From NCBI GenBank assembly GCA_947252645.1, contig CAMXWF010000003.1, forward strand, positions 65,974 to 129,973: DNA of 64,000 bases, read 5' to 3'. Numbering within the stretch: the first letter of the stretch is position 1; each line of letters opens with the position of its first letter. Position numbers and translations under genes: made by a program. Below are positions 1 to 64,000 of this stretch, in pieces. The stretch comes from an uncultured Bacteroidia bacterium. GTDB taxonomy: Bacteria; Bacteroidota; Bacteroidia; Bacteroidales; CAJPTX01. The notes beneath the pieces were generated by a model that did no database searches, was not told the DNA's origin, and saw only the letters and a list, made by a program, of their open reading frames with translations.

Positions 1-1008
1 CTCCTAGTGCTGGTGAAAGCCTTTGCCTACGGCAACGGATGCGAGGAGCTGGGGCAGTTCCTACAATACCACCATGTAGACTATCTCGGCGTAGCCTTTG
101 CCGACGAGGGGGTGCGCCTAAGGCACGCAGGCGTACACCTGCCCATCTTGGTGCTCGACCCCGCCCCCGATGCCTTCCCCACCCTCCTACAGCACCAGCT
201 CGAGCCCGAAATAGCCACCCTATCCATGCTACGCGGCTACGCAGCAGCAGCTCAAGCCCAGGCCACTGGACGCGTGCCTATCCACATCAAGCTCGACACG
301 GGCATGCACCGGGTGGGCTTCCAGAGGGACGAGCTCAACGACCTACTCACTGCGCTTAAGCAGCTGCCCCAGATAGAGGTGCGCGGCATTATGACGCACC
401 TGGCGGCCGCCGACGAGCGCACCGAAGATGCCTTCACCCACCAGCAGCTGGTCCTATTTGCCCAGATGGCCCAGCGGATCGACGAGGCCCTGGGCTACCA
501 TCCCCTCTGGCACGCGCTCAACTCGGCCGGGATTGAGCGCTTCCCCGAGGCCATGTACGACATGGTGCGCCTGGGAATCGGCCTACACGGACTATCCGCA
601 GTGGGTGCCCCAACTTTGCAGCCAGTGGCCTCCCTGGTGACCTACGTGATGCAGGTCAAGCACCTCCACCCCGGCGACACGGTGGGCTACGGAAGAAAGG
701 GTAAGGTCCTCCACGATATGACCATCGCCACCATACCCATAGGCTACGCCGACGGCTTCTTGCGCCGACTGGGCAATGGCGTAGGCAAGGTGGGGATTCG
801 GGGCCATCTGGCGCCCGTGTTCGGCAATGTCTGCATGGACACCTGCATGGTCAACGTAACGGGCCTCGGCGTCCAAGAGGGCGATGCCGTAACCATCTTC
901 GGCACCAGCCCCACGCTCGAGGAGGTCGCCAGATACCATGGCACCATCCCCTACGAAGTCCTCAGCACCATCTCCCCCCGCGTGGCGAGGATCTACTACG
1001 AGGACTAA
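1..1008 (+). CDS. alr: alanine racemase, C-terminal ~335 aa (5' end outside window)
   Basis: Frame is open from base 1; the ORF-track start at 7 is an internal GTG. Translation carries alanine-racemase-like blocks (HIKLDTGMHRVGF, FGNVCMDTCMVNV, IPYEVLSTISPRV). Confidence 0.9.
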   Translation, partial: LLVLVKAFAYGNGCEELGQFLQYHHVDYLGVAFADEGVRLRHAGVHLPILVLDPAPDAFPTLLQHQLEPEIATLSMLRGYAAAAQAQATGRVPIHIKLDTGMHRVGFQRDELNDLLTALKQLPQIEVRGIMTHLAAADERTEDAFTHQQLVLFAQMAQRIDEALGYHPLWHALNSAGIERFPEAMYDMVRLGIGLHGLSAVGAPTLQPVASLVTYVMQVKHLHPGDTVGYGRKGKVLHDMTIATIPIGYADGFLRRLGNGVGKVGIRGHLAPVFGNVCMDTCMVNVTGLGVQEGDAVTIFGTSPTLEEVARYHGTIPYEVLSTISPRVARIYYED

Positions 1009-1051
1009 CGTCCACCACGGTGCCCCCACAACACGAGGCGCAAGACCCCCT

Positions 1052-1085
1052 GGTGGCATCCTATCGCCCGCAACAGGATGCCACC
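1052..1085. other. 11-bp perfect inverted repeat (GGTGGCATCCT / AGGATGCCACC, 12-nt loop) just after alr
   Basis: Read directly. It lies between convergent alr and luxS and has no clear U-tract, so terminator function is only a possibility. Confidence 0.35.
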
Positions 1086-1202
1086 ACAGGTGCCCTCGCC
1101 TGGGCCAGCAGGTGGAGCGTGGTCTCAACGCAGCTCCCCACAGGCATCGCCGCCAGCTGTGGGCGAAATCATGGAATCAACTCCGCACCATGTTCGCTAC
1201 GG

Positions 1203-1259
1203 CTCCGCTAAAATATCGAAAAAGAGCGGCGTTGGTACGGCCATGGTACGGCGTTGATG
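1203..1259. repeat. dispersed repeat copy A: CTCCGCTAAAA + AT-rich spacer + three phased 11-mers (CGGCGTTGGTA CGGCCATGGTA CGGCGTTGATG)
   Basis: Shares an exact 11-mer (CTCCGCTAAAA) and an exact 16-mer (GCGGCGTTGGTACGGC) with 32016-32054. Confidence 0.7.
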
Positions 1260-1393
1260 TGGTGCAAGATTCCAGAAAATGGGGGGCATTGAGGGGCTTG
1301 GGCCACTGCGCAACAGCAGGGGAAGACATCTCCAGCTAGAGGTAGCGCAGGCGGCTGGGGACGCACAACGGGAGGGCCACTCAAGCCACGGGG

Positions 1394-1873
1394 CTACTGG
1401 GGGTACTGCATGCGGTCGGGGGCGATGTGATCAAGCACCTCGTTGAGGAACTTGGTGGCCTCGGCCCGCGCGCCGTTGAGGTCGTGCAGGTGGGCGTTAC
1501 CGCAGTCGCGCGTGGTGGCCCCTGGCACGGGGCCCTGGAAGGTGGCGATGAATCTGAAGGTGGCTCGCAGGAGGTCAAGTATGTCGCTAGGCTCTAGGTC
1601 GCCCTCCAGCAAGAGATAGCAGCCCGTCAAACACCCCATGGGCCCCCAGTAGATGATGCGGTTTTTCCACTGCGGGTCGTTGCGTAGATAGGTGGCGGCC
1701 AGATGCTCTATGGAGTGCATGGCAGCCTGATCCATGACGGGCTCGCGGTTGGGCGCCTTCATGCGGATGTCGAAAGTGGTAATGGTGGCGCTGCCTACCT
1801 GGTCCTTGCGGGAAACGTAGACTCCACGCTTGAGGAGCAGATGGTTGATTTGGAAGCTGGGTATTTTCTCCAT
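1394..1873 (-). CDS. luxS: S-ribosylhomocysteine lyase (AI-2 synthase)
   Basis: ATG at 1873 gives 159 aa starting MEKIPSFQINH. It has the HSIEHLAATYLR (HxxEH metal site) and GCLTGCY motifs. The longer ORF-track start (2053) would overlap pfs. Confidence 0.9.
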   Translation of the reverse strand: MEKIPSFQINHLLLKRGVYVSRKDQVGSATITTFDIRMKAPNREPVMDQAAMHSIEHLAATYLRNDPQWKNRIIYWGPMGCLTGCYLLLEGDLEPSDILDLLRATFRFIATFQGPVPGATTRDCGNAHLHDLNGARAEATKFLNEVLDHIAPDRMQYPQ

Positions 1874-1892
1874 GGCCAAAAGCTTGGGGGTA

Positions 1893-2600
1893 CTATTGAG
1901 GCTGCGAAAGATCGAGCTGGTCAGGCAATGCTTTGACGGCAGCCATGAGGGCATCAAAGCTTGAGGCGGCCTGCTCTTTCCAGAAGAGGTCGTATTGCCC
2001 CTGGTGGTTGTCGGGCGTAATGGGCGTATCGCTAATAGCGCGCAGGGCCGCAAAGGGCGTGGCAGTAATCCAAGCCGCTTGGGCTACGGCAGCACTCTCC
2101 ATATCCACGGCGAGGGCCTCGGGGAAATGGGCTATGATGGCCTTCAGATGGTCTTCTTGGGGCACGAAGTACTCCCCGCAGGCTATCAGGCCTGGCTGGA
2201 CACACAGACTGTCCGCTAGGGCCTGCGAGAGCTTGACGTGGCACGCAAAGATAGGCGGGCAGCCCTGTATTTGCCCATACTGGTTTGGTTCACCGCACCA
2301 CACGTCATGGTAGGCACAGGCCGAGGCCACGACGGGATCCGTGGGCTTCAGCTGGCGAGATAGGGCCCCAGAACAGCCAATGCTCAGCAAGCAGTCCACT
2401 GCGGCATGCTGCAAAAGGGCCGCCGCGCCGAGCGCCGCGTGCACCTTCCCTATGCCCGCCAGCACCATGGCCACCTGATGGATGCCCAAGGTGCCCCAGG
2501 CGTAGTAGAAGGGCCCGTACTCCCGCTGCTGGGGCCCTGCGAGCGATGCCAGCAGCAAGTCGAATTCCCTGGGCATGGCGGTGACGATACCGATCTTCAT
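1893..2600 (-). CDS. mtnN: 5'-methylthioadenosine/S-adenosylhomocysteine nucleosidase
   Basis: ATG at 2600 gives 235 aa starting MKIGIVTAMPREF, with an AVDMESAAVAQ block. The -7 promoter box lies inside the ORF-track 5' extension, so the start was trimmed. Confidence 0.88.
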   Translation of the reverse strand: MKIGIVTAMPREFDLLLASLAGPQQREYGPFYYAWGTLGIHQVAMVLAGIGKVHAALGAAALLQHAAVDCLLSIGCSGALSRQLKPTDPVVASACAYHDVWCGEPNQYGQIQGCPPIFACHVKLSQALADSLCVQPGLIACGEYFVPQEDHLKAIIAHFPEALAVDMESAAVAQAAWITATPFAALRAISDTPITPDNHQGQYDLFWKEQAASSFDALMAAVKALPDQLDLSQPQ

Positions 2601-2642
2601 GGTGCTGTCCTCTCTTGGCGATGGGGCCACGTTCAGAATAGG

Positions 2643-2650
2643 CAAAGGTA
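2643..2650 (-). promoter_or_regulatory. Bacteroidota -7 promoter box (TACCTTTG on minus strand) for pfs-luxS
   Basis: Matches the TAnnTTTG consensus, ~45 nt upstream of the pfs ATG. Confidence 0.6.
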
Positions 2651-2761
2651 CTCTTTTCGGCGTAGTCCTGCGGCCGCCTGGGGCGTGCGTTTCTGCGTAC
2701 GCAGGGAGGCGTAGCCCCAGAGCTTTTCCCCAGGGGGGTAGTCGCATTCAAGGGCTATGGG

Positions 2762-2804
2762 AACAGAAAGCCCCTTGGAGGCAACCAATGGGGCCTCCAA
2801 GGGG
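2762..2804 (-). terminator. intrinsic terminator after the CbiK-like gene
   Basis: 12-bp perfect stem (2771-2782 / 2793-2804), followed on the minus strand by CTTTCTGTTC. Confidence 0.7.
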
Positions 2805-2824
2805 CGTGTGGGGTAGTAGGTAGG

Positions 2825-3859
2825 CTATTCCTCCTTCTCGGGGTACATGGGGTCGGCCGCTAGAGCCTTCTCCATGTGGCTAATCCAGACGTTGACGATG
2901 GGCGGGTAGTCGGCCAAGCCCATGATGGTGCAGTCGTTGAGAGTGCAGGTAAAGCCTGAGGCACCCAAGACTTGGCGCCAGCTGCCCTCCTCGGGTTCTG
3001 TGGGGTTGGTCCCGCCCTTCATGTCGTTGTTGGCGTGGTCGCCCGCGATGGACATGAGCGGGTGGAGCATGACGTTGCCCGAGGTCTTGCCGGCCGCCTT
3101 GATGCGCTTAACCACGTCGTTCACGAGGTTGCCCTTCATGTCGACGGTGCCCACGAAGTAGTTCGGGTTGAGGGCCTGGAGCTTCTTTTCCATCATGGTG
3201 TAGCGGGAGTTGCCGTTTTGGTAGTCGTAGCCGTCGGGGTTGCCGTGGCCCATGAAGCAGACGACATTAGAGGTCACTTTGTCGCCATAGACCTTGTGGA
3301 GGGCGTCGGCTACGGTTTGGCAGTCGGACTCCTCCTCCAGTAGGGGCCCAGCAAGGTAGACGGTGACCTCGCCGAATTTCGGATGGTCGCCGCTATTGTG
3401 GAAATCTTTCACCTTGCCCTTGAGGCGCAGGTACTCCTCGCCGGGGATCACGTGGAGGGACTGGACGGCGATGTCTTTATAGCCAGCCAGCCCGAGAGCC
3501 TCTAGGTAGAATTCCGGGGCGTAGTAGTACTTATTGACCTTCTTGATGCAGCGGGTCATGCAGATCTCGGAGGTGAAGGAAAAATAGACATCGCGGTCTT
3601 TGAACTTATCCGCGAAGGCCTTCTTGATGTTGGCGAAGGTTTTCTGTGGGGCCTCCCAGGTGCTGCCGAAGGAGACGAGGAGGAGGGCCTTGTCGTGCTT
3701 TTTGACGTTTTTGACCTCGTCGGTAACGGCCTTCATTTTCTGGTCGTGGTTCGACAGGGCGATCTGCGCTGGATCGTTTTGATTCTTCTTACAAGCGGTG
3801 AGGTTGAAGGCTAGCAGCGCCACCAGAAGGAGTGGCAGAAGACACATCAAACGTTTCAT
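2825..3859 (-). CDS. exported CbiK-like (anaerobic cobaltochelatase fold) lipoprotein
   Basis: 344 aa with a signal peptide and lipobox (LLAFNLTAC). It shows CbiK-like blocks (LLVSFGSTW, FMGHGNPDG). It sits 24 nt downstream of the TonB-dependent receptor in the riboswitch-controlled operon. Confidence 0.7.
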   Translation of the reverse strand: MKRLMCLLPLLLVALLAFNLTACKKNQNDPAQIALSNHDQKMKAVTDEVKNVKKHDKALLLVSFGSTWEAPQKTFANIKKAFADKFKDRDVYFSFTSEICMTRCIKKVNKYYYAPEFYLEALGLAGYKDIAVQSLHVIPGEEYLRLKGKVKDFHNSGDHPKFGEVTVYLAGPLLEEESDCQTVADALHKVYGDKVTSNVVCFMGHGNPDGYDYQNGNSRYTMMEKKLQALNPNYFVGTVDMKGNLVNDVVKRIKAAGKTSGNVMLHPLMSIAGDHANNDMKGGTNPTEPEEGSWRQVLGASGFTCTLNDCTIMGLADYPPIVNVWISHMEKALAADPMYPEKEE

Positions 3860-3883
3860 AGCAATATGGATTAAATGGTTACA

Positions 3884-6067
3884 CTATTGTTCGCCGCCGG
3901 GGTTCTCGGCGGGGGCCGAGGAGGCGTGGCGGGTCATGGTGGCTGGTGCGGGGAGCTTTGCATCTTTGCCGAAGCGGATGGTGAGAGCGCCGTAGAAGGT
4001 GCGTCCTGGGGTGTAGGTGCCGTAGTGGAGGTGGTGGTAGGTGGTTTCGTAGTAGTTGAGTATGTTGTCAACGCCTAGGTCCAGGGAGAGGCCCCAGTGG
4101 TGTGGGAGGTTGAAGTCGTGCTGGGTATTGATGCGCCAGAGGTGGTAGGGTTTTCCGTTGCCGTCGTCTTGGTAGTAGCGGGTGCTCTGCGCGCGGCCGA
4201 AGAGGGCTAGGCTCAGGCGGTAGCGCTGGTGGAAGAAGCTGCGGAACCATTCGAGCCCCCAGGTGGCGCGGTGGTTGGCGGTGCCGTCGATGATGACCCT
4301 GCGCATGACTTGGTTGTCGTCGTCGAAGAGATGGGCTGTCGTTTGCAGGAAGCTGTAGCTTGCCCTCAGGGTGAGCTTATCGACGATGCGCAGGCGGAGG
4401 TTGCAGTCGAGGCCGTAGGTGCGGGCATCGTCCATATTCCTGTACTGCCTGACCTTGGTGGGGGCGTAGGTGACCACGAGGTCACCTGGGGCCTCGGCGA
4501 TGGGGATGGTGACCATGGTGATCATCTGGTCAAGGAAGTTGGCGTAGCCCGTGAGGTTGACCTCAAAGCGTGGGATGGCGTACTCGAGGCTCGCCGAGAC
4601 GTATCGGCTGGTTTGGGGGTTGAGGTCAGGCTTGCCCATGTTGAGGATGACGCTGGCCATCTGGCGGATGTAGCGGTAATGGAGTTCTTTGATCGTGGGC
4701 AGCTTGAAGCCCTCGGCGTAAGCTGCCCGGAGGGTAAAGTGCGCGATCTTCCAGCGGAGCGAGACTTTAGGCGTGAGCCGGGCCTTGAAGGCCTTGTTGG
4801 CCGTGACCCTGAGGCCGGCCGTGAGGTTGAAGTTTTTGGTGGGCGACCATTCGTCCTGGGCAAAGGCAGCCCCCACCACGTCGCCCTGCGGATTGGCATC
4901 GAGGCGCTGCGGGGCGATGAGCCAATCGTACTCGGCTTGTAGGCCCACGCTGAGCCGGTTGGCGTAGGGGAGCTCAACGATGCCCTTGACGATGCCCTCG
5001 GCCCGTTGGGCGTTACTTTCGAGGGAGACGTTGCCGGGCTGGTAGGGGAAGGAGATCTCTTTGCCTTTACCATCGCGATAGGTGGACCAGGTTTCGCCGG
5101 TGTAGACGTAATAGTAGGCGTGCATGCTGTAGCTGAAGTCGGCCAGCAGCTGATGTCCGCCGGGAAAGAGAACCTTTCCGCCCAGGGCCGCGGAGGCGTT
5201 TTGGTAGCGGAAGTCGTAGGTTTTGTAGTCGGGGACTCCGGTGGGCCTATGGATGTCCTTGCGGTAGTAGTCGCCTTGGGCGTAGAGGGCGTAGCTGGGC
5301 CTATTCCAGTAGAGGTGCTGGGCTATCTTCCAGTCGGTATACTCGTTGGAGGTCTTGTTGACGGAGTTGGTGATGGGGTGCTCGTAGCGGTTGGGATCTT
5401 CGCAGGTGGTGTTTTGCCAGCCATCGGAGTGTTTGAGCATGAAGGAGGTGAGGCTTCTGAAGGGACCTAGAGTCCATTGGAGCGAGTTGGACTGTAGGGC
5501 GGTCATATAGGAGCCGAGGCGGGTGGTATTGGTGATGGAGAAATCGTGGGGGTAGTTTTTGGTGATGATGTTGATGACGCCCGCGATGGCATCGCTGCCG
5601 TAGAGGGCCGAGGCGGCGCCCTTGACCACCTCGATATGGTCGATAGAGGCAGGGTCGATGAGGTCGAGGTCGGGCTGTCCGCTCACGTTGGCCGTGAGGC
5701 GCTTGCCGTTGACTAGGATGAGGATATAGCTACCGCCGAGGCCGCCCATCTGGAGAGCGGTGCCCATGTCGCTACGACTGAAGTCGAAGGAGGGGATAAG
5801 CCCAGAGAGGATGCTGGTGAGTGGGGCACTGCCGTAGCGCTCGATGACCTCGCGGTGGATGACCTCCGTTTGCACGGGGGCATTCTTGAGCTGATGGGCC
5901 GTGCCGGTGCCCGTGATGACTACTGGGTCGATGTTGAGCTGCGCATCCACCGAATCGGCCGGCGTAGCTTGCCCCAGCACTACCCGCGGCACTGCCCAAA
6001 GCAAGGCCGCAATTAGGGGCGCAAGCCCCTGGCGCCATACGTGCGCCGCACAAATTTTCTCCATCAC
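3884..6067 (-). CDS. TonB-dependent outer-membrane receptor (BtuB-like, corrinoid candidate)
   Basis: 727 aa with a signal peptide, plug region (DPVVITGTG...NAPVQTEVI...GGSYILILVNGKR) and a long Tyr/Gly-rich beta-barrel. A cobalamin riboswitch sits directly upstream. Confidence 0.88.
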   Translation of the reverse strand: MMEKICAAHVWRQGLAPLIAALLWAVPRVVLGQATPADSVDAQLNIDPVVITGTGTAHQLKNAPVQTEVIHREVIERYGSAPLTSILSGLIPSFDFSRSDMGTALQMGGLGGSYILILVNGKRLTANVSGQPDLDLIDPASIDHIEVVKGAASALYGSDAIAGVINIITKNYPHDFSITNTTRLGSYMTALQSNSLQWTLGPFRSLTSFMLKHSDGWQNTTCEDPNRYEHPITNSVNKTSNEYTDWKIAQHLYWNRPSYALYAQGDYYRKDIHRPTGVPDYKTYDFRYQNASAALGGKVLFPGGHQLLADFSYSMHAYYYVYTGETWSTYRDGKGKEISFPYQPGNVSLESNAQRAEGIVKGIVELPYANRLSVGLQAEYDWLIAPQRLDANPQGDVVGAAFAQDEWSPTKNFNLTAGLRVTANKAFKARLTPKVSLRWKIAHFTLRAAYAEGFKLPTIKELHYRYIRQMASVILNMGKPDLNPQTSRYVSASLEYAIPRFEVNLTGYANFLDQMITMVTIPIAEAPGDLVVTYAPTKVRQYRNMDDARTYGLDCNLRLRIVDKLTLRASYSFLQTTAHLFDDDNQVMRRVIIDGTANHRATWGLEWFRSFFHQRYRLSLALFGRAQSTRYYQDDGNGKPYHLWRINTQHDFNLPHHWGLSLDLGVDNILNYYETTYHHLHYGTYTPGRTFYGALTIRFGKDAKLPAPATMTRHASSAPAENPGGEQ

Positions 6068-6089
6068 GACTACAATCTTGACCTGAGAT

Positions 6090-6300
6090 TGGCCACGACT
6101 CCTCTGCTGGATGGGGCAGGTCTTCTGGCTCTCTCCGTCCCTAGGCTGGCCTTCCCACCCCTATGGCCCAAAGGCCGTAGCGCGGGGCAGTGGCATCGGT
6201 TAGCCCAGGGGGTACTAGTGTAGCTCGGAGATTACAGCTGCAGGCACAGCGCTGGCATCGCACCAGCTTCCCTTGCTCTCGGCACGCCTCCCGGCGCACG
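6090..6300 (-). promoter_or_regulatory. cobalamin (B12) riboswitch
   Basis: The minus strand reads AAGGGAAGCTGGTGCGATGCCAGCGCTGTGCCTGCAGCTGTAA ... GCCACTG ... GGGAAGGCC ... AGCCAGAAGACCTGCC (B12 box, 6115-6132). It lies between the -7 box and the receptor ATG. Confidence 0.88.
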
Positions 6301-6320
6301 TCGATACCCTCATCCGGGCG

Positions 6321-6328
6321 CAAAGGTA
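6321..6328 (-). promoter_or_regulatory. -7 promoter box (TACCTTTG) for the riboswitch/receptor operon
   Basis: TAnnTTTG consensus immediately upstream of the riboswitch. Confidence 0.65.
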
Positions 6329-6356
6329 GAAAGAATATTCCACTACGGGCCAAGGC

Positions 6357-7328
6357 CTAGCGCAACGAGCAGGCCAAGAGGGTTGCCTCGGGCTCTAGGA
6401 GAACGTAGGGGGGCTGGGGAGTTGTTGGTGGCACGAAGAGGGCCCAACCGGGGGAGAGGTGCCAAGGGGCCTTTCCAGGGAAGCGCAACTGGGTCCGTCC
6501 TTGCGCTGCGTAGAGTACCCAGGGCATATCGGCCGAGGGCAGTGGGCAGCTCGTGGGGCTTGCGGGCGCCTGTAGCCGATAGGTGACGAAGTGGGGATTA
6601 TGGCTCAGGAGCGTCCAGTTTCCTGGGACTTGGGCTGCAGGCAGCGGATGGGCATAGGGCTTGAGGTCGACGCACTGGAGGCCATCGTGGAGGTGGAGCT
6701 GGCGGGGTTTTCCCTGCGCGTCGACACGCCCCCAGTCGTAGAGGCGGAAGGTGGTGTCGCTCTGCTGCTGCACTTCGAGGACCACGAGGCCGGGGCCTAG
6801 GGAGTGGATGGTGCCTGGGGGTAGCTCGAAGTAGTCGTGGGGGGCTGGCTCGTAGTGGTTGAGCAGGGTTTGGAGGGTGTGGTCGTGGATGGCCTGCTCT
6901 ATTTGGCTACGGGTAGCCTCATGGGTCAGGCCGACCAGCATGCGTCCGCCAGGGTTTGCGCATAGCACGTACCACATCTCGTGCTTTGGCTGCCCGTGGC
7001 CCAGGGCGGCACATTGGGCTGCGGAGGGGTGTACTTGGACTGATAGGGGAGCTGCGGCATCGAGGAGCTTGACTAGGAGTGGGTAACCGCCCGCGAAGGT
7101 GTGGGCGGCCTTTTCCCCAAGCCAATCTTGGGGGGCCTTGGCGAAGAGCGCGGTGAGCGGCTGCCCGGCATAGGGGCCTTCGGCCACGGTGGACACGTAG
7201 CCGGGGTAGAGGCTAAAGAGCCACACCTCGCCAATGGGACCATTGGGGCCTGGTTTGGCCAGATAAGTGCCGCCCCACGGGCGTGACACGGGGATGGGGG
7301 CCACGATGAGCGGCTCAGGGCGTATCAT
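6357..7328 (-). CDS. manA: class I mannose-6-phosphate isomerase
   Basis: 323 aa with PWGG, LSVQVHP, KHEMWYV and SDTTFRLYDWGR motifs. Confidence 0.85.
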   Translation of the reverse strand: MIRPEPLIVAPIPVSRPWGGTYLAKPGPNGPIGEVWLFSLYPGYVSTVAEGPYAGQPLTALFAKAPQDWLGEKAAHTFAGGYPLLVKLLDAAAPLSVQVHPSAAQCAALGHGQPKHEMWYVLCANPGGRMLVGLTHEATRSQIEQAIHDHTLQTLLNHYEPAPHDYFELPPGTIHSLGPGLVVLEVQQQSDTTFRLYDWGRVDAQGKPRQLHLHDGLQCVDLKPYAHPLPAAQVPGNWTLLSHNPHFVTYRLQAPASPTSCPLPSADMPWVLYAAQGRTQLRFPGKAPWHLSPGWALFVPPTTPQPPYVLLEPEATLLACSLR

Positions 7329-8253
7329 GCGTGCTGGAAGTGAGGAGTGAGGTATACAACGTGCTCACTTTTCGTGCGACGTTTTCCATGAGCCACCGTG
7401 GCGTGGAAGTGGCACCACAAATGCCCACGGAGTGTACGTGTTGCAGCCACTCGGGCTTCACATCGTTGTCATGGGAGACGAGGTATGCTCTTGGGTTTGC
7501 TCGCTGGCAGGTAGCGAAGAGCATGTGGCCATTGGAGCTTTTCTGTCCGCTCACGAAGAGGATGAGGTCGTGGGCTTCGGCAAATTGGGCGATCTGCCGG
7601 CGACGGTGGCTCACCTGGCCGCAGCAGGTGTTGTGGACTTGCAGGGGTATGTCGGGGCCTTGGTAGGCCTCTTGCATTTTGGAGCGGATGGCCTCGGCGA
7701 TGTGCTGGTACTGGGTGGGATCCATGGTGGTTTGGGAGAAGCAATCGGTTGGTCGGTTGAATTGGAGGGGTAGGAGGTCCTGTGTGGTTAGGACAACGTG
7801 GCGCTCACAGTCAGTTTGCCCCAAGAGCCCATTGACCTCTGCGTGGTCGGGTTTGCCGTAGATGATGATTTGCCCCCCGTTGGCCTTGAGTGCCTGCCCC
7901 CTGCTGGCCACCAAGCGCTGGAGTCGCACGACCACGGGACAGGTGGCATCGACGATGGTGAGTGCTTGTTTTTTTGCTTGTTGGTAGATGGTTGGCGGTT
8001 CCCCATGGGCCCTAAAGAGGACGCGTTGGTGCGGGGCGCAGGTCTGGAGATCGGGGTAATGGATGGTTTTCAGGCCGAGGTTGGTAAGTCGGCGCACCTC
8101 TTCCTCGTTGTGGACGATGTCGCCTAGGCAGAGCAGGGGGGCCTGTAGCTCGAGTTCTTGCTCAGCCATCTCGATGGCCCGCACCACGCCGAAGCAGAAG
8201 CCGGAGTGCTGGTCGATGGTAATGCGGAGGTCGGTAGCCTGTGGGGCGGCCAT
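7315..8253 (-). CDS. ispH: 4-hydroxy-3-methylbut-2-enyl diphosphate reductase
   Basis: 312 aa with SGFCFGVVRAI, IVHNEEEV and ATCPVV blocks. It overlaps manA by 14 nt. Confidence 0.9.
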   Translation of the reverse strand: MAAPQATDLRITIDQHSGFCFGVVRAIEMAEQELELQAPLLCLGDIVHNEEEVRRLTNLGLKTIHYPDLQTCAPHQRVLFRAHGEPPTIYQQAKKQALTIVDATCPVVVRLQRLVASRGQALKANGGQIIIYGKPDHAEVNGLLGQTDCERHVVLTTQDLLPLQFNRPTDCFSQTTMDPTQYQHIAEAIRSKMQEAYQGPDIPLQVHNTCCGQVSHRRRQIAQFAEAHDLILFVSGQKSSNGHMLFATCQRANPRAYLVSHDNDVKPEWLQHVHSVGICGATSTPRWLMENVARKVSTLYTSLLTSSTHDTP

Positions 8254-8255
8254 GG

Positions 8256-10616
8256 CTATGCTTTTTTGAGCTTGGCGTATTTGAGCAGGAGCGTGCGCTC
8301 GCCCTCATGGTCGAAGAGGACCTTGACGCGCATGTTGACCCCATCGCCCATGATTTGCTTGACCTCTCCGTGGCCGAACTTGTCGTGGAGTACGCGTTCT
8401 CCGGCTTGGAAGGGGAGGTTGTCCTCGCCGGTGCGATCCACGAGCTCCGGGGTGGGCTGCTGGGTAACCTTTCCTTGCCCGAAGGGCGTGCGCAGTCTTG
8501 GTGCGCTGATAGCGTCGTCGCGGGTAGGTTGGCTCCGCAGGTTTGCCCCCCTGAAGCCACGCTGCCGGTAGCCTTCAAACTGCGTGCTGGCATTCTCCGC
8601 GCCGTTGACGTAGGGGTCGTAGAGGGGTTCAAAGCCCTCAATGGCCTCTCGGAGGAATTGGCTTGGTAGGCAGTTCATCTGCCTACCTTGGAGGAATCGG
8701 ACGGTGGCCCTGGTGAGTACGAGTCGCTTGGCGGCTCGGGTGAGGGCCACGTAGCATAGTCGTCGCTCCTCCTCAATCTGCTGTTCCTCGATGGCGCGCT
8801 GGAGGGGGAAGAGCTGCTGGTCGAGGCCTACAACGTAGACGTAGTCGAACTCGAGGCCCTTGGAGGAGTGGACCGTGCTCAGGATGACCCTGGCCTCTGG
8901 GGCCTCCTTATCGCTGGTATCGGCATCGGTCATCAGGCTCACCTGGTCGAGGAACATGGGCAGGGTGAACAGCTCGGTATTGCCCTCGTTGGCGAACTCT
9001 GCGGCGGACTTTTCCATTTCCTGGAGGAGCTCGCGGATATTGTCGTCGCGCACTAGGTCGGGGTCGTCGGGGTGGTTGATGTCCTCGGCGGCGTAGAGAG
9101 CCTGTAGCCCACTCTCGATGTAGATTGCTTGGGCGAGCTGGGCGGCCTCCGTCTGGTGGAGCTGGTGAAGCCAGCCATCAATCTGCATGCAGAGTGCGCA
9201 AATGGCATCCCAGCCCTTTCGGCTTAGGCCTTTTGGGGGGCTGACCATGGCGTGGAGGTAGCTCCACAGGGATTGGTTCTGGGCCGTGGCCGCCTCGAGC
9301 AGGCTCTGGATGGATTTTTCTCCTATTCCGCGCCGGGGCCTATTGATGATGCGTAGCAGGGCCTCCTGGTCGTTGGGGTTACATACGATGCGGATGTAGG
9401 CTAACAGATCCTGCACCTCCAGGCGGCTGAAGAAGGAGATGCCCCCGTAGACCACCGTGGGGACGCCGATTTTACGGCAGGCCGACTCCACGGCATTCGA
9501 CATGGCATTGGTGCGATAGAGGACGGCGAAGCGTGAGTAGGGGATCTGTCGTGAGAGGGCGATGCGCTGGATGTCGCGGGCCACGAAGGCCATTTCCTCG
9601 TCCATGGTGTAGAATTGCTCCACTACTACCGGCTCGCCCGTGGTGGCTGCGGCGCTGCGGCACTGTTTTTTCAGCCGGTCGGCATTATGGCTTATGAGCC
9701 TATTGGCGGCCTCCACGATGGCGGCCGTGGAGCGGTAGTTGAGCTCCAGCTTGACCTCTTGGGCGCCGCGGTAGGCGGTCTGGAAGTTGAGGATATTGCG
9801 TACCTCAGCGCCGCGGAAGCCGTAGATACTCTGGGAGTCATCGCCCACTACGCAGATGTTCTGCTGGGCATTGGTGAGTAGCTGGAGGATTTTGCTTTGG
9901 GCGATGTTGGTGTCTTGGAACTCGTCGACAAGGATGTGGGAGAATCGGGCTTGGAGGGTATTTCGGATGTCGGGGAAGTGCTTGAGGAGGAGGAACATGT
10001 TGAGCAGCAGGTCGTCGAAGTCCATGGCGTTGCTCTGCATGAGTTCCTGCTGGTAGCGGGCGTAGACCTCGGCCACGCGAGGCACGCGGCGCGCCTGGAG
10101 CATAGCCTGGATGTCGGGGTGGGAACAATAGACCTGGGCGGTGACGAGCTGATTTTTGGCGCTGGAGATGTAGCTCTGGACCATTTTGGGTCGGTAGCTC
10201 TCCTTGTCGAGGCCGAGGGCTTTGAGGATGAGCTTTTGGGTTTTCTCGGTGGCGCCAACGTCGTAGATGGAGAAGCCTGGGCGATAGCCCAGCTGCACAG
10301 CATAGTTGCGCAGGATGCGTAGGAAGATGGAATGGAAAGTGCCGGCCTGCACCTGCCGAGCCAGTCGTACACCCACGACGTCGGCTATGCGCGTGCGCAT
10401 CTCGCTGGCGGCCTTATTGGTGAAGGTCAAGGCGAGGATGCTGTCGGCGGGTACACCGTGGGCAATCAGGTAAGCTATTCTCAGGGTAAGCACCCTTGTT
10501 TTACCACTGCCGGCGCCCGCAAGCACGAGCAGGGGGCCCTCGGTGGTTTCCACTGCACGGCGCTGGGCCGGATTCAAGGTCGATATGAGGTCCTCCAGCT
10601 GCTTCACTGCCATCAA
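8256..10616 (-). CDS. UvrD/PcrA-family SF1 DNA helicase
   Basis: 786 aa with Walker A AGAGSGKT plus LVDEFQDTN, VGDDSQSIYGFRGA and TVHSSKGLEFD motifs. Confidence 0.9.
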   Translation of the reverse strand: MMAVKQLEDLISTLNPAQRRAVETTEGPLLVLAGAGSGKTRVLTLRIAYLIAHGVPADSILALTFTNKAASEMRTRIADVVGVRLARQVQAGTFHSIFLRILRNYAVQLGYRPGFSIYDVGATEKTQKLILKALGLDKESYRPKMVQSYISSAKNQLVTAQVYCSHPDIQAMLQARRVPRVAEVYARYQQELMQSNAMDFDDLLLNMFLLLKHFPDIRNTLQARFSHILVDEFQDTNIAQSKILQLLTNAQQNICVVGDDSQSIYGFRGAEVRNILNFQTAYRGAQEVKLELNYRSTAAIVEAANRLISHNADRLKKQCRSAAATTGEPVVVEQFYTMDEEMAFVARDIQRIALSRQIPYSRFAVLYRTNAMSNAVESACRKIGVPTVVYGGISFFSRLEVQDLLAYIRIVCNPNDQEALLRIINRPRRGIGEKSIQSLLEAATAQNQSLWSYLHAMVSPPKGLSRKGWDAICALCMQIDGWLHQLHQTEAAQLAQAIYIESGLQALYAAEDINHPDDPDLVRDDNIRELLQEMEKSAAEFANEGNTELFTLPMFLDQVSLMTDADTSDKEAPEARVILSTVHSSKGLEFDYVYVVGLDQQLFPLQRAIEEQQIEEERRLCYVALTRAAKRLVLTRATVRFLQGRQMNCLPSQFLREAIEGFEPLYDPYVNGAENASTQFEGYRQRGFRGANLRSQPTRDDAISAPRLRTPFGQGKVTQQPTPELVDRTGEDNLPFQAGERVLHDKFGHGEVKQIMGDGVNMRVKVLFDHEGERTLLLKYAKLKKA

Positions 10617-10684
10617 ATACGCCTAAAGGGAATAGTTATTTGCCCCGTGCGCCCAGCGTTGTTGGCCTGGCGCTGTGTGAGATT

Positions 10685-12268
10685 TTACTTCGCGATCATG
10701 ACGGCGCGGGTCTCTCGGATGACGGTGACCTTCACCTGCCCCGGGTAGGTCATTTCATCCTGGATTCGTTTGGCTATCTCTGCGGCCAGGCTGCTGGCAT
10801 CGTTATCGGTCACCTTGTCACTCCCAACGATGACGCGCAGCTCCCGCCCCGCCTGGATGGCGTAGGACTTTTCTACCCCAGGGTAGGATTTAGCCAGCGA
10901 CTCCATGTCCTGAAGACGCTTGATATACGATTCCACGACCTCACGCCGTGCGCCGGGTCGTGCGCCCGAGATGCTGTCGCACACCTGGACGATGGGGGAA
11001 ATCAGGGAGGACATTTCCACCTCGTCGTGGTGCGCGCCGATGGCGTTGCAGACCTCAGGTTTTTCCTTGTATTTTTGGGCCATTTCCATGCCCACGATGG
11101 CATGGGGCTTATCGGGGGTGTCCTCGGCCACTTTGCCGATGTCGTGTAGCAGGCCAGCGCGCTTGGCCAGCTTGACGTTGAGGCCCAACTCGCTGGCCAT
11201 GATGGCGCACAGGTTGGCCACCTCACGGGAGTGCTGGAGGAGATTCTGACCGTAGGAGGATCGGTATTTCATGCGGCCGACCATGCGGACCAGCTCGGCG
11301 TGCATGGGGTGGACGCCGAGGTCGATGACGGTGCGCTTGCCGGTTTCCATGATTTCTTCCTCGAGCTGCTTTCGCACGCGGTTGACGACCTCCTCGATGC
11401 GCGCTGGGTGGATGCGTCCGTCCTGTACGAGCTGATGGAGGGCAAGGCGGGCCAACTCGCGGCGCACGGGGTCGAACGCGGAGAGGACCACGGTGTCGGG
11501 GGTGTCGTCGACAATGACCTCGACCCCCGTGAGGGCTTCGAGGGTACGGATGTTGCGGCCCTCGCGGCCGATGATTTTGCCTTTGACGTCATCGGAGTCG
11601 ATATGGAAGGTGGAGACGGAGTTCTCCACGGCCGTTTCGGTGGCTAGGCGCTGCAGGGACTGTATGACGATCTTTTTTGCTTCCTTGTCGGCGGTGAGGC
11701 GGGCCTCATCGATGATCTCACTGCTGAGGCTGACGGCCTCTCGGTGGGCATCTTCTTCGACGCGCTGCATAAGCTGCTGTCGTGCTTGATCCACCGTGAG
11801 GCCGGCGACGCTTTCCAGCAAGCGGTCGGCCTCCTTGGTTTTGGTGTCCAGCTCTGAGAGCTTATTCTGGTACTCAGCTTTGGAGGCCTCGACACGCTGG
11901 GCCTCGTTGTCGAGGCGCATGCGATCGCCGTCGAGGGATTTGCGGAGACCCTCGACCTCGCGGCGGGTGCGCTGCAGTTCATTTTGCTGGTCGCGGACTT
12001 GCCCCTCGCGGCGCCGGAGGTCGGATTCCTGGCGCACCAAGGCCTCCTCTCGCTGCTGACAAGAGTTGCGAAACTCATTGCGCAGTTGGTTGAACTGCTC
12101 TGTGGCCTCCTGACGTTTTTGCTGCTCTAGGCGCTCGGCCTGCTGCTGCGCGTTGTGGAGAAAAGCGGTTTTCCAACGCGCGAAGACCCTACTCAAGAGC
12201 CAATAGGATAGCCCCACCCCCACTGCGAAGGCGACCAACGATATGACAATAAGCACGATTTTATCCAT
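10685..12268 (-). CDS. rny: ribonuclease Y
   Basis: ATG at 12268 gives 527 aa. It has an N-terminal TM helix, a coiled coil, a KH domain ([12 protein letters not shown]) and an HD domain (LLHDIGK). The ORF-track start at 12406 lies in the structured intergenic element. Confidence 0.92.
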
Positions 12269-12279
12269 AACACAGACGC

Positions 12280-12526
12280 ACAAAAAGAGGGAGACGAGCC
12301 CTGACGCTGGCCGGGGAATTTTGGAAGCTCCAAAATTCACATGTATAGGCTTGCTGCAACGTGCGGGCTTCCAACGTTGGTGTGGCGGCCAAGACCGCCC
12401 CGCCAATCCCCGCCCGAAGGCCGGTCACCTAGGCCTGCCCTAGCGTCACTAAGCTTGTGCCTAATGATAAAACGCTGAGCTCCGCAATTCACACGCGTAG
12501 CCGGCGTCCCGTGGCTCGTCTCCCAG
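12280..12526 (-). ncRNA. candidate structured RNA (6S-like sRNA or rny 5' leader/attenuator)
   Basis: A 12-bp perfect long-range helix (12513-12524 with 12289-12300) is extended by GACGC/GCGTC. Inside are internal hairpins, including a 10-bp palindrome (12316-12338) and a UUCG-loop hairpin. A U5 tract follows the closing helix and a -7-like box (GATCTTTG, 12533-12540) precedes it. Confidence 0.45.
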
Positions 12527-12539
12527 AGGTTACAAAGAT

Positions 12540-12875
12540 CTATTTGTCGTGCTGTGTAAGGAAATTGTCGACCTGAATGCGCAGTGCTCGGCAGACTTCG
12601 AGGAGCTGGTCGTGGTGCAGGTTGCGCTCTTGGAGCTTCATGGCGCGCAGCTCGCTGAACAGTGCGGCCTTGACCAGCGAGGCCTCCCGTCGTGCGGCCA
12701 TGTCGCTGCCGCTGCTGCGCATGCTTTCGAAGCTCTGCTGGAACGATGCATCCACCCTCCTTGCGGCCTGCAGCATGTATGGTGCTGCGCCCTCGGGGGC
12801 ATTGAGACTATATGTCTTCCCGGCTATCACTACCTGGACATCCGCTGTGGGCTGCTCCATGGTTTTTCCTTTCAC
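12540..12875 (-). CDS. zapA: cell division protein ZapA
   Basis: 111 aa small protein with a ZapA-like N-terminal beta region (VQVVIAGKTYSLN) and a C-terminal coiled coil. The zapA-rny neighbourhood is conserved. Confidence 0.75.
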   Translation of the reverse strand: MKGKTMEQPTADVQVVIAGKTYSLNAPEGAAPYMLQAARRVDASFQQSFESMRSSGSDMAARREASLVKAALFSELRAMKLQERNLHHDQLLEVCRALRIQVDNFLTQHDK

Positions 12876-12893
12876 AACAACGTGGGTTCACCG

Positions 12894-13187
12894 CTAGCTT
12901 CGCAAGAGGCCGATGCACACATCGATTTCGTGCAGGGCATCGCGTAGTAGGTATTTGGCGGCCTTGGCGTCGCTGGAGCCTGGGCCAAAGGCCACGGCGG
13001 CCTTCGCTACCTGCAGACCCTGCTCCGCCTCGGCCAGCTTGGCCTCTGCCTGCTTACGCAAGGACTCCGACTGCTTGAGCTGCTCTTGGGTATGCGCCAA
13101 CTTCTCCAACACGCTCTGGTAGGCCGCCAGCAGTTTTCCCACCGACTCCCCCAGGCTCTTGACCTCTATGTCGAGCGCATCCTCCAT
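12894..13187 (-). CDS. small coiled-coil protein (hypothetical, ZapB-like character)
   Basis: 97 aa with heptad-rich sequence. It is the first gene after the -7 box at 13227 and sits 18 nt upstream of zapA. Confidence 0.55.
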   Translation of the reverse strand: MEDALDIEVKSLGESVGKLLAAYQSVLEKLAHTQEQLKQSESLRKQAEAKLAEAEQGLQVAKAAVAFGPGSSDAKAAKYLLRDALHEIDVCIGLLRS

Positions 13188-13226
13188 GGCACCAAGCCTC
13201 TCCTATCCCTAGCGTTGTTCCCAAGA

Positions 13227-13234
13227 CAAAGGTA
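13227..13234 (-). promoter_or_regulatory. -7 promoter box (TACCTTTG) for the coiled-coil/zapA/rny transcription unit
   Basis: TAnnTTTG consensus ~40 nt upstream of the ATG at 13187. Confidence 0.6.
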
Positions 13235-13330
13235 GCAAATTGCCCTTTGTCAGCAAAATTCCCGTTTTTGGCCGCTTGGTTCGGCTGTTGGTTGGGCGTG
13301 CTAGGCCGCCCCTACTCCACCATCCCTGGG

Positions 13331-13963
13331 CTACTTACGCCCATAGTCTGCCGGGATCTCTCCCCAGTCCTTGGTGCGCCACTTGTAGAGGGGGTTGTCC
13401 CAATGGTGTTGCTGGAGCCATTTCTCGGCTCGCTGCACGAGGGCGCGCAGGGGAGCGTTGTTGGGCGTTGGGGGCATTGCGGTGTTGGCCTTCTTATGGC
13501 GTACCCAGGAGAGGGCCGTGATGCTATCGGAATAGATGGGGTAGGTGTGTAGGGCTGGATTCTCAGCCTGGGAGAGCAGGGCAATGGCGTGAACAAGGGC
13601 TAGGAACTCCCCCACGTTGTTGGTAGTGTCGGGGAAGGGGCCCATGGCAAAGATGACTTGCCGGGTATCGGTCACCACGCCCCGATACTCCATGGTGCCT
13701 GTTTTCATGTTGCAGGCGGCATCGACGGCCACGGAGGGTAGCACGGGCTTCACGCCTGCTGTGAGCCAGCGCGGCGCAGTGGGGGCGTGTGGGGGGACAA
13801 AGGGCTTTGCATAGGCCTGCTTGGCCTCCTCGAGGGTGGCATAGCCTCGGTACTGGGCCCCGGGGAAGCCATCCACTTGGGCCTTACAATCCGCCCAGCT
13901 GGCATAGACACCTGGTGTGAGCCCTTTCCAGACCACATAGTACTTTTTCGCCCGCTGCACCAT
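13331..13963 (-). CDS. rnhA: ribonuclease HI with N-terminal hybrid-binding (RNase H1 N-terminal) domain
   Basis: ATG at 13963 gives 210 aa. The N-terminus reads KKYYVVWKGLTPGVYASWADCKAQVDGFPGAQYRGYATLEEAKQAY. The C-terminal RNase H fold shows AVDAAC...GEFLALVHA...IYSDS. Confidence 0.85.
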   Translation of the reverse strand: MVQRAKKYYVVWKGLTPGVYASWADCKAQVDGFPGAQYRGYATLEEAKQAYAKPFVPPHAPTAPRWLTAGVKPVLPSVAVDAACNMKTGTMEYRGVVTDTRQVIFAMGPFPDTTNNVGEFLALVHAIALLSQAENPALHTYPIYSDSITALSWVRHKKANTAMPPTPNNAPLRALVQRAEKWLQQHHWDNPLYKWRTKDWGEIPADYGRK

Positions 13964-13967
13964 GGCC

Positions 13968-14789
13968 CTACTGCTTGAGCTGGAAGATGTAGGTAATGCT
14001 CCCCACCTGCTGTTCTGGGGCATTGCTGTCGGTGTCGAAGGAAGCTTGCAGCGCGGCCTGTCGGGCCACCTGCAGGAGGGCATTGTCGAAGGTAGTGCTA
14101 CCGGGCTGCCCGGCCTCCGCCCGCACCACTCGGCCCTGACGATTGACCCATACCTTCACCACCACCTTTCCGCCCTTCTGCTTGGGGTAACTTGGCAGGG
14201 GCAAACTCAATGCGCCCCTAGCCCCCAGGCTATAGCTAATGCCGTGGGCATCCTGCCCTGCGCCCTTGGAGCCCTGACCCTGCCCAAGCCCCGCTGCCCC
14301 TGTATAGCTAGATGAGGGGTCGCCCTGCTGGCCAGGGGTGTTTCCTAGTCCACTGCCCTGCTGCTGCGAGCTATTGCCCTGCGCGTGTCCCGGGAAGAGT
14401 GCGTCCTTGTCTACCTGGGGTACTGGAGGTTTTGTTGGCTCTGGGGGTGGTGTCTCCTGTTTTTCCTGTGGCTTAGGTCGGTGCGTTGGCTTGGGGACAG
14501 GGATGGAGGGAGCCTCTTCAAAATCTTGAGTCAAGGGTTCTACCTGCTGGCGTGTCTGGGTCCTGCGGGGTGCTGGAGCAGCCGTGGGGCCTCCTTGTCC
14601 GCCCGCGGTGGGCTCTCCAAACGATACGGCTATCCCCTCCTCCCCCGGTAGGGGCAGGGGGGTAGAGAAGCCAAAATAGAACAGGATGAACAGCAGCAAG
14701 AGCTGCAGGAGCAGGGTAGCCAACAAGGCCCAGCGTTGCGCCGATTTGTCGCTGTCGCCCCAAGTGTATTTGACCGACTCGTAGCCCAA
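13968..14789 (-). CDS. tonB: energy transducer TonB
   Basis: 273 aa with an N-terminal TM helix, a Pro/Gln-rich linker and a C-terminal TonB domain. It lies directly downstream of exbB-exbD. Confidence 0.85.
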   Translation of the reverse strand: MGYESVKYTWGDSDKSAQRWALLATLLLQLLLLFILFYFGFSTPLPLPGEEGIAVSFGEPTAGGQGGPTAAPAPRRTQTRQQVEPLTQDFEEAPSIPVPKPTHRPKPQEKQETPPPEPTKPPVPQVDKDALFPGHAQGNSSQQQGSGLGNTPGQQGDPSSSYTGAAGLGQGQGSKGAGQDAHGISYSLGARGALSLPLPSYPKQKGGKVVVKVWVNRQGRVVRAEAGQPGSTTFDNALLQVARQAALQASFDTDSNAPEQQVGSITYIFQLKQ

Positions 14790-14811
14790 AGCCCTGTTGG
14801 TTGTAACCCGT

Positions 14812-15210
14812 CTACCTATCGAGGGGAGCAGTGGCCAAGATGAGCTTGTAGCGGTTGTCCTTGGCGATGTTCATGACCTTGACGACGGCCTCCATGGGCA
14901 CACTTCTATCCACGTGGAGGGAGATGGTAGGCTCTGCTTCGTGGGCCAGCTTGCGCTGGAGGTAGCCCTCCATCTGCCCTATCGGCACGGGGGTTTGCTC
15001 CACATAATAGGCTAGGTCGCGGGTGATGCTCACGGTGGTAATAGCTTGGGCCGAGGTCTGGCTGTTGCTCTGGGGTAGCAGGAGCTTGAGGGCATTGGGG
15101 GCTACCAGGGTGGAGGTGACCATGAAAAAGATGAGGAGCAGGAAGACGATGTCGGTCATCGATGACATCTGGAAGGTGGCCTCTGCCCCCGTATGGCGCT
15201 TGAGTTTCAT
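14812..15210 (-). CDS. exbD: biopolymer transporter ExbD
   Basis: 132 aa with the typical ExbD/TolR N-terminus (MSSMTDIVFLLLIFFMV). Confidence 0.9.
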   Translation of the reverse strand: MKLKRHTGAEATFQMSSMTDIVFLLLIFFMVTSTLVAPNALKLLLPQSNSQTSAQAITTVSITRDLAYYVEQTPVPIGQMEGYLQRKLAHEAEPTISLHVDRSVPMEAVVKVMNIAKDNRYKLILATAPLDR

Positions 15211-15221
15211 GGGGTGGGCAG

Positions 15222-15902
15222 CTATTTCATTGGCTCGTTGAGCAGATCCATGAACTCCAGGGAGTTGGCCTCCATCTGGAAGACCACCCTGTCGATTCTG
15301 GCCACGAGGAAGTTGTAGCCAAAGTAGGCCAGGATACCGACGATGAGACCCGCGACTGTGGTGACCATGGCCGTATAAATGCCGCTGGAGAGCAGCCCCA
15401 CATCGATGTTGTTGCCCGCCATGGACATGTCGTAGAAGGCCTGAATCATCCCGGTCACGGTGCCGAGGAAGCCTATCATGGGTCCTCCGCCCGAGACCGT
15501 GGCCAACATGGGCAAGCCTCGTTCGAGCTTGGCCACCTCTAGGTTGCCCACATTCTCAATCGCCGTGTTCAGATCGGCCATCGGGCGGCCGATGCGCTCG
15601 ATCCCCTTGGCGATCATATTTGAGACGGGGCTTTTCTGGGTGTGGCAGAGCTCCAAGGCCGCCTCGATCTTATCGTCGATGATGTACTCCCGGATGCGGT
15701 TCATGAAGTTCTGGTCGATCCGCGAGGCTCTTCGGATAGCTATGTAGCGCTCGAAGAAAATGTACATCGACAGCAACCACAGCAGCACCAAGGGTATCAT
15801 CAACCAGCCACCCTTGACGGCCATGTCCCACAGGCTCATATCGATGCTACCAGCTGCTGCAGTCACCGCCGAGCTGTCTATCGTGATTTGTAGTAGCTCC
15901 AT
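15222..15902 (-). CDS. exbB: MotA/TolQ/ExbB proton channel protein
   Basis: 226 aa with three TM segments and a conserved GLLGTVxGM-like block (GFLGTVTGMIQAF). Confidence 0.9.
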   Translation of the reverse strand: MELLQITIDSSAVTAAAGSIDMSLWDMAVKGGWLMIPLVLLWLLSMYIFFERYIAIRRASRIDQNFMNRIREYIIDDKIEAALELCHTQKSPVSNMIAKGIERIGRPMADLNTAIENVGNLEVAKLERGLPMLATVSGGGPMIGFLGTVTGMIQAFYDMSMAGNNIDVGLLSSGIYTAMVTTVAGLIVGILAYFGYNFLVARIDRVVFQMEANSLEFMDLLNEPMK

Positions 15903-15928
15903 CCTATCCTAGTGTGCTTGTGTCTCCG

Positions 15929-15936
15929 CAAAGGTA
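15929..15936 (-). promoter_or_regulatory. -7 promoter box (TACCTTTG) for exbB-exbD-tonB-rnhA
   Basis: TAnnTTTG consensus ~27 nt upstream of the exbB ATG. Confidence 0.6.
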
Positions 15937-16508
15937 GCCAAATCCAATAAATCTCCAGGGGTCTATGCGCAAGAGCCATTAGCGTTTACCTAGTCGCAGG
16001 GCAATAGCGCAAAGCCGACATGGGACAGTATGCCCCATGCGCCACCTTGGCTCGCGCGTAGAGCAGCGCGATTTCGCCCCCACAGACCACGCTTGGGAAT
16101 GCCCTCGTGTGTAGGCGCCTATTGCCTGCCAGAGCGTAGCAGGAGTCATGACACCAACGCCCCTCCGCCCATCCCATCAAGCGCTCTCCACAAGGCTTGC
16201 GACCTACCTACACAAAATGTGGCCCTGGCAGTAGGCACCCCAGGCAGTTCCCGCCCGCGGCCTACCTCCGCATTCCATTCCGCACTCCTACCCCGACCCC
16301 AGTTTTACTGCGGGGTATGGTACTTGGGATGTATTACCAATGGGTATATCACGCCAAGCAGCCACCTGACTGCCATTGACTGCGATATACGCCATGCCTG
16401 CCTGCTGGCCGGACTCAGGGTAAGGGCTAAAGAGCCCCTGGTAGTTTCCGAGCCTCGTTACAGTCCGCAGGCAGCCATACAGGCATTGAGGGGGAGGCCC
16501 AACGTCTC

Positions 16509-17180
16509 CTATTCCATTTCCACGATGGCCCCATCGGCCATGTGGACCACCACGTCGGCCAGGGCGGCTAGGTCCTCATCGTGGGTGACCACGACGAAGG
16601 TTTTGCCCAAGGTGTCGCGCAGGTGGAGGAACATGGCGTAGAGATCGGCCCTATTGGCTGAGTCCAGATTGCCCGTGGGCTCGTCGGCTAGGATGAGGGG
16701 CGGGTCATTGGCTAGTGCCCTACAGACAGCCACGCGCTGCTGCTCGCCACCCGAAAGCGTACTGGGCTTGTGGTGCGCGCGGGGCGTGAGGCCAAAAGTA
16801 TCCAGGAGGTCCCCTGCCCGCTGCTTGGCCCTGGCCATGGATTCACCCCTTATGAGCAAAGGCATGCACACATTCTCCAGCGCGGTGAACTCTGGCAGCA
16901 GGTAGTGGAACTGAAAGACAAAGCCTATGCGCTCATTACGGAAGCGGGCCTTGGCGCGAGCCGAGAGCTTTGTCACGTCCTGTCCCTGCACCAGCACCTG
17001 TCCCTGGTCGGGGGCCAGCAGGGTGCCGATGATTTGTAGCAGCGTGGTTTTGCCTGCGCCGCTGGGGCCCACGATGGCCACCAAGGCCTGCGTAGGCACC
17101 TGAAGGCCTATTCCCTTGAGTACCTCCAGCTGGCCATAGTGCTTCGTGATGGCATGCGCCTCCAATATCACGTTGGCCAT
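16509..17180 (-). CDS. ABC transporter ATP-binding protein (LolD/MacB-type)
   Basis: 223 aa with Walker A GPSGAGKTT, signature LSGGEQQRVA and Walker B ILADEPTG. Confidence 0.88.
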   Translation of the reverse strand: MANVILEAHAITKHYGQLEVLKGIGLQVPTQALVAIVGPSGAGKTTLLQIIGTLLAPDQGQVLVQGQDVTKLSARAKARFRNERIGFVFQFHYLLPEFTALENVCMPLLIRGESMARAKQRAGDLLDTFGLTPRAHHKPSTLSGGEQQRVAVCRALANDPPLILADEPTGNLDSANRADLYAMFLHLRDTLGKTFVVVTHDEDLAALADVVVHMADGAIVEME

Positions 17181-17185
17181 AGCCC

Positions 17186-18625
17186 CTACTCTCCGAAGTT
17201 ACCATGTGGGTTGGGCACAGCGAGGATATTGCGTACCTCGCCTATTTCCATGAACGAGGCGCCATTGCTTGGCCCAAAACTGCCGCCCACCACCAGGATC
17301 AGGTCCATGGGTTTTACCTTTTCCTGGGTGAGTAGCATGTGGATAGACTCCACCAGGAACATGTCGCGCGTGGAGTTGCGCTTGACGTAGTAGGCCTCCA
17401 CCCCGTAGGTGAGCGCGAGCTGCGGCATCACCTCCTCCCGGTAGCACATGGCGTAGATAGGCACACGTCCCCGGTATGCCGCGATGTAGCGTGCGGTACG
17501 TCCGCTAAGGGTGTCGAGTACTATCGCCTTGATGGGCATGGCCCTACAGGCATCCACGGCGGCATGCGAAAGCGTCTCTGTGATCACATTTTTGACTCGG
17601 TGCATCTTGAGGGTGTGGAGCGGCTGCAGATGGCTCTCAATCTCGGTAGCGATCCGCTCCATGGTGCGTACGGCCTGCACGGGGTACTGTCCGTAGGCCG
17701 TCTCGCCGCTCAACATGATGGCATCGGCCCGCTGGTAGATGGCACTAGCCACATCGCTGATCTCCGCCCGCGTAGGCCGTGGGTTCTCGATCATCGAGTG
17801 GAGCATCTGCGTGGCGATGATCACTGGCTTCTTGCTCTCTATGCACTTGCGCACGATCATCCGCTGCACCTCTGGAACCTGCTCCTCGGGTATCTCTATC
17901 CCCAAGTCGCCGCGCGCCACCATGACCCCGTAGGTGACATCAAGGATCTGGTCGATATTATCCACACCCTGCTGATTCTCTATCTTGGCTATGATTTTCG
18001 CCTTGCTCCCCGCGGCCGACAGCAACGCCTGTACCTCCTGTACATCCTGCGCGGTGCGCACGAAGGAATGCGCCACGAAGTCCACGTGTTTCTGGGCCGC
18101 CATTTCGAGGAAAAGCTTATCCTTCTGGCTCACCGCGGGCAAGTCCAGCACCACATTGGGCACATTGACGCTTTTACGATTCTTGATTTCCCCGGCACTC
18201 TGCGGGAAGCATACCAACGCCTCTCCCTCCTTGGCCGTGACCACGAGCTCTAAGTCTCCATCGTCTATCAGCAGAGAGCTGCCCAGAGGCACCTGCTCGG
18301 CAAAATGGACCATGCTGACATAGAGCGTGTTGCCCTCGGAGGCGCCTTCGGGGTCGCCCACCACGCGTAGCGGCTTACCCACCTCCGCCTGGAGTGCCGT
18401 TCCCCGGGAGGAGGTTCGGACCTCAGGGCCCTTGGTGTCCACGAGGATTCCTATGTCGGGCGCCACGCTGCGCACCACGTCGATCAGCCGTGCGGCCTGC
18501 TCTGGATTCTGGTGGGCCGAGTTGAGCCGCACCACGTTCATCCCGCTGCGATAGAGCTCTCGGAGAAAGTCTGCATTCCCCCGCAGATCTGATATCGTTG
18601 CTACTATCTTTGTTTTCTTGGTCAT
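17186..18625 (-). CDS. pyk: pyruvate kinase
   Basis: 479 aa with TKIVATI, MNVVRLNSAH, IIAKIENQQGV and MVARGDLGIEIP blocks. Confidence 0.93.
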   Translation of the reverse strand: MTKKTKIVATISDLRGNADFLRELYRSGMNVVRLNSAHQNPEQAARLIDVVRSVAPDIGILVDTKGPEVRTSSRGTALQAEVGKPLRVVGDPEGASEGNTLYVSMVHFAEQVPLGSSLLIDDGDLELVVTAKEGEALVCFPQSAGEIKNRKSVNVPNVVLDLPAVSQKDKLFLEMAAQKHVDFVAHSFVRTAQDVQEVQALLSAAGSKAKIIAKIENQQGVDNIDQILDVTYGVMVARGDLGIEIPEEQVPEVQRMIVRKCIESKKPVIIATQMLHSMIENPRPTRAEISDVASAIYQRADAIMLSGETAYGQYPVQAVRTMERIATEIESHLQPLHTLKMHRVKNVITETLSHAAVDACRAMPIKAIVLDTLSGRTARYIAAYRGRVPIYAMCYREEVMPQLALTYGVEAYYVKRNSTRDMFLVESIHMLLTQEKVKPMDLILVVGGSFGPSNGASFMEIGEVRNILAVPNPHGNFGE

Positions 18626-18670
18626 CTACTTCACGCTCTCGCCCCATCCCGTATACCAGATGGAGACCCA

Positions 18671-18678
18671 CAAAGGTA
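18671..18678 (-). promoter_or_regulatory. -7 promoter box (TACCTTTG) for pyk
   Basis: TAnnTTTG consensus ~46 nt upstream of the pyk ATG. Confidence 0.6.
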
Positions 18679-18831
18679 GAGATAGGGCGTGAATATACGG
18701 CTACACCGACGTGAACCCGTGACCCCAACGGCTCCGCCGGCAACGAATCGAGTCGCCATCACAGCCGCCCCCCTCGGCATGGCAACAACCTCGCTTGCAA
18801 GGCCGCTGCCGCCCGTCAGGCGACACGCGCT

Positions 18832-19845
18832 CTAATCCGCCTGGTGTAGGCAGCCTAGGAAGTCCTTCACCATGCTGGCTGCGCCCACCACGAAGGGCGT
18901 TCGCTGGTGGATGGTGGTGGGCTTCAGATCTAGTATGCGGTTCGTACCGTCGGTGGCGACTCCCCCGGCCTGCTCGGCCACCATGGCGATGGGGTTACAC
19001 TCGTAGAGAAGCCGCAGCTTCCCCTTTGGAGATGATGCCGTGGGCGGGTAGAGGTAGATGCCCCCCTTGAGCAGATTGCGGTGGAAATCGGCTACCAGCG
19101 AGCCTATATAGCGTCCCTTGTAGGGCCTGCCCGACGCCTTGTCCTCTACCTGGCAGTAGCGCACGTAGTCCTGATAGCCCTTCGGGATGTGGACGTAATA
19201 GCCCTCGTTGATGCTGTAGATCTGGCCGTTGCTCGGCGTGTGGATGTCTGGATGCGAGAGGCAGAACTCGCCGATCCCGGGGTCGAGCGTAAAGCCGTTG
19301 ACCCCGTGGCCGGTGGTATAGACCAACATCGTGGAGCTGCCGTAGATCACGTAGCCGGCGGCCACTTGGTCGCGCCCAGGCTGCAAAAAGTCCTCCTGCG
19401 AAGGCCGCTCCCCGCGGGGGGTGAGACGGCGATAGACGCTGAAAATCGTCCCGATGGAAACGTTCACATCGATGTTCGACGATCCGTCCAGGGGATCCAT
19501 GCAGATCAGGTAATTGCCGTTTTCCGCCAAGTCGGAATTGAACTGCACCACCTCCTGGTTTTCCTCTGAGCATATCCCGCAGCACTCCCCGCTATTGCGC
19601 AAGGCCTGGGTAAATTGCTCGTTGGCCAGCACATCGAGCTTTTTCTGGTCTTCCCCCTGCACGTTAACCGTACCCGCTTCCCCCAAAATGTCCACCAGGC
19701 CTGCCTTGTTGACCTTCTGGTTCACCACCTTAGCCGCCACAGCCAGGTGGTAGAGCAAGCGTGAGAACTCCCCCGTAGCAAACGGAAAATCCGCCTGCTT
19801 ATCCATGATGAACTGATTCAAGGTTACGATGCCAGGTGCCGCCAT
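18832..19845 (-). CDS. fbp: class 1 fructose-1,6-bisphosphatase
   Basis: ATG at 19845 gives 337 aa ([14 protein letters not shown]...). Motifs include [10 protein letters not shown] and [21 protein letters not shown]. The ORF-track extension contains the promoter box. Confidence 0.9.
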
Positions 19846-19877
19846 TCTTGACCTCCCCAAAAATTTTAAGCCTATTC

Positions 19878-19885
19878 CAAAGGTA
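19878..19885 (-). promoter_or_regulatory. -7 promoter box (TACCTTTG) for fbp
   Basis: TAnnTTTG consensus 33 nt upstream of the ATG at 19845. Confidence 0.6.
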
Positions 19886-20085
19886 GGTATTATTTCTCGT
19901 TTGGGCAATCCCCCGCGACTAAATCGTCTGGTAGCGATGCCCCCACCCCTCCGTCACGACGCTACTTGGTCACCGCAAAAGAGCCTACGCCGCATGTCGA
20001 AATAGCAGTGTGGCCAGCGCAACCAGCACTTATCTAGCATCGGGGCGCCCCATACATGGCAGCTAGTGCCTAATCCTAATTTCCC

Positions 20086-20093
20086 TACCTTTG
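20086..20093 (+). promoter_or_regulatory. -7 promoter box (TACCTTTG) for DUF4837-parE-phosphoesterase unit
   Basis: TAnnTTTG consensus 43 nt upstream of the ATG at 20136. Confidence 0.6.
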
Positions 20094-20135
20094 CCGCTGA
20101 CGCAAGCCGTGCCAGTCGCCGCTTAACCGTTCACC

Positions 20136-21131
20136 ATGAATCATCGCCGCATATACCTGATCCTCCCTCTGCTGCTCATGGGGCCTATAGCCTCAAGCCT
20201 CTTCGGGTGCGCAAGTAACAGCAACTACAAGGCAACCACCCCAAGCGGAGAGCCTGGGCAGGTGCTGGTGGTGGCGGGAGCCGACCTCTCGCGCACGCCC
20301 TTGGCCCGGGCACTCGACTCCACGCTGGGCGGCGAGTACCCTTTTATTCCCCAAGTAGAGCCGACCTTCGACCTCATCTACGCCCCCAACAACAAGTTTA
20401 CTGGCGTACTCCAAGCGTTCCGCAACATCCTCCTGATAAGGCCAGACAGCGCCACCTCGGAGTGCAAATTTTCCACTGCGCGCGACCTGTGGGCTAGCTC
20501 CCAGCTGGTCGTTGTGTGCTCAGGCCCGAGCCTGCAAGCCATGGCGGACTTCGTGGGCGCCAACGGCCAGCAGCTCTGCGGCATGTTCACCCAGATGGAG
20601 ATGGATCGCTTGAAGGATAATCTCCGGGCCACCAATAGCAAGGAACTGACAGACTACCTCCACCGCAAGTATGGCCTACGCATGCTCGTGCCAGGCAACA
20701 TGTCGCGCAGGGTCAACGCCGAGCATTTCTCTTGGATCTCATTGGAGACGAAGGAGATTAGCCAATCCCTGCTGGTTTACACCACCCCCTACCGTGGCCA
20801 TTGGCCCACGCGGGACGAGTACGTTGCGCAGCGCGACAGCGTGACCAAAAAGTGGCTTCCTGGCCCTGTTGAGGGCAGCTACATGATCGTTTCCCCCGTG
20901 CTGCCCCCAGAGCTCACCCTCATGCAGGCGGGGAGAGACACGGTGCTGCGTGTGCGGGGCTTTTGGGACATGCACGGCTACACCATGGGCGGCAGCTTTA
21001 TCGGGCTTACCGCCCGGAGCCCCCAAGGCGACTCCCTCATTACCACCGAGGCCTTCCTCTACGCCCCCAGCAAGCATAAGCGCAACTACATGCGCGAGTT
21101 GGAGGCCATCGTGCGCACACGGCTCAACTAG
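20136..21131 (+). CDS. DUF4837-like lipoprotein
   Basis: 331 aa with a signal peptide and lipobox (SLFGCASN). Family assignment is recalled from the Bacteroidales neighbourhood upstream of parE and needs HMM confirmation. Confidence 0.6.
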
Positions 21132-21136
21132 ACACC

Positions 21137-23044
21137 ATGGCTGACAATAGCAAGACATCCTACACCGAAGACAACATCCAGACGCTCGAGTGGCGCGAGC
21201 ACATCCGTCGCCGCCCCGGCATGTACATCGGCAAGCTGGGCGATGGCTCCCAGCCCGATGATGGCATCTACGTGCTCCTCAAGGAGGTGCTCGACAACTC
21301 CCTCGACGAACACATGATGGGCGCGGGTAACCAGATCCTCGTAGATCTCGACCCCGACCTCCTCACCGTACGCATACGCGACTTTGGCCGCGGGATTCCC
21401 CTCGGCAGCGTTATCGACGTGGCCTCCAAGATGAACACCGGGGCCAAGTACGACAGTGCCGCCTTCAGCAAATCCGTGGGCCTCAACGGCGTGGGCATCA
21501 AGGCCGTCAACGCCCTCTCCACCAGCTACGAGATCACCAGCTTCCGCGACCATAGGGCCTTCTACGCCCGCTTCGCAGAGGGCAAGCTCCAGGAAAGCCA
21601 AGAGCGCAATGCCCCCGAAGAAAAAAATGGGGTGCTCACCGTCTTCACGCCGGATGCCACCCTCTTCAAAAACTACCACTACCAGCTCCCACTCGTGGAG
21701 AGCATGATCAAGGGCTACACCTACCTCAACACCACGCTCACCCTAGTGCTCAACGGCACGCCCTACCACAGTGAGCACGGCCTCATCGACCTCCTCGATG
21801 ACAACATGCCCCGACCAGGCCTCTACCCCCCCATCCACTTGGTTGGCAAGGACATCGAGGTGGCCTTCACCCACGGCACCGCCTACGGCGAAGACCACTA
21901 CACATTCGTCAACGGACAGCACACCACCCAAGGCGGCACCCACCTGGCCGCCTTTCGCGAGGCCACCGTCAGGACCATCAAGGAATTCTTCAAAAAGGAC
22001 TTCGACCCCTCTGACATCCGCGCCTCCATGGTCGGGGCCCTGAGCATCCGCGTGCAAGAACCGGTGTTCGAGTCGCAAACCAAAACCAAACTCGGCAGCA
22101 AAGACATGGCCCCCGGAGGGCCCACCGTCAGGCAGTACGTGGGCGACTTCATCCGGCAGGAACTCGACAACTACCTCCACATGCACCCCGAGGTGGCCGA
22201 GGTGATGCTCCAGAAGATCCAAGAGAGCGAACGCGACCGCAAGTCCATGGCCTCCATTCGCAAAATCGCCAAGGAAAGAGCCAAAAAGGTCAGCCTCAAC
22301 AATCCCAAACTACGCGACTGCCGCATCCACTACAACACCAACCACCACCAGGCCGACCAGACCATGATCTTCATCACCGAGGGCGACTCGGCCAGCGGCT
22401 CCATCACTAAATCCAGAGACCCCAACACCCAGGCCGTCTTCTCCCTGCGGGGTAAGCCCAAAAACACCTACGGGCTCTCAAAAAAAGTGGTCTACGAAAA
22501 CGAGGAGTTCAACCTCCTACAGTCTGCCCTCAACATCGAAGAGGGCGTGGACAACCTGCGCTACAACAAGGTCATCATCGCCTCCGATGCCGATGTTGAC
22601 GGCATGCACATCCGACTTCTGCTCACCTCCTTTTTCCTACAGTTCTTCCCCGACGTCATCCGTCAAGGGCATCTGTTCATCTTCCAGACCCCCCTGTTCC
22701 GCGTGCGCGATAAGAAGCGCACCCTCTACTGCTACAGCGAGCAGGAACGCCTCGACGCCATCAGCACCATCGGCCCAAAGGCTGAAATCACCCGTTTCAA
22801 AGGCCTCGGGGAAATCTCGCCCGAAGAGTTCCGCGGCTTTATCGGGGAGGATATCCGCCTCGACCGCGTCCGCATCTCCAAGGAAGACGAGGTGGATCAG
22901 CTCCTAGCCTTCTTCATGGGCAGCAACACCCCGCCACGGCAAGATTTCATCATCGACAACCTCCGCGTAGAGGAGGACATCGTGGCCAACATCGAGAACG
23001 CCGCCAGCCCAACCAAGACGCCCCAAGAAGGCACTGCCTCCTAA
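21137..23044 (+). CDS. parE: DNA topoisomerase IV subunit B (type IIA topoisomerase ATPase subunit)
   Basis: 635 aa with GHKL ATPase and Toprim motifs ([30 protein letters not shown]). Its length lacks the GyrB-type insertion. Confidence 0.85.
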
Positions 23045-23054
23045 GCCCAAGCCC

Positions 23055-23576
23055 GTGACCCACATCGGCATAGTCAGCGACACCCATGGCCACTGGGACG
23101 AGCGCGGCGACGCCTTCTTCGAGGGATGCCAGCAAATTTGGCACGCAGGCGATATCGGTGCCCTCACCGTGACCGAGGCCCTAAAGTGCCTATGCCCCAT
23201 TAGGGCCGTCTACGGCAACATCGATGACCACGCCACGCGCCTCGAATTCCCCAAGAACCAGCTGTTTACCCTCGAGGGGCTACGCATCCTCATCACCCAC
23301 ATCGGCGGCCACCCTGCCCACTGGGCCCCAGGCATAAAGGACCTCATCCAGCGGGAGAAGCCCAATATCCTAGTCTGCGGCCACAGCCACCTGCTCAAGG
23401 TGGAGTTCGTCAAATCGCTCAACCTGCTCTACATCAACCCTGGGGCCTACGGACTCACGGGCTTCCACAAAGTACGCACCCTCATCTCCCTCGACCTCGA
23501 CAACGGCCAACCCAAAAACCTCCAAGTATTCGAAGTCAAGCGCTGGCCTGCCGCGCCTTGCCCACCCAAAAGCTAG
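23055..23576 (+). CDS. YfcE/MJ0936-family metallophosphoesterase
   Basis: 173 aa from a GTG start with GIVSDTHGH, WHAGDIG, GNID and CGHSH motifs. Confidence 0.85.
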   Translation: MTHIGIVSDTHGHWDERGDAFFEGCQQIWHAGDIGALTVTEALKCLCPIRAVYGNIDDHATRLEFPKNQLFTLEGLRILITHIGGHPAHWAPGIKDLIQREKPNILVCGHSHLLKVEFVKSLNLLYINPGAYGLTGFHKVRTLISLDLDNGQPKNLQVFEVKRWPAAPCPPKS

Positions 23577-23589
23577 CGCCGCGCAAACC

Positions 23590-26043
23590 CTAGAACTGCA
23601 AGAAGATCCCCCCACGCACGCCAAGGCTCTTCTTCCAATCGGGCTCGTGCGTGGCGCGCCACACCAAGTCCACGCGCAGTAGCTGGAATATGTTCTCCAC
23701 CCCCACCGAGGCCTCTACGTAGGGCACGCCCGCAAACTCCTTTACCTCCAGCTGTGCAGGCACGAGCCGCCTATTCGCAGAAGTCGCCCACCCATAGAGT
23801 ACCTTGGTCCCTATGACCCCACGGGGCGAAAGACGCCGAATGCCAGGAATACGATTGAACAGCACCCCCATGAAGTGGTGGTAAACATGAAGCTCCACCC
23901 AGCGATCCGATACAAACTCCAAATACGACATCATGTTGAACGCCTGGGGCGAGAGGATGTACGACCCCGACCCCGCGTGGAGTTCCTGTAGCGGCAAAGG
24001 CAGCTGACCGAAGTAGGCCCCGCCCGCAAGGCGCATCTTGGCGTAGCCCAGCTGACTCAACGAGAGCTTATAGTCCACGCTCGCATGGAGCTTCAAGTAG
24101 CTCTGGCTAGCTCCGGCAACCCCCCTGCAGGCCCCCGCTACGGAAAACGCTATAGCCGGGTAAGGCGTAAGCGTGGGCACCCGCTGTCGGTTGAGAATAA
24201 TATACTGCACGTTCTTTTGCCACTTCACCCCCAAGGCCAGCCAGGCATCCGTAATATGGCGCACCGTGTCGCCCCCAGGCACCAGCAGCGGGAGCCGCGG
24301 CGAAGCGGCAATCCTGCACCAGGCCGTCTCCGTCCACACATCCAGACCCTGAATGCACTCTACGTAGGCCGATAGGTGAAACATATCACGCATGGCCAGG
24401 TAGGCCGCACGGCCCCGTCTAGTCAAGAGCTGGAAGATGTCATCGTAGGCCAAATACTCCTGCGCGCTCCCCAGCGGACGGTAGTCGTGGTAGTACGCAA
24501 AGTCGAGCGCACGCCACGGCGACTTGCTGAAGAGTACGCCCGTCATCCCGCCCCACTTCAACGCCCGGTCTCCAAGCCCATAGGCCGCGTAGCCGCCCAC
24601 GTAGAAGTGCCCGCTGAGCTTATCGGAGGTCCTGAGCCCCAGGCGAAAGCGGTGTCCCTCGATGGCGTTGTAGCTGTAGAGCTGCGTCACCGGGCCTATG
24701 TCCACGTACCCCGCGGGGATGTAAAACGAAGTGCAGAACTGGTAGAGCCAGTGGATGATCCTACTTCCAGGGGCCCGCATGACCGAGTCGGTGAGGCGGT
24801 AGGCCAGCTGCTCACGACGACGCAAGGGCCTGGGACGCAGGCGCGCCCAGAGGGAATCGGGCAAGGCATCCACGGTGTCGGAGAGCAGTACGGGGGTCGT
24901 GGCCCGCGCAATGGCCTTGGGCGTGGGCGAGCTGAGGTCAAAAAGTGAGTAGACCACATACTTTCGCAGCAGGAGGGGCGCAAGGCCCAGCGTGGTTTGC
25001 ATGCTATCGGGCAACCACACCGAGTCGTAATGGCAACTGTAGCTCCCTTGCAAGGCCAAGGAGGTGATGTAGTTGACGTTGGCCCGCACAGGCATCTGGG
25101 CGGCGAAGCTCTGGACTGCGTAGGTGGCACTGTCGATGGATAGCTGGCCATAGAGCGAGGGGGTCGAGGACTCCCGCGGCCGAAAGCTCAGCTGGTAGGT
25201 CGCGCGACCGTGCTGTGGCACACTGTCCACCAAGTAGTAGTGGTAAAACAGGCGCGCGCGATCGTGGAGCGGCGTGGGGATGGCCACATTGACCAGCTTG
25301 AGGGTGTTGTCGTAGATATCAAAGTCAAAATAGTACTTCCCCAAAAACTGGCTCCACGTGGGCTGGTCTATCCCTGAAATCCGCGACGAGTGCACCACCT
25401 CCCGCTCCAGCCTAGGGCTATGGCGGTAATAATAGCCCGAGAGCGTCTCGGATATCAACACGGGCATGTAGGCTGCGCCCGCAGCGTACGTGGAGTCGAG
25501 CATACTCGCCAGCTTAGGGCTGCCTTGTACCTCCTTCTTGTCCAACAGCCCCGCGGTTTTGAACTCTACCTGTTGCCGCGTGTAGACCTCACACTGGTAG
25601 CGCGACAGGTGCTCTAGGCGATTGCGCGCCTTATGCGCCAGCACCGAGTCAAGCAAGCGGTAGGCAGGGCCCTCGTCCCGATGGACCACCACGGCCTCTA
25701 TCTCCCGGGGCTCGGGCTGCAAACGCAGCTCCACCTCGTTGACCTGCCCCAGCTTGACCGACACCTGCACGGGCCTATAGCCCGTATACCGACACACAAG
25801 CACCGTATCCCCCCTATTCGAGGTGAAGCTGAACCGCCCCGCGTCGTCGGTCACCGTGCCCACATAGGAGCCCTGAAACGCCACGGGAACAAAGGGCAAC
25901 GGCTCGCCCGTAACGGCATCGAGCACTAAACCACGTATCGTAGTGACCTGCGCCTCGGCCCCAAGGGCCAAAAGCAAAAGAAGCCCACAGCAAGTAGCCC
26001 GGCGCAACCACCAGACTGGAAAAGGAATGTGAGAAAAGACCAT
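23590..26043 (-). CDS. large secreted protein with CarboxypepD_reg-like N-domain (DUF5686-like)
   Basis: ATG at 26043 gives 817 aa. The ORF-track start would overlap miaA. It has a signal peptide, then IRGLVLDAVTGEPLPFVPV, then a beta-rich remainder. Confidence 0.65.
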   Translation of the reverse strand: MVFSHIPFPVWWLRRATCCGLLLLLALGAEAQVTTIRGLVLDAVTGEPLPFVPVAFQGSYVGTVTDDAGRFSFTSNRGDTVLVCRYTGYRPVQVSVKLGQVNEVELRLQPEPREIEAVVVHRDEGPAYRLLDSVLAHKARNRLEHLSRYQCEVYTRQQVEFKTAGLLDKKEVQGSPKLASMLDSTYAAGAAYMPVLISETLSGYYYRHSPRLEREVVHSSRISGIDQPTWSQFLGKYYFDFDIYDNTLKLVNVAIPTPLHDRARLFYHYYLVDSVPQHGRATYQLSFRPRESSTPSLYGQLSIDSATYAVQSFAAQMPVRANVNYITSLALQGSYSCHYDSVWLPDSMQTTLGLAPLLLRKYVVYSLFDLSSPTPKAIARATTPVLLSDTVDALPDSLWARLRPRPLRRREQLAYRLTDSVMRAPGSRIIHWLYQFCTSFYIPAGYVDIGPVTQLYSYNAIEGHRFRLGLRTSDKLSGHFYVGGYAAYGLGDRALKWGGMTGVLFSKSPWRALDFAYYHDYRPLGSAQEYLAYDDIFQLLTRRGRAAYLAMRDMFHLSAYVECIQGLDVWTETAWCRIAASPRLPLLVPGGDTVRHITDAWLALGVKWQKNVQYIILNRQRVPTLTPYPAIAFSVAGACRGVAGASQSYLKLHASVDYKLSLSQLGYAKMRLAGGAYFGQLPLPLQELHAGSGSYILSPQAFNMMSYLEFVSDRWVELHVYHHFMGVLFNRIPGIRRLSPRGVIGTKVLYGWATSANRRLVPAQLEVKEFAGVPYVEASVGVENIFQLLRVDLVWRATHEPDWKKSLGVRGGIFLQF

Positions 26044-26062
26044 AGGCGCATCGTCTAAATGG

Positions 26063-26992
26063 TTATGCACCCCCCTCCTGGCGCAAGATAGCCTCCACAA
26101 GGGCCTCTGGTGCCAGCTGGCCATCGAGCCACGTAAGCTCCACCCCGCGCCGCTCCAGCCCACGCCAATAGGTCATCTGCCGCTTGGCAAACTGCCAAAT
26201 AGCCTGCAGGAGTTGACCCCGCATCTCCTCATAGGTATAGGCCCCCATGAGATAGCGCGTTACCATGCGATACTCCAAACCGTAGTAGAGCAGCGTTTCC
26301 ATCGGCACCCCGCGCTCCAGCAGCCCCTGCACCTCCTCCACTAGCCCATGCGCCAAACGGTAATCCAAGCGCTGTTCTATCCGCTGTCGCCGTGTGTCTC
26401 TATCTGGAGCTATCACATATACTCCTCCCAGCGACACCAGGGGTGTGCCGAGCATGGGCTGAGTAGCTTCGTCTGGGGCTTCCGCCAACTCGATAGCTCT
26501 AATAAGCCGACGGCGATTATGTACATCCAGCCCCTCAGCTAGTGGACCATAACTGGCCAACCTCGACACTAGCTCCTCCGTACTCTGCTGCTCCAGTGCT
26601 GCTCGGAAATCAGCGTCCTTGCCCACGGTGGAGAGACGGTAGCCCCGCAGTATGGCCTCTGCGTAAAGCCCTGTGCCCCCGCAAAGTATCGGCACCAAGC
26701 CCCGCTGCACCACTTCGCCATATGCCCCCTCGAAGGCTAGCACGTAGTCATAGAGCGTGAGCTGCGCACCCGCCTCCGCGATGTCGATCAAGTAGTAAGG
26801 CACCCGCCCAGCCCCCTGGCCATACTCCGCGAGGTCCTTGCCCGTGCCAATATCCATGCCACGATAGAGCTGGCGGGAATCGCAACTCAGGATGGCCCCT
26901 CCAACATGCCGAGCCAGCTCCACGGCCACAGCGGTCTTGCCACAAGCCGTGGGGCCAAGAATGGTAACCAACCTACGCCCCAGTGGCACCAC
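26063..26992 (-). CDS. miaA: tRNA dimethylallyltransferase
   Basis: 309 aa with P-loop GPTACGKT and CDSRQLYRGMDIGT blocks. Confidence 0.9.
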   Translation of the reverse strand: MVPLGRRLVTILGPTACGKTAVAVELARHVGGAILSCDSRQLYRGMDIGTGKDLAEYGQGAGRVPYYLIDIAEAGAQLTLYDYVLAFEGAYGEVVQRGLVPILCGGTGLYAEAILRGYRLSTVGKDADFRAALEQQSTEELVSRLASYGPLAEGLDVHNRRRLIRAIELAEAPDEATQPMLGTPLVSLGGVYVIAPDRDTRRQRIEQRLDYRLAHGLVEEVQGLLERGVPMETLLYYGLEYRMVTRYLMGAYTYEEMRGQLLQAIWQFAKRQMTYWRGLERRGVELTWLDGQLAPEALVEAILRQEGGA

Positions 26993-27578
26993 GGATGATG
27001 ATGGTCAGGTTGTCTATCATCAGCTTGACACTTATGGCCAACAGCAGAATCCCAAAGAACTTCCGCATTACATATACGCCACCCTTCCCCAGGAGCTTCT
27101 GCACTATCCGCACGTAGCGCAGCACGATGAACACCACCAGCACGTTGAGCACTATGGCCGCAATGATTGGCCCATCTTCATACATACTCTTGAGAGAAAG
27201 CATGGTGGTGATAGAGCCTGGGCCTGCAATGAGCGGGAAGACTAGCGGGACAATGGTGACCGACCCCGTGGGCGCATCGCCCTTGAACACCGTAATGTCG
27301 AAGATCATCTCGATAGCCAAGGCCGCCATGACGATAGCCCCAGCCACGGCAAAGGAAGAGAAATCCACGTTGAAAAAGGCCAAAATCCCCTTCCCCAGGA
27401 AGAAAAACACCAGGAAGAAAATCAGCGAAACCAGCGCAGCTACGCCCGACTCGTAATGCTGTCCCCTATCGAGCATACCCACAATCAGCGGAATAGACCC
27501 CGAGATATCTATCACCGCAAACAGTATCACAAACGCACTCAAGGCCTCATAGAGCCACGTCACCAATTCTTCCATCAT
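26973..27578 (-). CDS. MarC-family integral membrane protein
   Basis: 201 aa with six hydrophobic segments and a MarC-like N-terminus (FAVIDISGSIPL). It overlaps miaA by 20 nt. Confidence 0.8.
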   Translation of the reverse strand: MMEELVTWLYEALSAFVILFAVIDISGSIPLIVGMLDRGQHYESGVAALVSLIFFLVFFFLGKGILAFFNVDFSSFAVAGAIVMAALAIEMIFDITVFKGDAPTGSVTIVPLVFPLIAGPGSITTMLSLKSMYEDGPIIAAIVLNVLVVFIVLRYVRIVQKLLGKGGVYVMRKFFGILLLAISVKLMIDNLTIIIRGATGA

Positions 27579-27594
27579 CTACCTCCTGCGTAAA

Positions 27595-28803
27595 TTAACG
27601 CTCCTGGAAACCCTCGCGCTCCAATGCAAAATGCCCCAGGAGCAAATAGAGCAACTGCAGCGCTACCCGGATGGACTCCACCCGCGGGGAAAAACCACTC
27701 GTATGGAGTGCCCCCGTAGGCCCCACCCCCAGCCGGACAAAGAGCGAGGGCATGGCCTGGGCAAAATAGGCAAAATCATCGGTGGTCATGCGAAAATCCA
27801 ACTCCCGGCACTCCTCCACCCGCGAGGCCCGGGCGCATAGCAGCCTGAAGACATCGGCCAAGGCCGCATCGTTGAACAGCGCCGGGTAGCCATCCTGTAT
27901 GCGAACCCCTATGGAGACTCCGTGCACCTTAGCCACGCCCTCCGCAATGGTGTGGATAAGGCCCTTGGCCTGGGCGCGCCAAGGCTCATCGTGCGTACGA
28001 AAAGTACCCTGCAGCAGCACCTCGTCGGGCACCACGTTGGTAGCCCCCGCAGCTATCAGACGGCCGATGGTGAGCACCGTGGGGATTTGCGCCGGGGCCA
28101 ACCTCCCCGACACCGCCTGCAGCTGGACCACCAAGTCGCAGGCTGCCTGCACCGGATCGGCCAGCCGCTCGGGCATGGCTGCGTGACCACCTCGACCCTT
28201 CACCGCTATATGCAACTCATCCCCACTGGCCATGTAGCGCCCCACACGCACGCCCACCGACCCCACGGGCAACATCGGCTCGCTATGGAAGCAAAGCATG
28301 CGGGCCGGCCTATGCTGTGCAAACAGCGTGCTCCCCAAGATGGCCTGCGCTCCCCCGGGCAAGACCTCCTCACTCGACTCAAAGACAAATAGCGGCACAA
28401 GCTCTGCCGGGCACGCCAGCAGGGCTAGCGCCTTGGCAAACCCCAAGGCGATCCCCACGTGGAGGTCATGGCCGCAGGCGTGCATGACGGCATCCACCGC
28501 GCTGCGCGGGGAAGCCCCCAAATCCTCCTGTATTGGCAGGGCATCGAGCTCGGCCCGCAAACCAAAAAGCGGATGCGCCCCTCCCTGGCGATAGGCCAAA
28601 AAACTCGTGCACTGCGGGATGGACTCCACCGTATAGCCCATACCGCGCAGCTCCCGCTGCAGACGCACGCTGGTGTCATATTCGCAGCCCGAGAGCTCTG
28701 GATGGCAATGGATGGCCCGGCGGACGGCGCAGCCATACTGGTAAGCCTCATCAAACAGGGGCTCCACCTCCTGCCAACCTGGCAAACTCACCGCGCACTC
28801 CAT
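27595..28803 (-). CDS. M20D-family amidohydrolase (N-acyl-amino-acid/hippurate hydrolase type)
   Basis: 402 aa with HCHPELSGCE and MHACGHD metal-site blocks. Confidence 0.8.
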   Translation of the reverse strand: MECAVSLPGWQEVEPLFDEAYQYGCAVRRAIHCHPELSGCEYDTSVRLQRELRGMGYTVESIPQCTSFLAYRQGGAHPLFGLRAELDALPIQEDLGASPRSAVDAVMHACGHDLHVGIALGFAKALALLACPAELVPLFVFESSEEVLPGGAQAILGSTLFAQHRPARMLCFHSEPMLPVGSVGVRVGRYMASGDELHIAVKGRGGHAAMPERLADPVQAACDLVVQLQAVSGRLAPAQIPTVLTIGRLIAAGATNVVPDEVLLQGTFRTHDEPWRAQAKGLIHTIAEGVAKVHGVSIGVRIQDGYPALFNDAALADVFRLLCARASRVEECRELDFRMTTDDFAYFAQAMPSLFVRLGVGPTGALHTSGFSPRVESIRVALQLLYLLLGHFALEREGFQER

Positions 28804-28829
28804 GGCACTCCACTACACCTAGATATCCC

Positions 28830-29981
28830 CTACTGCGCCCCAAGGCCAAGGGGGAAAATAGCCAGCGAGCCCAGCTGCGCCACTGGCGTAACGAACTCCG
28901 CCAAGAGCGTATGCTGCACCCTGAGAGAAACCTTCACCAAGCGCGGCACCCTATAGTAGTAGGCACCGCGGAGGTTGCGCAACCGCACGGTATCGGGCAC
29001 GGGCATGGACTCCAGCGGCTCGAGGGTGATAAGCACCGGCAAGGCCGCGGCATCATGCGTCATACGCAGCCCCTCCGTGGGGGAAAAGCGACAAAGCATA
29101 TCGTAGCTACTCTCAACCGTAGGCGTATAGCGCACCTGCTGGCAGAGCGTATCCGTCTGGTAGAGGCCCAGGAAGAGAGAAAGATACTGTTGCTCCATGC
29201 GGTCGATGCCCCGCAGCATCGACTCCAGCTGCTGGTGCCCGCCCGTCACCTCCACATCGCCCCGCAGCAGATCCAGCCGCCGGGCGCGAAGGTCAAATAT
29301 CGTGGCGGCCACAGCCTGCGCCTGCTGCTGCAGGCCCTCCTGCACCATCACCGTGCGCTGCACGGGCACGGTGACAAAACTGCTATCCTTAGCTACGGTC
29401 TGGTAGTAGGTGCTCTTCTTGGTCTGCACAAACGGGGAAACTGCCCTATCGAGAAAGCGAGGTGCTGGTTCGCTGGGCAGGTGACCATTGGGGGTCGGCC
29501 TCGCCATCTGCTCCCACGTTGCGGGCATGAGCGACCCCTCAGGCAGCGCCAAGAACTCGGCCGGCAAGGTGGCGCTAAGCCCCTTGGCCAAGAACGGCTG
29601 CTGGCGATCGGGCTCACGCTGACGGCTAATTGTGGCCGAGACGATGGCCCAGATGGTCTGCCCCTGCATGGTCGGCGGCTCCACCCCCAAGAACTGGCTG
29701 GCATACTCAGCATAGGGCCCCGGCGTATAGACGCTACGCCGCAGCGTGAAATCCACCACCAGCACATCCTGCGGCAGGTAGTAGAGGCGGTAAGCCCCCC
29801 GCTGAAAGCGTGAGGCCGTGTAGGGATAAAGCCGTACGCCCCGCGGCGCGCACCCTATCAGCGCAAGCCCGACCACGGCCACCAGCCACGCTACCCCCAA
29901 CGACCTACCCACGCCCAAGATGCTATTGATGCGCAGATCCCCCGAGAGAATGCCCCCGAAGAGCCCGCAAAGTCCACACAA
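28830..29981 (-). CDS. DUF4831-like lipoprotein
   Basis: 383 aa with a lipobox (LALIGCAP). Family assignment is recalled only and the exact start is uncertain. Confidence 0.55.
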   Translation of the reverse strand: MCGLCGLFGGILSGDLRINSILGVGRSLGVAWLVAVVGLALIGCAPRGVRLYPYTASRFQRGAYRLYYLPQDVLVVDFTLRRSVYTPGPYAEYASQFLGVEPPTMQGQTIWAIVSATISRQREPDRQQPFLAKGLSATLPAEFLALPEGSLMPATWEQMARPTPNGHLPSEPAPRFLDRAVSPFVQTKKSTYYQTVAKDSSFVTVPVQRTVMVQEGLQQQAQAVAATIFDLRARRLDLLRGDVEVTGGHQQLESMLRGIDRMEQQYLSLFLGLYQTDTLCQQVRYTPTVESSYDMLCRFSPTEGLRMTHDAAALPVLITLEPLESMPVPDTVRLRNLRGAYYYRVPRLVKVSLRVQHTLLAEFVTPVAQLGSLAIFPLGLGAQ

Positions 29982-29984
29982 ACG

Positions 29985-31274
29985 CTATAGGAAAAGCAGC
30001 GCAATGACTATGAATATCGGCAGCAGCACGATGAGGGAAAAATGCGTCATGTAGCGGAAGAAGGAGGGCATCTTGATGCCATTCTCCTCGGCAATGGACT
30101 TGACCATGAAGTTGGGGCCATTGCCTATGTAGGTAAGCGATCCAAACATCACGGCGCCCAAGCTGATAGCCGCCAAGAGATCCTGCGGAATACCCGCCAC
30201 CAGCGTGGCCCCCTCTGGCACGGGCAACCCCTTGGCCACTGCATGGAAAGCCAAGGCCGTAGGCGTGTTGTCCAAAAAGCCCGAAAGCGCCCCCGTGGCA
30301 AAGTAGAAATGCTTAGCACTCGTCAGCCCCAGCGAGGGCGCATGCTGCTGCAAATACTGCAGTGCCGGCACCATGGTGATGAAAATCCCAATAAACAGGC
30401 AGGCCACCTCGAGAATCGGCGCCCAGGAGAACTTATTGTCTATTCTCACCTGACGCCTGGTGGTCAAGAGCGACGCGATGATCATCAGCGCGATGAAGCC
30501 ATCACGAAGGAACTTCCAGTAGTTGTGCGCGCCCGCCATGAAGGGGAAGTAGTGCTCGTTGAGGAAAGCCACCGCCAGCACAATGCCCACCAGCCAGATG
30601 AAGTTGACCTTCCCCGTAATGCGCAGGGGCGTGCGCTCGGCCGCATCGCGCGCTAAGGCCTCCTTGGGCTCGCGACGATAGAGCCAGCTATCCCAAAGGA
30701 AGTAGACGACCAGCAACGTCACATTGAATAGCAACCACTCGGGCAGCAGGTGGAAAAACCAGCCGAACGGCGCACCGTAGAGGTAGAGCATGAACAGGGG
30801 CGGATCGCCCAGCGGCGTGAGCAATCCCCCGCAGTTGGCCACTACGGCAATGAAGAACAGCACGGTGTGCACCTTCTTCGTGCGCTCGCGGTTGGTCTCC
30901 AAGAGCGGCCGAATAAGCAGCATGGCAGCCCCCGTAGTGCCTATAAGCGAGGCCAGAACAGCCCCTATGCCCAAGATGGCCGTGTTGGTGGTGGGCTTGG
31001 CCAGCAAGTCACCACTCAGATGGATGCCCCCTGTCACTGCAAACAGCCCCAACAGCAGCACGATGAAGGGGATATAGTCGAAAACCACCTGGTGCGCCAC
31101 CGCCTCGCGAATATCAAAATAGCACGCAATGAGGCATGTGGGCACGGCCAGCAGCAGCGAAACCAGCAGCTTGTTGAGATTCGATTCCCACCACTTGCCC
31201 ACCAAGGCCGGCAGCAACGCAATGGCCAGCAGCATGAGGATGAAGGGAATTAATGTCCACGCTTGCAGCTCCAT
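29985..31274 (-). CDS. ArsB/NhaD-superfamily ion transporter (sodium:proton antiporter-like)
   Basis: 429 aa and polytopic (~11-12 TM segments), with the GGLLTPLGDPPLFM block typical of this permease family. Confidence 0.75.
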   Translation of the reverse strand: MELQAWTLIPFILMLLAIALLPALVGKWWESNLNKLLVSLLLAVPTCLIACYFDIREAVAHQVVFDYIPFIVLLLGLFAVTGGIHLSGDLLAKPTTNTAILGIGAVLASLIGTTGAAMLLIRPLLETNRERTKKVHTVLFFIAVVANCGGLLTPLGDPPLFMLYLYGAPFGWFFHLLPEWLLFNVTLLVVYFLWDSWLYRREPKEALARDAAERTPLRITGKVNFIWLVGIVLAVAFLNEHYFPFMAGAHNYWKFLRDGFIALMIIASLLTTRRQVRIDNKFSWAPILEVACLFIGIFITMVPALQYLQQHAPSLGLTSAKHFYFATGALSGFLDNTPTALAFHAVAKGLPVPEGATLVAGIPQDLLAAISLGAVMFGSLTYIGNGPNFMVKSIAEENGIKMPSFFRYMTHFSLIVLLPIFIVIALLFL

Positions 31275-31394
31275 ATCCTGTTCAAGATTTATCTTTGTTC
31301 AACCATTCTTCCACACCACTTGCCGATGCGTACGCACCTCGCATGGCTGGGGCTACAGCCCACGCCCCCAGGGACGACCCGCAAGGCCGCCTCC

Positions 31395-31820
31395 CTACTT
31401 CTGCGGCTCGTCGTAGTCAGAAAAATCCATCATCCCCTGGGCATTGAGCAGCGAAAACCACTTGATGGCCTTGCGCATATTGCTCAGGTAGACCCGCTGC
31501 GGATCGTAGTTGGGCAGGGCCTCCTGGAAGGCAGCCCGCACCTCGTCATCGGAGGACTTCGACGTGATGGCCAAATAGCGCTCCGCGTGCTCAGCCATCT
31601 TGGCATACACCTTGCGCAGGGGCACATCGGCCTCCTCTGTATATATGGAAATGTCGTAGAGCGAACTCACATCCTGCAAGCCCGACACCTCAAACCGCGC
31701 CCCGCCCGCCAGCGGCTCCACGATGATCCCAAACCGACTGTTGGCCACATAGCGATAGAGCCCCGGCCGACCCGACAGACTCAATATGGCCTTTAGCCCC
31801 TCCCGCTCCACTTTGCGCAT
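31395..31820 (-). CDS. DUF5606-like protein
   Basis: ATG at 31820 gives 141 aa (MRKVEREGLKAILSLSGRPGLYRYV...). The ORF-track extension contains a promoter-like box. Confidence 0.6.
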   Translation of the reverse strand: MRKVEREGLKAILSLSGRPGLYRYVANSRFGIIVEPLAGGARFEVSGLQDVSSLYDISIYTEEADVPLRKVYAKMAEHAERYLAITSKSSDDEVRAAFQEALPNYDPQRVYLSNMRKAIKWFSLLNAQGMMDFSDYDEPQK

Positions 31821-31847
31821 AGCTCGCCCCCTCGTTTCTAGTACCCG

Positions 31848-31855
31848 CGAAGGTA
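31848..31855 (-). promoter_or_regulatory. -7-like promoter box (TACCTTCG, one mismatch)
   Basis: 28 nt upstream of the ATG at 31820. It is a variant of TAnnTTTG. Confidence 0.4.
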
Positions 31856-32006
31856 CGATATTATTCGTATTCGGGAAGCTGCCCCTACGCCCCCACCCCA
31901 CAAGCTACAAGCTGGCCCACGATGCTCTCGCCCACGGCAACGCAGCGAAATGTTAATGCAGCAGAAACCATTCAACACGTCGCCTGGTGGCCCCACGCCC
32001 CCTGCT

Positions 32007-32072
32007 CCGTACCAACTCCGCTAAAAAGCCTAAAATATGCGGCGTTGGTACGGCGAAGGTGCGGCGAAGGTA
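32007..32072. repeat. dispersed repeat copy B: 15-bp hairpin arms + CTCCGCTAAAA + three phased 11-mers (CGGCGTTGGTA CGGCGAAGGTG CGGCGAAGGTA)
   Basis: Arms 32007-32021 / 32039-32053 are complementary with one mismatch around a 17-nt AT-rich loop. It shares exact 11-mer and 16-mer strings with 1203-1241. Confidence 0.7.
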
Positions 32073-32287
32073 TGGAGTGAAATTGGCGGGAGGTTGAAAC
32101 AGACCACCGATTTTTTCTCTGCGCAAATTGCCCTAATCGCGCATTCGCCCGTAGTGTCAACCAAGGTTAAAATGGGGGTCGTTTGCTCCCCATGGCAGGG
32201 CGTTAAGCGTTTCCCCTCGGCCCTGGCGCGCTGCTTCAGGGCGCACGGGCCGCCTAGGCCAAGGAACATGCGCGCACAGCCTTGCGT

Positions 32288-33739
32288 TCACAGCTCACCG
32301 CCCGGGGTGGGGCTTTGGAGTTCCAGGGGGTCGTCAACAGGCTCAAGCTCCAGGACCTGCCGGCTAGCTTCGGGGGTGAGCTCGCCCACGCCGCGGAGCT
32401 TTCGATTGATGACGCGGGTCCGCTGGCTTGCACCATCGATGACGTTGCTGGCCTCGGCGAGCTTCTTCTTGGTTTTCTCCAGGACTGCGCCGAACTTGCT
32501 GAACTCAGTCTTCACGGCCCCCAGCAGCGTCCAGACCTCGCTGGTATGCTTCTCGATGGTCAGGGTGCGGAAGCCCATGCTCAGGCAGTTCAGCAGGGCA
32601 GCCAGGTTCGTGGGCCCCACGGCGAGAACATGGTAGTTTTGCCGCAAGGACTCAAAGAGATCCGTACGCTTGACAATCTCGGCGTAGAGGCCCTCGGTGG
32701 GCACAAACAGGATGGCAAAATCGGTGGTCACGGGCGGCAAGATGTACTTGCGCTGGATGTCGTCGGCCGCCTTCCTGATGGCCTGCTCAAACAGCCGCCC
32801 CGTGCGCTCCACCTCGCCCCGGCGCGTATCGTCGGTTAGCTCATAGGCCTCGAGCAGGCGCCGGTAATCTTCTAGGGGAAACTTCGAGTCGATGGGAAGC
32901 AATAGGGGCTTGCTGTCGGGGCTGCGCCCGGGGAACTTCACGGCGTACTCCACCACCTCCTGGGTTTGGGAGTTGATGTGCGCATTTTGCACGTACTGCT
33001 CGGGCGCCATGATGTCGGCAAGAATGCTACCGAGCTGCACCTCGCCCAGATTGCCCCGCATCTTCACGTTGGTTAGCACCCGCTTCAAGTCGCCCACGCC
33101 CACGGCGAGCGACTGCATCTCGCCTAGGCCCTTCTGGACGGCCTCAAGCCGCTGGCTGATGAGCTTAAACGATTGGTCGAAGCGCTGCTCCACCGTGGCC
33201 TGGAGTTTTTCATCCACAGTCTGGCGCATCTCCTCGAGCTTCTTGGCATTATCGGTCTGCAGCGCCGTAAGCCGCGTCTCCACCATGGTGCGCATCTCCT
33301 TGAGCTTATTGTCGGTGCCCTCGCGTAGCTCCGTAAGGCGGGCAATCTGCTCCTGGAAGCGCTCGATCTGCATGGTGCCCAGGCGCTCCACGGCCTCCTT
33401 GAAAGAGGTGAGATACTTGCGCTGCTCTGCCCCAAGGTCCATCATGGTCTGCTGCTGAGTGGCCCCCATGCGCACGTAGGTCTGCTGCTGGCTCTCACCC
33501 AACGTCCGAAAACTCTGCTGCAGCTCGCCCCGCTGGCTACTCAGGAGCATTTGCGTCTGCTCGGCATACTGCCTATAGGTTTTCTGGAGGCTTTCCTCCA
33601 AATCCTTGAGCTGCGCAAACGCCCGCTCCAGACCCCTGCCCCCGCCAGCCCATTGCCCCCCACTCCTGAGCAACAAAATCACCAGCAGCACCACCGCCAG
33701 TGCCACCAAAATAAGTGTAACAATCAGAATAATCCACAC
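32288..33739 (-). CDS. rmuC: DNA recombination protein RmuC
   Basis: 483 aa with an N-terminal TM helix, a long coiled coil and a C-terminal RmuC-type domain (FAILFVPTEGLY...). Confidence 0.85.
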   Translation of the reverse strand: MWIILIVTLILVALAVVLLVILLLRSGGQWAGGGRGLERAFAQLKDLEESLQKTYRQYAEQTQMLLSSQRGELQQSFRTLGESQQQTYVRMGATQQQTMMDLGAEQRKYLTSFKEAVERLGTMQIERFQEQIARLTELREGTDNKLKEMRTMVETRLTALQTDNAKKLEEMRQTVDEKLQATVEQRFDQSFKLISQRLEAVQKGLGEMQSLAVGVGDLKRVLTNVKMRGNLGEVQLGSILADIMAPEQYVQNAHINSQTQEVVEYAVKFPGRSPDSKPLLLPIDSKFPLEDYRRLLEAYELTDDTRRGEVERTGRLFEQAIRKAADDIQRKYILPPVTTDFAILFVPTEGLYAEIVKRTDLFESLRQNYHVLAVGPTNLAALLNCLSMGFRTLTIEKHTSEVWTLLGAVKTEFSKFGAVLEKTKKKLAEASNVIDGASQRTRVINRKLRGVGELTPEASRQVLELEPVDDPLELQSPTPGGEL

Positions 33740-33773
33740 AGTCGTTGTGACCCCACAATTTCAATTCCCGCAG

Positions 33774-33781
33774 CGAAGGTA
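33774..33781 (-). promoter_or_regulatory. -7-like promoter box (TACCTTCG) for rmuC
   Basis: 35 nt upstream of the rmuC ATG, with one mismatch to TAnnTTTG. Confidence 0.4.
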
Positions 33782-33935
33782 GAGAAAAACACCGGAGGAG
33801 GGCGCAGGACAAAGGACAGACCCCTGCGCACCAGGGCATCCGATGCAGGCGCCGACACCGTCAAGGGAGACATCGGGCCTGGCGCCATCTACACCACCCC
33901 ATCGCGGCACGCATGAGGCCTTGGGAAGGTCATCC

Positions 33936-34211
33936 TCAAGCCCAAGGAAATGGGGCCAGAAGGCCAAAGAGGCTCTGGGTATTCTGCGTGGGTCCCTCGA
34001 GTGGTACGACCAATGGATTAACTCTAGCCCCGATTAGGGTCCACTGGCTCACCTGGTTGACCTCGAGGGCATCCTGCAGGAGGGGGCGCAAGCTGCTGGT
34101 CTGCCAGCTGCCGGGGCTCGGCGTTCGCCACCAGGCGGGAGCGCCGCTGGTTGAAGCTTTGTGGGTAAAGCGCAGGCCGCGTGTCGCCAGAATGCTGGTG
34201 TGGTTGATCAT
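33936..34211 (-). CDS. hypothetical small protein (91 aa), possibly a gene remnant
   Basis: ATG ORF with strong C/G third-position bias in its first ~60 codons. A consensus -7 box (TATATTTG, 34239-34246) sits ~30 nt upstream. I recognised no family. Confidence 0.3.
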   Translation of the reverse strand: MINHTSILATRGLRFTHKASTSGAPAWWRTPSPGSWQTSSLRPLLQDALEVNQVSQWTLIGARVNPLVVPLEGPTQNTQSLFGLLAPFPWA

Positions 34212-34362
34212 GGTGAGGGAGGTGGGCTGGAGTCATACCAAATATACGTAGTAAGTATAGAGAATGGTTACTCGAGCGGTTGGGAAAGCGCATCGTTGGG
34301 GGAGGCAAGGCAGTTTTCCCCGTTGTCGGAGGGGGCGCAGGGCTTCGGGCAATAAATATGGC

Positions 34363-34370
34363 TAACTTTG
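34363..34370 (+). promoter_or_regulatory. -7 promoter box (TAACTTTG) for the aspartase gene
   Basis: TAnnTTTG consensus 59 nt upstream of the ATG at 34429. Confidence 0.6.
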
Positions 34371-34428
34371 CCACGTGGTGAGACGGTTTGGCGGCGAATA
34401 CTGGTATCGACAATAATACGGCATAAGT

Positions 34429-36285
34429 ATGAATAGGCAGCAGATCACGGATTTTTTGCGGAGTATCAAGCTGTTTGAATCCCTGAGCGAGCAGCAGCTG
34501 GAGGGCATAGCGGCCCATACGCAGGAGATGTCATTCCGGCAGGGCGACCTGCTCTTTGAGGAGAACAGCCCGCGCGAGGCCTTTTTTGTCATCGTGGAGG
34601 GGAGCGTGGAGCTCTACAAGAGCACGCCGCAGGGGGCCGAGACCAAATTCACCATATTCCACCGTGGAGACTTCCTGGGGGAGGGGTCGTGGGTGCCCAA
34701 TTCCACGCACTCGACCAACGCCAAGGCACTAGAGCCCACCAAGGTGATAGTGGTTGGGAAGGAGGCCCTGAACCGCGATGCGGACGCCACGCTGAAGGTG
34801 TTCTCCAACATCATCCAGGTGGTCTCGCAGCGCATGGGCTACTCGAACTCGATGCGCATACGCATGGGTCAGCAATACTTCTCTGGCAACACGCGCACCG
34901 AGCACGACCTGCTGGGGGAGCGTGAGGTGCCCGCCGAGAGCTACTACGGCGTGCAGACCCTACGGGCCACCGAGAACTTCATGATCTCGGGGGTGACGCT
35001 GAACTTCTACCCGCACATCATCCGCGGGCTAGCCCTGGTGAAAGCGGCGGCGGCGGAGGCCAACCACGCCCTGGGGCTGCTGCCCGATGCCGTCTACGAG
35101 GCCATTGAGGCGGCCTGCCAAGAGCTACTCGACGGCAAGCACTACTACAACTTCGTGGTCGACATGATCCAGGGCGGCGCAGGCACCTCCACCAACATGA
35201 ATGCCAACGAGGTGATAGCCAACCGGGCCCTAGAGATCATGGGGCACAAGAAGGGCGAATACCAGTACTGCCACCCCAACAACCACGTCAACTGCTCGCA
35301 GTCGACCAATGACTCCTACCCCACGGCCATGAAGCTCGGGGTCTACATGGCCAACAGGACGCTGGTCGATGTGCTCAAGCGCCTCTCGGATGCCTTCTCG
35401 TGCAAGGCCAAAGAGGTGGGCGATGTCATCAAGATGGGGCGCACACAGCTACAGGATGCCGTGCCCATGACCCTGGGGCAGGAGTTCCAGGGCTACGCCG
35501 ACCTGCTGGGCGGCGAGGTGCAGTCGCTAGAGCAGGCCGCCGACAAGCTCCTGGAGATCAACATGGGGGCCACGGCCATCGGGACGGGCATCAACTCCAC
35601 CCCGGGCTACGCCGAGAAGTGCGTGGCCGCCCTGGCCAAGCGCTCTGGCTTCAAGGTACACAACGCCAAAAACCTCATTCCCGCCACGTACGACCTAGGG
35701 GCCTTCCAGGCCTACTCCGCCGCCCTCAAGCAGCTGGCCGTGAAGCTCTCGAAGGTCTGCAACGACCTCCGCCTGCTCTCCTCAGGCCCGCGCTGCGGGC
35801 TCAACGAGATCAACCTGCCCCCACGCCAACCCGGCTCGACGATCATGCCCGGAAAGGTCAACCCGGTCATCCCCGAGGTGGTCACCATGACCTGCTTCAA
35901 GGCCATTGGCAACGACGTGACCGTCACCCTGGCGGCCGAGGCAGGACAGCTCGAGCTCAACGTGTTCGAACCCGTGGCCGTGCAAAGCATCTTCGAGACC
36001 GTAGAAATGCTCAAAAATGGCATGAAGACTCTCCAGTACCGCTGCGTGGAGGGGATCACCGTGAACCGCGAACGCTGCAAGCAGATGGTCTACAATAGCA
36101 TCGGCATCGTCACGGCCCTCAACCCCTACATCGGCTACGAGCGCTCCACCCAGGTGGCCAAGGAGGCCTTGGACACGCACGCCAGCGTGTACGACCTAGT
36201 GCTACAGAAAGGCTGGCTCTCGAAAGAAAAGCTCGACGACATCCTCTCCCCAGAGCACATGCTGCGCCCACGGGAGGTGAAGTAG
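34429..36285 (+). CDS. aspA: aspartate ammonia-lyase with N-terminal cyclic-nucleotide-binding-like domain
   Basis: 618 aa. Residues ~155-618 are aspartase/fumarase class II (GSTIMPGKVNPVIPEVV signature, SQSTNDSYPT). Residues 1-~145 have cNMP-binding-domain patterns (LFESLSEQQL...FRQGDLLFEEN...FFVIVEGSVELY...GDFLGEG). Confidence 0.85.
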   Translation: MNRQQITDFLRSIKLFESLSEQQLEGIAAHTQEMSFRQGDLLFEENSPREAFFVIVEGSVELYKSTPQGAETKFTIFHRGDFLGEGSWVPNSTHSTNAKALEPTKVIVVGKEALNRDADATLKVFSNIIQVVSQRMGYSNSMRIRMGQQYFSGNTRTEHDLLGEREVPAESYYGVQTLRATENFMISGVTLNFYPHIIRGLALVKAAAAEANHALGLLPDAVYEAIEAACQELLDGKHYYNFVVDMIQGGAGTSTNMNANEVIANRALEIMGHKKGEYQYCHPNNHVNCSQSTNDSYPTAMKLGVYMANRTLVDVLKRLSDAFSCKAKEVGDVIKMGRTQLQDAVPMTLGQEFQGYADLLGGEVQSLEQAADKLLEINMGATAIGTGINSTPGYAEKCVAALAKRSGFKVHNAKNLIPATYDLGAFQAYSAALKQLAVKLSKVCNDLRLLSSGPRCGLNEINLPPRQPGSTIMPGKVNPVIPEVVTMTCFKAIGNDVTVTLAAEAGQLELNVFEPVAVQSIFETVEMLKNGMKTLQYRCVEGITVNRERCKQMVYNSIGIVTALNPYIGYERSTQVAKEALDTHASVYDLVLQKGWLSKEKLDDILSPEHMLRPREVK

Positions 36286-36316
36286 CCCCGCGTAGTAGAA
36301 CACCAAAGTAGCTTGG

Positions 36317-36358
36317 GCCCCCTGCCCAGTCGGCTGGTCTGACGGGCAGGGGGCTTCT
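36317..36358 (+). terminator. probable intrinsic terminator after aspA
   Basis: 11-bp perfect stem GCCCCCTGCCC / GGGCAGGGGGC (36317-36327 / 36344-36354), followed by TTCT. The U-tract is weak. Confidence 0.5.
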
Positions 36359-36383
36359 AGCCAAGTCTTAAGGCAAAACCAGA

Positions 36384-37262
36384 ATGCATAAGTCGGGGTT
36401 TGTGAGCATCATCGGGAATCCAAACGTGGGCAAGTCGACGCTCATGAATCGGCTGGTGGGCGAGCGGCTGTCAATAGTGACTAGCAAGGCCCAGACCACC
36501 CGCCACCGCATCCTGGGCATCGTGGACACCCCTGCGCACCAGATCGTGTACTCCGACACGCCCGGCTACCTCACGCCCGCCTACGCCCTGCAGGAGGCCA
36601 TGCAGGCCAAGGTGGAGGAGACCTTCGAGGATACCGATGTGTTCCTCTACCTCACCGATGTGGTGGAGAAGGCCAACAAGCACCAGGATCTGATCGACAA
36701 GGTAGCGCAGCAGCCCATGCCAGTACTCCTGCTAATCAACAAAATCGACCTCATAGACCAACCCGCGCTGGAGGCCCTGGTGGCCCAGTGGCAGGCCCTG
36801 CTCCCCAAGGCGCAAATCATGCCCATCTCCGCCCTGCACAACTTCGGCGTAGACCTCATAGAGCCCACCATACTCACGCTACTGCCCGAGGGCCCCAAGT
36901 TCTTCCCCCCCGACACCCTCACGAACCGACCAGTACGCTTCTTCATCGCGGAGATCATCCGGGAAAAAATCCTCCTACACTGCAAGCAGGAGGTGCCCTA
37001 CAGCGTGGAGGTGCGCGTGCGCAGCTACCAGGAGGAGGCAGGCCTAGACCGCATCGAGACGGTCATCTTCGTGGCGCGCGACTCGCAGAAGGGCATCCTG
37101 ATAGGCCGCGGCGGCCGCATGCTCAAGCGGATCGGCACGGAGGCTCGGCACGACATCGAGCTGTTCCTGCAAAAGCGCGTCTTCCTCAGGCTAGTAGTCC
37201 AAGTGGCCGAGAACTGGCGCGATGACGAGGACGACCTGCGGGAATTCGGGTACATAGAGTAG
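36384..37262 (+). CDS. era: GTPase Era
   Basis: 292 aa with G1 GNPNVGKST, G3 DTPG, G4 NKID and a C-terminal KH domain. Confidence 0.93.
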   Translation: MHKSGFVSIIGNPNVGKSTLMNRLVGERLSIVTSKAQTTRHRILGIVDTPAHQIVYSDTPGYLTPAYALQEAMQAKVEETFEDTDVFLYLTDVVEKANKHQDLIDKVAQQPMPVLLLINKIDLIDQPALEALVAQWQALLPKAQIMPISALHNFGVDLIEPTILTLLPEGPKFFPPDTLTNRPVRFFIAEIIREKILLHCKQEVPYSVEVRVRSYQEEAGLDRIETVIFVARDSQKGILIGRGGRMLKRIGTEARHDIELFLQKRVFLRLVVQVAENWRDDEDDLREFGYIE

Positions 37263-37329
37263 CGCCGCCCCCCAGGGGATCCGGCGCTGCGGCATCCCAG
37301 CGCGCTTTGCGCAAACGGGACGAAATATG

Positions 37330-37337
37330 TACCTTTG
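37330..37337 (+). promoter_or_regulatory. -7 promoter box (TACCTTTG) for thrS-infC-rpmI-rplT
   Basis: TAnnTTTG consensus 22 nt upstream of the thrS ATG. Confidence 0.6.
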
Positions 37338-37358
37338 CGCAACAATTTCTGAGTCAGG

Positions 37359-39308
37359 ATGGTTAGAATCACACTGCCGGGCGGGGATCTGCGCGAGTAT
37401 AGCAGCCCCGTGACAGGGCTGCAGTTGGCCAAGGACATATCGCCGCGTTTGGGCCGCGAGGCCCTCTCGGTAACGGTCAACGGGGAGATCCACGACCTCG
37501 CGCGGCCGATAGCCGAAGACGCAGCCGTACACGTGAACACGTTTGCCGACCCCGAGGGGAAGCTGACCTATTGGCACTCCTCGGCGCACCTGCTGGCGCA
37601 GGCCCTCGAGGAGCTCTACCCTGGGGTCAGGTTTGGCATAGGGCCCGCCATCGACAACGGCTTTTACTACGATGTCGACCTTGGCGAGCGGACGCTCTCC
37701 GAGGAGGATCTCAAGGCGGTGGAGGCCCGCATGCGCGAGATTACCAAGCGCGCCGAGCCCATCACCCGGGAGGAGGTATCGAAGGCCGAGGCCTTGGCCG
37801 ATTTCCAGCAGAAGGGCGATCCCTACAAGGTGGAGCTGATAGAGGGGCTGGCCGATGGCACCATCACGTTCTACCGACAAGGCGGGTTTACGGACTTGTG
37901 CCGCGGCCCCCACTTGCCCAACACGGGCTACATCAAGGCCATCAAGCTACTGAGCGTGGCCGGAGCCTACTGGCGCGGCGATGAGCACAACAAGCAGCTC
38001 ACGCGCATCTATGGGATCACCTTCCCAAAGCAGGCCATGCTCGAGGAGTACCTCCAGATGCTCGAGGAGGCCAAGAAGCGCGACCACCGGAAAATCGGCC
38101 GGGAGATGGGGCTTTTTGCCTTCTCCTCGCGTGTGGGGCAGGGCCTGCCGCTCTGGCTCCCCAAGGGCACCATACTCCGAGACAACCTCGAGCGCTTCCT
38201 GCGCAAGGTGCAGCTGGACTACGGGTACAAGCAGGTGATCACCCCCCACATTGGGCAGAAGGAGCTCTACGTGACCTCGGGGCACTGGGCCAAGTATGGG
38301 CAGGATAGCTTCCGCCCCATCACCACGCCGCAGGAGGGCGAGGAGTTCCTTCTCAAGCCCATGAACTGCCCGCACCACTGCGAGATCTACCGGGCCGAGC
38401 CCAGAAGCTACCGCGACCTTCCCCTACGCCTAGCCGAATTCGGCACGGTGTACCGCTATGAGCAGTCGGGCGAGCTGCACGGGCTCACGCGCGTGCGCGG
38501 GTTTACGCAGGACGACGCGCACATCTTCTGCACCGAGGATCAGCTCAAGGGCGAGTTCCTCAAGGTGATCGACATCATCTTCTACATCTTCAACACGCTC
38601 AACTTCACGCAGTACGAGGCGCAGGTATCGCTGCGAGACCCCGAGAACAGGGACAAGTACATCGGCACCGATGAGAACTGGGCCCGGGCCGAGGGGGCAA
38701 TCATCGAGGCGGCCGCAGAGCGAGGCCTCAAGACCACAGAAGTCAAGGGGGAGGCAGCCTTCTACGGCCCCAAGCTGGACTTCATGGTGCGCGATGCCAT
38801 AGGGCGCAAGTGGCAGCTGGGCACAATCCAGGTGGACTACAACCTGCCCGAGCGCTTCGAGCTTGAGTACACCGGGGCCGACAACAAGCCGCACCGTCCC
38901 GTGATGATCCACCGGGCGCCGTTTGGCTCCATGGAGCGCTTTGTGGCCGTGCTCATAGAGCATACGGCGGGGCACTTCCCGCTGTGGCTCTCGCCCGATC
39001 AAGTCATCATTCTGCCCATCAGCGACCGCATGAACGACTACGCCAACCAGGTGCGCCAGCAGCTAACCAAGCGCAACTTCCGCGTGGAGCTGGACGAGCG
39101 CAGCGAGAAGATCGGCAAGAAGATCCGGGAGGCCGAGCTCCAGCACGTGCCCTACATCCTCGTGGTGGGCGAGCGGGAGATGCAGGAGGGGCAGGTGGCC
39201 GTGCGCGCGCGCGGCGGTGTTGACCTAGGCACCATGCGCGTGGAGCAATTCATCGAACGGCTCGAAACCGAGCTAGCCAACACGTTCAGCAAGCACGGGG
39301 AAGCCTAA
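37359..39308 (+). CDS. thrS: threonine--tRNA ligase
   Basis: 649 aa with TGS, editing, class II core ([36 protein letters not shown]) and anticodon-binding domains. Confidence 0.95.
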
Positions 39309-39368
39309 AAGCGCCCCGGGGAGGTCAACAGTATGCAGAACTTTTAATAGAGCGAGGGAGGGACAACT

Positions 39369-40028
39369 ATCGCAGACCAAAGGAATTATAGGCCGGGAGG
39401 GCGTCGCCCGTACGTACCGCACGCACAGCAGCCCGAGCACCAGATCAACGAAGCTATCCGGGCGCGCACCGTGCGCATAGTGGGCGACAACATCGGGGAG
39501 TCGCGCATAGTATCGCGCGAGGAGGCTCTCCGGGTGGCTCGGGATATGGAGCTGGACTTGGTGCTGATCGTGGAGCAGGCCGATCCTCCCGTGTGCCGCG
39601 TGGTGGACTATCAGAAATTCCTCTACCAGCAGCGACGGCGCGAAAAGGAACAAAAGTCGAAAGCCCAGAAGATCGTCATCAAGGAAATCCGCTTTGGCCC
39701 CTATACGGGAGAAAACGACTACCAGTTCAAGCTCCGCCATGCCCAGCAATTCTTGGCCGAGGGCGCCAAGGTGAAAGCCCAGGTGTTCTTCAAGGGGCGG
39801 GCCATCGTGTTTAAGGATCAAGGCGAGATGCTGCTGCTGCGGTTCGCGAAAGATCTGGGCGAGGTGGCAAAAGTGGAATCGCTCCCCACGCTCGAGGGCA
39901 AGCGCATGAATATGTTCTTGGTGCCCCTCAAGGAGCAGAAGAAAGCCAAGAAGAAAGAAGAGAAGACAGACCAGGAGCCTGGTAAGAATACAGGAGAGCA
40001 GGGAAATGCCAAAGATGAAGTCGAATAG
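39369..40028 (+). CDS. infC: translation initiation factor IF-3 (probable non-canonical start)
   Basis: The frame is open from 39351. The conserved [14 protein letters not shown] block lies upstream of the first ATG/GTG (39471), and the in-frame ATC at 39369 is the only near-cognate candidate. The rest is typical IF-3. Confidence 0.8.
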
Positions 40029-40200
40029 GGCGGCTATGAAGCGCTTCATAGTGTGCGGTTCGGGGCGGATCAAGCGTAAGCACGCCTACAAGAGCCATAT
40101 CCTGACGAAAAAGTCAACCAAGCGCAAGCGCAACCTCACCAAGGTAGCCGGCTTACACCGCCACAATATGGCCGTAGTGCGGGAGCTGATCTTGCGCTAG
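40006..40200 (+). CDS. rpmI: 50S ribosomal protein L35
   Basis: 64 aa starting [14 protein letters not shown]. It overlaps the infC 3' end by 23 nt. Confidence 0.93.
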
Positions 40201-40291
40201 GCTCGTAAACGAGAGCAATAGTAACCAAGGGCAGCTGGGCCTACTCAAGCGCACGAGATGGCGTGACGCCTAATGCCCGAAAACCAAAGAT

Positions 40292-40642
40292 ATGCCACGT
40301 TCAGTGAATGCCGTCGCCTCGCGGCGGCGCAGGAAGAAGATCCTCAAGCAGACGAAGGGCAATTTCCTAGCCCGGCGCAACGTCTACACCGTAGCTAAAA
40401 ACACCCTAGAGAAGGGGTGGACCCACGCCTACGTGGGCCGCAAACTCAAAAAAGGCCAATTCCGGCAGCTCTGGATACAGCGCATCAACGCCGCCGTCAG
40501 GGCCGAGGGCATGAACTATTCGCAGTTCATGGGTCTGCTGGCAGCGCAGAATATCTGCCTGAGCCGTAAGGTTCTGGCCGACCTGGCCATGAACGACCCC
40601 GCGGCCTTTGAGCAAATAGTGAAAGCGGCCAAACAAGAGTAG
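40292..40642 (+). CDS. rplT: 50S ribosomal protein L20
   Basis: 116 aa starting [23 protein letters not shown], a typical L20 sequence. Confidence 0.95.
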
Positions 40643-40663
40643 ATAATCGGCAGTGGTCTGTCG

Positions 40664-40698
40664 AAGGGCGCAGCCTGTTGGCTGCGCCCTTTTCTATT
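40664..40698 (+). terminator. intrinsic terminator after rplT
   Basis: 12-bp perfect stem AAGGGCGCAGCC / GGCTGCGCCCTT with loop TGTT, followed by TTCTATT. Confidence 0.8.
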
Positions 40699-40833
40699 GT
40701 CCCAAGTCCCCCTCTGGCGGGCTAGGCCGCAGCCTTGCCTCCACGGCGCGGGAAAGGCACGCCGCGCCGCGGCCTGGGGGCAAAGCGCAAGGGAAAGGGC
40801 GGGGAATAGCGCCCCTACTGGGCAAGTACGGGG

Positions 40834-42075
40834 CTAGTCGTGCGACCCTAGCATTGCGCGGTAGCCGCGCGCAAGGGCCTGGTCCAGCCAGGCATTGAAG
40901 GCGTGCAGGTGCTTTCTGTCGGGCGAGGCCGCGCCCCATTGGGCCATCATCTCGAGGGCCTTGGTGCGTATCTGCCCATCGAGGGCCTTGCGCTGGGGTT
41001 CAAGCCCCCCGTTGAGGCTGTTGCGGTAAACGGCCAGGTCCATGTAGCGTAGGCCGCTGCCCCGCGTAATGGGATACACACGGCGCATGAGCTGCAAGGC
41101 CGCATGCCCCAGCGGGGCCTCCAGGCCATCGGACGGAGAGGTGATTTGCTGCGGCAGGGTAGCAGCGTCAAGCGGCCAAGCGGGCACATGCACGCAGGTC
41201 AGCGGGAAGGCAATGGCGCACCAGAGGGTCGTACGGCTAGGGGCCTCGCCCGGGCCTACGGACTCTATGACTGCGTTGGAAGCAGAGCCGTAGCGGCAGA
41301 TGAAGTCAGAAGCGTTAACCATGTAGCCCGCAGCCTTGGTAGGGAGGGTCTGGTTGTAGCTATCGCCCGTGAGGGCGTTGGAGAGGTCGTGGGGTAGGCG
41401 GTCGGTAAAGAGCTCCAGGGAGAGCTTCCCTTGGCTGGCGGCTTGGGCCAGGATGCCCTCAGCGGTTTGTCGACGGATAAATCCGTAGCCCACGTTGGGC
41501 GTTCCCATCTCGGAGAAGTTGGTCCTGACGAGGTAGCCCTTTGGGGCCACGGCGGGGTCGTTGACGTCGTACTTGACGAAGTGGTAGTTGTCGGTTTCGT
41601 AGTACGCGGCGCCGCCTTCCGCATCCACGACACCAAAATTGGCATTCAGGCCCCAGGGCCGCGGGCGCGCGAGGAGCAAGGCCTCAAAGTCGGCCAGGGT
41701 GCGGCACTGCATGAGGGCCTGCTTCATGACGATGCCCTCCTGGTCGGCAAACTTGGTGGTGTCGCCCGGATTGGTGTTGAAGGAGGCCGAGTTCATGATG
41801 GCAAAGCCAGCCGCATTGCAGCCGGCCCACACCATGCGCTGGGCCGAGGAGTCGCAATTGACTAGGCCGATGTAGGCGTAGCGGCCGTCGGCAAAGAACT
41901 TGACCCTATTGCGGAGCGAGTCGGTGTCGCGCAGCTTCCAGAGCATCGCCCTACCCGACTTTGAGGCCTTGGCCGACACCACGGCCGTAGTGCAGGCCCA
42001 CGTGGAACCCACGGCCAGCGCGAAGAAAAGGCAAAGGGAAAAGGCGCACCGCGCGCACAATGTATAGTGTCTCAT
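40834..42075 (-). CDS. secreted Ntn-hydrolase-like protein (C45 / acyl-CoA:6-APA acyltransferase-like family)
   Basis: ATG at 42075 gives 413 aa. A signal peptide ends in ...STWA|CTTAVV, exposing a Cys as expected for an N-terminal-nucleophile hydrolase. Family assignment is from recall only. Confidence 0.5.
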   Translation of the reverse strand: MRHYTLCARCAFSLCLFFALAVGSTWACTTAVVSAKASKSGRAMLWKLRDTDSLRNRVKFFADGRYAYIGLVNCDSSAQRMVWAGCNAAGFAIMNSASFNTNPGDTTKFADQEGIVMKQALMQCRTLADFEALLLARPRPWGLNANFGVVDAEGGAAYYETDNYHFVKYDVNDPAVAPKGYLVRTNFSEMGTPNVGYGFIRRQTAEGILAQAASQGKLSLELFTDRLPHDLSNALTGDSYNQTLPTKAAGYMVNASDFICRYGSASNAVIESVGPGEAPSRTTLWCAIAFPLTCVHVPAWPLDAATLPQQITSPSDGLEAPLGHAALQLMRRVYPITRGSGLRYMDLAVYRNSLNGGLEPQRKALDGQIRTKALEMMAQWGAASPDRKHLHAFNAWLDQALARGYRAMLGSHD

Positions 42076-42186
42076 GGAATTGCTAGATTTAGCTGGCACC
42101 CAAAGCCCCATGGGCGCCTAGGTAAAGGTAAGCGTTTCGTGGCTAACCGCAGCCCGGGGCGGGGGGCTGAGGGTGGGAGGCTCGCT

Positions 42187-43060
42187 TCAGTTCGTCAAGC
42201 TCCCAAGGGGCACAACCAGCACGCCATCCTCTCGCCGGTAGCTGTAGGCCCCTGTGCCCGTTACGACCATCAAGAAGGAGGGTGCGGGCATCTTGTCGGT
42301 ATCTAGCTTGCTGGCGAGCTTTTTTAGGGTCTTTGCGCCCTGCTCTATCAGGGTGTCACCGCCGAGCTTTACCTCTATAAGCCCGTAACGCCCATCTCTA
42401 CGATGGAGCACGGCATCGCATTCAAGGCCATTTTTGTCGCGATAGTGGTACACCTGGGCATCAAGCGCATCGGCATACACCCGCAAGTCTCTTACAGCCA
42501 AAGTTTCAAAGAGCAAGCCAAAGGTTGAGAGGTCATTAAGCAACTCGTCGGGGCCTGCCCCCAACGCAGCCGTAGCAATGGAGGTCTTGCGATTCCCATA
42601 GACTCATAGGGCGCATGGTGAGCCAGGCAAAACGGCCTGTGCCGGAGTGGGTGATCTCCGCGGTATTGGGTGGAACAGCCGACCCAGTAAAGATGAGCTG
42701 CCCCGGCAAACCCCGCTGGCTCACCTCAAAGCGTGCGGCATCCCAAAGCTTGGGCGCCAATTGCCACTCATCGATTAGACGGGGCGTGGCCCCCTGAAAT
42801 AGCAACCAGGGCGCCGACTCGGAGAGGATAATGCTATCTTTCCGCATTCGAGGGTCATCCATATAGAGGACGCTCTTCGCGTGCTTCTTGGCGGTTGTCG
42901 TCTTGCCGCACCACTTGGGCCCTTGTATAAGCACCACGCCGGCTGCTTCCAATTGATTGCGCAGAAGCGCATCGGCAATCCTGTTCCAATGGATAAATTC
43001 CACTGATATGTCCCTGTTAATTCTGCCCAGAGACCTACAAAGTAATCTACTGACAAGCAA
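42187..43060 (-). pseudogene. decayed AAA-ATPase gene (AAA_14 N-domain + DUF4143 C-domain), frameshifted with apparent internal deletion
   Basis: The N fragment (42536-43060) has Walker A GPKWCGKTT and ...GTGRFAWLTMRPMSLWES. The C fragment (42187-42564) is in another frame (FETLAVRDLRVYA...DAVL...GLIEVKLGG). Combined length is ~285 aa versus ~400+ aa recalled for intact homologs. Confidence 0.7.
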
Positions 43061-43069
43061 ATAGTTGCC

Positions 43070-43138
43070 TATTCAATTCCGGTAAACGGCTTGTTTTCAT
43101 TCTGGCAAATGGCGCGTTTTCATTCAGGCAAATGGCGG
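43070..43138. repeat. three tandem 23-bp repeats (GTTTTCATTC[T/A]GGCAAATGGCG x2 plus one degenerate copy)
   Basis: Read directly. Copies at 43093-43115 and 43116-43138 differ at 2 positions, and 43070-43092 matches 14/23. They lie between the ATPase pseudogene and the DUF262 promoter. Confidence 0.8.
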
Positions 43139-43196
43139 GTTTCCCTTGTGTAGCACTGCGCACTAGCCGCTGTCCACAAGCCACTTGCTTTTTTGC

Positions 43197-43204
43197 TATA
43201 TTTG
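43197..43204 (+). promoter_or_regulatory. -7 promoter box (TATATTTG) for the DUF262-HNH / methyltransferase pair
   Basis: TAnnTTTG consensus 165 nt upstream of the ATG at 43369. Confidence 0.5.
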
Positions 43205-43368
43205 CGTAGCTACCAGTAGGCAGAGGCCAGTAGCAAGGCTAACCACTGGTGGTTGGGGACTAACTACGGCCGACCTGGCATGTGGCCTGAGGGTGCGGCT
43301 ATGACGCCATCGGTAGGAGAGCAAAATATCTAGAAGCGGGCATTCACGAAAGATAGATTTACTTGAAA

Positions 43369-44541
43369 ATGCACACGGAGCTACATACGGAGTGGACGGT
43401 AGGGGATGTATGCAAGGGCTTCACATACAACGAGCTGGAGGAGAAAGGGCTTTTTGGGCTCAATGGGCAGCTGACAATACAGCCGGAGTACCAGCGGCAC
43501 TACATATACAACGATGGTATGCGCGATGTGGCCGTGGTTGATTCCATCCTCCGGGGCTATCCGATAGGGCTACTCTACTTCAACTGCACGGCCGATGGGC
43601 GCTACGAGGTGCTCGATGGGCAGCAGCGGATCACCTCGATAGGCCGCTACGTGACAGGCAAATTCGCCATACAGGACGACCGTGGCAACGCACAGTACTT
43701 TCTAGGGCTTCCCGAGGCCCAGCAGCAGCTAATCCTCAGCACGCCGCTGCTCGTCTACGCGTGCAAGGGGGAGGAGAAGGAGATCAAGGAATGGTTTAAA
43801 ACGATAAACATCGTGGGAGTGCCGCTCAATGAGCAGGAGCTGCTCAATGCGATATATTCAGGGCCATTCGTGACGGCGGCAAAGCGCGTATTCAGCAACT
43901 CTGGGCGCGCCGAGATGCAAAAATGGCGGTACTACGTGCGGGGCGACGTGAAGCGGCAGGATTACCTTGCGCAGGCACTCGAGTGGGTGTGCGCCCGCAA
44001 CGGGGTAGACGTTGACCAATACATGAGCCTACATCGACGCGAGGAGAGCATTGAGGAGCTGGAGAACTATTTCACCACTGTAATTGATTGGGTGGCGGCC
44101 ATATTTAGCATGCTGGAGAACGATATGCGAGGCCTGGAGTGGGGGCGGCTCTACGAGCTGTATCACAACACCTCCTACAACGTAACGCGAGTGGCCGAAC
44201 GGGTAGAGGCACTGCGAAGCGACGAATGCGTGCGATGCCCTCGCAACGTCTATGAGTATGTGTTAGGCGGCGAGACGAATACGCAGCTGCTCGATATACG
44301 GGTGTTTGAAGAGTCGACAAAGAAAAAGGCGTACAAGCGGCAAACAGCCCAGGCCGAGGCGCAAGGGATCTCCAACTGCCCGCTCTGCGCAGCGGGCAAC
44401 AATGCCAACCGAACACGGATCTACAAGCTGTCGGAAATGGAAGCCGACCACGTGACGGCCTGGAGCAAGGGGGGCAACACGGAGCCAGAGAACTGCGAAA
44501 TGCTCTGCAAGACGCATAACCGGGCGAAGGGGAATAGATAG
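43369..44541 (+). CDS. DUF262 (ParB/Srx-like NTPase) domain protein with C-terminal HNH nuclease
   Basis: 390 aa from the ATG at 43369. The N-terminus has [10 protein letters not shown] and [14 protein letters not shown] (DGQQR motif). The C-terminus has CPLC...[31 protein letters not shown] (HNH). Confidence 0.8.
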
Positions 44542-44648
44542 AAGATGCGCGCACGCGCAGCCGCAGCGAGCGGGGCAAGTGGATTCCCCAGGATGCGCAG
44601 CGGCTGGTAACTGGCAACTGGCTCCTGTTCACTAACAACTAACTACGC

Positions 44649-45749
44649 ATGGCAAATCGTAACCTCAACGCCGCCAAGGCGGCCAAGAACGATGAGTTCT
44701 ACACGCAGTACCACGACATCGAGGAGGAGATGAACGCCTACCATGAGTACGACCGCAACGTGTTTCGCGACAAAACGGTGCTGCTCCCCTGCGACGACCC
44801 GGAGTGGAGCAACTTCACGCGGCATTTCGCCGCACGCTTTAGCGACCTGGGGCTGCGCCGGCTCATCAGCACGAGCTTTGCGCCGGAGAGCAAGACGTAC
44901 CGCGGGCCCTGGCAGCCCACGCTCTTCGAGACGCGCAGCCCGCGCTACGAGCCCACGAAGAGCCAGGTGCGCGGGAAGATCTTCATGCTAGACCGCGAGG
45001 CGCACGGCGCCGCGCGGGTGAACGTCGACGACCTCCAGTGGGACTACCTACAGGGCGATGGCGACTTCCGCAGCCCCGAGGTGACGCGACTGCGCGACGA
45101 GGCCGACATCATCATTACCAATCCCCCCTTCTCCCTCTTCCGGGAGTTCCTCGCGTGGATCGTGGAGGCGGGCAAGCGCTTTGCCATCATAGGCAACATG
45201 AACGCCATCACCTACAAAGAGGTCTTCCCGCTAATCAAGGAGAATAGAATATGGTTGGGGGCTACAGGAACGGGAAGCGACATGGTGTTTAGAGTACCAG
45301 AAGGAGTCACGGTTGACGAGAGGGATAAGGAGAAAGCCGCACGGATGGGATACGTTGGCAACTACACAAGGCTAGGCAACTCTTGCTGGTTTACCAACCT
45401 GGAGCATGGGCGGCGGCACGAGCCGCTGAAGCTAAACACCATGGCGGAGAACCTGCGGTACGTGCGGGCGCTGCAGGGCCGCAAGGCCTACGCGCGCTAC
45501 GACAACTACGATGCCATCGAGGTGCCAGCGACGGTGGCGATCCCGAGCGACTACGAGGGGGTGATGGGCGTGCCCATCTCGTTCCTGGATAAGTACTGCC
45601 CCGAGCAGTTCGAAATCCTGGGGGCATCAGAAAGCGAGGGGAAGGGATTCTCGAATGGTCTGTGGGTCTCTACAAGCGGCGTAGCCCAGCCGCTAGTGGC
45701 TGGGGAAAGGGTATACAAGCGGATATTCATAAAAAAGCGGGAAGATTAA
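44649..45749 (+). CDS. M.EcoRI-family N6-adenine DNA methyltransferase
   Basis: 366 aa with NDEFYTQ, GDGDFRS, the catalytic NPPF (IITNPPFSLFREF), ITYKEVFPLIKENRIWLG, YDNYDAIEV and GVMGVPISFLDKYCPEQFEI. It is colinear with M.EcoRI as I recall it. Confidence 0.85.
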   Translation: MANRNLNAAKAAKNDEFYTQYHDIEEEMNAYHEYDRNVFRDKTVLLPCDDPEWSNFTRHFAARFSDLGLRRLISTSFAPESKTYRGPWQPTLFETRSPRYEPTKSQVRGKIFMLDREAHGAARVNVDDLQWDYLQGDGDFRSPEVTRLRDEADIIITNPPFSLFREFLAWIVEAGKRFAIIGNMNAITYKEVFPLIKENRIWLGATGTGSDMVFRVPEGVTVDERDKEKAARMGYVGNYTRLGNSCWFTNLEHGRRHEPLKLNTMAENLRYVRALQGRKAYARYDNYDAIEVPATVAIPSDYEGVMGVPISFLDKYCPEQFEILGASESEGKGFSNGLWVSTSGVAQPLVAGERVYKRIFIKKRED

Positions 45750-45880
45750 CTGGAGCGCGCAGCGCATGGCAAATAGCAACCTCACCCGGCAAGCTATCGG
45801 GGCGGAAGCTACATTTGCGGGGGCAATCTGCCGTGCAACTTGCCCATGGAGTAGCCTTGCTGCCAATGGGTAAAATTGCG

Positions 45881-45888
45881 TATCTTTG
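45881..45888 (+). promoter_or_regulatory. -7 promoter box (TATCTTTG) for the thi operon
   Basis: TAnnTTTG consensus a few nt upstream of the TPP riboswitch P1 helix. Confidence 0.6.
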
Positions 45889-45892
45889 CCTT

Positions 45893-45975
45893 GCTCTTAG
45901 GGGTGTCACGTGTGCGCGTGGCTGAGAAAAGACCCTCTGACCTGATCCAGTTCATACTGGCGTAGGCAAAGAGAG
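45893..45975 (+). promoter_or_regulatory. TPP (THI-box) riboswitch
   Basis: Reads GGGGTGTC...GGCTGAGA...ACCCTCTGACCTGATCCAGTTCATACTGGCGTAGGCAAAGAG. The P1 helix CTCTT/AAGAG closes the aptamer, ~90 nt upstream of thiS. Confidence 0.88.
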
Positions 45976-46061
45976 GCCGCCGAATGAAGGTGGCGATGTA
46001 GTCTAACTCCCAGGCCTCGTGCAGTGGTCCCCAGGGCGCTGGAAAGGGAGGGAGTGCGGCT

Positions 46062-46262
46062 ATGGAGATTACCGTCAACAGAGAGCAGGTGGAGTGCGCC
46101 GCGGGCACGACGCTCCAGATGCTGGTGGAGCAAGGTGGCTACGCCCAGGGGCCCGTGGCCGTGGCGATTAACCACGAGGTGGTGCCGCGGGCGGCGTGGG
46201 CAAGCACCGCGCTGAAAGCGAGCGATGCGGTGAGCATAATCTCAGCCGCCATGGGGGGCTGA
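46062..46262 (+). CDS. thiS: sulfur carrier protein ThiS
   Basis: 66 aa ending in GG, and the first gene after the TPP riboswitch. Confidence 0.88.
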   Translation: MEITVNREQVECAAGTTLQMLVEQGGYAQGPVAVAINHEVVPRAAWASTALKASDAVSIISAAMGG

Positions 46263-46291
46263 GGGCAGGAGAACGCAGAACATACTATTGA

Positions 46292-48088
<1,797 letters not shown>

Positions 48089-48097
48089 CCCTGCAGC

Positions 48098-50146
48098 ATG
48101 ATAGTGGCCATATCCCCAAGTAGTTCGGCGGGGCGGTGGGTTGATAGTCTCAACGACCTTTTCCGTGCGGGACTCTCGCGCTTGCACCTTCGCTTCCCCC
48201 ACGCCGAGGACATGCAGGAGTATGCCCGGGTGATCCATCGGGTGGATGCGAATTTCCACAACCGCATCATGGTGTGTGCCTTCCCCGCGCTGCTGGACCA
48301 CTTCGACCTTGCGGGCCTGTACTACCGCGCCGCGGAGGCCCAGAAGCTCAGGCCCACAGACGTGGCGCACCTGCGCGCCTTCGCCGTGGGGGCCCACAGT
48401 CTCCAGGAGCTCCAGGCCCTACAGGTCTGCCCAAGCTATGCCCTGCTGAGCCCCGTGTTCGACAGCATCTCGAAGGAGGGCTACAAGGGCAACCCTGCCC
48501 TAGGCCACATCCGGCAGGGGCTACAGGCGCTCCCCTTCCCCGTTGTGGCGCTGGGCGGCATCAAGGCCAGTAACCAGGCTGCGGCCCTGGCCTTGGGCTA
48601 CGACGGGGTCGCCCTCATGGGGGGGCTCTGGCAGGGGGGGCTATCCCCCCTGGAGGCCTTTTCCCACTTTACGCGGCCCCGCGTGGTGTCGGTGGCAGGC
48701 CTCGACCCGTGCGCAGGCGCTGGGCTCCTGGCCGATGCCCGCACTGCGCAGGCACTGGATGCCGACTGCTACGCCATACCCTCGTGCCTGACCGTGCAAA
48801 ACCCAAAAGAGTTCGTAAGCGCAACGGCCACCTCTGGCGACTACCAAGCGCAAGCCCTACAGACGCTCCTGGAGACCCACCCAGCCAGCGTGGCCAAAAT
48901 CGGCATGATGCCCAGCCTGGAGTCGGTGCGCCAGACAGCCCAAAGGCTTAAGCACCACGGCATCAAGACTATCGTCTGGGATCCTGTTCTCCACGCCACG
49001 CACGCGCGCGGAGGGGAATCCCTACTGCAGAAAGGCCCCGCCCTAGAGGAGATACTCCATCTGGTTTCGTTGGTTACGCCGAATCGGGAGGAGTATGCGG
49101 CCCTATTTGGTGCGCTCGACGACGAGCACGGCGCGAAGACCCTCTCGCAGCAGCACCACTGCGCTATCTTGCTCAAGGGTGGGCACGACACCCGCGAGGC
49201 CAACCTAGTGACAAACATTCTCTTTCGCGAGGGCGAGGCACTGCGCTTCACGAGCCACCGATACGCCCACGAGGTCCACGGCTCTGGCTGCATGCTCAGC
49301 TCGGCCATTGCAGCCCTGGTAGCCCACGGGAATCCCCTGCCCGTAGCGGTGGAGAAAGCCCTGCACTACATGGAGGGAGTATTCCGACACCAGGGTGGCG
49401 CGAGCGCGTCGGCTCTGAGTGCCGTACGCATGCGCAGGAGCGTTGTGGCGCAGTGCGGGAGGCTGCAGTACATCACCAATAGTGCCGACGAGGCGACCAT
49501 TTTGGCCCACGCGCAGGCCTTCCTGGAGGGAGGCGGGCGCTGGGTGCAGCTTCGCATGAAGGAGGCCACTACGGCGCGCCGCATTGCGGTGGGGCTTAAG
49601 CTCCATGCGCTCTGCCAACACCACAACGCTGTGCTGGTGGTGGATGACGACCTGGAGGCCACCAAGGCCATCGGGGCAGAGGGCGTGCATATAGGCCCCA
49701 CCGATTGCTCCCCCCAGGCAGCCCGGCGGCTGCTGGGGCCTCACTACCTCATTGGCTACACGGTGAACGACTTGCCCAATTTGCAGGTGGCGGGCAGTTC
49801 ATCGGCCGACTACGTGGGCATAGGCCCCTACCGGTATACCACGACCAAGGCCAACCCGGCGGCCCCCCTAGGCCTCAAGAAGACGGCGCTGCTGGCAGAT
49901 ACCCTGGACGACCTTAGGGCTTCTGCCTGCGGCCACGCATCGTGCTACAAGGTGGCCATAGGGGGCATAGAGGTCAAAGACGTTGAGGCCCTGCTGGAGA
50001 GGGGCCATGTTGACGGGGTAGCCGTGAGCGGGGCCATTGCGCGAAGCCGGGACATACGGGCCACGACCCGCCAGCTGGTCGAGGCCCTCGCGGGCATCCC
50101 CCAGGAGGAAGAAAAGGAGGGCGTAGCGCCCCAAGTGGACGCGTAG
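48098..50146 (+). CDS. tri-domain thiamine protein: TenI/ThiE-like + ThiD (HMP-P kinase) + ThiE (thiamine-phosphate synthase)
   Basis: 682 aa. Residues ~1-190 are a TMP-synthase-fold domain. Residues ~200-450 are ThiD-like ([28 protein letters not shown]). Residues ~460-680 are ThiE-like (QLRMKEA..., [17 protein letters not shown]). Confidence 0.8.
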
Positions 50147-50193
50147 GCCGCGGTGCGACAAGGATTGTGATAGAATATTCAATAGCAAAAGGA

Positions 50194-50976
50194 ATGACGA
50201 ATAAGCCGTTGGTGATAGGAGGGCATACCTTCAAATCACGTTTGTTTTTGGGAACAGGGAAGTTTGCATCCAACGAGGTGATGGCGTCGGCCATCCGGGA
50301 GTCGGAGAGCGAGCTGGTGACCATGGCCTTACGACGTGTCGACACCAAGGAGGGCGTCAACGATCAATTCATCAAGAGCATTGCGCAGCCAGGTGTGCAG
50401 CTCCTGCCCAACACCTCCGGTGCGCGGACGGCGGAGGAGGCCGTGTACGCGGCCAAGCTGGCCCGGGAGGCCCTGCAGACCAACTGGATCAAGCTGGAGA
50501 TCCACCCTGATGCCAAGTACCTCATGCCCGATCCGCTGGAGACGCTCAAGGCGACGGAGACGCTGGTGAAGGAGGGTTTTGTTGTGATGCCCTACATTCA
50601 GGCCGACCCGGTGCTTTGCAAGCGGCTGGAGGGTGTCGGGGCGCCGTGCGTGATGCCGCTGGGCTCGCCCATAGGCACCCGGCGTGGGCTAAGCACCGAG
50701 GCCATGCTAAGCATCATCATAGCCGAGAGCTTGGTGCCGGTGGTGGTGGATGCTGGGCTGGGTACGCCCTCCCAGGCTGCCCGCGCCATGGAGATGGGGG
50801 CCGACGCCGTGTTGGTCAACACGGCCATTTCAACGGCCAAGGACCCTGAGAGGATGGCCCGGGCATTCCGGCTCGCCACGCAGGCTGGCCGCCTGGCCTT
50901 CGAGATCGGGCTCCTGCAACCATCGAATGACTGGAGCGCCGTCGCCACCTCGCCGCTAGAAGGCTTCTTCGATTAA
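50194..50976 (+). CDS. thiG: thiazole synthase
   Basis: ATG at 50194 gives 260 aa with [14 protein letters not shown] and IKLEIHPD blocks. Confidence 0.92.
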
Positions 50977-50987
50977 AAATCATCACC

Positions 50988-52094
50988 ATGACGTTCTACG
51001 ACTACAAGCAGCAATTCGACTGGGCGAAAGAGCTAGCCGAGTTCGACACATTCACAGCCGCCGATGTGGAGCAGGCTCTGGCGGCCGAGCGCCCCACGCT
51101 CCGCGATTTCAAGGCGCTCATTTCCAAGGCGGGCGATGCCTACCTCGATGCCATGGCCATCAAGGCCAACAAGATCAGCGTGGCCCGCTTTGGGCGCACG
51201 GTCAGGATGTTTGAGCCGCTCTACCTCTCGAACTACTGCACCAACCACTGCGTCTACTGCGGCTTTAACCACTCCAACGCCATTCCCCGGAAAATTCTCA
51301 CAGAGCAAGAGATTTTCGAGGAGGCGCAGGCCATAGCCAAGATGGGCTTCACGCAAATCCTACTGGTGGCCGGCGAGGCCCCCCGACGGGCGGGCGTAGC
51401 CTACTACAAGCGGGCCATAGAGATCGTGCGCCCCATGTTTGACCAAATATCGCTCGAGGTGCAGCCCATGTCGGTGGAGGATTACCGTCCCTTGGTGGAG
51501 GCTGGGGCCGACTACCTGTGCGTATACCAGGAGACCTACAACGAGGCCTCGTATCCCCGTTTTCACCCTAGCGGGCTTAAGGCCAACTACCGTTTCCGGT
51601 TGGAGACCCCCGACCGTGCGGCGGCCGCTGGCTTCCGGAAGATCGGCATTGGGGCGTTGCTGGGCCTCGACAACTGGCGCTGCGACTCCTTCTACTCGGC
51701 CCTCCACCTGGACTACCTGGAGAAGACCTACTGGCGCGTCAAGGGGGCCATCTCACTTCCCCGCCTGCGCCCCCACGTGGGGTCATTCATGCCCGCCGAC
51801 CCCATCAACGATCGGGAGATGGTGCAGCTCATCTGCGCCTTCCGCATCTTCAACCCAGAGGTGGAAATCTCCGTGTCGACCCGCGAGAGTGCTAAGTTCC
51901 GCGACATGGCCATCCGCATAGGGGCCAACTCGCTGAGCGCGCAGAGCAGCACGCAGCCCGGGGGCTATGTCCACCCAGACCACGCCTTGGAGCAGTTTGC
52001 CATCAACGACACGCGCTCGCCCGAGGAGGTAGTGGCCTCGGTGAAAAGCCAAGGCTACGAGGTAGTGTGGAAGGACTGGGCCCCGTGGATGTAA
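50988..52094 (+). CDS. thiH: 2-iminoacetate synthase (radical SAM)
   Basis: 368 aa with the CTNHCVYCGF (CxxxCxxC) radical-SAM motif, in thi operon context. Confidence 0.9.
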   Translation: MTFYDYKQQFDWAKELAEFDTFTAADVEQALAAERPTLRDFKALISKAGDAYLDAMAIKANKISVARFGRTVRMFEPLYLSNYCTNHCVYCGFNHSNAIPRKILTEQEIFEEAQAIAKMGFTQILLVAGEAPRRAGVAYYKRAIEIVRPMFDQISLEVQPMSVEDYRPLVEAGADYLCVYQETYNEASYPRFHPSGLKANYRFRLETPDRAAAAGFRKIGIGALLGLDNWRCDSFYSALHLDYLEKTYWRVKGAISLPRLRPHVGSFMPADPINDREMVQLICAFRIFNPEVEISVSTRESAKFRDMAIRIGANSLSAQSSTQPGGYVHPDHALEQFAINDTRSPEEVVASVKSQGYEVVWKDWAPWM

Positions 52095-52105
52095 ATCGCG
52101 GGGCT

Positions 52106-52813
52106 ATGTCGCTCGACGAGCCGCGCTATGCCCGACAGCTCCTGATGCCCGAAATAGGCCCTGAGGGGCAGGCGCGGCTGGCAAAGGCAAAGTTACTCGT
52201 GGTGGGGGCTGGGGGCTTAGGCTCTCCAGTCCTCTACTACCTGACGGCTGCGGGCGTGGGAACGATTGGCGTGGTGGACTGCGATGTGGTCTCCCTTTCC
52301 AACCTCCAGCGCCAGATTCTCTACGCGGAGGAGGACATCGGGCTCGCCAAGCCCCAAGCGGCCAAAGCACGCCTCGAGGCGCTCAACCGCCATACGGCTA
52401 TCACGCCCTATGCCCAACGGCTAGACGGAGCCAACGTGCGGGCGATTGTCGGCCAGTACGACGTGGTGGTAGATGCCACCGACAATTACGTCACCCGCTG
52501 CCTACTCGATGAGGCCACCAGTGCCCTAGGCATACCGCTCATCTATGGCGCCATAGAGGGCTTTAGGGGTCAATGTGCCGTGCTGAATATGCCGCCTGCG
52601 GGCGCTAGCTACCGCGCCCTCTTCCCTACGCCCCCAACGGGCACGGCGCCAAGCCCCATCGGCGTGGTGGGCGCCACGGCAGGCACTATAGGCAGCGTGC
52701 AAGCAAGTCAAGCCCTCCAGCTAGCCCTTGGGCATCGCCCAAGCCTGGCCAACCAGCTCCTGGTGGTAGATCTGTGGCATGGCAGCTGGGAAACGTATAG
52801 CATCCCCCAGTAG
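52106..52813 (+). CDS. thiF: ThiF/MoeB/HesA-family adenylyltransferase
   Basis: ATG at 52106 gives 235 aa with RYARQLL and VVGAGGLGSPV Rossmann motifs. It is the last gene of the thi operon. Confidence 0.85.
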   Translation: MSLDEPRYARQLLMPEIGPEGQARLAKAKLLVVGAGGLGSPVLYYLTAAGVGTIGVVDCDVVSLSNLQRQILYAEEDIGLAKPQAAKARLEALNRHTAITPYAQRLDGANVRAIVGQYDVVVDATDNYVTRCLLDEATSALGIPLIYGAIEGFRGQCAVLNMPPAGASYRALFPTPPTGTAPSPIGVVGATAGTIGSVQASQALQLALGHRPSLANQLLVVDLWHGSWETYSIPQ

Positions 52814-52949
52814 GCTCTAGGGGGGCAGGCTGCGCAGCGCGTGGTGCCTTGGTACCCATGGATCGTGGCCCACGGTGCGGCAGGGAGAGCACCACACGCT
52901 GGTCATCGGTTGACCCGGCGTAATGGCGCATTTCCCGCGCTGCACGCGG

Positions 52950-55142
52950 CTAGTTGGCGTACTCCGAAGTGAACTGGATACGCACCATCCGCATCTCCTG
53001 CTCTGTGATGTCGTCCTCCTTGAAGGCCTCCATGCATGCGTCTAGGCTTGGGGAGGTCTCCTGGGTACGCAGGAAGTCGTAGATGTCGGCCTGGAGGTCT
53101 TGGTCCACTAGCTGGTCCACGAAGTACTTGATACTGAGGCGCACGCCGGAGTTGACCACCGATTCCACGTCGGAGAGCAGGTCGTCGAGGGATATTCCGA
53201 GCGTATCGGCCAAGTCCTCGAGGTCCATTTTGCGGTCGATGCACTGGATGAGTTCCACTTTGTGCTGTGAGCGTAGGGGCACCGTGCGCACCACCACGGC
53301 ACTCGGGGGGTCAATCTCCTGCTCCTCAACATAGCGTGCAATCAGCTCCACGAAGGGCTGCCCGTAGCGCTTGGCTTTTCCTAGGCTCACCCCCGAGATG
53401 CTGGTCAACTGCTCGAGGTCCACGGGGTACTGCAGGGTCATCTCCTCGAGCGCGGGGTCTTGGAAGATCACGTAGGGCGGTAGGTTGAGCTTGTGGGCCA
53501 AGTCGCGCCGGAGGCCCTTGAGCATTTTGAAGAGCGTATCATCCATCACCTGGGGCGCATTCTCCACGCCGGCCTCCTGGGGGGGCTGGGTATCGTATTG
53601 ATGGTCCTCCACGAGCTCTAGGCCATGGGGATGGAGCAGGAAGGCTTTGCCGGTCTCGGTGAGGCGCAGGAGTCCGTAGTGCTGGATCTCCTTGCTGAGG
53701 TAGTTGTGCAGACAGGCCTGACGCACCACGCCGGTCCAGTAGGCCTCGCCCTGGTCGCGGCCTAGCGCCCACTGCGCGAGTTTAAAATGCTCGTACATCT
53801 TGGTGTCGGTGGTCTCCTGCCCCATGATGATGTTGACCACGTGCTTGGCCCTGAAGCCTGGGCCGATGGCCTGCACGACCTGTAGCACGGTGAGCATGGG
53901 CTGCATGCCCTCAAAGTGGCGCATGGGGGCCACGCAGTTGTCACAGTGGCCGCAATTGGGCTGGTCGTATTCCTCACCAAAGTAGTGGAGCAGCATTTTC
54001 CGTCGGCAATCGCCGCCCTGGGCGTAGTCGATGGTATCCAGCAAGAGCTGGCGCCCCACCTCCTGCTCCGAGACGCTCTTACCCTGGATAAAGCGCTCCA
54101 TGCGCAGGACATCCTTGTAGGTGTAGAAGGCGATGCAGCGCCCCTCTCCGCCATCGCGCCCCGCACGGCCGGTCTCCTGGTAGTATCCCTCTAGGCTCTT
54201 GGGCATGTCGTAGTGGATTACGTAGCGCACGTCGGGCTTGTCGATCCCCATACCAAAGGCAATCGTGGCCACGATCACGTCGGCCTGCTCTTGGAGAAAG
54301 GCATCCTGGTTGTGCGAGCGGAGGGCTGTTTCCATGCCGGCGTGGTAGGGCAAGGCCTTGATGCCATTGACCTGCAGCACCTCGGCCATCTGCTCTACTT
54401 TCTTGCGGCTGAGACAATAGATAATGCCCGACTTGCCGGGATTCTCCTTGATGTAGCGGATGATCTCCCGAGTGGCGTTGAGCTTGGAGCGCACCTCGTA
54501 GAAGAGGTTGGGGCGATTGAAGGAGGCGGCAAACACGCTGGCCGTTTTGTCAATCTCGAGGTTTTTGAGGATGTCGTCCTGCACTTTTGGGGTGGCCGTG
54601 GCCGTCAGGGCCATGATGGGCGCCCGCCCTATTTCATCGATCAGGGGGCGTATGCGACGATATTCTGGTCGGAAATCGTGGCCCCATTCCGATATGCAAT
54701 GCGCCTCGTCGACTGCATAGAAGGAGGGTCGGATGTCTTGCAGAAACGACACGTTTTCAGCCTTCGTGAGCGATTCGGGGGCCACGTAGAGCAGCTTGGT
54801 CTTCTCCGCCCGCACATCCGCCTTGACCAGCTGGATCTGCTTGTGCGTCAGGCTAGAATTGAGGAAATGGGCCACGCCGTCGTCTTCGCTGTAGCCCCGC
54901 AGGGCATCCACCTGATTCTTCATCAGGGCTATGAGCGGGGAGATAATCACGGCCGTCCCGCGCAGCATGAGCGCTGGCAACTGGTAGCAAAGCGACTTGC
55001 CGCCCCCAGTAGGCATGAGTACGAAGGTGTCGTGCCCCTGCAGCAGGTTCCTTATCACCGCCTCTTGCTGCCCCTTAAACTGCTGGAAGCCAAAATAGCG
55101 CTGCAACTGCGCGCGAAGGGGTATATCCTCACGGTATTCCAT
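52950..55142 (-). CDS. recQ: ATP-dependent DNA helicase RecQ
   Basis: 730 aa with FGFQQFKGQQ, PTGGGKSLCYQLPA, AVDEAHCISEWGHDFRP and a Zn-binding CDNC motif, plus RQC, HRDC and an extra C-terminal region. Confidence 0.93.
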   Translation of the reverse strand: MEYREDIPLRAQLQRYFGFQQFKGQQEAVIRNLLQGHDTFVLMPTGGGKSLCYQLPALMLRGTAVIISPLIALMKNQVDALRGYSEDDGVAHFLNSSLTHKQIQLVKADVRAEKTKLLYVAPESLTKAENVSFLQDIRPSFYAVDEAHCISEWGHDFRPEYRRIRPLIDEIGRAPIMALTATATPKVQDDILKNLEIDKTASVFAASFNRPNLFYEVRSKLNATREIIRYIKENPGKSGIIYCLSRKKVEQMAEVLQVNGIKALPYHAGMETALRSHNQDAFLQEQADVIVATIAFGMGIDKPDVRYVIHYDMPKSLEGYYQETGRAGRDGGEGRCIAFYTYKDVLRMERFIQGKSVSEQEVGRQLLLDTIDYAQGGDCRRKMLLHYFGEEYDQPNCGHCDNCVAPMRHFEGMQPMLTVLQVVQAIGPGFRAKHVVNIIMGQETTDTKMYEHFKLAQWALGRDQGEAYWTGVVRQACLHNYLSKEIQHYGLLRLTETGKAFLLHPHGLELVEDHQYDTQPPQEAGVENAPQVMDDTLFKMLKGLRRDLAHKLNLPPYVIFQDPALEEMTLQYPVDLEQLTSISGVSLGKAKRYGQPFVELIARYVEEQEIDPPSAVVVRTVPLRSQHKVELIQCIDRKMDLEDLADTLGISLDDLLSDVESVVNSGVRLSIKYFVDQLVDQDLQADIYDFLRTQETSPSLDACMEAFKEDDITEQEMRMVRIQFTSEYAN

Positions 55143-55311
55143 CTATACCCTTTTCCCCCTGTGTATCTGGCTTCTGATACGTGTTTTCAAGCACAGCTCT
55201 AGACCCACAGCAACAAGCACCATCGCCCACGCCGAGCCTGAAAGAAAATGACTCCCTCTCTCCTCTTGCATACCTCTCCTGCCCACCAGGGTAGACTTAA
55301 TAACCCTTATT

Positions 55312-55319
55312 CAAAGGTA
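55312..55319 (-). promoter_or_regulatory. -7 promoter box (TACCTTTG), presumably recQ (170-nt leader)
   Basis: TAnnTTTG consensus. The distance to the recQ ATG is unusually long. Confidence 0.45.
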
Positions 55320-55859
55320 CAAATATTCCCGCGAACGCCATAGAGTCCATGGCTGCGAGGCTGCCCCAAGGGCATTTCGGGCTACACGTAACATCACGTT
55401 ACCCACCACCCGTACACCCATAATGACAATGGACGCAAAGCCCCTACCCCACGGCCACTGAAACCTACACGCCTTCCCAGATAGGCCTAATGGCTGCGCC
55501 GAGGTGAGCAGGACTCCCGATGGTAGGGGACCCAATCCTCCCTCCGCAATGCCCTCCTCGTAGCAAGTCTTCTTCCTCCTCGCCGCCCTCTTGAGACCGA
55601 CCACCCAGACGCAGGGCTTGCCAAGGCCTGTGGGACAATATGGGCATTCCCCGTATGCCTGCGGGGCTGTGGTAGGCTGCTGGTATTTTAGGCCTGGAGA
55701 GAAAACTATTGCAGGCAAAGTGTGCAGTAGAGTGATGGGGGGCTTGCTGCGCAAAGGTCCATGGGGCGCATATCGGCCTCGTGGGGCCCCCGACGCCAAG
55801 GTCAACGGGCCAACCGGATGAGGGGCTCTCAAGGGCTATAGCACAGGGCAAGGAAGGCA

Positions 55860-55893
55860 GCAAAAGGCCCTCCCCGCGCCAGGCGGAGAGGGC
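55860..55893 (-). terminator. intrinsic terminator after TonB paralog 1
   Basis: 11-bp stem (55867-55877 / 55883-55893, one G-U pair), followed on the minus strand by CTTTTG. Confidence 0.65.
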
Positions 55894-55916
55894 TCAATCA
55901 GACAAACGACGGGGGC

Positions 55917-56684
55917 CTAATTCAGGGCAAACACCACCATCACGTTAGACGCCACACGCACTGGCTTACCATTGCGGGTGCCTGGCTTCCAGCGCGGGCT
56001 CTCGCGCACCACCCTGAGAGCCTCGCGGTCGAGCAGGGGATCGACTCCCTTTGTCACCTTGACGTTACTCACCTTGCCATCACGCTCAACCACAAACGAC
56101 ACCCGCACTGTACCATAAACACCCATCTCGGCGGCCACCTGCGGGTAGACGATATTCTGGTTGATGTACTCCTGGAACTTCTTCATGCCGCCCCCCCGGA
56201 ACTTGGGCATAACATCGGCCTTGGTGATGATCTGGTTGTAGTCGAAATTGTCCACAGGCTCGGGCTCCGGTTCGGGCGCGGCGGGTTTCTCCACCACTGG
56301 TGCAGGCTCCTCTTTCTGGACAGGGGCGGGTGTTGGTTTTGGTGTGACCTCTGGCGCCGCGGGCTCTGCTTTCGGCTCGGGCTTGGCTTGCACAGGGGCC
56401 TCCACCACGGGGGCTGGGCTAGGCTTGGGCTTGGGCTCAACCTTTGGGGCTGGCTTGCGGGCAGGGGCAGGCCTTGGGGTCTCCACGGGCGCCGGCTGTA
56501 CCACTGGCTCTGGCTGCGCAGGCTCTGGCGTAACCTCGGGAACCTTCGCCTCCTCCACGGGGGCTGGCGGCGTATCGACTGGCGTCTCTACCTGCTTACC
56601 CCGGTAATAGTCCACTGCAAAGTAAACCCCCAATGCCAATAGGACTATCACTATTCCCAGTGCGACTAGTGTCTTTCTACGCAT
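55917..56684 (-). CDS. TonB-family protein, paralog 1 (Pro/Ala/Glu-rich linker)
   Basis: 255 aa with an N-terminal TM helix, a PEPxP-rich linker and a C-terminal TonB domain (VRVSFVVERDGKVSNVKV...). Confidence 0.85.
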   Translation of the reverse strand: MRRKTLVALGIVIVLLALGVYFAVDYYRGKQVETPVDTPPAPVEEAKVPEVTPEPAQPEPVVQPAPVETPRPAPARKPAPKVEPKPKPSPAPVVEAPVQAKPEPKAEPAAPEVTPKPTPAPVQKEEPAPVVEKPAAPEPEPEPVDNFDYNQIITKADVMPKFRGGGMKKFQEYINQNIVYPQVAAEMGVYGTVRVSFVVERDGKVSNVKVTKGVDPLLDREALRVVRESPRWKPGTRNGKPVRVASNVMVVFALN

Positions 56685-56775
56685 AATTGCTATCTGCTTA
56701 TATCCTCACGACCTCCCCGGCTCAAGATCTGCGCAGCGACAGGCTAGAGGCTGCCCTGCCCCCGGGGGTTGTGCG

Positions 56776-56783
56776 CAAAGGTA
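56776..56783 (-). promoter_or_regulatory. -7 promoter box (TACCTTTG) for TonB paralog 1
   Basis: TAnnTTTG consensus ~92 nt upstream of the ATG at 56684. Confidence 0.55.
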
Positions 56784-57516
56784 CAAAAAACGTTGGAGCC
56801 GAGCGCAAGCTGATCTGGTGGGTGCAGCACCCACACCGCTAGCCCGCGAACCGCACAGCCCTGCGTGCGTGTGCCTGGATAAACAGGCATATGGCTGCTT
56901 GCGCCATTAGAACACACCTCGTCGTTTCAATTTGCGCCGGGCAGGCTGGGGTCAAAAAGTCCCACTGTACGCAACACAAAACAACGGCTGCCAATGGCTA
57001 CAAAAGCCTCTGCAAAACATACAGAACGCCGATTTAGAGTAATTTACCTTCAACGATATATGTAACCTCTCAAGGACATTGCCGTGCAGCACCTTCATGA
57101 TACAAAGCAACCGCTGGACATCGTGGGAAGCCCCCAACATCGCGCAAAGAGGTAGCAAGGGGAAAAGTCCGTACGGGCTAAGCCCTGCCTGGGAGCGCAA
57201 CCCAAGCCATGAGAGCCCTCAGCTGCCTGTGGTCCGCAAGCCCGCCCTGGGCTATACCCACGCTCACGGCAAGCACAATGGCCCTACACCCTAGCGACTC
57301 CCCTGCCGGGCTGCAAATCATGGTGCTGACGCACCTAGTACCAGTCCCTAGCTGTCCTGCTGCAGTGGGCAGGCGACACCTAGCCCAAGAAGGCATCACC
57401 GCGCCGAACCACGCCTAAGGAGTGGGGCGTCTGGGGGTAAGCGAGCTAGGCCCTACGGGCGTAGGACTGGCTAAAAGTAGGTCCACAAAACCTCCCTTGT
57501 GCGCACCATGGCATGG

Positions 57517-57552
57517 AGAAAAGAAAAAGGGCTTCAGCCCCTGCTGAAGCCC
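57517..57552 (-). terminator. intrinsic terminator after TonB paralog 2
   Basis: 10-bp perfect stem GGGCTTCAGC / GCTGAAGCCC (57529-57552), followed on the minus strand by TTTTTCTTTTCT. Confidence 0.85.
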
Positions 57553-57574
57553 TGCATGCTGCGCTAAAACTGGG

Positions 57575-58276
57575 CTAATTGAGTACGAAGACCACCGGCA
57601 CGTTGTAGCCGACGCGGGCGGGCTTGCCTCGCTGGCGCCCGGGGGACCACTTGGGGCTGCTCTTGACCACGCGGATGGCCTCACGGTCGAGCAGTGGGTC
57701 AACCCCCGATATGACCTTGACATTGCTCACCGACCCATCGCGCTCCACAACGAACGAAACGCGCACGCGCCCTTGAATTCCGGCTTCCGCGGCTACCTCA
57801 GGGTACTTGGTGTTGTTCTTGATGTACTCGCGGAACTTGTCCAGTCCACCGCCCTGGAAGGTGGGCATCTCCTCGGCGAAGTAGATGATCTGTTCCTCTT
57901 CCACCTCCTCCTCTTCGCCAGCTCCGCTCTCCATGTACTCCGTCAGATCCACTGTGGCAGCCTCATCGAACTCCATGTCGAAGGGGTTCTCCTCGCTGAA
58001 CTCCACATCGCGATCCACGATCTGGATTTTGGAAACAATCTTCGGGGCTTCGGGCGGAGCCGCTAGGGGCTTCTGCTCTTGCCGTTGCTCGGTGATCGGG
58101 ATGATCTCCTCCTCCACTGCAGGCCCCTGGTCGCGCACCACCCCTGTATCTATCTCACCGCGCGACTTAACATTGAAGATCACGATGCAGATACCCAACG
58201 AGAGGCACAGGCCAATGAGGAAGAACACCAATTTGTAGCGTTCTAGATTTGCTTCCGGCGACTTCTTGATTTCCAT
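57575..58276 (-). CDS. TonB-family protein, paralog 2 (acidic linker)
   Basis: 233 aa with a TM helix, a Glu-rich linker and a C-terminal domain ~70% identical by eye to paralog 1 (VRVSFVVERDGSVSNVKV...). Confidence 0.85.
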   Translation of the reverse strand: MEIKKSPEANLERYKLVFFLIGLCLSLGICIVIFNVKSRGEIDTGVVRDQGPAVEEEIIPITEQRQEQKPLAAPPEAPKIVSKIQIVDRDVEFSEENPFDMEFDEAATVDLTEYMESGAGEEEEVEEEQIIYFAEEMPTFQGGGLDKFREYIKNNTKYPEVAAEAGIQGRVRVSFVVERDGSVSNVKVISGVDPLLDREAIRVVKSSPKWSPGRQRGKPARVGYNVPVVFVLN

Positions 58277-58330
58277 ACGCTTCTCCTATATTACTCGGCT
58301 CGGACACCCCGCAGCCGCAGTTTCCGACTC

Positions 58331-58338
58331 CAAAGGTA
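58331..58338 (-). promoter_or_regulatory. -7 promoter box (TACCTTTG) for TonB paralog 2
   Basis: TAnnTTTG consensus ~55 nt upstream of the ATG at 58276. Confidence 0.55.
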
Positions 58339-58472
58339 ACATTTTTCCACTCTATAGTTCCCTGCCTCGTCCAAAGTGAGCTAGGACAACCAGTCCAATT
58401 TGTTGCTTCCCGCCGATGCTGCGTGGGCAGAGAACCGTGCGGTGCGCTTGAGGATTCGCTCCCTCGGCGCGC

Positions 58473-59069
58473 CTAGCAGCCGTGGCCCTTTGCTTGGTAA
58501 AGCCTGGCTGCCGTGCACAGCTGGGCGTAGAACGCAGCCCCGAAAGCCCGCAGCAGCGGCTCCTTGAGGAACTCATGGAGTAGGAGGCCCTCCCGCGCAC
58601 CCTTGTCCAGAGCCGCCCGGCAAATATGCCACTGGTCGTAGCGCAGCATGGTCATCATGCCCCGATGCTCTACCCTTATGGGATAAAGCGCGCACGAGAT
58701 GGGCTTATCTACGGGTACCTTTCCCTGCTCTCGTAGGCGGGTCAATGTGCAGTAGAAGCAGCCCGCTTGTTGGCCCGCAAAGGCGCAGCGTCCGCCCCGC
58801 ACCAGCTGGGTGACCCACTCGCCCGACGCGTCGCGATAGCTTACGCCCTGCGCCAGGGCCTGCTGGGCATCGGGGGGCAGGTGCGGCGCAATGGCGTGGC
58901 AGTGGGCTTCCAGCTGCTCCACCTCGCGGGGCACCAGGGGTGCACCACTCTCCCCCTCGAAGCAGCAGATTCCGTGGCAGGCCGCAAGGTCGCACGCAAA
59001 ATGCGTGGCGAGGATGCGGGCATCAACAATCTTATCGCCCAGCTGAACCAGTGCATGGCAAGAGGTCAT
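58473..59069 (-). CDS. DUF3109-like Cys-rich protein
   Basis: 198 aa with Cys clusters (CDLAACHGICC, CAF...CFYC). It starts 13 nt after gpmI. Family assignment is recalled. Confidence 0.6.
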   Translation of the reverse strand: MTSCHALVQLGDKIVDARILATHFACDLAACHGICCFEGESGAPLVPREVEQLEAHCHAIAPHLPPDAQQALAQGVSYRDASGEWVTQLVRGGRCAFAGQQAGCFYCTLTRLREQGKVPVDKPISCALYPIRVEHRGMMTMLRYDQWHICRAALDKGAREGLLLHEFLKEPLLRAFGAAFYAQLCTAARLYQAKGHGC

Positions 59070-59081
59070 GGCGGCTGTGGG

Positions 59082-60620
59082 CTAGCTCAGCAGCGGCTTA
59101 CCAGTCATGGCCGCTGGCTGGGGCAGCGCCAGCAGCTGGAGGAGGGTGGGAGCCACGTCGGCCAGGATGCCCGAACGCACGTGCTGAAAGCGGTCGGTCA
59201 CGGCGATAATAGGCACGGGGTTGAGCGAATGGGCGGTGTTGGGGGAGCCGTCAGCATTGACGGCGTTGTCGGCGTTGCCGTGGTCGGCGATGATCAGCAT
59301 GTCGTAGCCGTGTTGCCGGGCGGCGGCATAGAGCCGACCTACGCAGGCATCCACGGTGGCCACCGCTTTCTGGATGGCCGGGTAGACACCCGTATGGCCC
59401 ACCATATCTCCATTGGCAAAATTGAGGCACACGAAGGCGTATTTCTCCAGCGCGAGGGCCTCCACGAGCTTATCGGTGACTAGGTTGGCACTCATCTCGG
59501 GCTGCAGATCGTAGGTGGCCACCTTGGGCGAGGGCACTAGGATACGCTCTTCCCCGGGAAACACCGCCTCGCGCCCGCCCGAAAAGAAGAAGGTAACATG
59601 GGCATATTTCTCCGTCTCGGCAATGCGTAGCTGCTGGAGGCCGTGGGCCGACACCGTTTCCCCGAGCGTGTCGTGGAGGTTCTCCTTGTCGTAGGCCACC
59701 TCTAGCCCCTGGAAGGCCTCATCGTAGCGGGTCATGGTGACGTAGTGGAGCGGCACGCGCTGCATGCCCTGCTCGGGCATATCCTGCTGCGTGAGCACCA
59801 TGGTCAACTCGCGCAAGCGGTCGGTACGGAAATTGAAGCAAACCACGGCATCGCCCGCCTGGATAGGCCCCACGGGCTGTCCCTGCCCGTCTACCACTAC
59901 GATGGGCTCTATGAACTCATCGGTGACTCCACGGGCGTAGCTGTCCTGAATGCCCTGGGCGGGGTCGGTGCAGGGGGTACCCTCACCGTGCACCACCAGC
60001 TGGTAGGCCTTGCGGATGCGTTCCCAACGCTTGTCGCGATCCATGGCGTAGTAGCGCCCCACCACGGAAGCCACCTGCACCCCGGTACCCTTGAGCTCTG
60101 CCTGGAGTGCCTGCATAAAGCCAAGGCCGCTGTGGGGATCGGTATCGCGACCATCCATGAAGGCATGGACATACACCCGAGCCAAGCCTCGGCTATGGGC
60201 CATATGGCAGAGCTTGTAGAGATGCTTATCGAGCGAATGGACCCCCCCATCGGAGAGCAGCCCCATGAAGTGGAGGGCCTTGCCCTCGTGCGCCGCGTAG
60301 TCCATGGCCGCCGTGAGGGCGGGGTTGTGCTCAATGGCCCCGCTCGCAATATCGCGGTTGATGCGCACCAGGTCCTGGTAGACGATGCGCCCAGCCCCAA
60401 TGTTGAGATGCCCCACCTCGGAGTTGCCCATCTGCCCCTCGGGCAGCCCCACCCGCTCTCCGCAGGTGATCAACTGGGCATGCGGATATCGAGCCCTCAG
60501 CGCATCGAGCTGCGGCGTGGGGGTGCTGGCAATGGCATCGCGCGTAGACCCATCCCCTTGCCCCCACCCGTCGAGGATAATCAGGAGAGCCCTACGGTTA
60601 TCGTTCTTTTCTGGTTGCAT
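59082..60620 (-). CDS. gpmI: 2,3-bisphosphoglycerate-independent phosphoglycerate mutase
   Basis: 512 aa with LIILDGWG, GNSEVGHLNIGAGR and ADHGNA blocks. Confidence 0.95.
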   Translation of the reverse strand: MQPEKNDNRRALLIILDGWGQGDGSTRDAIASTPTPQLDALRARYPHAQLITCGERVGLPEGQMGNSEVGHLNIGAGRIVYQDLVRINRDIASGAIEHNPALTAAMDYAAHEGKALHFMGLLSDGGVHSLDKHLYKLCHMAHSRGLARVYVHAFMDGRDTDPHSGLGFMQALQAELKGTGVQVASVVGRYYAMDRDKRWERIRKAYQLVVHGEGTPCTDPAQGIQDSYARGVTDEFIEPIVVVDGQGQPVGPIQAGDAVVCFNFRTDRLRELTMVLTQQDMPEQGMQRVPLHYVTMTRYDEAFQGLEVAYDKENLHDTLGETVSAHGLQQLRIAETEKYAHVTFFFSGGREAVFPGEERILVPSPKVATYDLQPEMSANLVTDKLVEALALEKYAFVCLNFANGDMVGHTGVYPAIQKAVATVDACVGRLYAAARQHGYDMLIIADHGNADNAVNADGSPNTAHSLNPVPIIAVTDRFQHVRSGILADVAPTLLQLLALPQPAAMTGKPLLS

Positions 60621-60721
60621 GGTGTGCTAATCTTATATACAGCGGGAAGTGTCGGGACGGTACACGTCAGGCTGGAAGCCCAGTTACGACATACCCTCCA
60701 GGGCACTTCGACTCACGGGGG

Positions 60722-60729
60722 CAAAGGTA
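60722..60729 (-). promoter_or_regulatory. -7 promoter box (TACCTTTG) for gpmI-DUF3109
   Basis: TAnnTTTG consensus ~100 nt upstream of the gpmI ATG, divergent from the sensor promoter. Confidence 0.55.
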
Positions 60730-60763
60730 TTGATTTCACGGGGAGTATGGATGCCGTTTTTCC

Positions 60764-60771
60764 TACCTTTG
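60764..60771 (+). promoter_or_regulatory. -7 promoter box (TACCTTTG) for the sensor gene
   Basis: TAnnTTTG consensus. It forces the sensor start downstream of the ORF-track start (60776). Confidence 0.55.
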
Positions 60772-60805
60772 CGGGGTGTCGCCTGGCCTTGACCAACTCC
60801 AAGGC

Positions 60806-63154
60806 ATGCCACGAACCGCTAACACGCCAAGCATGCACACGCATAACCGACTCTGGCTCCAGCTTCTCTACCTGCTCACCGCTACGGCAGGAGCCATCAT
60901 GCTGGTGGTCTCGCTCCTCTTAGCCTCCACCAACCACGAACGCCTACTGCGCGAATCCTATAGCAACATCCAGCTCACCGCCCGCTTGGCCTCCCAGGAG
61001 GTCTACCTCCACTTTGAGCGCTACCTGGCCAGCATGCAATCGCTGGCCGCGGCCTTCCAGACCTACTACCTGCGCCCCGGATCCGTGTGGCAGCGCGACT
61101 ACCTTGAGGCCATGACGCAAGTGCTTGGGCAAAACCCCGACATGCTCTCCATATGGGACAGCTGGGAGTTCTACGCCATCAAACCCGGCTACTCCTTGCC
61201 CTACGGACGCCTGTCCAGGGCGGTATGGCGCGACTCGACCGGCGCACCCCAGCACGATGAAGCCAACCTGAGCCTCATGGGCGACCCAGAGCCCTACGCC
61301 AAGGCCAAGGCGCAGGGCGGCCCCATGCTCTGGGAGCCATACGTCGATGTCTCCTCCAACAACAGCAATCGAGGCCTCTACATGACGACCGTCTCGGCGC
61401 CCATCATGCACAACAACCGCTACGTGGGCCTAGTGGCCTGCGACCTCTCCCTCGACTGGCTCAACCATTTCCTCGACAGCATCACACCAACCCCCAACTG
61501 CACCAACTTCCTCCTCTCCAGCGACGCCCACATCGTTGCCTGCCACAATTCCAACCTACAGCAGGAGGGGCTGGAGGCTATCTTCCCCAACGAAGACGTA
61601 CGCAACAACATCCAGGAAAGCATCCTCCTAGGGCGAGAATACTCCTTCATCCACACCGACGCCGCAGGTAAGCGCTCCTACGTCTTCATCACCCCCATAG
61701 CCCAAAACCAACTCTTCGCCCCTTGGGCTATGGGCATCATCGAGCCCCTCGCCACCGTCACCACGCAGGCCGACCGCGGACTCCTGACCGCCCTGATCGC
61801 GCTGATCATCTCCATCGCAATAACCGCCGCCTGCTTCGCCGCTATCCTCCGCAACAGGCTGCGAGCCATGACGCCCATCCACGAGGCCTGCACCCGACTG
61901 GCCAACGGTCAGCCCGCAGACAACATCCCGCTCAAGTTCCGCACCTCCAACGAACTCAAAAGCATCGGGAAGAGCCTCATGCAAATCAGCAAGCAGCAGG
62001 GCGAACTCGTCCAGCAGCTCCAAGAACTCAACGCAGACCTCACAAAACAGCCCCTCGGGAAGGAAGGGGACAACCCCATCGCCCAAGCCATCGGAGCCCT
62101 GAAGTCCTACATGCTCTCCGTGCAGAAAGAAAATCAGGAAAAACGCCTAGACGGCGAAATGAAAGCCTGGATCAACGAGGGCATCTCGCAATGTAGCCTC
62201 ACCATCCGAAACAACGCCAACGACATTGAGACCCTCTGCGACCAGCTAACCCTGCAAATCACCCGCTACATCGGCGCCAACCAGGGCGCCTTTTACCTGC
62301 TCTGGCCACAGCAAGACCCCAAGGCCAGACCTTGCTACAAGCTACAAACCGCCTTTGCTTGGGAACGGAAACGACACCTCCACGACGAGTTCCCCCTCGG
62401 CGTCGGCCTGGTAGGCGCCTGCGCCATGGAGCGACAGCCCCTCTTCGTCACCGACCTCCCCGCAGACTTCCCCAAAATCCCCACAGGAGTCGGCGACTCC
62501 GCTCCACGATGCGCCCTACTCATCCCGCTTATCCACAAGGACACCGTGATCGGCGTGCTGGAGTTCACCGCGGTGGACATCCTACCCCCAAGAACCAAAA
62601 ACCTCCTCACCGAGCTGGCCCCCTCCATCGCCTCAAACATCGCAAGCGTAAAAGCCAATAGCCAAAACCACCAGCTCCTACAAAACGCCCTGAGCAACCA
62701 AGATAGACTCCAAAAGCTCAACCAGTCCATATCGCAGCGCGTCAACGACCTAGAGGAGTTCTCAAGCCAGCTCAAAACACAGCTCCAGGAAAGCCGCCAC
62801 GAAAACATCGTCCTGCACAATGCATTCTTCACCACGCAATACACCCCACGCGGCATCTTGACCGATGCCAGCGAAAACTACCTCACGCTGCTTAGAGTCC
62901 CCAAAGACGAAATCCTTGGCACCTACTTCTGCACCGACCTAGAGGTGCCTGGATGGACACGCCGACAATTCGATGAGTTCTGGTACAAAGTCATCAATAA
63001 GGGCCCACAAACCCTCGTGGTCTCCCTGGATATCCACGATGATGCCCCCCTACAGCTGCTCGAACGCTATATCCCCTTCTACGACAACGAGAAGGTAATT
63101 TGCCGCGTAGTCAAGTTCTCCACGCTGCTCAACCAACCCAACACACTAACCTAA
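60806..63154 (+). CDS. membrane sensor: TM - Cache-like periplasmic domain - TM - HAMP - coiled coil - GAF - coiled coil - PAS-like, no recognisable output domain
   Basis: ~782 aa (ATG at 60806 or 60833). Two TM helices flank ~280 aa with Cache-like patterns (YVGLVACDLSLDWL). HAMP follows TM2. The GAF block reads GANQGAFYLL...GVGLVGACAMERQPLFV...VIGVLEF. The C-terminal ~110 aa is PAS-like. Confidence 0.75.
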   Translation: MPRTANTPSMHTHNRLWLQLLYLLTATAGAIMLVVSLLLASTNHERLLRESYSNIQLTARLASQEVYLHFERYLASMQSLAAAFQTYYLRPGSVWQRDYLEAMTQVLGQNPDMLSIWDSWEFYAIKPGYSLPYGRLSRAVWRDSTGAPQHDEANLSLMGDPEPYAKAKAQGGPMLWEPYVDVSSNNSNRGLYMTTVSAPIMHNNRYVGLVACDLSLDWLNHFLDSITPTPNCTNFLLSSDAHIVACHNSNLQQEGLEAIFPNEDVRNNIQESILLGREYSFIHTDAAGKRSYVFITPIAQNQLFAPWAMGIIEPLATVTTQADRGLLTALIALIISIAITAACFAAILRNRLRAMTPIHEACTRLANGQPADNIPLKFRTSNELKSIGKSLMQISKQQGELVQQLQELNADLTKQPLGKEGDNPIAQAIGALKSYMLSVQKENQEKRLDGEMKAWINEGISQCSLTIRNNANDIETLCDQLTLQITRYIGANQGAFYLLWPQQDPKARPCYKLQTAFAWERKRHLHDEFPLGVGLVGACAMERQPLFVTDLPADFPKIPTGVGDSAPRCALLIPLIHKDTVIGVLEFTAVDILPPRTKNLLTELAPSIASNIASVKANSQNHQLLQNALSNQDRLQKLNQSISQRVNDLEEFSSQLKTQLQESRHENIVLHNAFFTTQYTPRGILTDASENYLTLLRVPKDEILGTYFCTDLEVPGWTRRQFDEFWYKVINKGPQTLVVSLDIHDDAPLQLLERYIPFYDNEKVICRVVKFSTLLNQPNTLT

Positions 63155-63161
63155 GCTCCCC

Positions 63162-64000
63162 ATGGGTACACTCCGTCTCAGGGCCCACGCGCAGCTTGCG
63201 CTCTTGCTCCTCAGCCTCGTGCTCTGGGCGGGGAAGGCTACGGCCCAAGCACCCCGCGAGAGCGTCCGCATCCTGGTGAGCAACCATATGGGCAAACCCA
63301 CTGCCGTCTCCCTAGTCCTCATCAACAATGCCCGTCACGAACGTCTCCTCGTAGAAGCCAACGAATACGGGCTCGCCTTCGCCACCCTGCTGCCAAACGT
63401 CCCCTACACCATCGCCACCGATGGCTTCACGAACCTCGGGCAAATCACCGTGCCAAGTAAAAACAACGGCGACTACACCTACTACCTCAAGCTCCCCAAG
63501 CCCCAGCTCAAAAACCTCAACGCCACCCCAGGCAAAGGGCTAGTGCAGTTCACCTACATCAACAAGCTGGGAAAACCCGAAAAAAACATCTCCCTCAAGG
63601 CCACCAGCAATAGCGGGCACACCTACACGGCCAAAACCAACGACCAAGGCACTTGTCAGCTCACCCTGCCACTCAACAGCTCCTACACCTTCTCCGCGGG
63701 TGCCTACTCCAACTTCACCACACACACCTTCGCCGCGCTACCAGCCTTCCAAACGGCCACCATCACCCTGGAAGAGGCCAAAGAAATGGCCCGACGCAAA
63801 AAACTAGCCGAGGCAACTGCGCAGGCAAAAAAAGACATCTCCGCCCCAGCTAAGCGCCCCACCATGCGCAACCACAGGGACAGCGTCACGGGGGCCCGCA
63901 ACGCCCTACAGTCCACGCTCAGAGGCAGCGTGCAGCTCTCCTACAGCATCCCTCCAAGGAGCAAAAACCACGGGCCAAAAGTCTCCAAACAAGTAGTCAA
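63162..64000 (+). CDS. secreted hypothetical protein, 5' part (runs off window end; not in ORF track)
   Basis: I translated from the ATG at 63162 to base 64000 with no stop (279 codons). It has a signal peptide (LLLLSLVLWAGKATAQA) and two beta-sandwich-like repeats resembling carboxypeptidase-regulatory domains, then a Lys/Ala-rich helix. It starts 8 nt after the sensor stop. Confidence 0.6.
   Translation, partial: MGTLRLRAHAQLALLLLSLVLWAGKATAQAPRESVRILVSNHMGKPTAVSLVLINNARHERLLVEANEYGLAFATLLPNVPYTIATDGFTNLGQITVPSKNNGDYTYYLKLPKPQLKNLNATPGKGLVQFTYINKLGKPEKNISLKATSNSGHTYTAKTNDQGTCQLTLPLNSSYTFSAGAYSNFTTHTFAALPAFQTATITLEEAKEMARRKKLAEATAQAKKDISAPAKRPTMRNHRDSVTGARNALQSTLRGSVQLSYSIPPRSKNHGPKVSKQVV

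Follow-up and report, generated by a model that had tools for sequence, protein, structure and literature searches.

An aspartase family of Bacteroidales carrying an N-terminal cyclic-nucleotide-binding domain with a variant phosphate-binding cassette

The gene at 34429..36285 (+ strand) of the window (the whole 64-kb stretch of DNA that was analysed) encodes a protein in which a CNB (cyclic-nucleotide-binding) domain is fused to an aspartase, as assigned from the ORF listing, Pfam and NCBIfam. The gene belongs to a large family and is not peculiar to this genome. By analogy with other enzymes that carry such a domain, we consider it somewhat probable that the CNB domain gives direct allosteric control of aspartate deamination through a small ligand, which is probably bound in a manner that is non-canonical with respect to cAMP or cGMP; we infer the allostery from the domain architecture alone.

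A single reading frame with an intact aspartase part

The ORF of 618 residues is single and unbroken, with an ATG start and with the stop codon included in the coordinates above, which bears out the uninterrupted frame claimed in the preliminary description. The motifs quoted there were all recovered at the places given for them: LFESLSEQQLEGIA at residues 15–28, FRQGDLLFEEN at residues 36–46, FFVIVEGSVELY at residues 52–63, GDFLGEG at residues 80–86, PNSTHSTNAKA at residues 90–100 and GSTIMPGKVNPVIPEVV at residues 469–485, with nucleotides 34429–34890 corresponding to residues 1–154.

The aspartate ammonia-lyase catalytic region spans residues 156–615 (34894..36273, + strand), as delimited by the TIGR00839 alignment, and consists of the Pfam domains Lyase_1 (residues 163–494, E = 2.1e-89) and FumaraseC_C (residues 560–612). 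Among the NCBIfam models, TIGR00839 aspA aligned over residues 156–615 with a score of 695.0 bits against an equivalog cut-off of 681.2, and PRK12273 scored 726.5 bits against a cut-off of 510, whereas fumC_II reached 480 bits, under its cut-off of 664.75. Since TIGR00839 was above and fumC_II below the cut-off, the enzyme is an aspartase and not a fumarase, as had been suggested from its signature. Residues ~152–615 resemble the AspA/AspB enzymes of the aspartase/fumarase superfamily (E. coli 1JSW, Bacillus sp. YM55-1 1J3U/3R6V and Elizabethkingia 6WNG) from end to end at 57–63% identity, the lower value being that for E. coli AspA (residues 152–614 against 1JSW 2–465) and the higher that for the Elizabethkingia aspartase (residues 153–615 against 6WNG 10–472). 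Lyase_1, FumaraseC_C, the SS loop and other signature motifs are common to both, and a Foldseek search with the model returned aspartases as the top matches with a target-normalised TM-score of 0.85.

The SS-loop signature, G469-S-T-I-M-P-G-K-V-N-P479 (35833..35865, + strand), which contains the catalytic serine S470, was identified from the sequence and aligns to GSSIMPxKVNP of 6WNG and 1JSW. S470 showed no variation in 108 homologues, whereas the next position, 471, is occupied by Ser in at least 90% of them and by Thr in this protein. The protein contains the aspartase signatures GS(S/T)xMPxKxNP, GRTQLQDAVPMTLGQEF-type and SQSTND, and SQSTND and MGRTQLQDAVPMTLGQEF align to 1JSW and 6WNG. 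The region is complete, and it is predicted to be a catalytically intact aspartate ammonia-lyase (L-aspartate <-> fumarate + NH4+). The difference from characterised aspartases lies in front of it: these have ~460–480 residues without an N-terminal sensor domain, whereas here ~150 extra residues form a CNB fold and a helix.

An N-terminal domain of the CNB fold

The likeness of the N-terminus to cNMP-binding domains, noticed in the preliminary description as a pattern of motifs, turned out to reflect a true CNB fold as judged by HMM, by PDB profile search and by predicted structure combined with Foldseek. The domain comprises residues 1–117 (34429..34779, + strand; Pfam PF00027, AF2 and Foldseek), with N-terminal helices and an eight-stranded β-barrel. 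It had been considered that HMMs might fail on this part, but Pfam recognised it as cNMP_binding (PF00027) over residues 34–115 with E = 8.8e-18 and 64.5 bits against a gathering cut-off of 27.5. In the AF2 model of the N-domain (pLDDT 84.4), the β-barrel lies between the N-terminal helix and the B/C helices. Foldseek with this domain gave a probability of 1.00 to PKG CNB-B, M. tuberculosis CRP and GlxR, with an rmsd of 1.5–2.2 Å across ~115 residues for PKG CNB-B (4KU7, 5J48), and the best matches to PKG and PKA domains in the PDB profile search reached E = 1e-27. Transcription factors of the CRP/FNR type (CRP, GlxR, M. tuberculosis CRP, FtrB, Fnr and DNR) were among the best matches to the barrel and the long C-helix; however, these have a helix-turn-helix DNA-binding domain, whereas the C-helix here runs into an enzyme. 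No helix-turn-helix family match was obtained with Pfam or NCBIfam, and the CRP, Fnr, FtrB and FixK models scored far under their cut-offs.

The barrel is joined to the enzyme by a long αB/αC helix, residues 118–149 (34780..34875, + strand), assigned from AF2 secondary structure and conservation and containing the conserved K123, N127, R135 and M136. It is followed by a junction at residues 150–157 (Y-x-S-G-x-T-R; 34876..34899, + strand), recognised by its conservation. This junction is peculiar to the fusion family and leads into the start of the aspartase fold; Y150, S152, G153, T155 and R156 show little or no variation, and model confidence is low in this region (residues ~137–187). Across the sensor part, F43, E45, R49, E71, G84, E85, G86, H94, S95, T96 and R135 were invariant in 74/74 species. 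The median dN/dS, computed from one multiple alignment, was 0.048 for the N-domain against 0.037 for the catalytic part (18 pairs); purifying selection on the two parts is of similar strength.

Translation of the N-terminal part

An intact single ORF of ~619 aa was present at all of the 81 loci examined. In a second strain the encoded protein was identical, the gene differing by 15 synonymous and no non-synonymous changes, and 24 differences were counted in the 689-nt upstream spacer. The preliminary description had allowed that translation might start near residue ~150, which was not what we found: the N-terminal part is clearly translated, because its dN/dS is 0.048, the single ORF is kept at 81/81 loci and the second-strain differences are all synonymous.

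The opposite reading would be that no fusion protein exists in the cell, and that an internal Met (M136, M142 or M146 here; M143 in many relatives) starts a normal aspartase of ~475 aa. Such a start is implied by NCBI records, which give 477–484-aa 'aspartate ammonia-lyase' products for several relatives, and M136 is kept in 72/74 species. However, the short calls for which the DNA was to hand (L053, L025 and Tenuifilum L081) all sit on longer intact ORFs, stop-free and with the full CNB domain in frame. Moreover, the N-terminal Met is aligned family-wide, M142 and M146 are not conserved, and both the low dN/dS of the N-domain and the purely synonymous separation of the two strains speak against it. 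We regard this reading as highly improbable, although an extra short isoform may be made besides the full-length fusion.

Thus NCBI annotation sometimes begins the gene at an internal Met, so hiding the CNB domain. The apparent 'unfused close relatives' of 477–484 aa were rejected as artefacts of such internal-start calls, with direct proof at the three loci above; the remaining entries were assigned to the same cause because each starts within the fusion-specific helix/junction sequence. Surveys that use proteins annotated from an internal Met would miss the fusion, since the sensor domain is dropped. A further candidate, P0272 (550 aa), proved to be an aspartase without the fusion, its score inflated by an internal duplication that is probably an assembly error.

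Distribution of the fusion

The fusion was found encoded in at least 308 GTDB species, nearly all labelled Bacteroidales/Bacteroidia, and the three Pfam domains were present in all of the 120 closest protein clusters. Cultured carriers include Tenuifilum osseticum and Perlabentimonas gracilis. It had been foreseen that the fusion might be the standard aspartase form throughout the order and hence real but not novel. This holds in so far as the fusion is normal in this aspartase lineage, which extends over many Bacteroidales families and the species counted above. The CNB–aspartase family itself appears to be undescribed. No aspartase paired with a cyclic-nucleotide-binding domain was found in the literature searched.

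An exhaustive profile search with the N-domain turned up fragments of this CNB–aspartase fusion together with some divergent subgroups, but no further fusion partner. Multi-CNB proteins, whose domain scores are additive, predominated among the matches, and the search gives no usable family count. Clustering at 50% left the full-length fusion without a ~619-aa representative.

A variant phosphate-binding cassette and its possible ligand

The phosphate-binding cassette was located at residues 84–100 (GEGSWVPNSTHSTNAKA; 34678..34728, + strand) by HMM alignment to PKG and PKA structures. In a profile alignment to PKG, PKA and CRP structures, His94 (codon 34708–34710) fell at the position of the cassette Arg, so that His94-Ser95-Thr96 stand for the canonical Arg-[Ser/Thr/Ala]-Ala, and the ribose-contacting Gly84-Glu85 was kept. 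This confirmed the lack of the canonical triplet pointed out earlier; the protein does not show the Arg-[Ser/Thr/Ala]-Ala cNMP-binding signature, but its membership of the CNB fold holds. G84, E85, G86, H94, S95 and T96, invariant in the 74 species, were likewise so in 108 homologues. His at the Arg position is not confined to the fusion family, being present in 56/476 CNB domains outside it; this comparison set was biased toward domains similar to those of the family. Eight multi-CNB proteins that have a His-type cassette were scanned with Pfam and contained CNB domains only, with no ligand clue. In P0182, a divergent member of the family, the cassette is canonical throughout (GESAL...PRTT).

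In PKA, the cassette Arg neutralises the phosphate charge and hydrogen-bonds the exocyclic oxygens (PMC10959531). Judged from the sequence, a cassette in which this Arg is invariably His is an argument against high-affinity binding of cAMP or cGMP in the canonical manner. The Gly-Glu pair, in turn, contacts the ribose in both cNMP- and nucleoside-binding domains (PMC10959531), and because this pair is retained, a ribose-containing ligand (nucleotide or nucleoside) is suggested, which is probably bound otherwise than canonical cAMP or cGMP. A documented switch from cAMP to nucleosides is provided by the regulatory subunit of trypanosomatid PKA, in which polar residues have replaced the cassette Arg and which binds nucleosides and is cAMP-unresponsive (PMC10959531). 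It resembles the fusion in having kept Gly-Glu and lost the phosphate-binding Arg, and its structure 6H4G was among the Foldseek matches. The substitutions are different, however, as the Ala two residues after Glu has become Glu and the Arg has become Thr/Asn, compared with Ser87 and His94 here, and the PKA subunit is a eukaryotic kinase regulator, whereas the fusion is an enzyme-joined CNB domain. On this analogy, it is possible, and we put it forward tentatively, that His-Ser-Thr marks a CNB domain that has switched its ligand to a nucleoside or non-cyclic nucleotide, or to some other metabolite.

Transcription of aspA in E. coli is controlled by CRP, and a post-translational counterpart of this CRP–cAMP control can be envisaged for the fusion, in which cAMP or cGMP would be bound, His94 would assume the phosphate contact of the Arg and the messenger would switch the aspartase on or off. 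The strong Pfam cNMP_binding match is in keeping with such a sensor, as are the retained Gly84-Glu85 and Ser95 and a cassette length equal to that of PKA and PKG; the canonical cassette of P0182 also makes a cNMP-binding ancestor or relative plausible. However, the phosphate-neutralising Arg is His and the next Ala is Thr in 74/74 species, and it is in a cAMP-unresponsive protein, the trypanosomatid PKA, that the Arg has been replaced by polar residues (PMC10959531). The gene neighbourhood bears on the same question. In favour of such a sensor, class III cyclase genes adjoin the fusion gene in a Tenuifilaceae-type clade (8 loci, 79–100% mutually identical, plus Tenuifilum), but this adjacency is confined to the one clade and could be plain synteny, and no cyclase gene lies within the 64-kb window, where the fusion gene is placed between RmuC and Era/ThrRS. 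At other loci a trypsin-like gene often lies next to it on the upstream side, and no conserved neighbour with a functional link was found family-wide (81 loci). Operon-based inference of function was dropped, as the presence of trypsin-like, cytidine-deaminase and cyclase genes next to the fusion gene tracks phylogeny. Taken together, a sensor of cAMP or cGMP appears doubtful.

Another reading starts from the CRP/FNR family, of which NtcA binds 2-oxoglutarate: the barrel could have been re-used for a carboxylate (2-oxoglutarate, fumarate, malate or aspartate), with feedback or feed-forward control by carbon/nitrogen status. The invariant basic or polar residues R49, H94, T96 and R135, and also R/K99, are absent or elsewhere in canonical CNB domains and could hold carboxylates. 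In addition, E. coli aspartase reportedly interacts with GlnB, a PII nitrogen-signalling protein (a finding ascribed to Schubert et al. 2021), and PII proteins sense 2-oxoglutarate. Against this, Gly-Glu is generally lost in CRP/FNR members with non-nucleotide ligands (NtcA, FNR, CooA and CprK). Here the pair is invariant, and it is the ribose contact in cNMP- and nucleoside-binding domains (PMC10959531). We consider a carboxylate sensor unlikely.

The domain might also bind no external ligand any more and have a role in structure, oligomerisation or autoinhibition, or it might carry an 'intrinsic ligand', as do the CNB-homology domains of KCNH channels. The missing key Arg would fit this, and the long C-helix is like the dimerisation helix of CRP-type proteins. 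However, the strictest conservation includes the canonical pocket cassette itself (G84, E85, G86, H94, S95 and T96), and dN/dS is as low as that of the catalytic domain, a pattern expected of a working pocket and not of a scaffold, which makes a ligand-free module quite unlikely.

Proposed mechanism and related systems

One polypeptide made from the ATG at 34429 leads from the CNB sensor and its long C-helix through the conserved junction to the N-terminus of the aspartase. In the mechanism that we propose, the CNB domain would bind a small effector, and the signal would travel via the helix and junction to the N-terminal domain of the enzyme, switching or tuning its activity. The physiological role would be to gate the deamination of aspartate at the post-translational level, and in anaerobic Bacteroidales the gated reaction would provide fumarate for fumarate respiration and release ammonia. 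A role of aspartase in fumarate respiration has been described (PMC10634366). In anaerobes the enzyme ties amino-acid breakdown to fumarate respiration and to the ammonia supply, and a regulatory fused sensor would place this step under fast, transcription-independent control.

The same layout, with a CNB domain followed by a helix and a catalytic domain, is found in Pat (Rv0998/MSMEG_5458), a mycobacterial cAMP-regulated acetyltransferase, and in Bd1971, a Bdellovibrio cAMP-activated EAL phosphodiesterase, and homology of the CNB domains is detectable (NCBIfam Pat, E = 1.1e-5; Bd1971 PDB matches, E ~1e-10). The two proteins are probably a model for how the fusion works. CNB-regulated enzymes of the Pat and Bd1971 type form an architectural class and not a homologous family, and the fusion falls within it by its N-terminal CNB domain. 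However, the catalytic partner is unrelated, being here a central-metabolism lyase that is normally tetrameric, and His-Ser-Thr takes the place of Arg-x-Ala, so that cAMP dependence is not to be assumed. The encapsulin 2B family was also among the NCBIfam matches and is a precedent for CNB–enzyme fusions.

CNB domains are most familiar as parts of kinases, ion channels and transcription factors. If the ligand switch is true, hundreds of anaerobic Bacteroidales, including lineages of the human mouth, would gate a central step of amino-acid fermentation by a new signal acting on the enzyme, and the fusion would then be the first case of a central-metabolism enzyme under CNB control as well as the first such switch in bacteria. 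To our knowledge, small-molecule signalling in Bacteroidales is poorly understood, and a family of this size (at least 308 species), with cultured members and a strictly conserved non-canonical site, could bring to light a new effector and a regulatory logic not yet described for this order.

Upstream region

The 690-nt upstream spacer gave nothing at the gathering threshold against Rfam, and it showed no similarity to related loci except in the second strain. A 91-aa ORF called within it matched no Pfam family. A σ70 promoter scan yielded one weak match (9/12 positions), no better than chance, and this candidate was set aside in favour of the Bacteroidota-type motif. TAnnTTTG is the −7 promoter element of Bacteroidota, and a match to it, TAACTTTG (34363..34370, + strand), ends 59 nt before the ATG, where a promoter box had been proposed in the preliminary description. 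One occurrence is not proof, but TAACTTTG is consistent with a promoter of the fusion gene. Within the 64-kb window the motif is enriched, with 27 copies found against 11.8 expected and 0/100 shuffles reaching 27, and the copies often lie just upstream of ORF starts.

A single ORF encodes an aspartase preceded by a CNB domain

The fusion gene is a single uninterrupted ORF with an ATG start (34429–36285, + strand) encoding 618 amino acids, as claimed in the preliminary description. All of the peptide motifs quoted there were located at the positions claimed, and its interval of 34429–34890 corresponds to residues 1–154. In the C-terminal part, Pfam detected Lyase_1 (residues 163–494) and FumaraseC_C (residues 560–612), both exceeding the curated cut-offs. 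NCBIfam supported the assignment of the last ~465 residues to an aspartase rather than a fumarase C, as they passed the aspartate ammonia-lyase equivalog TIGR00839 (695 bits; cut-off 681.2) and the class II fumarase models fell far under their cut-offs. Residues 152–614 aligned with residues 2–465 of E. coli AspA (1JSW) without large gaps, and residues 153–615 with the Elizabethkingia aspartase 6WNG. Foldseek analysis of the AF2 model ranked aspartases at the top (6WNG, 63% identity; 1JSW, 57%; Bacillus AspB, 49%), followed by fumarases at ~40% identity. The aspartase signatures TSTNMNANEV, SQSTND, MGRTQLQDAVPMTLGQEF and the SS loop G469-STIMPGKVNP are intact; Ser470, the first SS-loop serine, was invariant across 108 homologues, and position 471 is threonine in this protein and serine in at least 90% of its relatives. 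Nothing in these residues suggests a pseudo-enzyme, and the aspartase part appears to be catalytically intact.

The N-terminal part had been described as following the cNMP-binding pattern. Pfam recognised it as cNMP_binding (residues 34–115; E = 8.8e-18, 64.5 bits, cut-off 27.5), and a PDB search with a profile built from 20 N-terminal domains matched CNB structures from PKG, PKA, regulators of the CRP family and Bdellovibrio Bd1971 (E from 1e-27 to 1e-9). The AF2 model of residues 1–157 (mean pLDDT 84.4) showed an eight-stranded barrel flanked by N-terminal helices and by a long helix (118–149), and was matched by Foldseek, with a probability of 1.00, to the CNB-B domain of PKG (rmsd 1.5–2.2 Å over ~115 residues) and to M. 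tuberculosis CRP, GlxR and others. Within one polypeptide chain, then, a conserved CNB fold leads through a helix and a junction into an intact aspartase.

The sequence TAACTTTG (34363–34370, +) matches TAnnTTTG, the −7 promoter element of Bacteroidota, and ends 59 nt 5′ of the ATG, the spacing noted previously. The window contains 27 copies of this motif compared with 11.8 expected (0 of 100 shuffles reached 27); the copies are mostly TACCTTTG and typically lie 10–60 nt 5′ of ORF starts. The motif is usable as a promoter marker in this genome. TAACTTTG is a plausible promoter of the fusion gene, a lone match being no proof.

The fusion is very probably translated as one protein and is widespread

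Translation from an internal start, which would leave no fusion protein, is very improbable, as the selection data speak against it and every locus keeps an intact ORF. One ORF of ~619 amino acids was present in 81/81 loci examined, and across 18 species pairs of moderate divergence the median dN/dS was 0.048 (maximum 0.126) in the sensor domain and 0.037 in the catalytic part, in disagreement with a start near residue ~150. A second strain (locus L082, Logan run ERR12873868) of this organism encodes an identical fusion protein; its gene has 15 nucleotide differences, of which three fall in the sensor region and all are synonymous, compared with 24 differences in the 689-nt upstream spacer. 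The N-terminal methionine is aligned across the family and the internal Met142 and Met146 are not conserved; Met136, kept in 72/74 species, lies inside the C-helix.

With the whole protein as the query, the best 120 clusters (61–70% identity) all carried the three Pfam domains. The best 120 for the catalytic part were again fusions, except for 14 shorter entries, including P0284 (477 amino acids). Eleven of the 14 (477–484 amino acids) begin at an internal methionine within the fusion-specific helix/junction sequence. At three such loci, L053, L025 and L081 (Tenuifilum osseticum, GCA_041102575.1), the upstream DNA encodes the whole sensor domain in the same frame, uninterrupted by a stop codon, and these were rejected as unfused aspartases: they are start-codon truncations by the annotation pipeline. 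At these loci (L081:2575–4434 in Tenuifilum), the NCBI annotation begins the aspartase gene at the internal methionine (477 amino acids), with the in-frame CNB domain left unannotated in a ~600-nt ‘intergenic’ gap. The rest of the eleven look like the same truncation, because each begins within fusion-specific sequence. P0275 (532 amino acids) was also rejected as unfused, since it starts inside the binding cassette and is a truncated fusion. P0272 (550 amino acids) has an unfused-aspartase-like start and an internal duplication, probably an assembly error, which inflates its score.

When one genome was scanned for each GTDB species, 308 species had the fusion-type domain, which is a minimum since divergent subgroups escape the two search patterns. 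Thus the preliminary description, which set the protein against known aspartases without such a domain, was right that the fusion is real, but at least 308 GTDB species share it and the window's gene is one ordinary member of a widespread family. Of the 80 loci retained, nearly all bear a Bacteroidales or Bacteroidia label; they represent Rikenellaceae, Prolixibacteraceae, Lentimicrobiaceae and Tenuifilaceae, as well as cultured Perlabentimonas gracilis. Another phylum is given for three loci, and for one of these (L029) mis-binning is likely because its N-domain is 95% identical to that of a Bacteroidetes-labelled MAG. Among the nearest relatives of the window's sensor domain (59–66% identity) are ‘Candidatus [Bacteroides] periocalifornicus’ and two MAGs from the human mouth; two MAGs from the dolphin mouth are 54–55% identical.

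A full-text literature search returned no paper pairing aspartase with cyclic-nucleotide-binding terms, and source databases label the fusions plain ‘aspartate ammonia-lyase’. Both domains, and CNB–enzyme fusions as a kind, are already known; new are a central-metabolism lyase as the CNB partner, a His-Ser-Thr cassette shared across the family, and how large that family is. The fusion is a real, widespread and testable putative regulatory architecture with cultured hosts.

The binding cassette and its possible ligand

The HMM alignment placed G199-E200-L201-A202…R209-A210-A211 of PKA RIα opposite G84-E85-G86-S87…H94-S95-T96 of the fusion. The ribose-contacting Gly-Glu is therefore kept, whereas the arginine neutralising the cyclic phosphate is replaced by His94 and the second alanine after it (A211) by Thr96, which agrees with the reported lack of the canonical Arg-Ser/Thr-Ala. 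Gly84, Glu85, Gly86, His94, Ser95 and Thr96 were invariant in 74/74 species and in 108 protein clusters, as were Phe43, Glu45, Arg49, Glu71 and Arg135, so the variant cassette is a family trait rather than an accident of this genome. More divergent subgroups have a four-residue insertion, and their cassette also reads PHSTSA; tyrosine or glutamine replaces the histidine in rare members, and in one fragment (P0182) the cassette is fully canonical (GESAL…PRTT). The histidine was also found in 56/476 domains of other uncharacterised multi-CNB proteins, a set biased toward likeness to the fusion family, and is therefore a recurring, so far unstudied, CNB flavour. In proteins of ~850–1080 amino acids whose only recognisable parts are four CNB domains (P0146, P0157, P0186, P0160 and others), several of the domains also have histidine for the cassette arginine; these proteins are an uncharacterised class sharing the variant.

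Retention of the Gly-Glu pair favours a ribose-containing ligand, and the invariant Arg-to-His and Ala-to-Thr replacements speak against cAMP or cGMP being bound in the canonical way. A true cAMP/cGMP sensor with histidine standing in for arginine would fit the fold and cassette length, but is rather unlikely given that the phosphate-binding arginine is absent in every species. Less probable still is a sensor of a carboxylate or other non-nucleotide ligand, as in NtcA; carboxylates could be held by the invariant basic residues, but the Gly-Glu pair that contacts ribose is kept. A ligand-free structural or autoinhibitory module is the most doubtful of the three, as the cassette itself is conserved as a working pocket would be. 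For the favoured ribose-containing ligand, a documented precedent for a CNB domain without the cassette arginine is trypanosomatid PKA, in which polar residues replace it, inosine, guanosine or adenosine is bound with nanomolar affinity and the response to cAMP is lost (PMC10959531).

How such a ligand might act is suggested by analogy, the CNB domains being homologous according to NCBIfam and PDB profile matches. In the mycobacterial acetyltransferase Pat and in Bd1971, an N-terminal CNB domain controls a catalytic domain. By the same logic, a ligand bound in the barrel of the fusion would shift the B/C helix together with the conserved junction (Y150-x-S-G-x-T-R), and this movement may alter aspartase activity, as the N-terminal domain of the enzyme begins immediately after the junction. 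In E. coli, aspA transcription is under CRP control. The E. coli aspartase reportedly interacts with the PII protein GlnB (Schubert et al. 2021, as referenced in PMC10634366). The fusion could allow rapid gating of aspartate deamination, a source of fumarate and ammonia; aspartase supplies fumarate for fumarate respiration and frees ammonia (PMC10634366).

Genomic context

The fusion gene lies between the divergent RmuC gene and Era plus ThrRS, and the remainder of the window (~60% G+C) is housekeeping chromosome, in which no nucleotide cyclase gene was found. The RmuC/fusion spacer (33740–34428) is unusually long at about 690 nt, has no Rfam match and resembles no related locus except that of the second strain. 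It contains a 91-residue ORF of odd composition (33936–34211, −) with no Pfam family, predicted to be a gene in the Logan assembly, and a TATATTTG box 28 nt ahead of it (34239–34246, −).

No neighbour common to all fusion loci was found in the family's gene neighbourhoods. A trypsin-like gene lies 184 nt upstream at 33 loci. At eight loci plus Tenuifilum, a convergent response-regulator/PAS/class III cyclase gene lies downstream (~0.6–0.7 kb where measured); at L020, L025, L028, L035, L053, L054, L056, L063 and L081 a cytidine deaminase gene and then the cyclase gene follow the fusion, in a clade of the Tenuifilaceae type. This adjacency may be plain synteny because the eight loci are 79–100% identical among themselves; it shows only that some fusion hosts encode cyclases. 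With no universal neighbour and possible synteny, the operon context is uninformative about function. It is speculative to link the CitMHS_2-type carboxylate transporter (29985–31274, −) and M20 peptidase (27595–28803, −) genes, 3–7 kb upstream, to dicarboxylate/amino-acid supply.

Other features of the window

The 425-residue ORF at 40834–42111 (−) and the 266-residue ORF at 39273–40073 (−) have no Pfam match; the latter overlaps the ThrRS gene end and may be spurious. The sensor domains dCache and GAF were recognised in a 792-residue protein (60776–63154, +), but its final ~170 residues (about 623–792) matched no Pfam family at E ≤ 0.01 and may contain an output domain that is not recognised. 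A GmrSD_N plus HNH nuclease-like gene (43363–44541, +) adjoins an EcoRI-type adenine methyltransferase gene (44649–45749, +), and G+C is 0.56 at 42–44 kb compared with ~0.61 elsewhere; 43363–45749 (+) is possibly a small acquired restriction/defence islet.

A cobalamin riboswitch (6098–6327, −; RF00174, 68.5 bits), with a TAnnTTTG box at 6321–6328, precedes genes for a TonB-dependent receptor (3884–6067, −) and a CbiK-type cobalt chelatase (2825–3859, −). Another TAnnTTTG box (45881–45888, +) lies directly before a TPP riboswitch (45889–45985, +; RF00059, 66.5 bits), which is followed by a thiamine operon with thiC (46307–48088, +), a thiD/thiE fusion (48098–50146, +), thiG, a thiH-like gene and thiF.
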